From positions 1 through 38,494 of IMG/VR virus record IMGVR_UViG_3300032608_000443: a stretch of DNA of 38,494 bases; one strand, given 5' to 3'. This DNA is from a virus (Duplodnaviria > Caudoviricetes). Both the position numbers and the translations under genes were made by a program. The notes below the pieces were generated by a model, which saw nothing but the letters and a program-made list of their open reading frames with translations, ran no database searches and was not told the origin of the DNA. Of this stretch, positions 1-38,494 are shown in pieces. Numbering within the stretch: position 1 is the stretch's first letter; each line of letters starts with the position of its first letter.

Positions 1-52
1 ATTACACACTACTCTTGGCTTAGCTGTTCAGTACACTAGCACCTCATTAATA

Positions 53-107
53 TAGTATTTTCGTGCTTGCTTGCTTCGCAAGCATCTATGTTAGCACGAA
101 AATACTA
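53..107 (+). promoter_or_regulatory. Long hairpin directly before the first RBS (RNase III-like processing site or leader structure)
   Basis: TAGTATTTTCGTGCT (53-67) pairs perfectly with AGCACGAAAATACTA (93-107); inner hairpin TGCTTGC-TTC-GCAAGCA; AAGGAGG follows immediately. Confidence 0.6.
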
Positions 108-120
108 AAGGAGGTGCGGT

Positions 121-285
121 ATGATAGTAGTAAAGAAGAACTGTGGTTCATGCTGGTACGCAGAAGGAGGAGTATGTAACAATCATGATGACTGTCATGG
201 AGAGATCCATACTGAGTATGTATGCCAGTCATACTTAGGAGTTGATGAAGTAGACACTCCTCCTTACTGTGATACTGGCAAGTGA
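121..285 (+). CDS. Small Cys-rich hypothetical protein, 54 aa (not in ORF track)
   Basis: AAGGAGG RBS then ATG; MIVVKKNCGSCWYAEGGVCNNHDDCHGEI...GK*. Confidence 0.7.
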   Translation: MIVVKKNCGSCWYAEGGVCNNHDDCHGEIHTEYVCQSYLGVDEVDTPPYCDTGK

Positions 286-295
286 TAGTACGCGA

Positions 296-340
296 CTTTT
301 GCCTCGCGTGGCAGGCCACGCGCCCTTCGGGAGGCAAAAG
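296..340 (+). promoter_or_regulatory. Branched intergenic hairpin
   Basis: CTTTTGCCTC/GAGGCAAAAG stem encloses GCGTGG/CCACGC and a small CC-TTC-GG hairpin. Confidence 0.55.
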
Positions 341-374
341 CCTCTTAACTAAAACTAACAACGAAAGGAGGTGT

Positions 375-623
375 ATGCAAATGTATAATAACAGATTTAG
401 TATGGTATTCAGTGAGACCCAGACTAAGAAGGACGACACTGTTCTTCGCGGTTACGATAAGTTAGCTGACCTTCGTGACTGGTGTGATAGTGAGATAGCT
501 AAGAGTAATGATACCTATGCTATTGATATCCGCGAAGAACAGCCGTTCAAGAACGGTAAGTCTGGTAGACTTAGCAACTTCTGGACATTCAAGAGTAAGA
601 AGAGAGAGCCAGCTGTTGCATAA
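375..623 (+). CDS. Hypothetical early protein (true start probably 375 or 381, not 282)
   Basis: GAAAGGAGGT RBS before ATG 375; the upstream extension crosses the hairpin. Confidence 0.7.
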   Translation: MQMYNNRFSMVFSETQTKKDDTVLRGYDKLADLRDWCDSEIAKSNDTYAIDIREEQPFKNGKSGRLSNFWTFKSKKREPAVA

Positions 624-631
624 TGGTCAAG

Positions 632-680
632 AGTAGGTGGGTAGTAGGCTAAGTCTACTACTCACTTACTTATTTTTTTT
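632..680 (+). terminator. Intrinsic terminator
   Basis: 18-bp stem AGTAGGTGGGTAGTAGGC/GTCTACTACTCACTTACT (with G-U pairs), followed by a T run. Confidence 0.8.
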
Positions 681-715
681 ATTAATAGCGTACCATTAAC
701 CATAGGAGACCTGGC

Positions 716-1036
716 ATGGATAACAGAGCTAGAAGAAGGCAGGGAACAGGAGCAGAGGGTAGAAGGGCTAACCAAGACACTGGATTCAATGATAAGTATG
801 CTCAGAATGATGAGACTGGTGCATTTACACTCAAGGCAGACGGTTGCTGTAGTAGATTCAAGATGTCAAGGTTAGATGAGCTAAGGACACCAGTTGAGAA
901 CAGCCGTAGTAATCATATCTCAAGGGTAGCCAGAGATAAGTCAATGTTCCCAATGAATGGTGCTGATGATATGCCTATATCAGCATTCTTGAACCAGATA
1001 AGAAGCTATCATGTCTACCCAACGGAGATAATGTAA
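716..1036 (+). CDS. Hypothetical protein
   Basis: AGGAG RBS; TAATG coupling to the next gene. Confidence 0.6.
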   Translation: MDNRARRRQGTGAEGRRANQDTGFNDKYAQNDETGAFTLKADGCCSRFKMSRLDELRTPVENSRSNHISRVARDKSMFPMNGADDMPISAFLNQIRSYHVYPTEIM

Positions 1037-1287
1037 TGAGTAAGAAGAGATTATACTTTGTTAATGTACCACCAGATGTAACCCATGAAGACCTGATAAA
1101 GGAATTCAGAGTCAAGTTACAAAAGGTAGTTGATAGTTACAAAGCTAATCATCCTAAACTTACTTCAAGAGAATGTGCAGAGGCAGTTGAACCAATATTA
1201 ACCAGAGTGGGGTATGAATACCGTTATCGCCACCTGATCCTGCAAAACTGTATTATACTCAACCCAACACTAATAAGAGAGGTGTAA
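1036..1287 (+). CDS. Hypothetical protein
   Basis: Translationally coupled ORF with GGAG RBS. Confidence 0.65.
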   Translation: MSKKRLYFVNVPPDVTHEDLIKEFRVKLQKVVDSYKANHPKLTSRECAEAVEPILTRVGYEYRYRHLILQNCIILNPTLIREV

Positions 1288-1289
1288 CC

Positions 1290-1481
1290 ATGGCATTATC
1301 ATATTGTCCTAATTGTAATGATAGATCAGTAACAATGAAGAAGAATGTAATGTATTGTATTAATAAGGGTTGTGGTTATTCTAGAGCAATTAAGAACTAT
1401 GATGACCACTTTGATGAGCCAGTAGCCAAAGAGCTCACTGTTAACCAGCGTGAATTAGAGCGTACATGGAAAGGTATGTGA
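1290..1481 (+). CDS. Zn-ribbon small protein
   Basis: CPNC...CINKGC motif; GAGGTG RBS. Confidence 0.7.
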   Translation: MALSYCPNCNDRSVTMKKNVMYCINKGCGYSRAIKNYDDHFDEPVAKELTVNQRELERTWKGM

Positions 1482-1487
1482 ACACAG

Positions 1488-1657
1488 GGCTCCGGCAGAC
1501 TGAGGATGATGCTATTACAGTATCAAGCCGGAGCCAACTAATCTTTCGTATAAGGTGGCGTGATAGCTCTGACAAGACCAAAGGGACTGTTCTCTTGGCA
1601 AAGAGATAAATGCCCAGATACATTGTTGCAGAAAGTCAACTGCCCTTATACTCAGTT
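1488..1657 (+). ncRNA. Candidate structured intergenic RNA with possible pseudoknot
   Basis: GGCTCCGGC/GCCGGAGCC (1488-1535); GTATAAGG/CCTTATAC (1548-1651); loop GACTGAG complementary to CTCAGTT (1651-1657). Confidence 0.5.
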
Positions 1658-1675
1658 AACCTGAAAGGAGGATGT

Positions 1676-1886
1676 ATGTGAGACAGTAAAAGTATTTAAT
1701 GTAAATGTAGTTGATAAGAAGGCCAAGAAGGTAGTAATATTGAATGAGGTTGTATTTGGTAGATACCAGAAAGATGCCATTGTTCAGGTTAGCGTGAAGC
1801 TGGTAAGTAAGCTGAAAGATGTTAATACTGATAACCTGCTCTTCGTTGTAAATGAAATAAGCTCATTTGAAGAGTCCTGTAAGTAA
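1676..1886 (+). pseudogene. ~69-aa ORF whose start is disrupted by one extra base (ATG-T-GAG...)
   Basis: Strong GAAAGGAGG RBS, ATG TGA, then open frame ETVKVFNVNVVDKKAKK...SCK* from 1680. Confidence 0.5.
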
Positions 1887-1888
1887 TC

Positions 1889-1952
1889 AACCCTCTGATG
1901 ATACCATAAGGTTGAAATCCCCCTTCATATCAAGTGAGGGGGGGTCAGGGTT
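1889..1952 (+). ncRNA. Type I hammerhead ribozyme
   Basis: Stem I AACCCT/AGGGTT; core CTGATGA (1895-1901); stem II (T)ACC-ATAA-GGT(T); GAAA (1914-1917); 11-bp stem III; cleavage triplet GTC ending at 1946. Confidence 0.85.
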
Positions 1953-1970
1953 TAACTAGAGGAGGTAGTA

Positions 1971-2510
1971 ATGGAATTTATAAAATTTAATAAAATACCA
2001 AGACTGACAAGAGAGTGTGTTATTACAGAAAAGATAGACGGCACTAATGGTGTAATCCATATCGGAGAAGAAGGTGAATTTCTAGTTGGTAGTCGCTCTC
2101 GTTGGATTACTCCCAAAACTGATAATCACGGGTTCTGTAAGTGGGCATTGGAGAATAAAGAAGAATTGTTAAGACTCGGAGTAGGAACCCACTATGGGGA
2201 GTGGTGGGGTAGCGGAATACAGCGAGGCTATGGCCTACTTAACGGTGAAAAAAGGTTCAGCTTATTTAATACTCATAGGTGGTCTGATGATTTGGTGCGT
2301 CCTAAATGTTGTCATGTAGTTCCAGTTTTATATACTGGAATTTTTGATACTTTTATGATTGATAAAGTATTACATGCTTTAGCAAATAAAGGGTCACAAG
2401 CAAGTCCTGACTTTATGAAACCGGAAGGTATAGTTATATTCCACAGAGCAGGCAATTTATTATTTAAAAAGACAATAAAAGATGATGAAACACCAAAGGA
2501 GGTCCAATGA
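1971..2510 (+). CDS. RNA ligase (Rnl2-like nucleotidyltransferase domain)
   Basis: Motif I TEKIDGTN; GEWWG; FSLFN; EGIVI; FKK. Confidence 0.85.
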   Translation: MEFIKFNKIPRLTRECVITEKIDGTNGVIHIGEEGEFLVGSRSRWITPKTDNHGFCKWALENKEELLRLGVGTHYGEWWGSGIQRGYGLLNGEKRFSLFNTHRWSDDLVRPKCCHVVPVLYTGIFDTFMIDKVLHALANKGSQASPDFMKPEGIVIFHRAGNLLFKKTIKDDETPKEVQ

Positions 2511-2770
2511 GAATAGCAATAATAGCAGTAATATGGGTAGTATGTGGCATATTAAACTATGGCATAATGTTTGCTTACTTTGAGCGTAGATTTCCAACAG
2601 TAGCTAATAAATGCTACAAAGGGACTAAGTCTGCTTGCTGGGCTACTTCATTAGGAGGACCTGTAGGCTTAGCAGGAGGGTTACTCTTCTTATTAAGCAA
2701 TAAGATACAAGGAGAGCAGACATTCTATGGTTTCCAGTGGAAACATAAGGAGAATCAGTTCCAGGCATAG
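2507..2770 (+). CDS. Small membrane protein
   Basis: Two hydrophobic segments; ATGA overlap. Confidence 0.65.
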   Translation: MRIAIIAVIWVVCGILNYGIMFAYFERRFPTVANKCYKGTKSACWATSLGGPVGLAGGLLFLLSNKIQGEQTFYGFQWKHKENQFQA

Positions 2771-2855
2771 TTAGGTACACCTTTTTATTATTAAGTGCTA
2801 GAACCCGGTCTAAATCGATCTAAAACGCCAAAAAAGGGCATCTGAGGAGATAACC

Positions 2856-3113
2856 ATGGACCCATTAGAAGCAATGGATAAATGTAACAAGGAGCATGAG
2901 GCAATGAAAGCAGGTAAAGAACCCAAACCTGAGATGTTAGTAGTTAATGTGGTAGGTGAAGAAGCTATCTTTCTTAGGTTCCTACTTGCAGTTACTGAAG
3001 ATAATACTGAAGCCCTAATGAACCTAATCATGAAGGCAGGCATTGGTATGGGTATAGCATCCTTCATGAAGTCAATTGGTAAAGGAGATAATATCCCAGA
3101 TTTCTTTAAATGA
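2856..3113 (+). CDS. Hypothetical protein
   Basis: GAGGAG RBS. Confidence 0.65.
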   Translation: MDPLEAMDKCNKEHEAMKAGKEPKPEMLVVNVVGEEAIFLRFLLAVTEDNTEALMNLIMKAGIGMGIASFMKSIGKGDNIPDFFK

Positions 3114-3123
3114 GGAGGTAGGT

Positions 3124-3432
3124 ATGAAAGACAGGATGAGAGGTAGAGGTTTTGAAAGTGAAAGGATCACACTTAGCAAGAAGAGTAATGAGAAGCTCAA
3201 TGAGACCAGAGCTAAGACCTTGGATGATATTAAACAGTTAGTAGATAGTGATCCAGCAGCAATGATAATATTAGCTATCCCAGACAATGGTAAGCAAGCT
3301 GTTTCAATGGCTAGATATGGTGGTGAGCATTTGATACCTTTAACCATGATGCTATTTGAGACCTTGAAGGCCATGGGTAAAGCTAGCGCACAAGCAGAGA
3401 AGATTAGGGAGGATGATGATGATACCAATTGA
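3124..3432 (+). CDS. Hypothetical protein (start MKDRM)
   Basis: GAGGAGGT RBS before ATG 3124. Confidence 0.65.
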   Translation: MKDRMRGRGFESERITLSKKSNEKLNETRAKTLDDIKQLVDSDPAAMIILAIPDNGKQAVSMARYGGEHLIPLTMMLFETLKAMGKASAQAEKIREDDDDTN

Positions 3433-3601
3433 AGTTAAGCTCAAGATAGAAGAAATGGCAATGATTACCACTGACCCAGGTATGCGGAGTGGGTTGAAGC
3501 AAGCACTAAGTATAATAGAGTTATGGGAGAACAAAGAGCTTGAGAACATAGCTAAAGAGAATGGTGAAGTAGATATGAAGACTCATGGAGGTAGAGAATG
3601 A
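3413..3601 (+). CDS. Hypothetical protein
   Basis: ORF in tightly packed operon. Confidence 0.55.
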   Translation: MMMIPIEVKLKIEEMAMITTDPGMRSGLKQALSIIELWENKELENIAKENGEVDMKTHGGRE

Positions 3602-3747
3602 AGAGACTCAAGAAAAATACTACATTCACCCTAAGAATTAGCCGCAGTCAGAAACGAACACTAAAAGCAGATGCTAAAAGACAAGGCTTCTCCAGTGTAG
3701 CTGAGTTCCTCCTATTTTTTTATGAGGATTGGAAAGGAGAAAACTAA
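3598..3747 (+). CDS. Ribbon-helix-helix DNA-binding protein, 49 aa (not in ORF track)
   Basis: MKRLKKNTTFTLRISRSQKRTLKADAKRQGFSSVAEFLL: alternating beta strand, helix, G-x-S-helix; ATGA overlap. Confidence 0.7.
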   Translation: MKRLKKNTTFTLRISRSQKRTLKADAKRQGFSSVAEFLLFFYEDWKGEN

Positions 3748-3968
3748 TGCCTGAACTATGTCCGCATTGCGGTAGTGATGAGATACTATCCGATTACTTT
3801 GAAGATGAATGGTTGTACTGGTGTGGTCATTGTGGCCGCGAGATAATGGCTGAAACGGAGGAGAGTGATTATGAGTTCGACCCGTACGAATATGAAATTA
3901 CCATACCCAAAGCTAAGGGGAAACCTGAAGAGGATAGTTTACCCGGCCTGGGTAGAGATAAAGTATGA
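3747..3968 (+). CDS. Zn-ribbon acidic small protein
   Basis: CPHCG...CGHCG; TAATG coupling. Confidence 0.6.
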   Translation: MPELCPHCGSDEILSDYFEDEWLYWCGHCGREIMAETEESDYEFDPYEYEITIPKAKGKPEEDSLPGLGRDKV

Positions 3969-4659
3969 TGGCATACTAGGCTGGTGTGAATTTACAAGAG
4001 CTGGTGATAATAGTAATGCTACAGTATGGAATAAGTCTGGTAAGATATACCAAGATACAGACCATAGGCAAGCTAAGATAAAAGAATGTTGTTGTCAGCT
4101 TTTAGTCATAGGTGAAATTGTCAAGGGTAATGGAAAAAAAGGTGACTTGAAGAATGTTAAACCTAATGACTCAGGATTTCTTCCCTTTGATGTCTTAGAA
4201 TACAATTGGGTAAGCCAGAGAGAAAAGCCATTAATTGAGAGATTAGAGTTATTAAATTCAGTAGTAGAAGGTCCTACTCCATTTAGAGTAATACAATCAG
4301 AATCAGAAGTCATGGAATACTATAATAAATGGACCCAAAAAGGTTATGAAGGCATAGTAGTCAAGAACCTGAATGAGAGATATATGACTGGGCCATGCAA
4401 CTGGGTTAAGATCAAGGCCAAGGATCAGAATGATTACTTTGTATTCAGTATTGACCCAACGCTTGATAGAATTGAAGTAGCAGTACCAGCACCAACAGGT
4501 ATAAGTGGTAAATATGTAGGAGTCAAGGTAACACCAGCAGTTAAAGCAACACTTAAGAAATGTGATACTGTAATTATTGAACACCAAGGTGTAACAGCTA
4601 GTGGCTCTTTACGCCACCCAGTGTTCATAAAGAAAGTGGAGGATGGAGATGGCAACTAG
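3892..4659 (+). CDS. lig: Minimal ATP-dependent DNA ligase
   Basis: EIKYDG (motif I), GEIV, FDVL, EGIVVK, WVKIK, C-terminal OB-fold LRHPVF. Confidence 0.9.
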   Translation: MKLPYPKLRGNLKRIVYPAWVEIKYDGILGWCEFTRAGDNSNATVWNKSGKIYQDTDHRQAKIKECCCQLLVIGEIVKGNGKKGDLKNVKPNDSGFLPFDVLEYNWVSQREKPLIERLELLNSVVEGPTPFRVIQSESEVMEYYNKWTQKGYEGIVVKNLNERYMTGPCNWVKIKAKDQNDYFVFSIDPTLDRIEVAVPAPTGISGKYVGVKVTPAVKATLKKCDTVIIEHQGVTASGSLRHPVFIKKVEDGDGN

Positions 4660-5773
4660 TGTAGTAAGTAATGAACAACTGAAGGCACTGAGGGATGAGT
4701 TAGCCAAGCAGGGTAAGATTAAAGCTTGGCAGATTAAGGATATGATTGCAGTAAAATATGGTGTAACTCTTGATGAGAGTATTATTAGGGGTAGATTCAT
4801 AGAGATGGGTGAGCCATTAAGTGGCGGTGGTGGTCCTAAGCCAGCTAAAGCAGCAACTAAGGTATCAACTACTCAAAGAGCTGACTTCAAGCAGACCGTA
4901 GCTCATAAAGAACATGATATACCAGATGATATGAGAAAGTACATTCCTGATGCTAATGAGTTTGCTGGTTACATTGAGAGAGATGTAGATACCAGATTAG
5001 CAGTGCATTATAACCTGGGTAAATATCCTATCACTCAAGGTAAGCAGGGTACAGGTAAGACCTTTGGTCATATGTACTATGCTCATAAGGCCCAATTACC
5101 ATTCTTATTATTTAGTGGATATGAGGACTTCAAGCTGACCAAGCTGTTTGGTGATAAGACAATCATCAAGGGCAGCATAGTATTCCAGGAGAGTATTTTT
5201 GTTAAAGCTATCCAATGTCCAAGCGTAATCTTATTTGATGAGATCAATGCAGTAAGTAATGCCAATACCTTTGACTTCCATGCCTTGCTACAGAACAGAG
5301 AGTTATTCATCAAGGATGCTGATGATGGTAGGGGTAGAGTGTATAATTTGCATCCTGAGTGCAGGATAGGATTTGCTCAGAATCCCAAGTCAGCTAAGTA
5401 TATTGGTGGTTGTATTAAGCCAAGTAACTTCTTAGGCAGATGTACATATATCACTTATCCTGAGTTCACTAAAAATCAGATAGAAAAAGCAATTAAGCTG
5501 AGGTATCCCAAGATGGATGAAGTTGAAATCCTGAAGTTCTCTACTTATTACTTTGCAGTACTGCAGACAATAGAAAGAGCTAGTTTACCAGTAGATGTCA
5601 GTATTAGGCAGCTTAATAATCTAATTGATATGTGGATGGCCGGCATGCCACTCAAGAATGCAATTGAAGATGCGGTCAGTAGTATATTAGATGCAGTGTC
5701 ACAACCCAAGGCTAAAGATAGCTTTAATAAACTTGCGGAGGCAATATGGCAGGAACTAATGAAAAAGAAATAA
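4643..5773 (+). CDS. MoxR/CobS-like AAA+ ATPase
   Basis: Walker A GKQGTGKT, Walker B ILFDE, sensor AQNP, arginine finger FLGR, sensor II SIRQL. Confidence 0.85.
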   Translation: MEMATSVVSNEQLKALRDELAKQGKIKAWQIKDMIAVKYGVTLDESIIRGRFIEMGEPLSGGGGPKPAKAATKVSTTQRADFKQTVAHKEHDIPDDMRKYIPDANEFAGYIERDVDTRLAVHYNLGKYPITQGKQGTGKTFGHMYYAHKAQLPFLLFSGYEDFKLTKLFGDKTIIKGSIVFQESIFVKAIQCPSVILFDEINAVSNANTFDFHALLQNRELFIKDADDGRGRVYNLHPECRIGFAQNPKSAKYIGGCIKPSNFLGRCTYITYPEFTKNQIEKAIKLRYPKMDEVEILKFSTYYFAVLQTIERASLPVDVSIRQLNNLIDMWMAGMPLKNAIEDAVSSILDAVSQPKAKDSFNKLAEAIWQELMKKK

Positions 5774-6048
5774 TAAAAGTAGGGGACATAATTGTCAGAA
5801 GAGAAGGTATAAGGCCCACTTGGATAAAAGACTTTAAGCCAACGATAGTCACAAAGATAACTTCAGCCAAGAAGTGCCGTAGTTATGGTGGTGATGGAGC
5901 ATGTTTGATATGTCCTGGAAGAATAAATGATGAGTGCTATGGATATGATGATGCTTACGCCTGTTGCATAGTAGTAAGACCTATATTATCTAGTCCTAGC
6001 AATATTCAAAGGGTTATTGAAATAGAAGTAGCTAAATTACTAGCGTAA
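5746..6048 (+). CDS. Cys-rich KOW/SH3-like small protein with shared C-terminal helix
   Basis: IKVGDIIV near N-terminus; six Cys; ends IQRVIEIEVAKLLA. Confidence 0.6.
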   Translation: MAGTNEKEIIKVGDIIVRREGIRPTWIKDFKPTIVTKITSAKKCRSYGGDGACLICPGRINDECYGYDDAYACCIVVRPILSSPSNIQRVIEIEVAKLLA

Positions 6049-6201
6049 GCACCAGAGCTACCGGTGTCCGAGCTCAACTGAGTGTTACCAAGCGGAGCGG
6101 TAACACGAAGGAGTGTTCGTGATACGAACAATGCTGCGATGAGCATGCGGAGCGCGAAGAGCAGCCGAGAAAGAGCTGGGTAACCGGTAGTCTCTGATGC
6201 T
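6048..6201 (+). ncRNA. Structured RNA element E1
   Basis: Closing stem CAGAG-CTACCGGT/ACCGGTAG-T-CTCTG; hairpins GTGTTACC/GGTAACAC, TGTTCGT/ACGAACA, GCTGC-GATGA...GAAGA-GCAGC. Confidence 0.75.
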
Positions 6202-6213
6202 GAAGCGAAGGAG

Positions 6214-6507
6214 ATGATGAATAAGTTTAAAGTAGGGGAAAAAGTTAAAATACTGCCTTTACCTCATCCTGATGATCCAGATGGGCGAGCGCCTGGAACT
6301 AATGAAGAAATGCTTAGATTAGTAGGTCAATACGGTAGAGTAATAAATGATCAGGGTGCCTCTAAAGATTGGTATACTGTCAGTGTAAAAGGTAGAGGTA
6401 CTTGGAATTACAGAGAAGAATGGCTGGAAAAACGAAATCCAGAAGAAGTTACTGACCTTGAGAGTGTTATTGCTCAAGTAGTAGCTAAGATAAGGGGAGG
6501 TAAGTAG
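6214..6507 (+). CDS. KOW/SH3-like (YorP-like) small protein with shared C-terminal helix
   Basis: FKVGEKVKI...GQYGRV...YTV...WNYREEWLE; ends LESVIAQVVAKIRGGK. Confidence 0.7.
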   Translation: MMNKFKVGEKVKILPLPHPDDPDGRAPGTNEEMLRLVGQYGRVINDQGASKDWYTVSVKGRGTWNYREEWLEKRNPEEVTDLESVIAQVVAKIRGGK

Positions 6508-8012
6508 TGGCAAACAGAAGGACCTATGAGATCCTTGCTAAATGGATAGCTAAGAAGCAAGGCATAACAATAGAATTTAAGCCTGATATTACACCTCAGG
6601 TAAATACTGATACTAATCATATAATACTGCCCAGTAACATTGATGAGCAGAACATATATGCAGCTTTGGCTCAGCTAATGCACGAGGCAGCTCATTTGAG
6701 ATACACTAAGGGCATTCCTATCAAAGAGATAGTTAGTGATCAACTCTCATTTGAGCTGCTAAATGCAATTGAGGACATCAGAATTGATCAGAAGAACTTC
6801 AGGATACTACCTAATATCCATGCTTTCTATGAGCGGTTAATAGATCATGTAATGGAATGGCGTAAGGAGAATAATGTCCAGCCTAAAGACATACCACTGC
6901 ATAGAAGAGTGTTGGGTGATATCAAGTGTGATATGGAAGACTTCCGTGATGGTAAGTGGAATGATCCAGAGACCAAGAAGTTAATCGATGACCATGATAT
7001 TTATGACATAATATATGAGACCATAAATGATCTTGAGCACGGTAGATGGCCTAAGGTAAAAGCAACTATTCAAAAGCTTATGAAAATCTTTAAGCTAGAT
7101 AAGTTACCTAAGCAGCCAATAGGCCAGCCAGGAGATTGTGGTACATGTGGTGGTAGTGGAGAAGTAGCACAGCCTGGTGAGGAGGAGGGGGGAAAAATTA
7201 AGTGCCCTGACTGCGGAGGTACTGGTAAAGAAGGCTTTGGTAATGAACCTGGTAAAGAGAAAGTATTTGGTACTAAGCCTGGTACTGGTACATGTCCTGG
7301 TTCATCTGCTATAGGTGAAGTAGCCATGGAAGAGCTGACTAAGCAGAAATTTAGAGAGCTGCTTAATGTCAAAGAGAAGAGAACAGTATATGATGGCCAT
7401 GAGATTGATAGTGATAATCTTACAGCATTCCTGACTGGAGATATTGATGAGTTATTTACTGAAGAAAGAGTAGTCAGGAATAAGAAGAGTAAGATAGCTA
7501 TACTAATAGATGCTTCAGGATCTATGGATTGTGAGTTAATGGATGGTGAGCCAAGGAGAGAAGTAGTAGGTGGTTGTATTAAGAACTTGGTTGAGATACT
7601 GGATGAGGTCATGGTGTTAGAAGGCATTAATGTAGACTACCAGGTAGGTGGGTTTACTGAAGACTATCATCCTTTCCAGAAGGAGACATGGGAAAAGGAA
7701 TATACTACCATATCAGGTGGTACCAATCTATTAGAAGCATTCAATCAGGTTCATGGTGAATTAGTAGCAGACCAGGAGATAGATGGTAACAGGTTAATGA
7801 TCATGTTTACTGATGGTGAGGTAGATAACAGTGAAGTAGTAGATATGAAGAAGGCTATCATGAGGCATGGTGAAGATGTCAGGTGTATGATCATAGGTGT
7901 TGGTGCTGATCTGAATAGTCACATAGTTAAAGAAGTAGTTGGTGATCACAATATATTAGTAAAAGAAGCAGCAGATCTAATATTAATCGAGACTATAATG
8001 CAGATGCTGTAG
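6507..8012 (+). CDS. CobT-like MoxR partner: HExxH domain, DnaJ-type Zn finger and C-terminal vWA
   Basis: HEAAH...NAIEDIRI; CGTCGGSG and CPDCGGTG; MIDAS DASGS, GGT, TDG. Confidence 0.85.
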   Translation: MANRRTYEILAKWIAKKQGITIEFKPDITPQVNTDTNHIILPSNIDEQNIYAALAQLMHEAAHLRYTKGIPIKEIVSDQLSFELLNAIEDIRIDQKNFRILPNIHAFYERLIDHVMEWRKENNVQPKDIPLHRRVLGDIKCDMEDFRDGKWNDPETKKLIDDHDIYDIIYETINDLEHGRWPKVKATIQKLMKIFKLDKLPKQPIGQPGDCGTCGGSGEVAQPGEEEGGKIKCPDCGGTGKEGFGNEPGKEKVFGTKPGTGTCPGSSAIGEVAMEELTKQKFRELLNVKEKRTVYDGHEIDSDNLTAFLTGDIDELFTEERVVRNKKSKIAILIDASGSMDCELMDGEPRREVVGGCIKNLVEILDEVMVLEGINVDYQVGGFTEDYHPFQKETWEKEYTTISGGTNLLEAFNQVHGELVADQEIDGNRLMIMFTDGEVDNSEVVDMKKAIMRHGEDVRCMIIGVGADLNSHIVKEVVGDHNILVKEAADLILIETIMQML

Positions 8013-8146
8013 CTCAGCTGAGACATGGAGCATCTTCTGAAGTGCTGCGGGCGGATGCAAGCAGCACAAGCGATTGGCCTGATGAGTGTGAGAACACGAA
8101 GAAGGACAATAAAAGATGCGCAATGTCTGGGCTGAGCTTACAGCAT
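8004..8146 (+). ncRNA. Structured RNA element E2 (same architecture as E1)
   Basis: ATGCTGTA-GCTCAGCT-G-AGACAT / ATGTCT-G-GGCTGAGC-T-TACAGCAT; GCATCTT/AAGATGC; GTGCTGC/GCAGCAC; GATGA-GTGT-GAGA-ACAC-GAAGA. Confidence 0.75.
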
Positions 8147-8251
8147 ATCGGAACTGATGAGTTGGGCGTACGCGTGGTCCTAGCAATCCAGCTGAGCACA
8201 CATAAAAATGCACCAAAATAAGCTAAATAAGCTAAAGGAAGGAGAAATAAT

Positions 8252-8908
8252 ATGGCCTATCGATTAAATATTGTTGATAGTAAAAATGGCCTGTCATTTA
8301 ATGTCAGGTACGAGAACTTAGCCAAAGCTAAGAGGCCAAGCATCACAGCCAGGAATAGTGATGGTAAAGAAATCAAGCAGGTAACTAAGTATGGTGATGA
8401 GATCTTGCAGAAAGGATCCACCAGGAAGGCCTGGGTAGATGACGCGGGCCAGGAGTACAGTAAAACAGAGCTTAACTTCTGGATAGATGAGCAGCAGGTA
8501 GAAGAGATAGATCAGACTAAGGTGTTTGATATTGAAGGCTTCCAGCCAGTCTGCAACTATACTGATACCTATGTTATCAGTGCTTACTATGAGGTCTATC
8601 CAGATAACAATGGCATGAAGAAGGACATAGATAGGCAGAAAGCAGAAGCAGCTAATAATACTCAGATGTATAAGCTATGGAAATACCTAGATGACAATCA
8701 GTTAGTAGCTAGGGGGGAATTTAATCCAGCGAGCCGTGGTTTTATAGCCAGCGATGGTTATATAAGAGCCATTAAAGTAGGAGGAGGTTGGGCATTGGAA
8801 ATTGGCGTTTTTAAAGAACAAAAAACATTTAATCATTTACAAGTTGGTGAACCCAAAGCAGTTAAGGTAAAATCTAAATCCAAAGGATCGCGAATTAAAT
8901 TAGTATGA
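8252..8908 (+). CDS. Probable divergent Ku-like DNA-end-binding protein
   Basis: TKVFDIEGFQP...YVISAYYEVYPD...MYKLWKYL...LVARGEF follows the prokaryotic Ku core pattern (ieIeeFVp..idpiy..pYyl.Pd...aY.lL..al....vaia.f); basic C-terminal tail. Confidence 0.55.
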   Translation: MAYRLNIVDSKNGLSFNVRYENLAKAKRPSITARNSDGKEIKQVTKYGDEILQKGSTRKAWVDDAGQEYSKTELNFWIDEQQVEEIDQTKVFDIEGFQPVCNYTDTYVISAYYEVYPDNNGMKKDIDRQKAEAANNTQMYKLWKYLDDNQLVARGEFNPASRGFIASDGYIRAIKVGGGWALEIGVFKEQKTFNHLQVGEPKAVKVKSKSKGSRIKLV

Positions 8909-8947
8909 CAGAATTCTCTTGACAAAACTGTCATGTTAAGTTACATC
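8905..8947 (+). promoter_or_regulatory. Sigma70-like promoter overlapped by an inverted repeat (candidate operator)
   Basis: TTGACA at 8919-8924 between ATGACAG (8905) and CTGTCAT (8928); the -10 is weak. Confidence 0.5.
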
Positions 8948-8992
8948 GGACTTTATAGTAGCAAAATTAACTAGTTGAAAGGAGGTGATAGT

Positions 8993-9358
8993 ATGAGCAG
9001 GAACAATAAGCTAACTCAAGTAGAGCGGGACTGGATCCAAGAACAATCCCAAGCAGGAATAGGTCCTGAAGTTATCCGGGATGAACTGTTCCACAAGTTT
9101 GGGAAGAAGATAACCCACTCTACTGTTTACTATTGGGGAGATCCTGAGTATCGGGAGAATGCTAAGAAAAACGCTAGAAGAAGAACCAGACGCGTTAAGC
9201 CTAGTACCCCTACCAGTAGTTGTAAGCACATCATTCTGGATGAGAGAAATATTGCTGACTTATTAGTAGGCGATATAGTATCTCTGAAAGGTGGTGTTAC
9301 CATTTCCTACCGTCATTCCCTAAATGACAAAGTAAAAGACTTCCTCGTATCCCTCTAA
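8993..9358 (+). CDS. HTH-type DNA-binding regulator
   Basis: AAGGAGGTG RBS; LTQVERDWI...IRDELFHKFGKKITHSTVYYW is a winged-HTH-like pattern. Confidence 0.65.
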   Translation: MSRNNKLTQVERDWIQEQSQAGIGPEVIRDELFHKFGKKITHSTVYYWGDPEYRENAKKNARRRTRRVKPSTPTSSCKHIILDERNIADLLVGDIVSLKGGVTISYRHSLNDKVKDFLVSL

Positions 9359-9365
9359 GTAACAA

Positions 9366-9394
9366 TGGCCCCCAGCTATTTCTAGTGGGGGCCA
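9366..9394. terminator. GC hairpin between convergent transcription units
   Basis: TGGCCCCCA...TGGGGGCCA. Confidence 0.65.
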
Positions 9395-9454
9395 CCTTTC
9401 CGATTCAATTAGCACTTCTATTTGGTACTATCAGTTATGGGATAACCACCTCCA

Positions 9455-9718
9455 TTAATCAAAGTATGTTGGTTTATTCTCCAACACCATATCAGCAAAG
9501 CGTTCTACATCATGCTGATAATATCCACAAACCTCTTTCCCATCAATCATTAGTACAGGACAAGTCTGTCCACCAATCCAATCATTAAACTTAGCCATAG
9601 TCCTCTGAGTCAGGTACTCCTTGACTTCGTCTTCGGTCATACCTAACTTCGAGTATTTTATTTTTTTAGGCTTGCGGCGTTTAACCGCGGAAGACCTAGG
9701 ATCAACTCTTCTCATCAT
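9455..9718 (-). CDS. Hypothetical phage protein
   Basis: FNDWIGGQTCP...YYQHDVERF; coupled to upstream ORF. Confidence 0.7.
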   Translation of the reverse strand: MMRRVDPRSSAVKRRKPKKIKYSKLGMTEDEVKEYLTQRTMAKFNDWIGGQTCPVLMIDGKEVCGYYQHDVERFADMVLENKPTYFD

Positions 9719-10209
9719 TTAGTAAGCCTCCACTTCTTCTTGTCACTCAAGAACCATGAGTGATCATCAGTCAAGTAGCTAAACACTACATTGTCTTTAG
9801 ATGTAGCACCTTTAAGATATGTCCAGCCAACACCTTTAGCATTAGTAGTAGTAGTACTAGTTATATCATCATCATAAACTTCAACCTCTTGTTCTTTTCT
9901 TGGATTCCCACCAACAAGCTTAGCTACTTCTTGATCTATCACCTCTTGAAGCGTTGGGTTGGTAACCGGTTCTGGTGTCTTCTCTTTCTCACTCTTCTCT
10001 GTACCAGTAAAAGCATTGTTAAATACTTCAGCTGCAAGTCGTTCTTGAGTTGCTCTAATCTTCTCCGTCATCTCATTTGGGCTAACACCTTTTGGTAGCG
10101 GTATCATTTGGCCGGGCTTAGGTAATTGCCAGCTAGTCCAACCTGTTATAAACGCCTGCTTCTTCATTTGGTCATGCTCCTCTTTACTTGTGTAACCTGT
10201 CATTGTCAT
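9715..10209 (-). CDS. Hypothetical protein with internal shared helix
   Basis: Contains TLQEVIDQEVAKLVGG. Confidence 0.65.
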   Translation of the reverse strand: MTMTGYTSKEEHDQMKKQAFITGWTSWQLPKPGQMIPLPKGVSPNEMTEKIRATQERLAAEVFNNAFTGTEKSEKEKTPEPVTNPTLQEVIDQEVAKLVGGNPRKEQEVEVYDDDITSTTTTNAKGVGWTYLKGATSKDNVVFSYLTDDHSWFLSDKKKWRLTK

Positions 10210-10231
10210 CTCCGTTTACTCCCCCTGTTGC

Positions 10232-10705
10232 TTACTCCACTCCCATTACAACTATTGGTACCATTAGAGTTACGAACACTGTGCCAACTGCCCAGGCAGC
10301 TCCACCCAACGTTGCCATGCTCAGTCCGATCAGCAATGCGATTGTCCCCCTGGTCATAAACGTTGCCAAGAAATCACTCTCACCACATATCTTATACCAG
10401 AATCTACCCAACGTTGAGCCCTCATCGGTGTCATCCGGGATCCCGTATCCAATTGTCAACGCCGCAAAGAATGGGATCACCGATAGCATTGGAACCCAAC
10501 GCCCCTGGTTAATGGAGCACGCAGCACATATAGCCAACGGCACGCCTACTCTCCTCCAACCCAACGATGTACCATGTGCACCACCGATTGCCCACAGCAG
10601 GGAGCTAGCGAACACTGCTATCAAACTCCACCAGCCCATAAAGTAAGCCCAACTAGCACCTACCACAAATCCAACACATAGTTCTTCTCTATTTAACTTC
10701 ATCAT
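10232..10705 (-). CDS. Multi-pass membrane protein
   Basis: 4-5 hydrophobic segments; GYG motif. Confidence 0.7.
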   Translation of the reverse strand: MMKLNREELCVGFVVGASWAYFMGWWSLIAVFASSLLWAIGGAHGTSLGWRRVGVPLAICAACSINQGRWVPMLSVIPFFAALTIGYGIPDDTDEGSTLGRFWYKICGESDFLATFMTRGTIALLIGLSMATLGGAAWAVGTVFVTLMVPIVVMGVE

Positions 10706-10901
10706 TCTTTCCTTTCTTAAGCACCACTGTGGGTATGATGACTAGGTGCTCAGCCAAGGCATGGCCCTCAGTCCACTCTACCGCTTCCGGTAAGGTCTCA
10801 CAGTGCTTAGAAATTACTAGTTCATTACCCCCAAAGATACCGCATACTAAATAACTAGGCCTAACCTTTTTAAAAGCATCATTCTTCGTTACTTGAACCA
10901 T
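10689..10901 (-). CDS. Hypothetical protein
   Basis: Overlapping operon ORF. Confidence 0.55.
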   Translation of the reverse strand: MVQVTKNDAFKKVRPSYLVCGIFGGNELVISKHCETLPEAVEWTEGHALAEHLVIIPTVVLKKGKNDEVK

Positions 10902-11094
10902 TTTCTAATCCTTCCCCAGAGCGTATTATTCGCTCCGCTTCCTCTAACGCTTGGACACTGGCCATGTTCCGGGACAGCTTGATTGCCCGGACTAAGAGCT
11001 GGCGTATGAACTTCAGGTGTCTTAACCTTAAGTCCCATATCTTTATCTGAGTGCCCCCGTTCTCCGTTGTTATCGTAAGTTCTAATTCTACCAC
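10879..11094 (-). CDS. Hypothetical protein
   Basis: GGGG RBS-like stretch; protein-like composition. Confidence 0.5.
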   Translation of the reverse strand: MVELELTITTENGGTQIKIWDLRLRHLKFIRQLLVRAIKLSRNMASVQALEEAERIIRSGEGLENGSSNEE

Positions 11095-11190
11095 CGAAAG
11101 CCCCTTTCTGGTTAACTATCCTACCCGTTCTCCTGCTATTCTTTGGGGCCATACCCCTTCTAACCGTAGTAACCTTAGCCATTTACCCTC

Positions 11191-11448
11191 CTATAATCCT
11201 GTGCAGTCCCAAATTACATCCTCAACATCCTCAAGGATATCGTCATCATCATCGTCCTTCAACGCTTTCTTTGCGTGATCAAACTGCTCTTTAGTAATCG
11301 GTGGTAAGGGCGTACCCTTCTTAATAATCCACTGCCTCATTAGTTCTAATGTCATAGCAATCTCGCTGTCCTTCATCAGTTTAACCCAACGCATACTATT
11401 GCTAAGATGAAGCCAATAATGCCACCTATTAAACCTATAACCAAGCAC
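11191..11448 (-). CDS. Hypothetical protein with acidic tail
   Basis: Operon position. Confidence 0.5.
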   Translation of the reverse strand: MLGYRFNRWHYWLHLSNSMRWVKLMKDSEIAMTLELMRQWIIKKGTPLPPITKEQFDHAKKALKDDDDDDILEDVEDVIWDCTGL

Positions 11449-11860
11449 TCGAATCTAGTATTTCCCATACACATATGAAACCCCTTTGGTTTTTACCCTT
11501 GAAGCAGGCTACTGGAAAGAGATCTGGGTTATAACGCTTGGCCTGATCCAACGTTGACGTAATAAACTGAGCTTGATTGGACTTCTTTGGTACTGTAACC
11601 AACGCATGTACATTTGGCTTCACCCCTTCAATCTTCACAAACTGTTCAGGGGTGACTACGAATCTCCTGTCAACTACTTTCAGGAGCGTTGGGTCCTTCA
11701 CATTCAGGTATTTAGGTAACTTTGACCTGTACTTACACTCAATACTGAAGCGTGGATGGCTCATGTCACCTGCCACCTCATCATAGCTAACTCTTACTAT
11801 GCGGGTTGCACCAAAGAACTCCGAGACCTCTTTCTCAAACTGCTTCCAAGCTTTACCCAT
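11435..11860 (-). CDS. Holliday junction resolvase-like PD-(D/E)XK nuclease
   Basis: WKQFEKEV...GD...SIECK...QAKR. Confidence 0.7.
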   Translation of the reverse strand: MGKAWKQFEKEVSEFFGATRIVRVSYDEVAGDMSHPRFSIECKYRSKLPKYLNVKDPTLLKVVDRRFVVTPEQFVKIEGVKPNVHALVTVPKKSNQAQFITSTLDQAKRYNPDLFPVACFKGKNQRGFICVWEILDSSAWL

Positions 11861-12122
11861 TGGTTAACCTCCACTCATACATAGCGGCTTCTTGTTCAGT
11901 TACCCTGAGTACATACTTAGCATCCCCATCATGGCAGGCACGACAAAGGCCTTTAGCACAGAATACTGAAGCCATAAACAACGGGAACAGCTTCTGGTTA
12001 GTCTTAGTGTTGGGTAAGCAGTGATGCACATCTACCATACGTGATTCGCATAACTTGCATCTTCCGTTTTGGGCTTCGTAGATGTCGTCTCTGACTTCCC
12101 TTGAAAATCCCTTTTCTTCCAT
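11853..12122 (-). CDS. HNH-like endonuclease / Zn-binding protein
   Basis: CKLC...DVHH...LCRACH. Confidence 0.7.
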   Translation of the reverse strand: MEEKGFSREVRDDIYEAQNGRCKLCESRMVDVHHCLPNTKTNQKLFPLFMASVFCAKGLCRACHDGDAKYVLRVTEQEAAMYEWRLTNG

Positions 12123-12565
12123 AGCACTACCTCCCCACAGATTATGTCCCTTGGATAACTATTATATATCTCCCAACACTGGCGGCCCCTATCAGACTCA
12201 TCCCATGTCAACCAAGTATCAATGTACCGTTCCAACGCCCTAACGTTGGATAGATTCTGTGCCGCAGCATGCCATAGCTTCTCATAGTATTTAACCACAT
12301 CAGTATCTTTATTAATAATATCAAGTATCTGTGCCTTCTCAGCATTAGGACGCTTCTTAAACTTCAATGAGTTCTTATCTTTCTGGAATTCTACTAGCTT
12401 GAAGGGCCGGGATGGTAAGGGTTGGTACTTAAGCTCATCCAGGGAGTCCAACGCTATCTCAGCCAACAGTACTTCCAGCTCTTCATGACTGTTGGAGTTA
12501 TCCCAAGCAGAGTGACACTGCCCGCTTACTTCTTTAGAGGTTAGCTTCTTAAAGTCAATGTTCAT
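12032..12565 (-). CDS. Hypothetical protein
   Basis: Long ORF in operon. Confidence 0.6.
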   Translation of the reverse strand: MNIDFKKLTSKEVSGQCHSAWDNSNSHEELEVLLAEIALDSLDELKYQPLPSRPFKLVEFQKDKNSLKFKKRPNAEKAQILDIINKDTDVVKYYEKLWHAAAQNLSNVRALERYIDTWLTWDESDRGRQCWEIYNSYPRDIICGEVVLWKKRDFQGKSETTSTKPKTEDASYANHVW

Positions 12566-12803
12566 TGAGCCTCCTAACTTCTTGGTCTATAACATCTTGG
12601 AGAGTCTGTTCACCCAATGGTTCAATATCCCCCTTTAAATATGAACCATACCGATCAGGATCAGACTTCTGTGTATAGCGCATTTGAGGCATTGGTTGTT
12701 GTGTGCCAGTAGTAGTTGAGCTTAGCTGTTGGTAATCTCCATTACCTGCAGTTTCAGCTGCATCTCTCCAATCTTTCCATCCATAATCACCTGTTCCCAT
12801 CAT
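12555..12803 (-). CDS. Hypothetical protein with shared C-terminal helix
   Basis: Ends TLQDVIDQEVRRLNEH. Confidence 0.65.
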   Translation of the reverse strand: MMGTGDYGWKDWRDAAETAGNGDYQQLSSTTTGTQQPMPQMRYTQKSDPDRYGSYLKGDIEPLGEQTLQDVIDQEVRRLNEH

Positions 12804-13267
12804 ATCCTCCCTAATAGTTTAACCTGTTTGTCTACAGCCATTTGTACCTTTTCTTCTAAGGTCTTAGGCATAACAAAGGGGTTATGGTTGCCTACTTTTG
12901 GTATTGGTGGTGGTTTACTACTTAGTAATTTAAGTGCAGCTGGTACTAATGATGGTGGTACTAGCAACACTGGTTCATTTGGATTAGGCATATTTCTAAT
13001 CGCTTCTACATCTGCACTGTTATTCACCTCACCATACAATGATATCCTGGTATCACAACGGAGACAAATGATCTCTAAATCCGTTTCGCACCATGCTGTA
13101 CCATCTACTTTCTTACAGATAGGGCACCAGAATTGAGCTCGGTAATACTTAGTACCATTAACTGTTTTACTCTCCCCAAATGATGGGGCAGTGCTCTTAA
13201 GCATAGTTGGCCCAGTACTAGCTGATAGCTTCTTCATCTTAGTTCTAAAAGAGGCTTTTGTCGTCAT
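12800..13267 (-). CDS. Zn-finger protein with shared C-terminal helix
   Basis: CPIC...CLRC; Pro-rich linker; ends VQMAVDKQVKLLGRI. Confidence 0.65.
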   Translation of the reverse strand: MTTKASFRTKMKKLSASTGPTMLKSTAPSFGESKTVNGTKYYRAQFWCPICKKVDGTAWCETDLEIICLRCDTRISLYGEVNNSADVEAIRNMPNPNEPVLLVPPSLVPAALKLLSSKPPPIPKVGNHNPFVMPKTLEEKVQMAVDKQVKLLGRI

Positions 13268-14018
13268 AGTTTCCCTCCAGTGCCTTTACATAATTATCAT
13301 CATTAGCTATAAACCAGTCAATACCAAAGGGTTGGCCAGTTCTGTTGTTGCCTAAGCAGAAGCCTGAGTTAGCCATCTTACCCAACGCGGCTTCCCAGTT
13401 GTCCTTGAAGTGTTGGTTCTTAAGTCTAGCTATAATCTTAGCAGTCCGGGCCTTGCTAATAGTGGCCACCTTCTTCAATTCAGTTGAGTTCCACTTATTT
13501 ACAATATAGCTTAATACTTCTTTATTACTTATTAAGTCTTTCTTGATAATATTATTGTTTACTTTATTAGCTTTTCTTATTACTTTATTAGTTCTATTAG
13601 TATTAAAAGCTTCTTCTTCTTCTTCTTGTACCCTAACGGTTACCTTACCTAGATAGGGTAGCTTGTTAGGGTAACTAGATAGGTTAAGACCATGTCTCTT
13701 GATTAGCTTCAAAACAGTCTTATGTGGAGCACAAGTAGCTGATAAGCAACCATATTGATATTCAATGAAGTGGGGTAAGTGCCATTTACCTGATGGTAGG
13801 ACTACTAACCGCTCTTTACCTTCATTAAATATCTCTAATATCTCCTCTACGCTAAGTGGTGTCCCTACATAAAAGCTAGCTAAACCTATATCCTCTTTCC
13901 ATACCCCTGCCTTATCACATTCATCTAAGATGTATGCCCAGAAGACTTTATACTGCATTGGTAGCCTTCTAAACCAGGGATCTTGCCATTTCTCCGTCTC
14001 AGTAAACCGCTTCATCAC
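13245..14018 (-). CDS. Phage replication initiator / replisome organizer
   Basis: KRFTETEKWQDPWFRRL...YILDECDKAG N-terminal domain; C-terminal WN...R...FCLG...IDWF...NYVKALEGNYDD. Confidence 0.75.
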   Translation of the reverse strand: MMKRFTETEKWQDPWFRRLPMQYKVFWAYILDECDKAGVWKEDIGLASFYVGTPLSVEEILEIFNEGKERLVVLPSGKWHLPHFIEYQYGCLSATCAPHKTVLKLIKRHGLNLSSYPNKLPYLGKVTVRVQEEEEEAFNTNRTNKVIRKANKVNNNIIKKDLISNKEVLSYIVNKWNSTELKKVATISKARTAKIIARLKNQHFKDNWEAALGKMANSGFCLGNNRTGQPFGIDWFIANDDNYVKALEGNYDDKSLF

Positions 14019-14129
14019 ATCCCCCGTATCAGCTTCATAACCAGCTTTGTCCAGTGATAGCTATCAGTATCGCCCTTAATAACCCAATTACAACTGCTAG
14101 CTGTACAATTAGTATTATTCTAGTTATCA

Positions 14130-14294
14130 TCACTCCCCCTCTTCAAACAACTTATCCAACCCAGTCATAAGGACACACTTTACAGCTGCAATCATATCTT
14201 CTATCAGCTTTGCATCTAATGTTTTCTTCCTATGTTGCCTTAAACAATAGACTTGTGCCATTTTCTCCAATAGCTTTTTTTCAAAGTTACTCAT
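14130..14294 (-). CDS. Small hypothetical protein, 54 aa (not in ORF track)
   Basis: ATGA overlap; MSNFEKKLLEKMAQVYC...EEGE*. Confidence 0.55.
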   Translation of the reverse strand: MSNFEKKLLEKMAQVYCLRQHRKKTLDAKLIEDMIAAVKCVLMTGLDKLFEEGE

Positions 14295-14650
14295 ACACCC
14301 CCCAATACTTTTACTTGTTGATCTATAACGTCTTGTAGTGATTTAGGTTCCTTAGGAGGAGCTTGTATCTTACGACTAAGATTAGCTATCTCCTCACCAA
14401 GCTGGTCCTTTACTGAAGCTAGCATTGGCTTATTGTTAACCGTAGGTATATTTAATCTATGCTGACAGAACATACGTTTCTGTATTTGTCTTTGGTTTGT
14501 ATTTACTGGCTTAGCTCTCCGTCTTAAGTACTCCTCAAGCAGCTCCCGTAACTCCATTATCTGTTTTACATGGTCACTTACAGCCATCTGATCCCCTCCT
14601 ACAATGCCCTTTTTTAGCGATTTCAACTCATTTCTCCCTTGTTCTAGCAA
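14291..14650 (-). CDS. Hypothetical protein with shared C-terminal helix (true start probably MAVSDH, ~14587)
   Basis: AGGAGG before internal ATG; ends SLQDVIDQQVKVLGGV. Confidence 0.65.
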   Translation of the reverse strand: MLEQGRNELKSLKKGIVGGDQMAVSDHVKQIMELRELLEEYLRRRAKPVNTNQRQIQKRMFCQHRLNIPTVNNKPMLASVKDQLGEEIANLSRKIQAPPKEPKSLQDVIDQQVKVLGGV

Positions 14651-14796
14651 AAACTATTGTTGACCCATACCCTACTATACCCCAAGAATAATTTACTGAA
14701 AAACAGGGGGGTAAAACGTGATTTATTTCTTAGCCCCAAACAACCAACGCATCATCTTCTTCCAGCTTATCCTGACTGTCCACATGAATTCCCAGT

Positions 14797-15114
14797 TCAT
14801 ACTTCCTCATAAGTTAGTTTAAATATGTCTGGTTTACAAGGATACTTTTCTTTTTTAATTCCCACAATTATCCAATCACCTGGACAAACATTATGTCCCC
14901 CTTCAAGGGTATCTATCCAACCATGATTGTGCATAATATCGCCGCAATGCTTACATTTAATTTTCCCGCTAACATTAGACCTGTAATATCCTACATCCAA
15001 ATGATAAATTGGCATATCTTCTGGGGTAATTCCGTGCCCTGCTTCTCTATCATATTCGACTTTGAACCATTGCTCTGCCTCAATCACTACTGGTTTCTTG
15101 CGGTATTTCTTCAT
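14797..15114 (-). CDS. PGDYG-like phage protein with Zn-ribbon insert
   Basis: KYRKKPVVIEAEQW...IDTLEG...PGDWII...YPCKPDIF..TYE. Confidence 0.75.
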   Translation of the reverse strand: MKKYRKKPVVIEAEQWFKVEYDREAGHGITPEDMPIYHLDVGYYRSNVSGKIKCKHCGDIMHNHGWIDTLEGGHNVCPGDWIIVGIKKEKYPCKPDIFKLTYEEV

Positions 15115-15264
15115 ATCGCTCGCCTCACTTCCTCATCAAAGATATAAATGGAAGTAATCTTCAGATTTTCTTCCCCGATAAGTTTCTGGTTTCTCAATAT
15201 CCCAAACTATAAATTCGTTTTGTTTTGCTCTTGTAGGATACCACGCTGTTCCAAAGGTTTTCAT

Positions 15265-15549
15265 CTACCTACCCCTTAAGGCTTCAAGGTACTCTTCTCT
15301 TTCTCTCAACCGTTGCCTTTCTGCTCTTGTATTCTCAATCTTAGCGCGTTCCTGCTTTTCCCTCTCACCTCGTGGCCAGAGCTTGACTACCCCGTTGGCA
15401 TCAAAGTACCACTTCAAGTGGCCATTCTCATCTACTTCATATAATGTACCATCTTCCGTTTTAGTGTAGTGTTGGCCATCAAGATAGACTGTATCAGCAT
15501 AAGCTAGGCTTGCACTTAATAGGAAAATAACTACTAAGACTCACCTCAT
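15265..15549 (-). pseudogene. Secreted protein ORF with TGA at codon 3
   Basis: ATG AGG TGA then VLVVIFLLSASLAYA-DTVYLDGQHY..., open to TAG at 15265. Confidence 0.55.
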
Positions 15550-15887
15550 TTCTTCCTCAGGACTAGTATCCCAAGTATGACCACAGGTGCCCAGGTCAGT
15601 AACCCAATAAGGTTACCATGTACTGAGTACCCCTGTAATGCCTCAGCTATCATGTACAGCATAGTAGCCAATGTTACTACGATTGTGTATATCGCTAGTA
15701 CTTTCATATTGACCTCCTCCTTCTTTCCCGGCCATACTCAGGCTTAGGTTGTGGGTTCTCTAACTTCTCCTTAGCTATAGCCTTGGCCCTAGTATCCTGC
15801 TTCATACGTAGCTTCTCATAGTGGAACTTGTATCTTTCTTTCTTGTAAGCGTTAGCACCTAATCTCTTACCCATTACTTCTCCTCTT

Positions 15888-15950
15888 AGAGCGGGTGGGG
15901 TAAGGCAGACCTGGCATCTAACCTTACCCCTTTTTCCCGCCTGTTGCTCT
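15888..15950 (-). terminator. Hairpin downstream of the SSB gene
   Basis: GCGGG-T-GGGGTAAGG / CCTTACCCC-TTTTT-CCCGC. Confidence 0.45.
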
Positions 15951-15960
15951 AGGTAGGCAC

Positions 15961-16401
15961 CTAGAAAGGACAGCTTTTATCCTCTACTTGAATATCAGGC
16001 TTAATTAAATATTCACCTGTAATGGCATAGCCTTCTACCTTGTTGTTATTGTACTGCTCATTGAACTTTACTGTCCAGTATACGGTTCTGTGATTGCACT
16101 GGTCAAGTATCTTATTGAATGCAGGGCTACTTACTTCCATGTCCGGCACCTCTTCAAGATCCAGGCCACAGGAGTTAACCAGCGTAGCTAGTCTCCAGAG
16201 AGAACCCTCAGTAAGTGGTGTATGGTCTACTATCTTACCACCCTTATGCTCTTCTGGTTCCTGTATCTCAGCAAACCAACGGATCTGCTTAGTACCAGTC
16301 TTAGCTTCACATGGTTCCCAGCCAGTTATCTCAACCTTGTAAGTTCCATCAGGATAGATCTGGCGATCCCCACCTGATTCCTTCTTCCAACTCATCTTCA
16401 T
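15961..16401 (-). CDS. DUF669-like single-stranded DNA-binding protein
   Basis: YPDGTYKVEI...KTG...LWRLATL; acidic C-terminus ending PF; lies near the Sak4-like gene. Confidence 0.7.
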   Translation of the reverse strand: MKMSWKKESGGDRQIYPDGTYKVEITGWEPCEAKTGTKQIRWFAEIQEPEEHKGGKIVDHTPLTEGSLWRLATLVNSCGLDLEEVPDMEVSSPAFNKILDQCNHRTVYWTVKFNEQYNNNKVEGYAITGEYLIKPDIQVEDKSCPF

Positions 16402-16553
16402 TTCTCCCCCTTCTCTAAGCATACCGGGCACAGCTCTCTAGTGGGCCTTACCGGTAACTTTTCATCTTGTTCACTGTACTTATAGGTTTCAACGTATCTT
16501 GCATCAACTGACTCCAATTGTTTCTTACACTCATCACACAATCTAACTAGCAT
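16398..16553 (-). CDS. Small Zn-finger protein, 51 aa (not in ORF track)
   Basis: CDECKK...ELCPVC; ATGA overlap with SSB. Confidence 0.65.
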   Translation of the reverse strand: MLVRLCDECKKQLESVDARYVETYKYSEQDEKLPVRPTRELCPVCLEKGEK

Positions 16554-16863
16554 CTGATACCCCTTTTTTTATCGATTTCAGTTTCTCAAGACCGGCAGCT
16601 TTGATCTTTTCTTTCTTAGCTGGGTCCATGGTAGCCCAAGTTTTCTTCGCCTTCCATTCATACTTCGTAAGTCCTTGTCGTGGAAGGAGTACTGGATAGT
16701 TAGCTGCAATCTTCATTCTGATTGATTTGAAAGCAGTGCATTTAGGATCATCTGGCAAAACAACTCGCTTGTCAAGATCAGGATCTAATGGACATTTATT
16801 AGATGAACACCAGTCAAACCTAGGACACTCCTTATACGGTTGTATCTCTTTCATCATGCACAC
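16543..16863 (-). CDS. Cys-rich hypothetical phage protein
   Basis: CPRFDWCSSNKCPLDP...C. Confidence 0.65.
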   Translation of the reverse strand: MCMMKEIQPYKECPRFDWCSSNKCPLDPDLDKRVVLPDDPKCTAFKSIRMKIAANYPVLLPRQGLTKYEWKAKKTWATMDPAKKEKIKAAGLEKLKSIKKGVSDAS

Positions 16864-17021
16864 CAGAAGTCAACATCTTTTACTAATATCTTTAACGCTT
16901 TGACTAAGTCAGGCTCATGCTGTAGAGCTATCTGCTCAATCATCTTGTCATAGACAGAGTGAATCTTCTCATTATCTCCTGTCTTAACAGCATCCATTAG
17001 TACTTTTTCCATTTCTTCCAT
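16854..17021 (-). CDS. Small hypothetical protein, 55 aa (not in ORF track)
   Basis: MEEMEKVLMDAVKTGDNEKIH...DFWCA*; GGGGG RBS. Confidence 0.55.
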   Translation of the reverse strand: MEEMEKVLMDAVKTGDNEKIHSVYDKMIEQIALQHEPDLVKALKILVKDVDFWCA

Positions 17022-17140
17022 TTCATTCCCCCTTTATCTTCTTGCCTATCCAGTATGGTATTGCTAGCACTATTGCTTTAATCGCTATCAGTATTCCCAC
17101 TGTAATCATAAGCATAGAGCTTAGCAAGGATCGCAGGAAA

Positions 17141-17872
17141 CTATTCCTCTTCTTGTTGCGCATAGTCATAGGCATATAACTTCTCCAGTATTGTTGGGAA
17201 ATCTGCTTCTTCTCCTGACGAAAGGCCTTGGAATTGCGTTTTAGTGATAAACTGATCTGATGGCCCAATCCTAAGCCAACGCTTACCACTCTTCTCATGT
17301 ACCTCAAGATGTCCTACTACATCAACTATCCCACACAACTCAGGTGCTATCTTACGGGACATCTTTGGGAAGGTACGGGTAACAATGATACCTGAGTCAC
17401 TATTCTTGATGTCAAGCAACTGCTCCCAGGCATTGAATACAACTGTGATATTGTTGTAGATCAGGTCTCTAAAGAGGTGGATAGCTTCCCTTAACTTAAA
17501 GGCCGCGTCCCCATACTCCCTGAGTTCAGTAAACTCCTTACCCCTACGTTTAGTAAGAGACAGGATTATGCACTGTTCCAGCTCTGAAATGTTATCAACC
17601 ACCACGTACTTAAACGGATGCTTTTCTGTACGTAGGTACTTGTACAATTCATCTAACTTGTCAAGATTGTCAGCGTTGATGTTGATGGCAACGTGACCAG
17701 TGCCTAACAATGGCCCTAATCCTGCCTCCGTGTTAATGATAAGGGTCTCGCCTGGAGGAAGGGTGGAAGCAAGCGTGGTCTTGCCAACACCTGGATCAGC
17801 GTAGATCACAAAGGCGATCCCCCTATCAATAGTATTACCTACCTTAGTAAACTCCATTTGGGTTCCTTTCAT
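17141..17872 (-). CDS. Sak4-like (AAA_24) single-strand annealing ATPase
   Basis: YADPGVGKTT Walker A; VVVDNISE Walker B; VDVVGHL. Confidence 0.85.
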   Translation of the reverse strand: MKGTQMEFTKVGNTIDRGIAFVIYADPGVGKTTLASTLPPGETLIINTEAGLGPLLGTGHVAININADNLDKLDELYKYLRTEKHPFKYVVVDNISELEQCIILSLTKRRGKEFTELREYGDAAFKLREAIHLFRDLIYNNITVVFNAWEQLLDIKNSDSGIIVTRTFPKMSRKIAPELCGIVDVVGHLEVHEKSGKRWLRIGPSDQFITKTQFQGLSSGEEADFPTILEKLYAYDYAQQEEE

Positions 17873-18100
17873 CTAAAAGATGCCCGCCTTTTTCTTAACT
17901 GCTGCCTTGTCTAGCTTCTTATTCAGTTCACCCACGGCCTTGACTAGCTCTTTGGAAGCATCTAAACAGGCGCTTAGCTTCTTATCAAGGCTATCAAGTG
18001 TTACTGGTACTTCTATTTCTGGTGTTGGTATTTCAGCATTACCTGGTGTTGGTGGATCTATTTGTGTTGGATCTTGTGGTGCTGGATCATTGAATCCCAT
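17873..18100 (-). CDS. Hypothetical coiled-coil protein (start MGFNDP)
   Basis: AAGGAG RBS before ATG 18100. Confidence 0.6.
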   Translation of the reverse strand: MGFNDPAPQDPTQIDPPTPGNAEIPTPEIEVPVTLDSLDKKLSACLDASKELVKAVGELNKKLDKAAVKKKAGIF

Positions 18101-18123
18101 TGTATTCTCCTTTTGGTTGTTGA

Positions 18124-18349
18124 AGCGGGTGGAGGAAAGGTTAAGTAAGGAGTGACAACAAGCCACAATCACCCATTACAATCAGGCCTTGGTTTAGCTC
18201 ACTTACAACTGACAACATCTTCTCAATAAGAGTTTCTCGTTTTTAATGAGCTTGACAACGGCCAATCTGGTTTTAACCATTAGTTTTAGGTTAGATATCC
18301 GGGATCACCCGAATTATCTGTCACCTTGCTCTCCCTCTCCCCACCTGCT
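18124..18349 (-). ncRNA. ~225-nt structured RNA with repeated UUGU(C/A)A motifs
   Basis: Long imperfect outer stem AGCAGGTGGGGA...GGTGACA / TGTCAC...TCCTCCACCCGCT; inner hairpins; ~6-7 TTGT(C/A)A-like units. Confidence 0.7.
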
Positions 18350-18365
18350 ACTGAGCCCAGGGAAC

Positions 18366-18665
18366 CTAGCTCAGCGGTGCAAGTAGTTTTTCCACACTCG
18401 CTTCAATCTCTATCTTGGTTAACGCGTTAGATTGCTTTACCCTGCTGTCTGCCTGAAATAAGAAGAGTTCGAGTTCAGTGATCTTCTTGTCCACTGCCTT
18501 GACATCATACTGTGGTTCAATGTCCTCTTTCTTATCATTATCTCTGTCCATCCAAGTTGTGGTGCGCTTTACTGCTACCTCATCACGCAAGCGCCTAAGC
18601 TGAGATAATCTTTCGCGTACTGCTTTCTGAAGAGCCATAGTTTCGTTCACAGTCATTAGTGCCAT
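18366..18665 (-). CDS. DIP1984/DUF6847-like helical protein
   Basis: MTVNETMALQKAVRERLSQL...YDVKAVDKKITEL...DSRVKQSNALTKI resembles the family pattern (MklaEAL..r..l...L...I...N..T.i). Confidence 0.55.
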   Translation of the reverse strand: MALMTVNETMALQKAVRERLSQLRRLRDEVAVKRTTTWMDRDNDKKEDIEPQYDVKAVDKKITELELFLFQADSRVKQSNALTKIEIEASVEKLLAPLS

Positions 18666-19561
18666 TATTTCACCCCCTTTCTATCATAGTTCAATTCTAC
18701 TGTTAGCTTATCTGGTTGGTCCATGAAGCATACCTTGCTGTAAGGGCACATGCTATTGAATCTCCAACAGCTATCCATGTTGCGGTTCCATTGGCCCTTG
18801 TTCCGGTGCCGCCTTATATCGTTGATTGTATCTGTCATATCTTCTTCATAGTGCCTGAGCTGTACCCTGGATCTATACTCAGGGTGCTGTAAGTAATACT
18901 TCCTACTGTTCTGAGGCAAGGCACCATCATATTTATATAAGTTCGTTATCCTCTTAGCATAAGAAACCATGTCCTCATCCACTCGCTTATATAATCTGGG
19001 CTTACGGACACAGTCATATATGACTCCCTTAACATCTATCCCCATCCTCTGCAGTGCATAGACATAGGCAGTAGCTTGTATTGAGGTACTCTGCCGGCCC
19101 TTAAACTGCTTAGGACTAAAGCTAGTAGTCTTTAGCTCCCTGATCCAATACAAGCCCTTGACCTTAACTAACCCATCTACCCGGCCTACAAACCTCACGC
19201 TCCTGAGCTTACCAAACTGTATCTCAAACTCCTTCTCAGATTGTATCTCTTCATACTGGCTAAGGTCTTTATGAGGGTAGTAAGCCCACATCGCTGCAGC
19301 TGTATTCTCATCTACCGCCAGGTCTTCTACCTGATTAAAATGGTTAGCAGCTTTAGCATTGGCCTCCTTGTACACTTCCCTTATCTGAGTGATAGGTGAC
19401 CCTGACTGTGAGTAATGAGCATCAAAGGCCTGGTGTAGTGCTGAACCCAGAGTGAGGGCGAGGGACTTACTCTTTGGGGTAAGCCCCTCAATGTAGTGCC
19501 AATAGTACTTCTTAGGGCAGGTCCTGAACATAGATGTTGAACTATTGCTTACCTTTAGCAT
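18665..19561 (-). CDS. PD-(D/E)XK RecB/Cas4-like exonuclease
   Basis: SNSS...CPKKY; GSALH; GRVDG...ELKT; Q...Y; C-terminal C...CPY...C. Confidence 0.85.
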   Translation of the reverse strand: MLKVSNSSTSMFRTCPKKYYWHYIEGLTPKSKSLALTLGSALHQAFDAHYSQSGSPITQIREVYKEANAKAANHFNQVEDLAVDENTAAAMWAYYPHKDLSQYEEIQSEKEFEIQFGKLRSVRFVGRVDGLVKVKGLYWIRELKTTSFSPKQFKGRQSTSIQATAYVYALQRMGIDVKGVIYDCVRKPRLYKRVDEDMVSYAKRITNLYKYDGALPQNSRKYYLQHPEYRSRVQLRHYEEDMTDTINDIRRHRNKGQWNRNMDSCWRFNSMCPYSKVCFMDQPDKLTVELNYDRKGVK

Positions 19562-19619
19562 ATTCCCCTCGCGATTAAGAACTTGATTATATTGTAAACT
19601 ACCACTAATAACCCGTACA

Positions 19620-19871
19620 TTACACTTCTCCTGAAGGTACAAAAGCTAGGGCCTCGGCAACTGAAATCTCACCGTTGTTATCTTCTACTTCAGTTGAAGT
19701 ATTGTACATCCAGCCATTAGGTACTTTAAAACGCTTGGTAGACTTCATAATACGGATAGCACCATTATCAAATACTGCCTTGCCTATTAACTCACCTGGA
19801 AATGGTACTATGATCTTCCAGCCATTCTTTGTTGCTTCTACTTCATTGGTGTTAATCATATTTCTAGTCAT
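19620..19871 (-). CDS. Hypothetical phage protein
   Basis: STKRFKVPNGW...ALAFVP. Confidence 0.6.
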   Translation of the reverse strand: MTRNMINTNEVEATKNGWKIIVPFPGELIGKAVFDNGAIRIMKSTKRFKVPNGWMYNTSTEVEDNNGEISVAEALAFVPSGEV

Positions 19872-19873
19872 TC

Positions 19874-20026
19874 TTAGGCCTCCTCTACCAGTTTAATAAT
19901 CTTGTACAGCACACCAGAAGTCAGGAAGTTTACTATCTTTAAAACCTCCTTGATCTGAGCGATATCTACTTGCACTTTACCTTCTTCTAACTGCGATACT
20001 TCTACTGCAAAATCACTAACTTTCAT
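19874..20026 (-). CDS. Small hypothetical protein (start MKVSDF)
   Basis: AAAGGGG RBS. Confidence 0.55.
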   Translation of the reverse strand: MKVSDFAVEVSQLEEGKVQVDIAQIKEVLKIVNFLTSGVLYKIIKLVEEA

Positions 20027-20140
20027 TGGTTCCCCCTTTCTGACAAAAAAAGACACACCATCTTTGTGATAGTGTGTCTCTCGTCGATTGTTTTTAATTG
20101 TGACAACATCAATTCTCCAGGTTTATTTATCGATGATCAG

Positions 20141-20169
20141 AGTGTACCAGAAGAATTGATAATTGTCAA
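20141..20169 (-). promoter_or_regulatory. Sigma70 promoter driving the replication operon
   Basis: TTGACA (20169-20164), 17 nt, TACACT (20146-20141); A-tract UP-like element. Confidence 0.8.
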
Positions 20170-20178
20170 GAACTTTTT

Positions 20179-20406
20179 TTACAGCCAGATATCCTTCAGG
20201 TACTTTACGAAGACTTCTTCGATCTGGTCAAAGACTTTCCTGACCTTCGCTACCAGCTCATCATCAAGCTTACCCGGCAGTAAGACCGCCAGCAGGCGTA
20301 TTACTACCATGATCAGTTCTCGTATCAAGGGTAGCGCCACCTGGAGAAGTCCAAGGAATCCCGCTATGTTCTTTGGTATCAGTTTCCTTAACAGTTTCTT
20401 TATCAT
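20179..20406 (-). CDS. Small membrane protein (holin-like)
   Basis: Basic N-terminus, hydrophobic core; end of late operon. Confidence 0.45.
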   Translation of the reverse strand: MIKKLLRKLIPKNIAGFLGLLQVALPLIRELIMVVIRLLAVLLPGKLDDELVAKVRKVFDQIEEVFVKYLKDIWL

Positions 20407-20592
20407 GACCGAGTTCCTCTACTAGGTCTACATACAATTGGTCTAAAGCATCTGATAACTTACGTTGGGTCTGAGCTATCCGCTTTAGGTCGTGAAGGAT
20501 TGTCCCGCTTACCGTGGCTTTCGCATCTCCCGCTCTGTTGTTCATATCTGACTTGGTAGTGGGTCGTCCACTGCGTCAGCGGGACAAAACCA

Positions 20593-21285
20593 TTACCAAC
20601 CGTACTTAACTGTAGCTATCAAGGCTTTCTCATCAATCAACTTACCTTCAATTGAGATTGCCAAGCGCTCAGTTGGGTTACCTACAAGACCAAGGCGTAT
20701 GCCCAGGTTCTTATCAGCATCTAAATCTGCATCAAGACCAGTACCGAAACCTTCAACATCTATATCGATAAGGGTATCGCTCCAGACTACTGCTACGTAT
20801 GGTTTCATATTCAAGTCAAGATTTGCTGTAGCTTTGATACCAAGCTCATACTCATGAAGCTTAACATCAGACTTCAGTGGCATAGAAACAGATGTGTTAT
20901 TAATTACTACCTCATCTATCTCTGCATCACCAAAGCGGTAGCCACCTATTAAACTAAGGTCTACCATATCAACTGAAGTAAGAGCATACTCAGCATTAAA
21001 ACCTAAAGCTAAGCCCGCTGTGTTCTCAATTGATATGCTATCAGCATTGATTTCGGAGTCCCACACGCCTATGAGAGGAGTTACTTGAAGATCACCTATG
21101 GTAAGCTTTACACCTGCCATGTAAGTCTGGCTCTCCAATTCAACCTCCATCTCCTGACCACCTATCTCAACCGTCATGTCTTTCTCAAACTGAATATCAG
21201 CTTCTACTTCTGCGCTGAGACCAGCTAATGCCGGAGAGCTAAAGGCCAGTAATGCTACTACTGCTAACGCTAACACTTTTTTCAT
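20593..21285 (-). CDS. Outer-membrane beta-barrel protein
   Basis: Sec signal MKKVLALAVVALLAFSSPALA; alternating beta strands; C-terminal aromatic ATVKYGW. Confidence 0.75.
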   Translation of the reverse strand: MKKVLALAVVALLAFSSPALAGLSAEVEADIQFEKDMTVEIGGQEMEVELESQTYMAGVKLTIGDLQVTPLIGVWDSEINADSISIENTAGLALGFNAEYALTSVDMVDLSLIGGYRFGDAEIDEVVINNTSVSMPLKSDVKLHEYELGIKATANLDLNMKPYVAVVWSDTLIDIDVEGFGTGLDADLDADKNLGIRLGLVGNPTERLAISIEGKLIDEKALIATVKYGW

Positions 21286-21316
21286 TCTGTCACCTCCTTC
21301 TTTTTAGAATTTCCTT

Positions 21317-21586
21317 TTATTTTTTAAATAGTTTCTTTAAAGCCTGTATTTCGCGATCTGGCAAGCCTGCATTTACAGCTGACTTTACGGCGTCCTTTAT
21401 TAATGTTGGTTTTCCTAGAGGCCGATTGGCAATTGGCTTAAACTTAATCGGTTCATATTTTTTAATAGTTGGCCTTCCCTTTATATTAACCTTAATATTT
21501 GGCCTTCCCTTTATATTAACCTTAATATTCTTTGTTCCCATTCCTACCTCCTTCTTTTTAGAATTCTGTTCTTTGTTTAATTCCAT
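21317..21586 (-). CDS. Basic hypothetical protein with tandem repeat
   Basis: NIKVNIKGRP occurs twice. Confidence 0.5.
   Translation of the reverse strand: MELNKEQNSKKKEVGMGTKNIKVNIKGRPNIKVNIKGRPTIKKYEPIKFKPIANRPLGKPTLIKDAVKSAVNAGLPDREIQALKKLFKK
21470..21529. repeat. Perfect 30-nt tandem duplication
   Basis: TGGCCTTCCCTTTATATTAACCTTAATATT x2. Confidence 0.9.
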
Positions 21587-21875
21587 GTCTCTCAGTTCCT
21601 TTCCAGATCCTACCCATGTTCTTGAGTAGTGGTGCCGTCTGGGGGAACATTATCTTTTCTTGAATCCAGAGATATTTATCAATAGTTATCTTACCGCTTT
21701 CTAGATATTTGTCAAGTTCTTTCGGGTGAGCTCTGAGGTAGTTAGCTATCTTATCATCATGATAACTGATCTCTTCTACATCCCTGCGGATAGCTTCATT
21801 CTGTGAAGGGTCACCACCTGGTTCAACAGCTTGCCCTAGCTTAACACTAGCTCCCATTAAGCCAACGCCTCTCAC
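21558..21875 (-). CDS. Stand-alone paralogue of the C-terminus of the 2301-aa protein
   Basis: YLRAHPKE[LI]DKYLESGKIT and flanks shared with the last ~108 aa of the upstream gene. Confidence 0.8.
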   Translation of the reverse strand: MRGVGLMGASVKLGQAVEPGGDPSQNEAIRRDVEEISYHDDKIANYLRAHPKELDKYLESGKITIDKYLWIQEKIMFPQTAPLLKNMGRIWKGTERHGIKQRTEF

Positions 21876-24800
21876 CTCCCTTCTCTAAGTATTTTTAATG
21901 TCCGTGATTCTATACCGTGCTTTTGAGTACCTTCTATGATCGTATTTATATCTCTAAGTAATGGAACTGATACCGGCGCTGCAGCCTTCTTCTTCAACCA
22001 CAATGCTTGATCATAAGTTATCTTACCACTTTCTAAATATTTGTCAATCTCTTTCGGGTGAGCCCGCAGATACATCATGATCTTATTATTATAATAATCT
22101 ATCTCTTCCTTATCTCTCCTCCTAGCTTCATTGAGCTCAGGAGACATACCTTCTTCTTGACCAGGACCAAGCTTAACATTAGCTCCAAATAACCCAATTC
22201 CCTGAGCTAGCCTTCCTTGCCAGGTCTTAGCCATGTGCCCTGGAACATGCCAATCCTTTTTAAATTCAGTAGGCAAGACACCCTGAGTAACCATAGTCAT
22301 CAAGTCTTTCATATAATTGACAACCCCTACTGTCTTAATATCCCATAGCACCTTATTATCCATTGCATCCCGCGCAGTAACCCAGCCAAGAATGTTATTA
22401 ACTGGGACATTCAGCTTGCCCCTGAAGTACCTAAACTTATCATGGATAATACCAACAATCTGAGGAAACTCTCTCCACATAAGCACATCAAGAAAGAAGA
22501 AGCCACCAGTTACTGAGCTCTTCCAAGGAGTTTTAATCCAGAACTTCCCCATTCCATTGTTTAAGAAAGCCCACTTATCCTCTTCTTTTGTATCCTCAGG
22601 ACCAAAAGCCTGCCATAAAGCAAACTGTATAAGATTATTAAATACTGTCCTGGTACCAGCAACTCTTGCTAAGTGCTCAGCATAGATACCAGTCATGGCT
22701 GCCATGTCCGTAGCAGATTTCTCCCCATGGAGAAGAGAATTCATCATTGAACCACCAGCTCTGGCTAACTTTGGTAGGAATGATGGGTTACCATCTATTG
22801 CCCTATAACCATGGCCCATATACCAGAGAGGATAAGCAGCACCTGTCAGCTGCCTAAAGAAAGACATAGTAAAGTCACGGGCAAAGAGAACGCATGCTAG
22901 TAATGGCCCTTCATGGCCATAAACTGAGCTATTAAGCAAACCAGTCAGGTCACCCACCAGCATAGTAGCCCTGCGAGCTGCAGTATCCTCAGCCCAGCCT
23001 TCCTCCATAAACCTGTCATAGAAGGTGCTACATAGTTCATATATAATCTTAGGTAAATAGTGATTAAAAGCCGCGTTGTCCATACCAAACTTACTAGATA
23101 CAACTTCAGCCAAGTTATCAAATATAGGCCGTTGGTTAGGGTGCTGGGTATCTACAGACTTCTGATATAGTGACATCAAGGCCCAGTCCATAGAGAAAGA
23201 AGGAATACCATGTTTAAGCATATGGTACATCTTCTTTGCCTCGTAGTCATTATCCTTGAAGTGTTCCAAGGGATCATGCTGACGTAAAACTGTATTCCTT
23301 ATATCTCTAAACCCTCTTATTATAGGAGTTGCTTTAGCATTAACTCCCTTGAACCAGCCAGGAACAAAAGGTTTGATACCATGGTTCCAAGCCTGCTTAA
23401 GTCCCAAATGAGCCCAAGGAGTAGATGCCATCTGGAACATATATTTCATAGGGGTAATCATAATAAGTCTTTTAGCTGTCCTAGCATACCTGAGTATAGC
23501 TTTCATCCAGCCTGGAGTCCTAACATCGCGGGGTAAGGATTTAAATAAATCAAATACGTTCCTATGAACATATGGTGCCTGGAATGAACCCTTATGCCAT
23601 ACAGCTAATCCTTGCTCTGACTTAAGCTGAACATAGCCTAGTTTAGTAAAGATAGCGTTGGCTTCAGCTGCGTTATCACTAATTTCATGTTCATAAGAAA
23701 CCATATTTAAAGGCTTGCCTTCATAAACTACTCCTGAATCTAACTTCATTAACCGCTCTACTAAATTATGCTGATCAATTAGCCTCCCCATAGTCTCAGC
23801 ATATGAGCCGGCCACAGTAGAGAAGCTTTCTGATGGCTGCAACGAATCACTAGTCTCACCTTCAACTGCTATCTCAGCTTTAGTTTTAACCCAGAACTCA
23901 TCATAAGTACGGTAGTTACGTTCAGGTACCCTCAGCTCTCCTATATTACCAGTAAATTCCTTGGATGATCTCTGGTGTAGTGGCTTAGCTACAATCCTTT
24001 TAGTATAACCCTCTTGGTGTAATGAGTAGATCCTTGACCCATCTAGAGCACCAGATTCAAGACCAGCTTCAAGACCAGGATTCTGTATGTCATTCTTAAA
24101 ATCTATTACTGTATCTTTAAGAGAAGCTGGTACTAACTTACCATAAGCAAATTGATCTCTGCCAGCAGCCCAGTTAGATACATCCTGAGCAGTTATAGGT
24201 AAGTCTAACCTACGGTGCATTTCTGTCATGCCAGCTACGAAAGTAGCTGCCTCTTCTTGAGTTTCATGCTTACCACCAAGACCTATATTACTAGCATAGA
24301 ATTGACCAGGAACATTCTTACCTACTAATTCTTCAGAATGCTTAAGGAGTAACCAGTCATAAGCTTTAAAAGTTTTATCAGCTGCCATACTGGTACGCTT
24401 CCCTTTGAAGGTACTCTTTCTACCTATACCAGGAAACTTACTAGGAGTAACTGGAAATAAGGTATCAACATAATCCCATATTTGTCCTTGTATATCATTC
24501 TGGATAGCCCCACCAACAGTAGTATGTAAGGTTACAGATCTCTTAATAGCCTGCATATAATTAATAGCTTTGGACTTAAGGTGCAACTGCCACATCTTAG
24601 AAGGCTTAGGCCACTCCCAACCAGCTATTCTATCTTTACCATAAAAGCGGATTAACATCTCACGCTTTTCAAGATCTTCAACACCAAATATCTTCATAGC
24701 TGCAAGGTGCATTCTCATCATAGTACTAACTGACTGATGCTTAGCACCAGAAGAACTCTCATTAATATTTATAGGTTTAGTACCCTTGAAGTTAGGCCTG

Positions 24801-27800
24801 GGTTGACCACCCAACGCTTCATCAAGTTTCTTCAGGTTCTCAGGATTGAATCTCTTCATCGCATCATCAATGTGATCCTTATGATCCTTGGCTGCCTGCT
24901 TTTTAAAGTCATTAACAGCCTTCTCATAGTAAGCTTTAACCACCTTCTTGTTATCAAGGTAAGCTAGCTGTTTCTTCTTGAACCCTTCTATCTGTGCCTT
25001 CTTGCGGTCTACATACTTACCATTCTCCAGGTTCTTATATAACTTCTTAATCTCTTTCTCAGCTAGCCTTATTCTACCATCAACTGACCTTAGCTGAGCG
25101 TAGTACTCATCCGCCAGCTCCTTGGCCTTGAGCTTACTTATCTCAGCTTGGTTGAGGTCAATCTCCCGCATACCAAGGATACCCTTATCTCCAATGTATT
25201 CCCATATCCTTTGAGCTGAGCCTTTCCTACCAGCTGAACGCTTCTGAGCTGATATAATCCTATTAGCTACTGCTAGCTTTTCTCTTAAAAAAGCTTGCTG
25301 CTCATCAGTAAGTAGGTCCATAACCTTCTGCACTGAACTCATTACATCAGTAGAATCTAAATTGATATTAATACCAAGATCATTAAAGTAAGCTTGAGCT
25401 ATGTCAAAAACAGCCAATCCAATTGATTCACCCTTCTCATCTAAAACTATAGGTTCACTGGAAAGAGTCTGCTGCTTAGCGAAGTTCTCTGTTTCAGTAT
25501 CAATCTCCTGGACTATGCTACTAGGTGACTGGGTTCCTTTCTTAGCTATATACTTATCTATGAAATCAACACCAGTAAACTTGAATTTGCTCTTACTAGG
25601 TCTGGTTGGAATACTCTGCACTTTATTGTCAGAATCATAAGGGATGATTGATTTCTCAAGTTCATAAGCTAAATCAGCTCTACCAGCTTTTTCTAAAGCT
25701 ATAATAGAAGCCATCATCTCATCCATTTCCGTACCATCAAGGCCGGTATTCAGATGAGCACGCTCATGCTCTACTGCAAACTGGAAGAACTGGCTCTTAC
25801 TTATCCCTCTTGGTAAGCGTTGTAACAACCAACCCGATTCCCCAAATCTACGACTCCTAGACTTACCTTCAAGCCTGAAGTGCTTAAAACCTGTAAAGCC
25901 CTTGTTATATACATTCCAGTACTTATCCAAGGTCTTCTGCTGAACATAGATAGTACCATTACTTCTCTTAACCCCGGCTGCTCTGAAGGCCTTCTTACCC
26001 CTAGGATCAAGATTAAACATAGTAGTACCATCTTTCCACTCCTGATTCCTAATCATCACGCGTATAGCTTTCTCTGGCTTATCTACCTTCTCGGCCATAC
26101 GCCTGTATTTATCAAGTAACTCAGCACTAGCTTTAGGATTCTTTATTACCGGAGGATAGGTACTAGTGAAGTCTAGCTTCCCAGCCTTTACTGTTGGCTT
26201 GACTTCTTCAAGTTTATCACGAAAGTACTCTGGGCCATGCTGCAAGTCTGATCTTTCATGAATATACCCTAAAGCCTTCTCAGACATATTTACAGCATTA
26301 GTTACTTTACCTTCATAGTATAACCTTTCAGCTAGATCTACTATTTCATATATCTTTTTTTGTCCTCTAACTCGTTCTCCAATATTCTTACCAGGTATAT
26401 CCCAATTCTTAGCAGCAGTCCTCAACTGCTGAAAATAATGTAGTATCTCAGCTTCAACAGCAGTAGCAAAACCCTTAGTTCTTGCTGGATGCTTATGTAA
26501 TCTATCAAGAGTCACTTGATCAAACCCAACCGGCCCCTTACCTAATCCTTCTGGTCCGATATCTACCACAACAGGTTTGGGTGGTTCCGGGAGAGGAGCT
26601 TCCTCATCTATTACTGCTCCTTCAACTACATCAACTACAGTGTACTGGGCCTCAGCTGCAGCAGGATCAGGGAACTTAATACCTTTTTTATTAATAAGAT
26701 GCTGAATTAGGCTTTCTGTTTCAGAAGCCATATCTCTTTCACCAGCCCGCTCAGCTAAGTAGTGCATATCTTTTGGTAGTATACCATAAGCCAGCATGAG
26801 GTCTGGGAACTCATGTGCTATGTGAGGCTTCTTATCTACACCCATCCATAAAAGAAACTTAGTTCCTCCTTTCCTGTTTGGATCACCCCCTATTACAACA
26901 GCTACATTCTTTACCCCTTCATCCAGATACTTAGCTATGGTGGGAGCTATGTCAGGTACATTAGCACCCTTCTCTAGCATGGGAGATATTAATCTTATAA
27001 GAGATTCAGCAATAGGACCAGGTAGCTTTGCAAAGGTAGGAAACTTATCCTTGTTATCTTCTAGGAAATCAACAAGTGTATCCCTAGCCTTTATTCTTTG
27101 ATTATCATCAATCGGATCTAAGGATACCTGAGTAGAAGCCTTATCACCCTTCTTATACATATTATATTGATACTGAGGTCTTTCACCTCTGAGAGTAGGC
27201 TCAGTCCTAGGTGGCTTACCATCAACAATATTCTTAACTTGCTTCCTATTAAATTCACCTAGCTTACCATCACCATCTTTGATTATCTCAACTTTATATT
27301 TATCTGATAAGGCTACTACATCACCAAGGTTCTCTTCAATAAAGGTCAGGTCTTTCTCTTCTTGAGATAGCTTTTCTAATGCTACAGGCCGGCCAGTCTT
27401 CTTATCTATGAACCCAACGCTTGGAGCATACTGATAACTCTTAGTCTTAAGTCTGGGTTCTATCTTCTCATGAAGATTAAACCTGGTCTTATCCATGGCC
27501 TTCATAAAGTCACCCTGAAGGGCAGTCTTCTGGCCACCTCCATCTAGAATTTCGGCTCTATTAGACTCCTCGGCCCTTAGCTTCATGGTTGAACCAACTT
27601 CACCAGCAAGACCACCACCACCGGCAGGCATAGTAATAAAAGCCGTAGCTTTAAGAGCTTGAGCAGTTTCCTTAAGAGCATCTTGAGTTAGCCTACCAGC
27701 TATATCAGCATGAGTAAGCCGACCCCCTGGACCAGTACCCTTAAGATTACCAGCCAGATAATCACCTATAATTAATGTAGCATTCTCAACTATCTTCTGT

Positions 27801-28777
27801 ATACCTTCTTCAGAAGCTTCAGCACCCCAGATCTTTAAGTATTGTTTTATACCGCGGTTAATAGCCTTATGAACAGCAGGGTGCTTAATAGCTTTAGGGC
27901 CAAGGAACTTAAGAACAGGATACTTGCCTACAAGGTGAGATAACGATAGTACTTCAATTGCACCAATAGCTGCACCACCAGCCATAGCTAATGGTTGAGC
28001 TATGTTCTTAGGGATATCTTTATGTCTCATCTCACCATAGATAAGACCACCCTCAACATCCATACCATACTTAATAACACCAGCAGTAAAACCTAATTCC
28101 ATAGTACCTGCAAGCACGGCCAGATCATCAGCAGGAGTAAGAGCTAAGGGACCTTGAGCTGCTTGAGATGCAGTATAAGCACCAGCTACAGGCAAGAGGG
28201 CCCCAGCTGTGGCCATACCTGATAGAGCTGAATCCAGCATATACGGAAGAGCTTTAGCACCAGCACCTAATAAGTTCTTAAGGGGAGCTTGTTCCCAGGT
28301 GGGGGTTACATGAGGTATCTTTTCATATTTATCATAGATAAGTTTCTCACTAATAAAGGCATGTTCATCATCATCCCTGCCATCAAACCAAGTTTTAGAC
28401 CAGTTAAGGCCTGCTTCCCTAGGTAAACCACCCCGCTGAAACTCAGTCTTGGCTACCTCCCAAGCAGAGCCTACCTTCTTAGGTTCACCTAGCTCCTGGC
28501 CAAAGAGACTCTTGACCATAGGCTGAACCTTTTTCCTATAGAAATTCTTAATCGTAGCTGACTTTGAAGGAGGGATTACTTGTTCTGCTTTGATACTTGG
28601 CTTTAATCTATTCTTAAAAATACCAGCATCTAATTGAGCATCAAAATCACTCTGCACATTTTGCTGAAGTTGGACCTGAGGCTGGGCCTGGGCAGGCTTA
28701 GCTACGGGTTTAGATATAGGCTTCTCTTTTACAGCAGTTGAGCTAAACCCTTCATTTAACCAATCAAATTTCCCCAT
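21872..28777 (-). CDS. Giant internal virion / DNA-ejection (polyvalent-like) protein
   Basis: 2301 aa; follows two ejection-like genes; Ala/Gly-rich membrane-like region with AEASEEGIQ; internal HERAH. Confidence 0.7.
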   Translation of the reverse strand: MGKFDWLNEGFSSTAVKEKPISKPVAKPAQAQPQVQLQQNVQSDFDAQLDAGIFKNRLKPSIKAEQVIPPSKSATIKNFYRKKVQPMVKSLFGQELGEPKKVGSAWEVAKTEFQRGGLPREAGLNWSKTWFDGRDDDEHAFISEKLIYDKYEKIPHVTPTWEQAPLKNLLGAGAKALPYMLDSALSGMATAGALLPVAGAYTASQAAQGPLALTPADDLAVLAGTMELGFTAGVIKYGMDVEGGLIYGEMRHKDIPKNIAQPLAMAGGAAIGAIEVLSLSHLVGKYPVLKFLGPKAIKHPAVHKAINRGIKQYLKIWGAEASEEGIQKIVENATLIIGDYLAGNLKGTGPGGRLTHADIAGRLTQDALKETAQALKATAFITMPAGGGGLAGEVGSTMKLRAEESNRAEILDGGGQKTALQGDFMKAMDKTRFNLHEKIEPRLKTKSYQYAPSVGFIDKKTGRPVALEKLSQEEKDLTFIEENLGDVVALSDKYKVEIIKDGDGKLGEFNRKQVKNIVDGKPPRTEPTLRGERPQYQYNMYKKGDKASTQVSLDPIDDNQRIKARDTLVDFLEDNKDKFPTFAKLPGPIAESLIRLISPMLEKGANVPDIAPTIAKYLDEGVKNVAVVIGGDPNRKGGTKFLLWMGVDKKPHIAHEFPDLMLAYGILPKDMHYLAERAGERDMASETESLIQHLINKKGIKFPDPAAAEAQYTVVDVVEGAVIDEEAPLPEPPKPVVVDIGPEGLGKGPVGFDQVTLDRLHKHPARTKGFATAVEAEILHYFQQLRTAAKNWDIPGKNIGERVRGQKKIYEIVDLAERLYYEGKVTNAVNMSEKALGYIHERSDLQHGPEYFRDKLEEVKPTVKAGKLDFTSTYPPVIKNPKASAELLDKYRRMAEKVDKPEKAIRVMIRNQEWKDGTTMFNLDPRGKKAFRAAGVKRSNGTIYVQQKTLDKYWNVYNKGFTGFKHFRLEGKSRSRRFGESGWLLQRLPRGISKSQFFQFAVEHERAHLNTGLDGTEMDEMMASIIALEKAGRADLAYELEKSIIPYDSDNKVQSIPTRPSKSKFKFTGVDFIDKYIAKKGTQSPSSIVQEIDTETENFAKQQTLSSEPIVLDEKGESIGLAVFDIAQAYFNDLGININLDSTDVMSSVQKVMDLLTDEQQAFLREKLAVANRIISAQKRSAGRKGSAQRIWEYIGDKGILGMREIDLNQAEISKLKAKELADEYYAQLRSVDGRIRLAEKEIKKLYKNLENGKYVDRKKAQIEGFKKKQLAYLDNKKVVKAYYEKAVNDFKKQAAKDHKDHIDDAMKRFNPENLKKLDEALGGQPRPNFKGTKPININESSSGAKHQSVSTMMRMHLAAMKIFGVEDLEKREMLIRFYGKDRIAGWEWPKPSKMWQLHLKSKAINYMQAIKRSVTLHTTVGGAIQNDIQGQIWDYVDTLFPVTPSKFPGIGRKSTFKGKRTSMAADKTFKAYDWLLLKHSEELVGKNVPGQFYASNIGLGGKHETQEEAATFVAGMTEMHRRLDLPITAQDVSNWAAGRDQFAYGKLVPASLKDTVIDFKNDIQNPGLEAGLESGALDGSRIYSLHQEGYTKRIVAKPLHQRSSKEFTGNIGELRVPERNYRTYDEFWVKTKAEIAVEGETSDSLQPSESFSTVAGSYAETMGRLIDQHNLVERLMKLDSGVVYEGKPLNMVSYEHEISDNAAEANAIFTKLGYVQLKSEQGLAVWHKGSFQAPYVHRNVFDLFKSLPRDVRTPGWMKAILRYARTAKRLIMITPMKYMFQMASTPWAHLGLKQAWNHGIKPFVPGWFKGVNAKATPIIRGFRDIRNTVLRQHDPLEHFKDNDYEAKKMYHMLKHGIPSFSMDWALMSLYQKSVDTQHPNQRPIFDNLAEVVSSKFGMDNAAFNHYLPKIIYELCSTFYDRFMEEGWAEDTAARRATMLVGDLTGLLNSSVYGHEGPLLACVLFARDFTMSFFRQLTGAAYPLWYMGHGYRAIDGNPSFLPKLARAGGSMMNSLLHGEKSATDMAAMTGIYAEHLARVAGTRTVFNNLIQFALWQAFGPEDTKEEDKWAFLNNGMGKFWIKTPWKSSVTGGFFFLDVLMWREFPQIVGIIHDKFRYFRGKLNVPVNNILGWVTARDAMDNKVLWDIKTVGVVNYMKDLMTMVTQGVLPTEFKKDWHVPGHMAKTWQGRLAQGIGLFGANVKLGPGQEEGMSPELNEARRRDKEEIDYYNNKIMMYLRAHPKEIDKYLESGKITYDQALWLKKKAAAPVSVPLLRDINTIIEGTQKHGIESRTLKILREGR

Positions 28778-28780
28778 TTA

Positions 28781-29452
28781 TTAAAAGCCCTCAGATGGTG
28801 ACCTTAATTGTAAGAAATCATCAGGATTATAACCTCTATTACCTACACTTGTTCTTAATTCAGCTATTACTTCTTCTGTTGTCCAGAGACTACCTGTATT
28901 TTTATTAGGTTTACCTACTGTGTTAGCTATCATCCGATCAAGCTCATTACTCAATTCAGTCTCATGTGTTAACTGTTGGGCAAGCTTACGTGCATAACTA
29001 CTAGCTTCAATAGGATCACTAAGGGTCCTGATTTTATAGAAATCACTCTCTAGTATTTGATCTAAATAGCGTTGGTTTAATATTCTACTAGACATAGGTT
29101 CTTGCCCAGTAAGCTGATTGATCTTTGTAGTCTCAGCTTGAGCTTTAGCAGTCCTTGCTATGTCATAGCTTGAAGGAGTAGTATCCTTTCCTCCTATTAA
29201 CCATTGTGCCCCACCATAGTCAATAGCACCTGGAGTACCTGGCGGAGCTTTCTGTAATTGGCCCTGAGAGGCCAGCCCTGGCAAGATCTTACTTAAGTCC
29301 TCAACAGGTTCCCTTGCCCTTAGTCTTTCTGCTTCCTTCCTCTTCTGAAAGCTGGTCATAGCTGCATCAGCAAGGATAGCAAAGTTAGCAAACCTGTTAT
29401 CATGTTGCGGTATATCATATCTTACTTGTTGTACACTAGCTGGGTTAGCCAT
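28781..29452 (-). CDS. Internal virion / ejection protein
   Basis: Synteny between small and giant ejection proteins; helical composition. Confidence 0.5.
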   Translation of the reverse strand: MANPASVQQVRYDIPQHDNRFANFAILADAAMTSFQKRKEAERLRAREPVEDLSKILPGLASQGQLQKAPPGTPGAIDYGGAQWLIGGKDTTPSSYDIARTAKAQAETTKINQLTGQEPMSSRILNQRYLDQILESDFYKIRTLSDPIEASSYARKLAQQLTHETELSNELDRMIANTVGKPNKNTGSLWTTEEVIAELRTSVGNRGYNPDDFLQLRSPSEGF

Positions 29453-29463
29453 TATATTCTCCT

Positions 29464-30297
29464 TTATCTATATGGGTTAGCACCGGAAACCGATGAACTG
29501 TAATTAGCTGGTCCCAAATCTAAATAGCTCGAACCACCACCGGCTCCATAGTTATTAATTGAATTACCGAAGCCGCCCGTTGGGTTGTAGTAGTCACTTT
29601 GATATACTTCTGCACCAGTAGGTAGATTGTAATTACCATAGTTGTAATTAGCATTAGCACCACCACCTGTAGTATCCGGTTGACCAAAGCTATCCCATGG
29701 TATATTACCAAGCATATTACCAGCTGCGGCCATACCAGCAGCACTATTACTATTACCACCAACACCACCCATATAGTTAACTACCTGGGCATCAGGGCCC
29801 TTAGGCATATTCATTGATAACTGTGGTAAGGTTAGAGACTCCTGCCTCATAATATTCACACCTTGGCCTACCAGATACTCTTCTATCTGCTTAGCCTTCT
29901 CAGCATAGTTCCTATATTGCTTTGAGACCTGGGCCTGAGTACCTTTAGGGCCAAGGCCAGTAAGAGCACCAACCTCTGCAGCTTGATTAGCTAGTCCAGT
30001 CCTCTCCCCAGATCTACCAAAGAAGGTCTGATAGTTCTGGCGATTCATACCTTCTCTAAGTTGAGGTAAGGCCTTATCATAGTAAGCCGGGTACTCACCC
30101 CTATTAAGTCTATTCAAGTTATCAGATAAGTAGTCTGATGTCAGCCTCATCCTGGGCTCAGTAAAAGAATACTGAGGCATCTTAACTACATCATACCCAG
30201 TTTGGCCCCTATTTTTACCTGCTTGATGTGCTCCGTACATACCAGCACCTGCACCAATAACTGCTGATCCTATCATTGCTGCTGCTATTGCGCTCAT
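29464..30297 (-). CDS. Internal virion / ejection protein (P22 gp7 / T7 gp14-like position)
   Basis: N-terminal MSAIAAAMIGSAVIGAGAGMYGA; Gly/Asn-rich C-terminus. Confidence 0.65.
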   Translation of the reverse strand: MSAIAAAMIGSAVIGAGAGMYGAHQAGKNRGQTGYDVVKMPQYSFTEPRMRLTSDYLSDNLNRLNRGEYPAYYDKALPQLREGMNRQNYQTFFGRSGERTGLANQAAEVGALTGLGPKGTQAQVSKQYRNYAEKAKQIEEYLVGQGVNIMRQESLTLPQLSMNMPKGPDAQVVNYMGGVGGNSNSAAGMAAAGNMLGNIPWDSFGQPDTTGGGANANYNYGNYNLPTGAEVYQSDYYNPTGGFGNSINNYGAGGGSSYLDLGPANYSSSVSGANPYR

Positions 30298-30902
30298 AAT
30301 TGATCCTCCTTTAAGATTTCAATAAACTTCTGTACCTCTAACTGTTTAACATCCTTGAAATCAGTTGCGAAATGCTCTTCTTCTAACTTCTCTACATCTT
30401 TATGCTCAGTTACATGAACTGTAACGAATACACAATCTTCATGAGTATAAATTATACGTTTAGTACCTACCTTGGTTATACCATAATGAGGTGCCTTAAC
30501 CCGCTTTAACCCATTCTCAGTCATAATGGACATTTCACCCTTAAGTAAAAAGTATGGATGCTCCCTTTTATGTATCTTGGTAACTAGTAACTCACCCTTA
30601 GGATTAAATATCTCACGAACACAGCACCCATCAGTAAAAGTATGCTTTAAGGGGTTTACCTTATCAATATCTTTTCGTTCAATAAGAGCACCAGGTATCT
30701 TACGCATCTTATCTTCAAACTTTACAACATCGTGCCTGTATTTTGCAATTGTTCTATCTTCTTTAGGTATAAGTGCTTGCTCTTTCTCTTTCCGCTTGTG
30801 CTCCATGAATTCCCAAGCTTCATCAAAAGTAAAAGTGTGCTTCAGATTAAGTACTTTAGTATGATGATCAAATTGTGCTCTTGCTTGTTCTTTAGTTAAC
30901 AT
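30294..30902 (-). CDS. Cupin-fold phage protein
   Basis: HTFTDG..VREI...TKIHKREH...GTKR...HED..FVTVH; common upstream of podoviral ejection genes. Confidence 0.7.
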   Translation of the reverse strand: MLTKEQARAQFDHHTKVLNLKHTFTFDEAWEFMEHKRKEKEQALIPKEDRTIAKYRHDVVKFEDKMRKIPGALIERKDIDKVNPLKHTFTDGCCVREIFNPKGELLVTKIHKREHPYFLLKGEMSIMTENGLKRVKAPHYGITKVGTKRIIYTHEDCVFVTVHVTEHKDVEKLEEEHFATDFKDVKQLEVQKFIEILKEDQL

Positions 30903-31147
30903 TATTTCTTCTTCCCACCTTTAAGTTTATCAATAGCTTCCCTGGTTTCAGTTGAAAGTACTGCAAGCCAGGCAATAGCACACCGCGCTACCATCTGTTC
31001 TCCACACTTTAGTTCAATCCACCATTCACAACCTTGCTTCATACATAGTTTGGGACCCATCATTGATAGTGGGCACATCACTTGTCCGGCTACTCCAAAT
31101 CCTGGAGTTAATGGTTGTGGTTCTTTTTTAACTATCTCTTGATTCAT
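30902..31147 (-). CDS. Small Cys-rich protein
   Basis: CPL...CMKQGCEWW...CAI. Confidence 0.65.
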   Translation of the reverse strand: MNQEIVKKEPQPLTPGFGVAGQVMCPLSMMGPKLCMKQGCEWWIELKCGEQMVARCAIAWLAVLSTETREAIDKLKGGKKK

Positions 31148-31148
31148 T

Positions 31149-31775
31149 TTAATCCTTCTGAAATATTACTACTTGTACATATGCCGGAACGTTATCTGCT
31201 GCAGTGTGAGTATGACCGCCACCACTACCAGCTGTCTTAGACCTAAAATATCCAGCAGAACAAGCTTTCCATATTGGGCTTGTTCCGTCGCTAACATTTC
31301 CAGCTGTTGGGTCTACGCTCTGATGTAAAGTACCACCACCAAGCTTGTTTTTATACTCCCAATCATGATTATGCGCTGGCATCTCAGCAGTAGTTAAAGT
31401 ATGTGATGGCGTAGTATGCGTATCAGCACCACCAGTAGTAAGTGGTGTAGCATTAATCCTCATAAATTTATTAGAATAAGTAGCAGATACGTTAGTCCAA
31501 CCACTATGAGCAGTAGCAACACTTGATATAATCCAATCACCAGTAACAAAACCTCCCCCAACTTCCTTAAGCGTACCCTTACCAGACTTGATATATAAAC
31601 TCTGGGTAGTACCATCATCAACAATAGCCATCTTACCAAAGGGAATGTCAGTAGGTACAGAAGTCAAATAGACAATACCTGTAGCATCAATGTGGAGCTT
31701 ATTTAGCAGGTCCTGTAAAATCGCAGAATTTTCTGGATTTAGCCCGGGAATTTTACCTAGTTCATCAATAGCCAT
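31149..31775 (-). CDS. Short tail fibre / collar-like protein
   Basis: GW...F.R...TGG...HTLTTAEMPAHNH...HTH...NVPAY. Confidence 0.7.
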   Translation of the reverse strand: MAIDELGKIPGLNPENSAILQDLLNKLHIDATGIVYLTSVPTDIPFGKMAIVDDGTTQSLYIKSGKGTLKEVGGGFVTGDWIISSVATAHSGWTNVSATYSNKFMRINATPLTTGGADTHTTPSHTLTTAEMPAHNHDWEYKNKLGGGTLHQSVDPTAGNVSDGTSPIWKACSAGYFRSKTAGSGGGHTHTAADNVPAYVQVVIFQKD

Positions 31776-31844
31776 GGTAAGGTACCACTTTCATTTAGTT
31801 TTCCTATCTAGCCCTAGCCTGGAGCCTTAAAACGCCAAAAAAGG

Positions 31845-34800
31845 CTATACCAGTATAGGTCTAGGAGTGTATAATCCCTTCAGTTCTTTCAGGGTAATAT
31901 CAAATAGATCATTCTTATAGGCAGTTATCTTAATCTCCTGGCCATAAGCAGTGCTTGGGAAGAAGCTATCCCAGCTTTCTTTATTAGCAGACAAGTCAAT
32001 AGTAAACTGTCCAGATTCTCCATTGTCTGTTTCCCACTTGATTATCAGATCCCCTTGAGTACCTGAGTGGACAGAAGCTATCTTCTTAAAGATCTTGTCC
32101 ACCATAGGAGCATCAAAGTTCTTAAAGCCTAATTCATATATCCATTCTACCGCGGTCTCAGCAGTAGTACCTGACTTCTCATAGTCAAACTTAAGCAGGT
32201 AGCTGTTCTCAAAGTATACCTTTCCATTAGCTGCAGTAGTATCAGCAGCAGTAAATACTATCATATATGCTATCCAGGTAGCGGCAGAAGAAGTAATAGC
32301 ATTAGAGTCAGCCAGAGGGCCATCCCATTTCTTATAAGTAACTGAGGTACCATCAGTAGTAAAGGCCACAGCAGCACCACCTGAGGTAAGAGATACCTGG
32401 AAGGTATTAGTTGTCTTGCCCACTACGTAGTACATAGTAGAATCTGAAGTGCCAGTAGGTACAGTACCATCCAGTACTATCCTGTCAGCATTAGCCAGGC
32501 CATGGTCATTATCAGTAAAGGTCTCAGTAGCATTAGCAGCAGTACAATCTACCATATCTTCTACCGCGGACTGACTAGATCCGGTCTTGGTAAAGACCTG
32601 AACAGTATCACTAGCCCCCTTACCAGTTACATTGAAGTACATGTTACCCATGGTAGAAGCAGTGATCTCCTTACCAGGTGACTCCCAGATACCAGTACCC
32701 TGATGTACAGTAAGAGCAGCATTGTAATCTAACATCTTACCTAATATGATCTTACATAATCTAAAGGTATAGTACTGAGGGTCAGTCCTGTCAGTGTTGG
32801 TATCCGCAGCCTCTACAGTATGAGTGTGAGGTGCAATACCCTGGTTTTGATAACCACCATTACCACCACTAGCACTCTCATCACCAGAAGCAAAGTCAGT
32901 TATAGAATGAGTATGGGCCTTGCCAGAAGCATCATGGGTCCAGGTACCAGTACCATCATCTGCTACCCAAGTATCAGTAATTTCAAAGGTATCAGTTTCC
33001 GCATTAGCTATAGTGAATGTACCATTGTAGCTAGTGGTAAGAGTAATAACAACACTATCACCAGTACTCATACCATGGGCCGCGGCGGTTACTTTTACCT
33101 GTCCACCAGTTGCATCCTCGAAGACTGTAATACTACCAGTGGATGACATGTCATTAGACTCTAGTCCATTGTCACCTACCTTAAGATATCTACCAGTGTG
33201 AGTAGAAGTAACATCAGTCCAATCACCACCAGGAGCTGTAGCTGCGTGATAGATTGCATATAAGTATTTAGAAGTACCATCCCAAGTATCCTCCTCACCT
33301 ATCTTCTTAATAAAAGTAAAAGTGATATTATCCATATCCCAAGCAGTATCAATAGCAGAGTTAGTTGTACCACTTACTTCGTGAGAGTGTACTTTATTGG
33401 TAGCAGTACCAGTACCCTCAGAATCAGCAGATTGACTGTATACTGAAGACGTAAAAGTAAACGTGTGGGCATGAGAACCATACACTGTGGCACCTAAAGC
33501 AGTAGTCTGATTCTTAATAAAAGACCCAACGGTAGTATTCCATAGAACCCAACCCGTTGGAGCAGTAGTCTGATCCCACATACAGATAGCTCCATCAGGA
33601 AATACGTATTCAGTAGTAGTGTCATTCTTCTTGAATATCCTGAGTTTGGTATGCGTTGGCTCAGGTGTAGTAGAATCAGAGGTGCCAGAGATAGTATGTA
33701 CATGGTGTTGGTTAGTAGCGTTGGCTGAACCATCACCTGAGTTCACATAACTAGCACTCTCAATTAATAGGTCACCAGTAATAGCATGAGTATGGGCTGC
33801 AGTACCACCAGTAGTAGCAACCGCATCAGTAGTTATCTTAACAAAGTAGTCAGCTGCTGCTGTAATCTCAGTCCAGCCACTACCAGGGTTACTATCAGGA
33901 TCCTCCCAGAAGATACAGATATCATCAGGTATCTCAGTAGCTGAGGTGTTGCTACCTATTTGAATGAGAGGAGAAGACTCAGTACCACCCACATATGTAT
34001 CAGTAGCAGTGCCGTTATTACACTGGGTCTTATTGTAGAGCCGGTACCAAAGGGCACCTTCTTCCGCTTTGTATACGTATCCATTTACAGAATCCCCATA
34101 ATACAGTTCAGCTGATTCATCATCCCCATTATGAGAACTGAAACAGTTGATGTTAAGATTGTCAAAACCCCAACTATCCCTAGCAAAGTTGTAAACCATA
34201 ACCCGGTTATTATATTGGGGTGCTTCTTCAATATCTGTGTAAGAAGCGTATAATGTGCCTTTATTGTAGTGAGTCACAACATCAGCATACCTCCCTGATA
34301 GTATCTCATTAGAATCAAACTGAGTTATAATTCTCTTAAGTGAACCACCATCAAATAGATACCAGCCATCCCAGCCTAGATATACTATACCAAAAGGAGT
34401 CTGGATTACACTCCACTGAGAAGGTGAACCTGAGAAGGCAAAGGGATCATCAGCATACCAGGTAGCAGGGACTTGACCAGAGGTAGCAGCAGAAACATGT
34501 AGCTTACGTATAGTATTACGCTTGATACATAGCATAACACCCATATGAATAGCCAGGCCTGTAATCTTATCACCATCATCCTGAGCTACATTCATGTAGT
34601 CAGTATTAGTAGTACCCTGGATAAAACCAGGTAAGTAAGGATTAGAATAATAGATACGGTTTATGTTAGAGCTAGCATTACCTGATATAAATAATCTTTC
34701 CCGGTGAGTAACCAGGATACTGCCTATAGGGAAGTCATCAGTGACTGCACCCATAGCAGTAGCGGTAGTATCGGCTATATCATCAGTATAAGTAGTAGTA

Positions 34801-35495
34801 GAATTGTCACTAATAGTAGCTATTTTATAGTAGGTACTCCCACCCCCTTCAGTACGATAGATAATACGATCAGCAGTACCAGAAGGACCCAACGGTATAT
34901 TAGTGAGAGTTACCTTACGGTTACTGGCATCAGTAGTAACTGTATTACTTACAGCACCACAAATATAGGCCTCAGCATCAATAGTAATTTTATAAGAGTA
35001 AGCAGCAGCTGAGTCCAGGTTAGATCCACCTGAAGCCAACACTGCTTTACAAGCCCCCAGTTCCCAAGTAACATCATCAGATCCATCATAGCACCAGATG
35101 TTATCAGTACCATTGCCGGCCATTAAGATATCCTTGTACACCACAAAGCTAGTCTGCTTAGTAGAAGTAAGGCCAGATCTGATTGAAGTCCAAGTACCAG
35201 CAGTATCGTCACCTACATATGCAACTGTACCATGTACCAGGATAGACTTGATAGTACCGCCAGATGTGTAGAATCTATATAACCCAACGGTAGCTCCAGC
35301 ACCCTTACTAGTAGAATTATAATAAGCTACAGGTGGTCTTTTAGTAGCTGCACCCGGATCTTCTTCAAACCTGCAGTTCTGGGCATTGGTTACAAACTTA
35401 TCCCCAAGCTCAAGGTTCTCAACTTTATTGTTCATACCGTTTGTGGTCTTAAGATACCAAACTTTCAACTTGTCTGTTAATTTAGGTTTTGCCAT
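31845..35495 (-). CDS. Tail nozzle / stabilisation protein (P22 gp10 / T7 gp12-like) with inserted fibre-like domains
   Basis: GMN...AQN..F...KRP N-terminus; HRERLF...RIYYS...GDKITGL; C-terminal KIFKK. Confidence 0.75.
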   Translation of the reverse strand: MAKPKLTDKLKVWYLKTTNGMNNKVENLELGDKFVTNAQNCRFEEDPGAATKRPPVAYYNSTSKGAGATVGLYRFYTSGGTIKSILVHGTVAYVGDDTAGTWTSIRSGLTSTKQTSFVVYKDILMAGNGTDNIWCYDGSDDVTWELGACKAVLASGGSNLDSAAAYSYKITIDAEAYICGAVSNTVTTDASNRKVTLTNIPLGPSGTADRIIYRTEGGGSTYYKIATISDNSTTTYTDDIADTTATAMGAVTDDFPIGSILVTHRERLFISGNASSNINRIYYSNPYLPGFIQGTTNTDYMNVAQDDGDKITGLAIHMGVMLCIKRNTIRKLHVSAATSGQVPATWYADDPFAFSGSPSQWSVIQTPFGIVYLGWDGWYLFDGGSLKRIITQFDSNEILSGRYADVVTHYNKGTLYASYTDIEEAPQYNNRVMVYNFARDSWGFDNLNINCFSSHNGDDESAELYYGDSVNGYVYKAEEGALWYRLYNKTQCNNGTATDTYVGGTESSPLIQIGSNTSATEIPDDICIFWEDPDSNPGSGWTEITAAADYFVKITTDAVATTGGTAAHTHAITGDLLIESASYVNSGDGSANATNQHHVHTISGTSDSTTPEPTHTKLRIFKKNDTTTEYVFPDGAICMWDQTTAPTGWVLWNTTVGSFIKNQTTALGATVYGSHAHTFTFTSSVYSQSADSEGTGTATNKVHSHEVSGTTNSAIDTAWDMDNITFTFIKKIGEEDTWDGTSKYLYAIYHAATAPGGDWTDVTSTHTGRYLKVGDNGLESNDMSSTGSITVFEDATGGQVKVTAAAHGMSTGDSVVITLTTSYNGTFTIANAETDTFEITDTWVADDGTGTWTHDASGKAHTHSITDFASGDESASGGNGGYQNQGIAPHTHTVEAADTNTDRTDPQYYTFRLCKIILGKMLDYNAALTVHQGTGIWESPGKEITASTMGNMYFNVTGKGASDTVQVFTKTGSSQSAVEDMVDCTAANATETFTDNDHGLANADRIVLDGTVPTGTSDSTMYYVVGKTTNTFQVSLTSGGAAVAFTTDGTSVTYKKWDGPLADSNAITSSAATWIAYMIVFTAADTTAANGKVYFENSYLLKFDYEKSGTTAETAVEWIYELGFKNFDAPMVDKIFKKIASVHSGTQGDLIIKWETDNGESGQFTIDLSANKESWDSFFPSTAYGQEIKITAYKNDLFDITLKELKGLYTPRPILV

Positions 35496-36154
35496 TACAT
35501 GCTCCGGTATGATCTCATAACGATTGTCTCATCTTCTTTTTCACGGTGCCTCTCAGTCATGTAGCCTCTTAGCTTAGTAAAGTAACTGTTCCAGGTGTTA
35601 TTAGCTAGGTCTGTACTACCTCTGGTTTCCTGGCCAGTAGCTACTACATAGTCCACAATAGCTGGATGCAGGAATGTAGGTAATGCAGGAGAAGCAGTAT
35701 CAAGACTAAGATCGGCATGATCCTTAGAAAAGTATATATGCGCATATTCATCTCCATCGTTAGCTCCATCTGGTGGGGGCCAGAAACCTATCTTATCCTC
35801 TTCCCTACTCCACCAGTACTTTTGAGGGGTGCTATCATCATCACTCTTCCAACCTGGGCTTTCTGCATCCAGCTGCTCTCTACTAGTAGACTCTATCCTT
35901 TCCCAGCTATTACCATCCTGGTAGTAGTAGACCTCAAGTATAGCAGTAAGAGTAGAGTCAAAAGTGCTTAAAGTATAATCACTAGTAGACTCGGTAATGT
36001 TCATCTTCTTATTAGTCCGTAAGCACTTGGTATAGAAAGCTATATCTCTACAGCCATCATTGATCCAGGTGTTAAGCTCTGCATCACTCCAGAACTGAGC
36101 AGTGGTTTCACCTAATTTCTTTCGTATTAAACTCCTAATTGCACTTCTTATCAT
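35495..36154 (-). CDS. Head-tail adaptor protein
   Basis: IR..LGE...FWSDAELNTWINDG...PQKYW...IGFWPPPD...HPAIVDY. Confidence 0.75.
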   Translation of the reverse strand: MIRSAIRSLIRKKLGETTAQFWSDAELNTWINDGCRDIAFYTKCLRTNKKMNITESTSDYTLSTFDSTLTAILEVYYYQDGNSWERIESTSREQLDAESPGWKSDDDSTPQKYWWSREEDKIGFWPPPDGANDGDEYAHIYFSKDHADLSLDTASPALPTFLHPAIVDYVVATGQETRGSTDLANNTWNSYFTKLRGYMTERHREKEDETIVMRSYRSM

Positions 36155-36831
36155 AACGCCTCCTCATGGTAAACACCGCAGCCACAAAGCCTACAACCGC
36201 TGGTAGCTTCCTGCTCACCGCGGACATACATATCATCAGCATGGGCCCTAGCCCCACTACAACCAGTAAATGTAAGACTGGTAAGCCCAGTATAGCTTAC
36301 TTTATCTGATCTAGAACCAGTGGTAGAATTTACAATATCAGTATCATATACATAAAAGTATTCCGCCCTAGTCCAGGTTCCAGTAGCATCATCAGCCACA
36401 TATTTATCATATATGCTGAATGTATTAGTAGCTATATCAGTTATCTTAAATGTACCATTATAATTAGTAGTGCTTGCTATCACAATTATATCCTGATCTT
36501 TAAGGCCATGAGCAGTAGAGGTAACAGTTGTCTTGGTCATCCTCTGGCCCGTGTCAGCAAAAGCTGTAATAGTACCAGAAGCTGGGGTAGGAAAACCAGA
36601 TGTTGCATCAACTGTAATAGTCGCATCTCCAGCTGTCACTGCAGCATTAAGCTGTGTCTCAGGGAAAGTAAACCCATCACCCTTATGAGATCCTCTAGGT
36701 GAATGGGTCTCCCTATCTAAGTTATTAATCAGACCACAGTTCCAGCACCTAACATACCTGTTATCTCTATGGGTAGCTAAGTCCCTATTACGACCGTGGT
36801 TAACTGCATCTGATGGTATGTTTCTGCTCAT
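36151..36831 (-). CDS. Virion-associated protein: split Zn ribbon around an inserted beta domain
   Basis: CWNCG ... GCRLCG; internal TAHGL...YNGTF..TNTF domain. Confidence 0.6.
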   Translation of the reverse strand: MSRNIPSDAVNHGRNRDLATHRDNRYVRCWNCGLINNLDRETHSPRGSHKGDGFTFPETQLNAAVTAGDATITVDATSGFPTPASGTITAFADTGQRMTKTTVTSTAHGLKDQDIIVIASTTNYNGTFKITDIATNTFSIYDKYVADDATGTWTRAEYFYVYDTDIVNSTTGSRSDKVSYTGLTSLTFTGCSGARAHADDMYVRGEQEATSGCRLCGCGVYHEEAL

Positions 36832-37148
36832 TTAAACCATACCCCTCTTATCCCAAGTCCTATTATTAACATAGCTATACCTGCTATAAGCTTCCACATG
36901 CGCCCCATAGCTACATCTATCCCTTTAACTTTCTCCACCTGAGCACTACAAGGCAGCTTATCCAGTTTACAATTAACCTCTTTAAAGCTTTCCTTGATCA
37001 AGTCACTACGCTCTTTACTGTGCTGATCATGGTTACGCCACTGCTCCTTCTGGAATTTAAGGCGTTCATCACTAGTAGCTTCTATCCTAGTTAAGCGCTC
37101 ATTGATCTTAAGCTTCTCAAGAGTTAATCCATTAGGTGTATCACCCAT
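36828..37148 (-). CDS. Coiled-coil protein with C-terminal transmembrane segment (XhlA/holin-like)
   Basis: ERLTRIE; C-terminal WKLIAGIAMLIIGLGI. Confidence 0.55.
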   Translation of the reverse strand: MGDTPNGLTLEKLKINERLTRIEATSDERLKFQKEQWRNHDQHSKERSDLIKESFKEVNCKLDKLPCSAQVEKVKGIDVAMGRMWKLIAGIAMLIIGLGIRGVWFK

Positions 37149-37157
37149 GTTGCCCTC

Positions 37158-37532
37158 CTATTCAAACCCGTGTTTAGTTTTGTTCTCTTCGTCTTTTTCT
37201 TTTGCCTTTGCCTCTACGGCGGGTATTTTATTCCCAGCGCTGGCTTGTTCTAAGAGATGACTAGCAAACTCTTTATCTATGATAGCCAGTTTCTGCTTAT
37301 AAGTAAGGTCATCATAAGGTATTACTACATCTTTTTCATCCCGTATCTTAAAACGGTGTTTATAGATATTCCTTGCCGCATCATCAGAGGTATCAATAAT
37401 CTTCTGCTTTGGGCCGGTTCTTTCCCACTTAGCGGTAGCGTTATCACCATCAATGGTAACGGTGTATTCAGCCCACACTGGGAAAGCAATCATTATACAG
37501 ATTAAAAACATTACATACATTATGTATTTCAT
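37158..37532 (-). CDS. Hypothetical protein with signal peptide
   Basis: MKYIMYVMFLICIMIAFPVWA; AAGGAG RBS. Confidence 0.6.
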   Translation of the reverse strand: MKYIMYVMFLICIMIAFPVWAEYTVTIDGDNATAKWERTGPKQKIIDTSDDAARNIYKHRFKIRDEKDVVIPYDDLTYKQKLAIIDKEFASHLLEQASAGNKIPAVEAKAKEKDEENKTKHGFE

Positions 37533-37542
37533 AGTTTTCTCC

Positions 37543-38494
37543 TTATAGTGGTGTGCCTAATTTATCCCTTGTGTGAGTAAATAACATACCTCTTAACTCT
37601 ATATCATCAGCTATTGTATCATTACTCCCTGCCGCACTTAATCGTGTAATTCTAAAGAACATAGCTTGGTCTGTCGCAGAGGGTAATGCTAAAGCTGCAA
37701 ATGGGGCAATAATAAGCCCGTCAGAAGTTCCTGACGCTGTGCTCGTTACTGTTATAGTCGCCTGTGCTGCCGCAGTCGTATCTTCATTGGGGCTTATATA
37801 CAAATATTCAAGTTGCCATTCAGCATCACCAGGACTTACCCCGTTAGCAGACCAGCCAATCTTGAATACAGGGGCGACAGTTTTATCCATCTGGGTAGGA
37901 AGTTTAAGCGTGCCGCTTACCTCCTCCTGATTATCCGCAGGCGTTGCGTCAGAAAATCTCCAGGCTCCGCATATACCGTATTCTACAAATGTGGCAGGTT
38001 TAGCACCAGGAGCTTTTACACCACTGGCGGTGATATATGTATCTACTGTTATTCTTCCCTCTCCCACCATAGTCTGAATTCCGTCTAACCCAATTTGAGT
38101 ATAGTTGGTAGCGTCATCTCCAAAGCGTGAAGTGCCTACTACGCTTAAATCAGCACTTGGCGCAGTAACTCCTATCCCAACCTCACCATCAGCTATCTCA
38201 CCATAAATCAAGTCCCCAATATTAAGAAAGCTATTAGTATTGTTAGCGGGTGCGTCTATGTCGTAACCAATTATAATATTAGCTGAACCAGTCGTTGTAA
38301 GATTACCAGCCTGATAACCAACAAAGACATTATGACCGCCGGAGGTAACATTGTATCCAGACCCTCTACCAATAGCTACATTACCATCAGCGTCATTGGC
38401 GGCGTTCTCTAACGCCTCTGCTCCTATCGCTACGCAGTATTCAGGGTTTTGGTTAGTAGCCCCTTGCATAGCTGTCCAGCCAATAGCGGTATTA
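37543..38494 (-). CDS. Tail fibre / spike protein, 5' end outside the window
   Basis: YadA-like N.AIG/NVFVGYQAG repeats; VGIG..AP...L.V.G; frame open to the window edge. Confidence 0.65.
   Translation of the reverse strand, partial: NTAIGWTAMQGATNQNPEYCVAIGAEALENAANDADGNVAIGRGSGYNVTSGGHNVFVGYQAGNLTTTGSANIIIGYDIDAPANNTNSFLNIGDLIYGEIADGEVGIGVTAPSADLSVVGTSRFGDDATNYTQIGLDGIQTMVGEGRITVDTYITASGVKAPGAKPATFVEYGICGAWRFSDATPADNQEEVSGTLKLPTQMDKTVAPVFKIGWSANGVSPGDAEWQLEYLYISPNEDTTAAAQATITVTSTASGTSDGLIIAPFAALALPSATDQAMFFRITRLSAAGSNDTIADDIELRGMLFTHTRDKLGTPL

What the first reader, a model, noticed from the sequence alone, without database searches (positions are those of the whole stretch)
5998..14344. 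One docking-like helix (LQDVIDQEVxxLG) appended to at least six unrelated phage proteins
Seen in the sequence: IQRVIEIEVAKLLA* (5998-6048), LESVIAQVVAKIRGGK* (6451-6507), LQEVIDQEVAKLVGG (9907-9958, internal), LQDVIDQEVRRLNEH* (12555-12608), VQMAVDKQVKLLGRI* (12800-12850) and LQDVIDQQVKVLGGV* (14291-14344). Five copies are C-terminal and most follow a Pro/Ser/Thr linker. The carrier N-termini are unrelated (KOW/SH3-like, Zn finger, low-complexity). Codons differ synonymously between copies (CTT/CTC/CTA CAA; GTG/GTT ATA GAT/GAC), which points to selection on the peptide rather than a DNA repeat. Inference: a family of adaptors, each with a variable target-binding domain and a constant helix that docks onto one hub. 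Two carriers sit between the MoxR ATPase and its HExxH-vWA partner, so that machine is the leading candidate hub, giving a phage adaptor-directed remodelling or proteolysis system. Alternatives are a capsid-loading tag or a host-protein mimic. I do not recognise this motif.
Basis: partly seen in the sequence, partly recalled or inferred. Interest (0 to 1): 0.88.

Follow-up and report, generated by a model that had tools for sequence, protein, structure and literature searches.

The report
Shared docking helix on phage proteins
Six otherwise dissimilar small proteins of this uncultured phage carry the same 12-residue stretch, which related phages keep on a zinc-finger protein and on other, different proteins; it is predicted to be a helix that likely docks them all on one partner, possibly the phage's own ATP-driven remodelling machine, though no partner has been shown.

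Summary
The motif is real. All six copies are present: five C-terminal, one internal. A profile built only from other phages ranks them 1, 2, 3, 4, 6 and 7 of 11,426 window 12-mers. Synonymous codons are at or near chance, so it is a peptide signal. It is the C-terminal helix of a large family of phage SWIM zinc-finger proteins (finger, variable linker, helix). SWIM fingers had it only in phages with a ligase-MoxR-HExxH/vWA-Ku module; 15 SWIM loci without the module lacked it. Several relatives carry it on different proteins, in genome-specific dialects (P about 1e-4). Two relatives are integrated in Omnitrophota chromosomes. The partner is unidentified. The best lead is MoxR-vWA: the tag's best match among 7,621 profile windows is a MoxR small-subdomain helix, in the region that binds the vWA partner in NorQD and CobST. 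That lead is post hoc, and one 95%-complete relative keeps MoxR-vWA without tags. No microcompartment shell or PopZ was found in 44 candidate-host genomes. The scan earlier noted shared tags of other sequence in three other phages (not tested here).

The parts
6004..6039 (+). Tag copy 1, C-terminal, in the 100-aa gene 5746-6048 (KOW/SH3-like start, Cys-rich middle), directly after MoxR
   Evidence: rank 4
6457..6492 (+). Tag copy 2 (Val at position 8), C-terminal, in the 97-aa gene 6214-6507 whose stop overlaps the vWA start; no homologue found
   Evidence: rank 3
9916..9951 (-). Tag copy 3, internal (66 aa before the stop) in gene 9715-10209; possibly a fusion of a tagged gene with the next one (inference)
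   Evidence: rank 1
12567..12602 (-). Tag copy 4, C-terminal, in the 82-aa low-complexity gene 12555-12803
   Evidence: rank 2
12812..12847 (-). Tag copy 5 (most diverged), C-terminal, in the 155-aa gene 12800-13267 with two Cys pairs, after the replication initiator
   Evidence: rank 7
14303..14338 (-). Tag copy 6, C-terminal, in gene 14291-14587 (98 aa; ORF caller start 14650); no homologue found
   Evidence: (rank 6)
3865..4659 (+). ATP-dependent DNA ligase of the conserved module (rival hub)
   Evidence: Pfam PF01068 E 5.6e-12; cluster
4643..5773 (+). MoxR-type AAA+ ATPase with an N-terminal extension that looks like a helix-turn-helix (by eye); candidate hub
   Evidence: AAA_5 E 1.4e-8; phrog_249; Midasin, NorQ, CbbQ in PDB
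5651..5686 (+). MoxR small-subdomain helix (residues 337-348) that resembles the tag
   Evidence: rank 5 of 11,426; best of 7,621 profile windows; aligns with NorQ residues up to 247
6507..8012 (+). CobT/NorD-like partner: HExxH...E peptidase-like N-domain, disordered linker with two CxxCxGxG, vWA domain with intact MIDAS; candidate hub
   Evidence: motifs invariant in 16 of 16; model; best fold match NorD VWA E 1e-7
8252..8908 (+). Ku-fold protein of the conserved module (rival hub)
   Evidence: model pLDDT 83; Foldseek hits are Ku70/80 and bacterial Ku, best E 1e-7, TM about 0.45

Best explanation
The six copies are one peptide signal under selection, predicted to form an amphipathic helix (hydrophobic at positions 1, 4, 5, 9, 12; Glu, Ala or Val at 8), which likely docks its carriers on one phage-encoded hub, most likely the MoxR ATPase / HExxH-vWA machine of the ligase-MoxR-vWA-Ku module. 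Shown: the motif, its peptide-level conservation, its family-wide place at the end of a SWIM zinc-finger protein, its spread to different carriers in different genomes, and dialects. Inferred: the SWIM protein is the ancestral carrier; module shuffling and gene fusion moved the helix to new N-terminal domains; selection keeps copies within a genome alike because they share a partner. Speculative: the helix imitates the MoxR small-subdomain helix and binds the peptidase-like N-domain of the vWA protein, so that carriers, or what they grip, are delivered for ATP-driven remodelling or cleavage.
For: Motif real and peptide-level. Tag Glu-Val kept in at least 90% of 26 SWIM homologues while the linker varies; 58 of 122 SWIM tails of 15-75 aa end in the pattern against 1.5 in shuffles, linkers 11-52 aa (biased upward because the search profile held the tag). 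Different carriers in G001, G003, G008, L152, L024. One protein has SWIM, an SH3-like insert and the tag in a row (P0098). Dialects: 29 tags from 7 genomes, within-genome similarity 23.2 against 18.2 between, P=1e-4; nearest neighbour in the same genome 14 of 29 against 4.0. Of 16 SWIM loci, the 15 without MoxR, vWA or Ku hits have no tag and the one with the module has it. SWIM directly follows MoxR in L030, L036, L053. Best profile match of the tag among 7,621 windows of 29 families is the MoxR helix, 11.45 against 8.32. In NorQD and CobST the partner's N-domain binds the small helical subdomain of the ATPase. The one MoxR of 25 that lost the Asp in this helix is from tag-less G005.
Against: G005 (95% complete) keeps MoxR, vWA, Ku and ligase, has a SWIM without tag and no C-terminal hit above 11.2; G002 and G006 have only degenerate SWIM tails. 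Co-occurrence is clade-level, and most relatives were fetched by MoxR homology, so it cannot separate MoxR-vWA from Ku, ligase or another clade gene. 12 of 58 tags have no acidic residue at positions 6-8, which speaks against a MIDAS ligand. The MoxR-helix match is post hoc, ordinary amphipathic helices score 8, and the matching face is probably buried in the ATPase. SWIM-ligase fusions without tag (L033, L037, P0143, P0161) point to the ligase instead. Dialects could also come from old within-genome copying; some of the 29 tags were picked by eye.
Confidence: 0.4

Rival explanations
1. The helix self-associates: it bundles carriers into homo- and hetero-oligomers or a condensate, as microcompartment encapsulation peptides and the last helix of PopZ do (both recalled), with no separate hub.
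For: Small residues at positions 4 and 8 suit close helix packing (column counts). Dialects are also expected if tags bind tags. The pattern resembles PopZ/RomR C-termini (recalled, not tested).
Against: 15 SWIM fingers of unrelated phages do without the helix. Several genomes have a single detected tag. Pure homo-oligomerisers should diverge to avoid cross-talk (inference).
Confidence: 0.18
2. The helix docks on a conserved host protein (protease ATPase, RNA polymerase, replisome), making the carriers host-takeover adaptors like SPO1 Gp53 on ClpC.
For: Carriers are small, orphan genes of the early region. A precedent exists (PMC6873191 abstract).
Against: No host protein with a C-terminal tag in 44 Omnitrophota genomes; only the two prophage copies reach E<0.001 and the 20 weak hits rescored are all internal. 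A conserved host hub explains dialects less well (inference). The window's own host is not shown.
Confidence: 0.17
3. The hub is Ku or the ligase: the tag works like a Ku-binding motif (recalled) and gathers accessory proteins at DNA ends for end joining or circularisation.
For: SWIM is fused to the ligase without tag in L033, L037, P0143, P0161. Ku and ligase accompany MoxR across relatives. SWIM directly precedes Ku in L030, L036, L053.
Against: G005 keeps both without tags. This Ku has no vWA domain, where eukaryotic Ku-binding motifs dock (docking site recalled). Low-complexity and membrane-anchored carriers fit end joining poorly.
Confidence: 0.13
4. The tag loads proteins into the capsid for injection.
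For: Shell-loading peptides are often terminal amphipathic helices (recalled).
Against: C-terminal copies lie in the early/replication arms, not in the virion module, of the window, G001 and G003. The presumed scaffold's C-terminus is unlike the tag.
Confidence: 0.06
5. The helix is a hitch-hiking gene end, spread by recombination at gene junctions and kept only as a stable terminus.
For: Slight codon excess in the window; a likely accidental fusion to the AAA_24 gene in G001; trailing Gly/Lys come from the next gene's ribosome-binding site.
Against: Codons at chance in six other genomes while residues are kept; kept across 50%-identity clusters with free linkers.
Confidence: 0.06

Closest known systems
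MoxR AAA+/VWA pairs: NorQ-NorD, CobS-CobT, CbbQ-CbbO, RavA-ViaA
   Same: MoxR ATPase plus a partner with N-domain, disordered linker and MIDAS-vWA. CobT's N-domain is peptidase M48C-like and its client CobN docks with terminal helices near MIDAS (bioRxiv 10.64898/2026.07.21.739949, passages and section 6). ViaA is described as adaptor for RavA (PMC10585395, one passage).
   Different: In the passages read, each works on one or a few large clients. None is described with a short tag shared by many small proteins, or in a Ku-ligase module. HExxH is invariant here.
Jumbo-phage MoxR + metallopeptidase-vWA pair (Iyer et al. 2021, PMC7824862, passage seen)
   Same: Phage MoxR with a vWA protein fused to an N-terminal metallopeptidase domain.
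   Different: Proposed there for virion assembly. Here the pair lies in the early arm with ligase and Ku in a phage of about 50 kb; the passage mentions no tag, and the word SWIM does not occur in the main text.
Shared docking motifs on hubs: Ku-binding motifs, sliding-clamp peptides of T4, AKAP helices, microcompartment encapsulation peptides, encapsulin loading peptides (all recalled)
   Same: One short terminal motif on unrelated proteins after a flexible linker; the 1-4-5-8-9-12 spacing is that of AKAP helices and encapsulation peptides (recalled).
   Different: Other sequence; no Pfam or PDB match; no BMC shell in 44 candidate hosts; hub unknown.
SPO1 Gp53, phage adaptor of host ClpCP (PMC6873191, abstract)
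   Same: Small early phage protein that steers an AAA+ machine.
   Different: A single adaptor for a host machine, against a tag family and a candidate phage-encoded machine.
Phage Ku of mycobacteriophages Omega and Corndog (passage in 10.1101/2023.06.07.543977)
   Same: Phage-encoded Ku fold.
   Different: Those rely on the host ligase; this family encodes ligase, MoxR-vWA and SWIM beside Ku.

Membership tests
MoxR AAA+/VWA system | MoxR-type AAA+ ATPase | tested here: met
   AAA_5; Midasin, NorQ, CbbQ hits
MoxR AAA+/VWA system | Neighbouring vWA protein with intact MIDAS | tested here: met
   D335, S337, S339, T406, D436 invariant in 16 of 16; NorD VWA best fold match
MoxR AAA+/VWA system | Tagged proteins are its clients or adaptors | tested here: inconclusive
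   Co-occurrence at clade level and helix resemblance, against tag-less G005
MIDAS ligand | Invariant acidic residue to complete the metal site | tested here: not met
   12 of 58 SWIM tags have no Asp/Glu at positions 6-8; window copy 2 has none there
Zinc metallopeptidase (HExxH...E) | HExxH plus downstream Glu ligand conserved | tested here: met
   H59, E60, H63, E89 invariant in 16 of 16
Zinc metallopeptidase (HExxH...E) | Proteolytic activity | not testable with these tools
   Needs an assay; the fold search returned only vWA matches
Microcompartment encapsulation peptide | Terminal amphipathic helix after a variable linker | tested here: met
   Pattern and hydrophobic moments 0.42-0.69; family definition recalled
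Microcompartment encapsulation peptide | BMC shell genes in the host | tested here: not met
   PF00936 in 0 of 44 genomes of the Omnitrophota order that holds the prophages; controls rang; incomplete genomes, window's own host unknown
PopZ C-terminal domain (DUF2497) | DUF2497 protein in the host | tested here: not met
   0 of 44 genomes; control rang in Caulobacter
SWIM zinc finger (ancestral carrier, absent from the window) | CxC...CxH finger | tested here: met
   Invariant Cys/His; Pfam SWIM mostly under the cut-off, over it in 3 of 26 proteins scanned
Ku | Ku core fold | tested here: met
   Foldseek hits to Ku70/80 and bacterial Ku, E about 1e-7; no Pfam Ku hit
DNA repeat or recombination cassette | Nucleotide identity beyond the peptide | tested here: not met
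   63 of 161 against 57.9 in six other genomes; slight excess in the window only

The most novel reading that the evidence does not exclude
These phages encode their own adaptor-programmed, ATP-driven protease or remodeller: MoxR plus a HExxH-vWA subunit, addressed by a helix that imitates the ATPase's own partner-binding helix. New target-gripping domains are added simply by fusing them to that helix, giving a fast-evolving targeted-degradation kit used around genome ends or against host defences.
Probability: 0.15. Interest if true: 0.9.

Novelty: new variant of a known kind. Interest (0 to 1): 0.62.

Why it matters
The clients of phage MoxR-vWA (CobS/CobT-like) pairs are an open question; the one proposal I read is virion assembly. 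A 12-residue label on many orphan proteins makes the question testable with synthetic peptides and four purified proteins. It also groups proteins that homology search cannot touch into one functional set. If the machine cleaves or remodels what the adaptors bring, it is a phage-encoded modular proteolysis system and a possible engineering handle. It also describes a phage family with integrated members in Omnitrophota.

Tried and rejected
Complex prediction, full vWA protein plus a 34-residue tag segment: no answer (score 0.02, mark 0.32). This is no evidence either way; MoxR, Ku, ligase and tag copies were not folded with the tag. RNA runs: none was listed. Pfam and PHROGs give the carriers no family above a cut-off. 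Tag profile against PDB sequences: best E 0.022, a designed repeat. ESM Atlas: no feature hit, only generic helices. Peptide-pattern scans of IMG/VR: 1 hit and 41 hits, none a C-terminal tag in a plausible gene; the patterns were strict and near relatives are left out, so sensitivity was low. Host mimic: recurrent weak internal match to a helix of what I recognise as isopropylmalate synthase (name recalled; E 0.03-0.6), rejected as orthologous copies of a generic helix. BMC and PopZ hubs not found in 44 genomes. SH3/KOW homology among carriers not significant. De novo search for another shared tag in G002, G004, G005, G006, G009, G011: none above shuffles. The vWA last helix as tag mimic scored poorly. 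Ku search in 401 Omnitrophota genomes gave only the two known prophages. Homologue test of window carriers 6214 and 14291 failed for lack of homologues; the other four were not searched in the large database.
Full report
Setting. The window is a whole IMG/VR virus record of 38,494 bases, 73% complete. A rightward early arm encodes an ATP-dependent ligase (3865-4659), a MoxR ATPase (4643-5773), a HExxH-vWA protein (6507-8012) and a Ku-fold protein (8252-8908). A leftward arm encodes replication and recombination genes, then virion genes. Of 7 MoxR relatives in GTDB genomes, 4 lie in Omnitrophota assemblies. Two are integrated, with an integrase beside sigma-70 and primase genes or beside ribosome recycling factor. 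The window's own host is inferred from this, not shown.

Observation. All six peptides are present: five 2-4 residues before the stop, one internal. With a profile of the other five, each outranks all non-motif windows among 76,912 six-frame 12-mers. With a leave-genome-out profile, 4 of 62 window ORFs score 12 or more at the C-terminus (5 at 9 or more), against 0.06% of 17,940 shuffled C-termini and of 9,001 internal windows. A profile built from 58 SWIM tails, with no window sequence, ranks them 1, 2, 3, 4, 6, 7 of 11,426. All carriers have ribosome-binding sites. Same-residue pairs share a codon in 45 of 85 cases in the window (33.6 expected, P=0.024) and in 63 of 161 in six other genomes (57.9 expected). 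So this is a peptide signal, with perhaps some copying in the window.

Spread. I scanned 12 virus records and 22 of the 37 metagenome and genome loci that the MoxR searches fetched (the longer ones; all metagenome loci were also scanned once). Strong C-terminal copies occur in G001 (5, plus 2 weaker), G003 (5), G008 (3), G007 (2), L152 (2-3), L024 (1-3) and singly in G004, L014, L020/G010, L054, L055. Several of these helped train the first profile; one search is independent of all but the SWIM copies. Carriers differ between genomes; the window's six have no BLAST match in the relatives, and the two searched in the large database have no homologue. G001's AAA_24 protein ends in the tag, while the window's, 68% identical, does not; separate tagged genes follow AAA_24 in G003 and L152, so this is probably a fusion. 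No strong tag was found in G005 (95% complete; best 11.2), G002, G006, G009 or G011 (26-65% complete).

Ancestral carrier. A small SWIM zinc-finger gene was found in 15 of the 34 sequences, but not in the window or G001. It lies next to MoxR, Ku, vWA, ligase or the integrase. In most it ends, after a free linker, in the tag or a variant. It has no tag in G005 and G008, and it is fused to the ligase without tag in L033 and L037. A profile search gave 1,385 proteins at E<=0.001. Of the best 150, 122 have tails of 15-75 aa and 58 of these end in the pattern, against 1.5 in shuffles; linkers span 11-52 aa. The profile held the tag, so 58 is biased upward. Position 8 is Ala in 31, Glu in 17, Val in 5; 12 of 58 have no acid at positions 6-8, so a MIDAS ligand is unlikely. 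A tag-free DNA pattern for the finger gave 18 stretches, 16 of them SWIM-like: 15 have no MoxR, vWA or Ku hit in up to 10 kb on each side and no tag on the SWIM; the one with the module has it. An earlier pattern gave 23 stretches, 8 of them real SWIM genes: 7 from this family and one without module or tag. P0098 shows SWIM, an SH3-like insert and the tag in one chain, which suggests how the helix reached other N-terminal domains.

Dialects. Among 29 tags from 7 genomes, within-genome similarity is 23.2 against 18.2 between genomes (P=1e-4, 20,000 permutations; about 0.001 after dropping two near-identical window copies). The nearest neighbour is in the same genome for 14 of 29, against 4.0 expected. 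Some weaker tags were picked by eye. With codons at chance, co-selection for a genome-specific partner is the simplest reading; old copying or tag-tag binding would do the same.

The hub. Not identified. In 44 genomes of the prophages' Omnitrophota order there is no BMC shell protein, no DUF2497 protein and no host protein with a C-terminal tag. For MoxR-vWA: the HExxH...E and MIDAS residues are invariant in 16 of 16. The fifth-ranked 12-mer of the window is a helix of MoxR's small subdomain, and that helix is the best profile match to the tag among 7,621 windows of 29 families, 11.45 against 8.32. It aligns with NorQ's C-terminal helices. [quoted passage not shown] In CobST the M48C-like N-domain of CobT binds the small subdomain of CobS (10.64898/2026.07.21.739949, passages and section 6). 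The only MoxR of 25 that lost the Asp of this helix is from tag-less G005. Against: the match was found after the fact, the margin over ordinary helices is modest, the matching face may be buried, G005 keeps the machine, no tagged gene sits between MoxR and vWA in G001 or G003, and tag-less SWIM-ligase fusions point to the ligase. Co-occurrence cannot separate the four module genes.

Mechanism. Shown: the motif, its selection as peptide, the SWIM carrier family, the spread to new carriers, dialects, and the link to the module-bearing clade. Inferred: helix formation and a shared partner (about 0.75). Committed guess: MoxR-vWA as that partner (0.4). Speculative: mimicry of the MoxR helix and delivery for remodelling or cleavage (0.15).

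Known and new. It works like other one-motif-many-carriers docking systems (recalled: Ku-binding motifs, clamp peptides, AKAP helices, encapsulation peptides) but matches none by sequence and fails their host-side tests. Searches of the held library listed no paper on this tag, on tagged SWIM proteins or on this phage family; I saw only titles and abstract starts for most listings, read no supplements, and subscription journals are missing. Other texts seen: PMC7824862 (2 passages), PMC10585395 (1 passage), 10.1101/2023.06.07.543977 (1 passage), PMC6873191 (abstract). Three earlier notes of this scan describe shared C-terminal tags of other sequence in large phages, one naming CobS/CobT as reader; I did not test them and do not count them as support. 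Verdict: a real, well-supported tag family with an unproven hub; new variant of a known kind; interest 0.62.

Noticed in passing
window 3865-8908: Ligase, MoxR, HExxH-vWA and Ku form a module conserved across relatives, often with PC4-like and SpoVG-like genes (names recalled): a phage-encoded end-joining-like kit with an AAA+ machine.
   Followed up: partly
window about 17080-17140 (-): Right after the stop of the AAA_24 gene lies a diverged duplicate of about 13 of its last codons.
   Followed up: no
window 8880-8908 and Ku homologues: After a variable linker the Ku proteins end in a conserved basic-hydrophobic tail in about 20 of 24 homologues, like a ClpX-docking tail (recalled).
   Followed up: no
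window 4643-4830: MoxR has a conserved N-terminal extension that looks like a helix-turn-helix, which would tie the ATPase to DNA (by eye).
   Followed up: no
window about 7130-7240: The vWA protein's linker holds two CxxCxGxG motifs (DnaJ-like, recalled); the pattern count found two only in the window and G001 of 19 homologues.
   Followed up: no
L003, L067, L017-L019, L030, L035, L036, L053 MoxR C-termini: One MoxR clade has an extra C-terminal extension, mostly aromatic; its SWIM tails are variant types.
   Followed up: partly
L054 10052-11305; L055 6844-8050: In both integrated elements the tagged SWIM gene directly precedes the integrase; L054 also holds a short Mg-chelatase-family fragment at 9274-9879.
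   Followed up: partly
window 20593-21285 (-): Outer-membrane beta-barrel-like gene (weak Pfam hit, E 5.5e-4), possibly superinfection exclusion.
   Followed up: no
window 21558-21875 and the end of 21872-28777: The small gene and the last hundred residues of the 2301-aa gene before it share sequence, apparently a partial duplication.
   Followed up: no
window 1971-2510 (+): RNA-ligase-family gene (E 3.9e-13) besides the DNA ligase.
   Followed up: no
L186, L188, L189: SWIM fingers embedded in frames of 1,000-1,370 aa in other viral contigs.
   Followed up: no

What the first reader, a model, noticed from the sequence alone, without database searches (positions are those of the whole stretch)
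6048..8146. Two structured RNAs (E1 6048-6201, E2 8004-8146) with the same fold and conserved loop motifs but different stems
Both read: long basal stem, inner stem, CTGA, a hairpin with GCGGA in its loop, then stem-GATGA-hairpin-GAAGA-stem. Stem sequences differ while pairing is kept (GTGTTACC/GGTAACAC vs GTGCTGC/GCAGCAC; GCTGC/GCAGC vs CCT/AGG), which amounts to covariation within one genome. GAUGA/GAAGA can form two tandem sheared G-A pairs around a U-A pair, a protein-binding or kink-like module. Each RNA starts at the stop codon of the upstream gene, and together they bracket the KOW-like and vWA genes. I cannot assign them to a known family.
Basis: seen in the sequence. Interest (0 to 1): 0.8.

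Follow-up and report, generated by a model that had tools for sequence, protein, structure and literature searches.

The report
G·A-rich phage stems, likely DNA signals
Two very stable folds between genes of a phage's ligase–Ku gene block belong to an uncatalogued class built from stacked G·A mismatches, and their make-up suggests they likely act as folded single-stranded-DNA priming signals rather than as RNAs, which is untested.

Summary
E1 and E2 are real: z −7.0 and −9.6, no Rfam hit. They are not one fold (E1 four-way, E2 three-way), and the pair is not conserved as a bracket around two genes. They belong to a class of 80–200-nt stems that run from a stop codon to the next ribosome-binding site in the ligase–AAA–vWA–Ku block of podoviruses that probably infect Omnitrophota (30 catalogued from 21 sources). 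Sequences are unrelated, but the parts recur: 40 of 57 2×2 loops are tandem G·A (shuffles about 3) and 18 of 25 3×3 loops are GNA/GNA. Homologues keep the G·A pairs and change the stems in compensation. That they are RNA is not shown. G·U pairs are rare (36/1091, against 133/926 in RNA controls and 13/209 in ssDNA origins), no UNCG loop occurs, and E1 carries two GCGGAGC DNA mini-hairpins. I favour ssDNA priming or primosome-loading signals (0.4) over mRNA processing or stabilising stems (0.3). Against that: coding-strand placement, several copies per operon, no enrichment of the recalled PAS words, and the probable origin position. Uncatalogued class, function untested.

The parts
6048..6201 (+). 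E1: four-way-junction stem from the stop of ORF 5746-6048 to just before the SD (6208-6213) of ORF 6214-6507; pairing can extend to 6044/6207
6078..6110 (+). E1 arm P2: T-GA-G/C-GA-A tandem G.A, 8-bp stem 6082-6089/6099-6106, capped by GCGGAGC (6092-6098), a DNA mini-hairpin sequence
   Evidence: mini-hairpin rule from PMC13037366
6115..6133 (+). E1 extra hairpin P3 (absent in E2); overlaps the word GAACAATG, the conserved apex of the post-Ku subfamily in relatives
6133..6165 (+). E1 arm P4: GCTGC/GCAGC stem, GA-T-GA/GA-A-GA double tandem G.A, second GCGGAGC cap (6147-6153); competes with another pairing in the RNA model (P=0.47)
8004..8146 (+). E2: three-way-junction stem; the 16-bp basal helix contains the vWA stop codon (8010-8012)
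8027..8122 (+). E2 3x3 GGA/GCA loop (8027-8029 with 8120-8122) and 7-bp inner stem closing the junction
8042..8067 (+). E2 arm P2: 7-bp stem, GG/AA loop, GC-GGAT-GC cap
8073..8110 (+). E2 arm P3: CCT/AGG stem, GA-T-GA/GA-A-GA module (8081-8085 with 8098-8102), GTGT-GAGA-ACAC hairpin (a GNRA loop)
3865..4659 (+). ATP-dependent DNA ligase (context gene)
   Evidence: PF01068, phrog_114
4643..5773 (+). MoxR/CobS-like AAA ATPase (context gene)
   Evidence: PF07728, phrog_249
6214..6507 (+).
6507..8012 (+). vWA-domain partner of the AAA ATPase; some relatives are labelled Ca. Omnitrophica
8252..8908 (+). Ku-core-fold protein
   Evidence: AlphaFold pLDDT 85; Foldseek to Ku70/80 and mycobacterial Ku
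53..107 (-). Stem near the probable left genome end whose GCGAAGC cap lies on the template (minus) strand, directly before the first early SD; possibly of the same class
13559..13686 (.). Iteron-like and AT-rich repeats inside the replication-initiator gene (13245-14018, minus); candidate origin
   Evidence: the origin role is inference

Best explanation
E1 and E2 are members of a class of strand-specific folds built from stacked G·A mismatches in this phage group's ligase–AAA–vWA–Ku block, and they likely work as folded single-stranded DNA that would let the host's PriA-type machinery load a primosome, as the phiX174 and ColE1 priming sites do. Shown: the folds, the G·A grammar, compensatory change in homologues, the scarcity of G·T pairs, and PriA in two MAGs that hold related contigs. 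Inferred: tandem G·A and GNA/GNA loops give a stable fold on one strand only, because the other strand reads TC/TC and makes no cruciform. When the coding strand is bared (an R-loop behind early transcription, end resection or strand displacement), it would fold into a branched, SSB-resistant structure capped by GC-GNA-GC mini-hairpins that mimics a fork. Helicase and primase would then be loaded and copy that strand. On this reading the stop-to-SD fit only reflects tight gene packing, as at the phiX174 F–G site.
For: High-confidence pairs that are G.U/T: elements 36/1091 (E1 0/40, E2 1/47), RNA controls 133/926, ssDNA-origin controls 13/209 (pairs are not independent, so the Fisher p of 1.7e-19 overstates). 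G.U excess over the reverse strand is small (4.9 vs 3.8%; T7 stems 18.6 vs 4.3%). Loops: 0 UNCG and 3 GNRA of 52; exact C-GNA-G triloops 3/52, against 0/121 in E. coli RNAs, 0/59 in SPO1, 0/6 in T7 and 2/11 in M13. A looser rule gives 7/52 (two doubtful), 4/167 RNA and 2/24 ssDNA. GCGNAGC melts at 70-76 C as DNA, and mini-hairpins occur at G4/ST-1 origins, RSF1010 ssiA and N4 promoters (PMC13037366, passages and section 5 part 1). Tandem G.A does not perturb B-DNA stability (PMC11014236, passages). E1 matches the phiX174 F-G region at 11 of 12 nt. The catalogue shares 29 8-mers with it against about 11 expected (2 of 300 reference shuffles reach 29; reverse strand not enriched). Stems with the GA-type caps on the template strand precede the first early gene in the window, L007 and L016. 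PriA passes its cut-off in both Omnitrophota MAGs (2 of the 3 genomes searched). pas is a fork-like hairpin used by phiX174 and ColE1 (PMC5778457, passages).
Against: All 7 of 314 stable local folds with two or more G.A modules lie on the coding strand. An SD-like word lies within -6 to +9 nt of the last pair in 25 of 30 elements (no chance control). Some phages have three copies in successive gaps (L069, L013) or two in tandem (L064, L072), more than one priming site needs, while only 5 of 17 neighbourhoods had a strict intergenic hit. Recalled PAS consensus words are not enriched (4 vs 3.6, 1 vs 1.2, 0 vs 1.2). The phiX174 8-mer result is one of 24 tests; ColE1 sharing is weak and not strand-specific, and G4 shows none. 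No ssDNA control has this G.A density, and phiX174 itself scores 20% G.T. Triloops overall are not enriched over terminator-like hairpins (15/52 vs 8/43). E2 has a GNRA loop and no GNA triloop. A lambda-like origin at 13.56-13.69 kb would make the + strand the leading template for a leftward fork. I picked the catalogue from high-z folds, which favours Watson-Crick pairs.
Confidence: 0.4

Rival explanations
1. They are RNA stems in the polycistronic early mRNA that set processing and decay. An RNase III-type cut or an exonuclease block at the base would protect the upstream cistron and free the next SD, as in the T7 early region.
For: Coding strand in 7 of 7 unbiased hits; stop-to-SD fit in 25 of 30; several per operon, mostly right behind the ligase, AAA, vWA or Ku genes. 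E2's basal helices are 16+6+7 bp. T7 stems sit in the same kind of position (sites located from recall), and RNase III processes lambda, T7 and T3 RNAs (PMC5371410, passages). Tandem G.A, GAA/GAA and GGA/GAA loops (6 of 18), GNRA loops and multiway junctions are ordinary RNA motifs (own knowledge).
Against: G.U content is a quarter of that of the RNA controls. T7 and SPO1 stems have almost no G.A modules (0 and 1). By eye the T7 sites resemble each other in sequence, whereas E1 and E2 do not. Simple stabilisation does not need branched G.A arms or invariant GA dinucleotides.
Confidence: 0.3
2. They are ligands or decoys for a protein of the block. As released RNA (possibly closed by the phage's Rnl2-like ligase) or as ssDNA, the G·U-poor, G·A-rich rods would bind the Ku-like protein or a host DNA-end or dsRNA sensor.
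For: Confined to the ligase-AAA-vWA-Ku neighbourhood in 7 records scanned whole. A subfamily directly behind the Ku gene keeps the apex GA-ACAAT-GA in 9 of 10 cores while flanking pairs covary. A solved Ku-RNA complex (Ku70/80 with TLC1) is among the fold matches. RNA ligase gene at 1971-2510.
Against: E1 and E2 do not match the post-Ku model. Position relative to Ku varies, and 12 of 17 neighbourhoods lack a strict intergenic hit although all have Ku. No binding test is available.
Confidence: 0.13
3. They are attC-like single-strand recombination sites that shuffle the small variable genes of the block.
For: Successive intergenic copies (L069, L013). Weinberg 2017 notes this pattern for attC and DUF1874, and that ssDNA and RNA motifs are hard to tell apart (PMC5737381, passages). 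Gene order in the block varies.
Against: No conserved end triplets across elements. No contig of the four runs skips E1 to E2 (contigs show presence only). No integrase among the 51 ORFs scanned in a 73% complete record.
Confidence: 0.06
4. They are self-cleaving ribozymes, hammerhead-like or new.
For: E2 contains CUGAUGA-stem-GAAG, one base from the recalled hammerhead core; an RNA ligase gene lies nearby.
Against: E1 has CGAUGA. No third stem with an NUH site is visible. Across the class there is no invariant catalytic core or topology, and there is no Rfam hit.
Confidence: 0.05
5. They are unselected by-products such as chance palindromes or template-switch scars.
For: Template switching makes perfect, G.U-free stems (own knowledge); the class is patchy.
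Against: z -7 to -9.6; 40 tandem G.A against at most 6 in 25 shuffles; invariant GA with compensatory neighbours in homologues.
Confidence: 0.02

Closest known systems
phiX174 primosome assembly site (F-G intergenic) and ColE1 ssi/pas
   Same: Intergenic, between a stop and an SD on the coding strand; stable imperfect stem with a C-GA-A/T-GA-G tandem and a GC-GNA-GC cap; 11/12-nt match to E1 and a 12-nt identity between ColE1 and the L063 element; 8-mer sharing with phiX174.
   Different: Here the stems are longer and branched with far more G.A modules, up to three per block, in a tailed dsDNA phage. Recalled PAS consensus words are not enriched and no PriA test exists. The site positions in phiX174 and ColE1 are recalled, not annotated in the fetched records.
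RNase III processing stems of T7 (and SPO1) early mRNA
   Same: Long stems from a stop codon to just before the next SD, several per early operon.
   Different: The T7 stems are 45-55-nt simple hairpins with 19% G.U, no tandem G.A and similar sequence among copies. These are branched, 3% G.U, G.A-rich and unrelated in sequence.
DNA mini-hairpins at G4/ST-1 origins, RSF1010 ssiA and N4 vRNAP promoters (PMC13037366)
   Same: GCGGAGC and GCGAAGC caps in E1 (twice), at window 53-107 and in relatives.
   Different: In E1 they are on the non-template strand. The 2301-aa virion protein resembles LPD38/39 proteins, not an RNA polymerase.
attC sites and the DUF1874 motif (PMC5737381)
   Same: Structured elements in successive intergenic gaps, with RNA versus ssDNA undecided.
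   Different: No Rfam match, no conserved core triplets, no integrase seen, no excision joint.

Membership tests
phiX174-type primosome assembly site (PAS/ssi) | Stable imperfect stem-loop when single-stranded, on one strand | tested here: met
   DNA-parameter z -5.8 and -8.4, + better than -; prediction only
phiX174-type primosome assembly site (PAS/ssi) | Resists SSB, stimulates PriA ATPase and supports primosome loading | not testable with these tools
   needs biochemistry
phiX174-type primosome assembly site (PAS/ssi) | Lies on the displaced or lagging-template strand | tested here: inconclusive
   GC skew switches near 9 kb, which fits forks entering from the ends; repeats in the initiator gene point the other way
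phiX174-type primosome assembly site (PAS/ssi) | Short consensus words reported for PAS (recalled, from no call) | tested here: not met
   4 vs 3.6, 1 vs 1.2, 0 vs 1.2 in 300 shuffles; one copy is in E1
phiX174-type primosome assembly site (PAS/ssi) | Host encodes PriA | tested here: met
   over the cut-off in both Omnitrophota MAGs, not in the Microgenomates MAG; host assignment is indirect
T7-type RNase III processing site | Stem between a stop codon and the next SD in the early operon | tested here: met
   E1 yes; 25 of 30 elements; E2 ends about 90 nt before the SD
T7-type RNase III processing site | Double-stranded region above the minimum target size | tested here: met
   E2 16+6+7 bp, E1 4+13+2+5 bp; minimum given as 22 nt in PMC5371410
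T7-type RNase III processing site | Simple G.U-containing hairpin, similar among copies | tested here: not met
T7-type RNase III processing site | Cleaved by RNase III | not testable with these tools
   needs an in vitro assay or RNA reads
Any Rfam 15 family | Score at or above the gathering threshold | tested here: not met
   window 0; 20 related loci 0; 10 loci 0 at E<=1
Hammerhead ribozyme | CUGAnGA and GAAA core, three stems, NUH site (recalled) | tested here: not met
   E2 GAAG, E1 CGAUGA, no third stem (sequence)
k-turn / box C-D | 3-nt bulge next to tandem G.A (recalled) | tested here: not met
   modules are symmetric 2x2, 3x3 and 5x5 loops
Integron attC | Conserved core triplets at both ends and an integrase | tested here: not met
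   the record is 73% complete
N4-type virion RNAP promoter | GNA-triloop hairpin on the template strand and a virion RNA polymerase | tested here: not met
   E1 caps are on the coding strand; the large virion protein has no DxDxD and LPD38/39 look-alikes
Post-Ku subfamily found here (model R1) | GC-GA-x-GA-ACAAT-GA-y-GA-GC apex | tested here: not met
   R1 finds L049 and L050 (E about 7e-13) but not E1 or E2; E1 shares only the 8-nt word

The most novel reading that the evidence does not exclude
A phage group has evolved a modular G·A grammar: sequence-unrelated, branched, G·U-free folds assembled from tandem G·A, GNA/GNA zippers and GNA caps. They serve its own Ku–ligase end-joining system as ligands or decoys, or couple end resection to re-priming of the linear genome, and so would be a kind of functional nucleic-acid element with no catalogued family.
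Probability: 0.15. Interest if true: 0.85.

Novelty: new variant of a known kind. Interest (0 to 1): 0.62.

Why it matters
Natural ssDNA structures more complex than hairpins are rare, and comparative pipelines cannot easily tell them from RNA (PMC5737381, passages). Here some 30 independent solutions share parts but not sequence, so clustering by sequence would tend to miss them. If they are priming sites, they extend PAS/ssi biology from E. coli microviruses and plasmids to tailed phages of a poorly known phylum and show natural use of G·A zipper DNA. If they are RNA, they have an unusual G·U-poor design. Either answer is testable with 150-nt oligonucleotides.

Tried and rejected
Single-protein locus searches found 1 distant locus and none; alignments were needed. 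The exact GATGA..GAAGA module was not found in the 76 loci held then, apart from the window's own copy and one unrelated duplicate pair. Pattern scan: 20 loci, only 1 from this family. Pattern scan: 120 loci of about 340 estimated, 109 distinct contexts, 9 non-coding or with two or more modules, the rest treated as chance. blastn of E1 and E2 and tblastn of Ku against 50,697 phage records: nothing useful. Solved-structure sequence search for Ku: nothing under E 0.4. No RNA holder listed. No variants or joints inside E1/E2 in four runs of one study that may be the source. Promoter scan at chance level (25 vs 25.7). The post-Ku model had only 4 consensus pairs and was not found in the 121 host-phylum genomes searched. 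The 10-nt word occurs 4 and 2 times in two host MAGs, so it is no REP-like repeat. CsrA sites, SECIS-like readthrough, k-turn, hammerhead, attC and N4-type promoter were considered from recalled consensus and rejected on the sequence. One of 31 hand-picked regions (L003) was dropped as unstructured before counting; L010, L060, L117 and L064b are borderline and were kept. Literature searches listed no paper on these elements. The Weinberg 2017 supplement could not be read, and 3 files of the Fremin 2023 supplement were not searched (6 searched, no match), so a prior listing is not excluded. The three bases of the fold-back at window position 1 remain unknown.
Full report
Context. The window is a 73% complete IMG/VR phage record with podovirus-type structural genes on the minus strand and an early + strand arm: RNA ligase 1971-2510, DNA ligase 3865-4659, AAA ATPase 4643-5773, vWA 6507-8012 and a Ku-fold protein 8252-8908 (pLDDT 85; Foldseek best E 5.7e-9). 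Three of the 103 proteins listed for the vWA query carry Ca. Omnitrophica names, and 2 of 3 GTDB contigs with the Ku-like gene are in Omnitrophota MAGs, so the host assignment is indirect. All four listed holders are freshwater DNA runs of one study that may be the source.

Observation. E1 and E2 fold with z -7.0 and -9.6 as RNA and -5.8 and -8.4 as DNA, better on + than on -. The folds differ: E1 has three arms, E2 two. E1's GATGA/GAAGA arm is 0.3 kcal/mol above the MFE, with P=0.47. MAFFT does not align the equivalent helices. Rfam has no match in the window, in 20 related loci or in 10 loci at E<=1.

A class, not a pair. Profile searches gave relatives. From folding scans I picked 31 regions, dropped one as unstructured, and kept 30 from 21 sources. 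They follow the stop of the ligase, AAA, vWA, Ku or small genes, and an SD-like word lies within -6 to +9 nt of the last pair in 25 of 30 (no chance control). In their RNA-model folds 40 of 57 2x2 loops are GA/GA (25 shuffles: mean 3.2 of 25.8, maximum 6), with contexts CGAG/CGAG 15, TGAG/CGAA 14, GGAG/CGAC 8 and other 3. Of 25 3x3 loops, 18 are GNA/GNA (GGA/GTA 7, GGA/GCA 4; shuffles 0.7). As a check on my picking, a both-strand scan of the window and six related records gave 314 stable local folds, of which 7 had two or more G.A modules, all on the coding strand in this gene block. The class is patchy. In 17 Ku neighbourhoods the strict rule gave intergenic + strand hits in 5, two hits inside coding regions (L007, L043) and one minus-strand hit (L007), and it missed known elements in L062 and L073.

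Covariation. Close homologues show double compensatory changes: L074/L117 and L013/L073. A post-Ku subfamily has the core GC-GA-x-GA-ACAAT-GA-y-GA-GC, with 10 copies in the 8 loci examined, outer pairs GC/GC or GT/AC, and inner pairs GC/GC, GT/AC or GG/CC. A model of six members found two more (E about 7e-13) but not E1, E2, phiX174 or ColE1. In L009/L049/L050 the core GA dinucleotides are invariant while neighbouring pairs change. Selection on a one-strand fold is therefore well supported for the class; no sequence homologue of E1 or E2 themselves was found.

RNA or DNA. The same pipeline was run on controls fetched by accession. The T7 sites, SPO1 gaps and the phiX174, ColE1, alpha3, M13 and pT181 origins were located from recall or by folding; only the G4 origin and the E. 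coli RNAs are annotated. G.U/T among pairs with P>0.8: elements 36/1091, pooled RNA controls 133/926, ssDNA origins 13/209. Terminator-like hairpins of the same phages have 78/565 in MFE folds. The elements have 0 UNCG, 3 GNRA and 3 exact C-GNA-G loops of 52, against 0 C-GNA-G of 186 RNA-control loops and 2 of 11 in M13. GCGNAGC is an exceptionally stable DNA mini-hairpin, and mini-hairpins occur at phage and plasmid priming sites (PMC13037366). E1 has it twice and matches the phiX174 F-G region at 11 of 12 nt. The catalogue shares 29 8-mers with that region against about 11 expected (2 of 300 shuffles; one of 24 tests), while ColE1 sharing is weak and G4 and T7 show none. Stems with such caps on the template strand precede the first early gene in the window, L007 and L016. 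Against DNA: coding-strand placement, tight stop-to-SD fit, up to three copies per block, no enrichment of recalled PAS words, no triloop excess over terminator-like hairpins (15/52 vs 8/43), E2's GNRA loop, 20% G.T in phiX174 itself, and no ssDNA control with this G.A density. Selection on high z also favours Watson-Crick pairs. Weinberg 2017 states that the two cases are hard to separate by computation.

Mechanism. I commit, at 0.4, to SSB-resistant ssDNA folds that mimic a fork and let host PriA load a primosome when the coding strand is bared by an R-loop, end resection or strand displacement. PriA is present in both Omnitrophota MAGs, and phiX174 and ColE1 use such sites (PMC5778457). Every step after folding is inferred. 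Strand logic is undecided. GC skew switches near 9 kb, which fits forks entering from the ends or simply transcription. Iteron-like repeats in the initiator gene suggest a leftward fork for which + is the leading template. The main rival (0.3) is mRNA processing or stabilisation, as for T7. Ligand or decoy for Ku (0.13), attC-like sites (0.06), ribozyme (0.05) and chance (0.02) follow.

Novelty. There is no Rfam family, no blastn hit among 50,697 phage records, and no paper on these elements in nine searches. Papers were seen as listings or passages, one also by section. The Weinberg 2017 supplement and three Fremin 2023 files were not seen and could list the post-Ku subfamily. Earlier scan notes describe the Ku-ligase block in sister phages but not these stems. 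Verdict: a real, uncatalogued class of G.A-built folds; probably a new variant of a known kind of signal; molecule and function untested.

Noticed in passing
window 1-30: Contigs of runs X2-X4 start exactly at position 1 (X1 15 nt beyond), and X4 has a 63-nt contig reading 30 to 1, three bases, then 1 to 30 (depth 8.4 vs 34): a fold-back or head-to-head joint at the probable left genome end; hairpin end or library artefact.
   Followed up: partly
   Followed up: partly
window 6507-8908: A vWA gene next to a Ku-core gene recalls the vWA-plus-core layout of eukaryotic Ku70/80 (recalled); order and spacing vary among relatives.
   Followed up: no
window 53-107; L007 1946-2126; L016 291-518: Long stems directly before the first early SD carry GA-type caps and tandems on the template strand; L007 has TATAAT just upstream.
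   Followed up: partly
L009 6657-6785, L011, L042, L045, L049, L050, L052, L053: Post-Ku subfamily with a conserved GA-ACAAT-GA apex; alignable, and the best target for R-scape.
   Followed up: yes
L009 3176-3308 (G005 5576-5708): Element with four GNA/GNA 3x3 loops in series (GAA/GGA, GGA/GTA, GTA/GTA, GGA/GTA); not in the 30-element counts.
   Followed up: no
L124/L140, L144, L165, L175, L194, L235: Unrelated phage contigs carry the same GCGAGC/GCGAAC words within about 350 nt of contig ends; L124/L140 are the inverted ends of one 16-kb contig.
   Followed up: partly
window 8154-8195: After E2, CTGATGA and CTGA flank a short possible stem, like boxes C and D; probably chance.
   Followed up: no
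window 13559-13686: Iteron-like 22-nt and AT-rich 12-nt repeats inside the initiator gene: candidate lambda-type origin.
   Followed up: partly
window 21872-28777: 2301-aa virion protein with LPD38/LPD39 look-alikes (score 0.94) and no DxDxD motif.
   Followed up: partly
window 631-671 and 15878-15972: 19-pair terminator-like hairpin in the early arm; strong stem before an SD on the minus strand.
   Followed up: no
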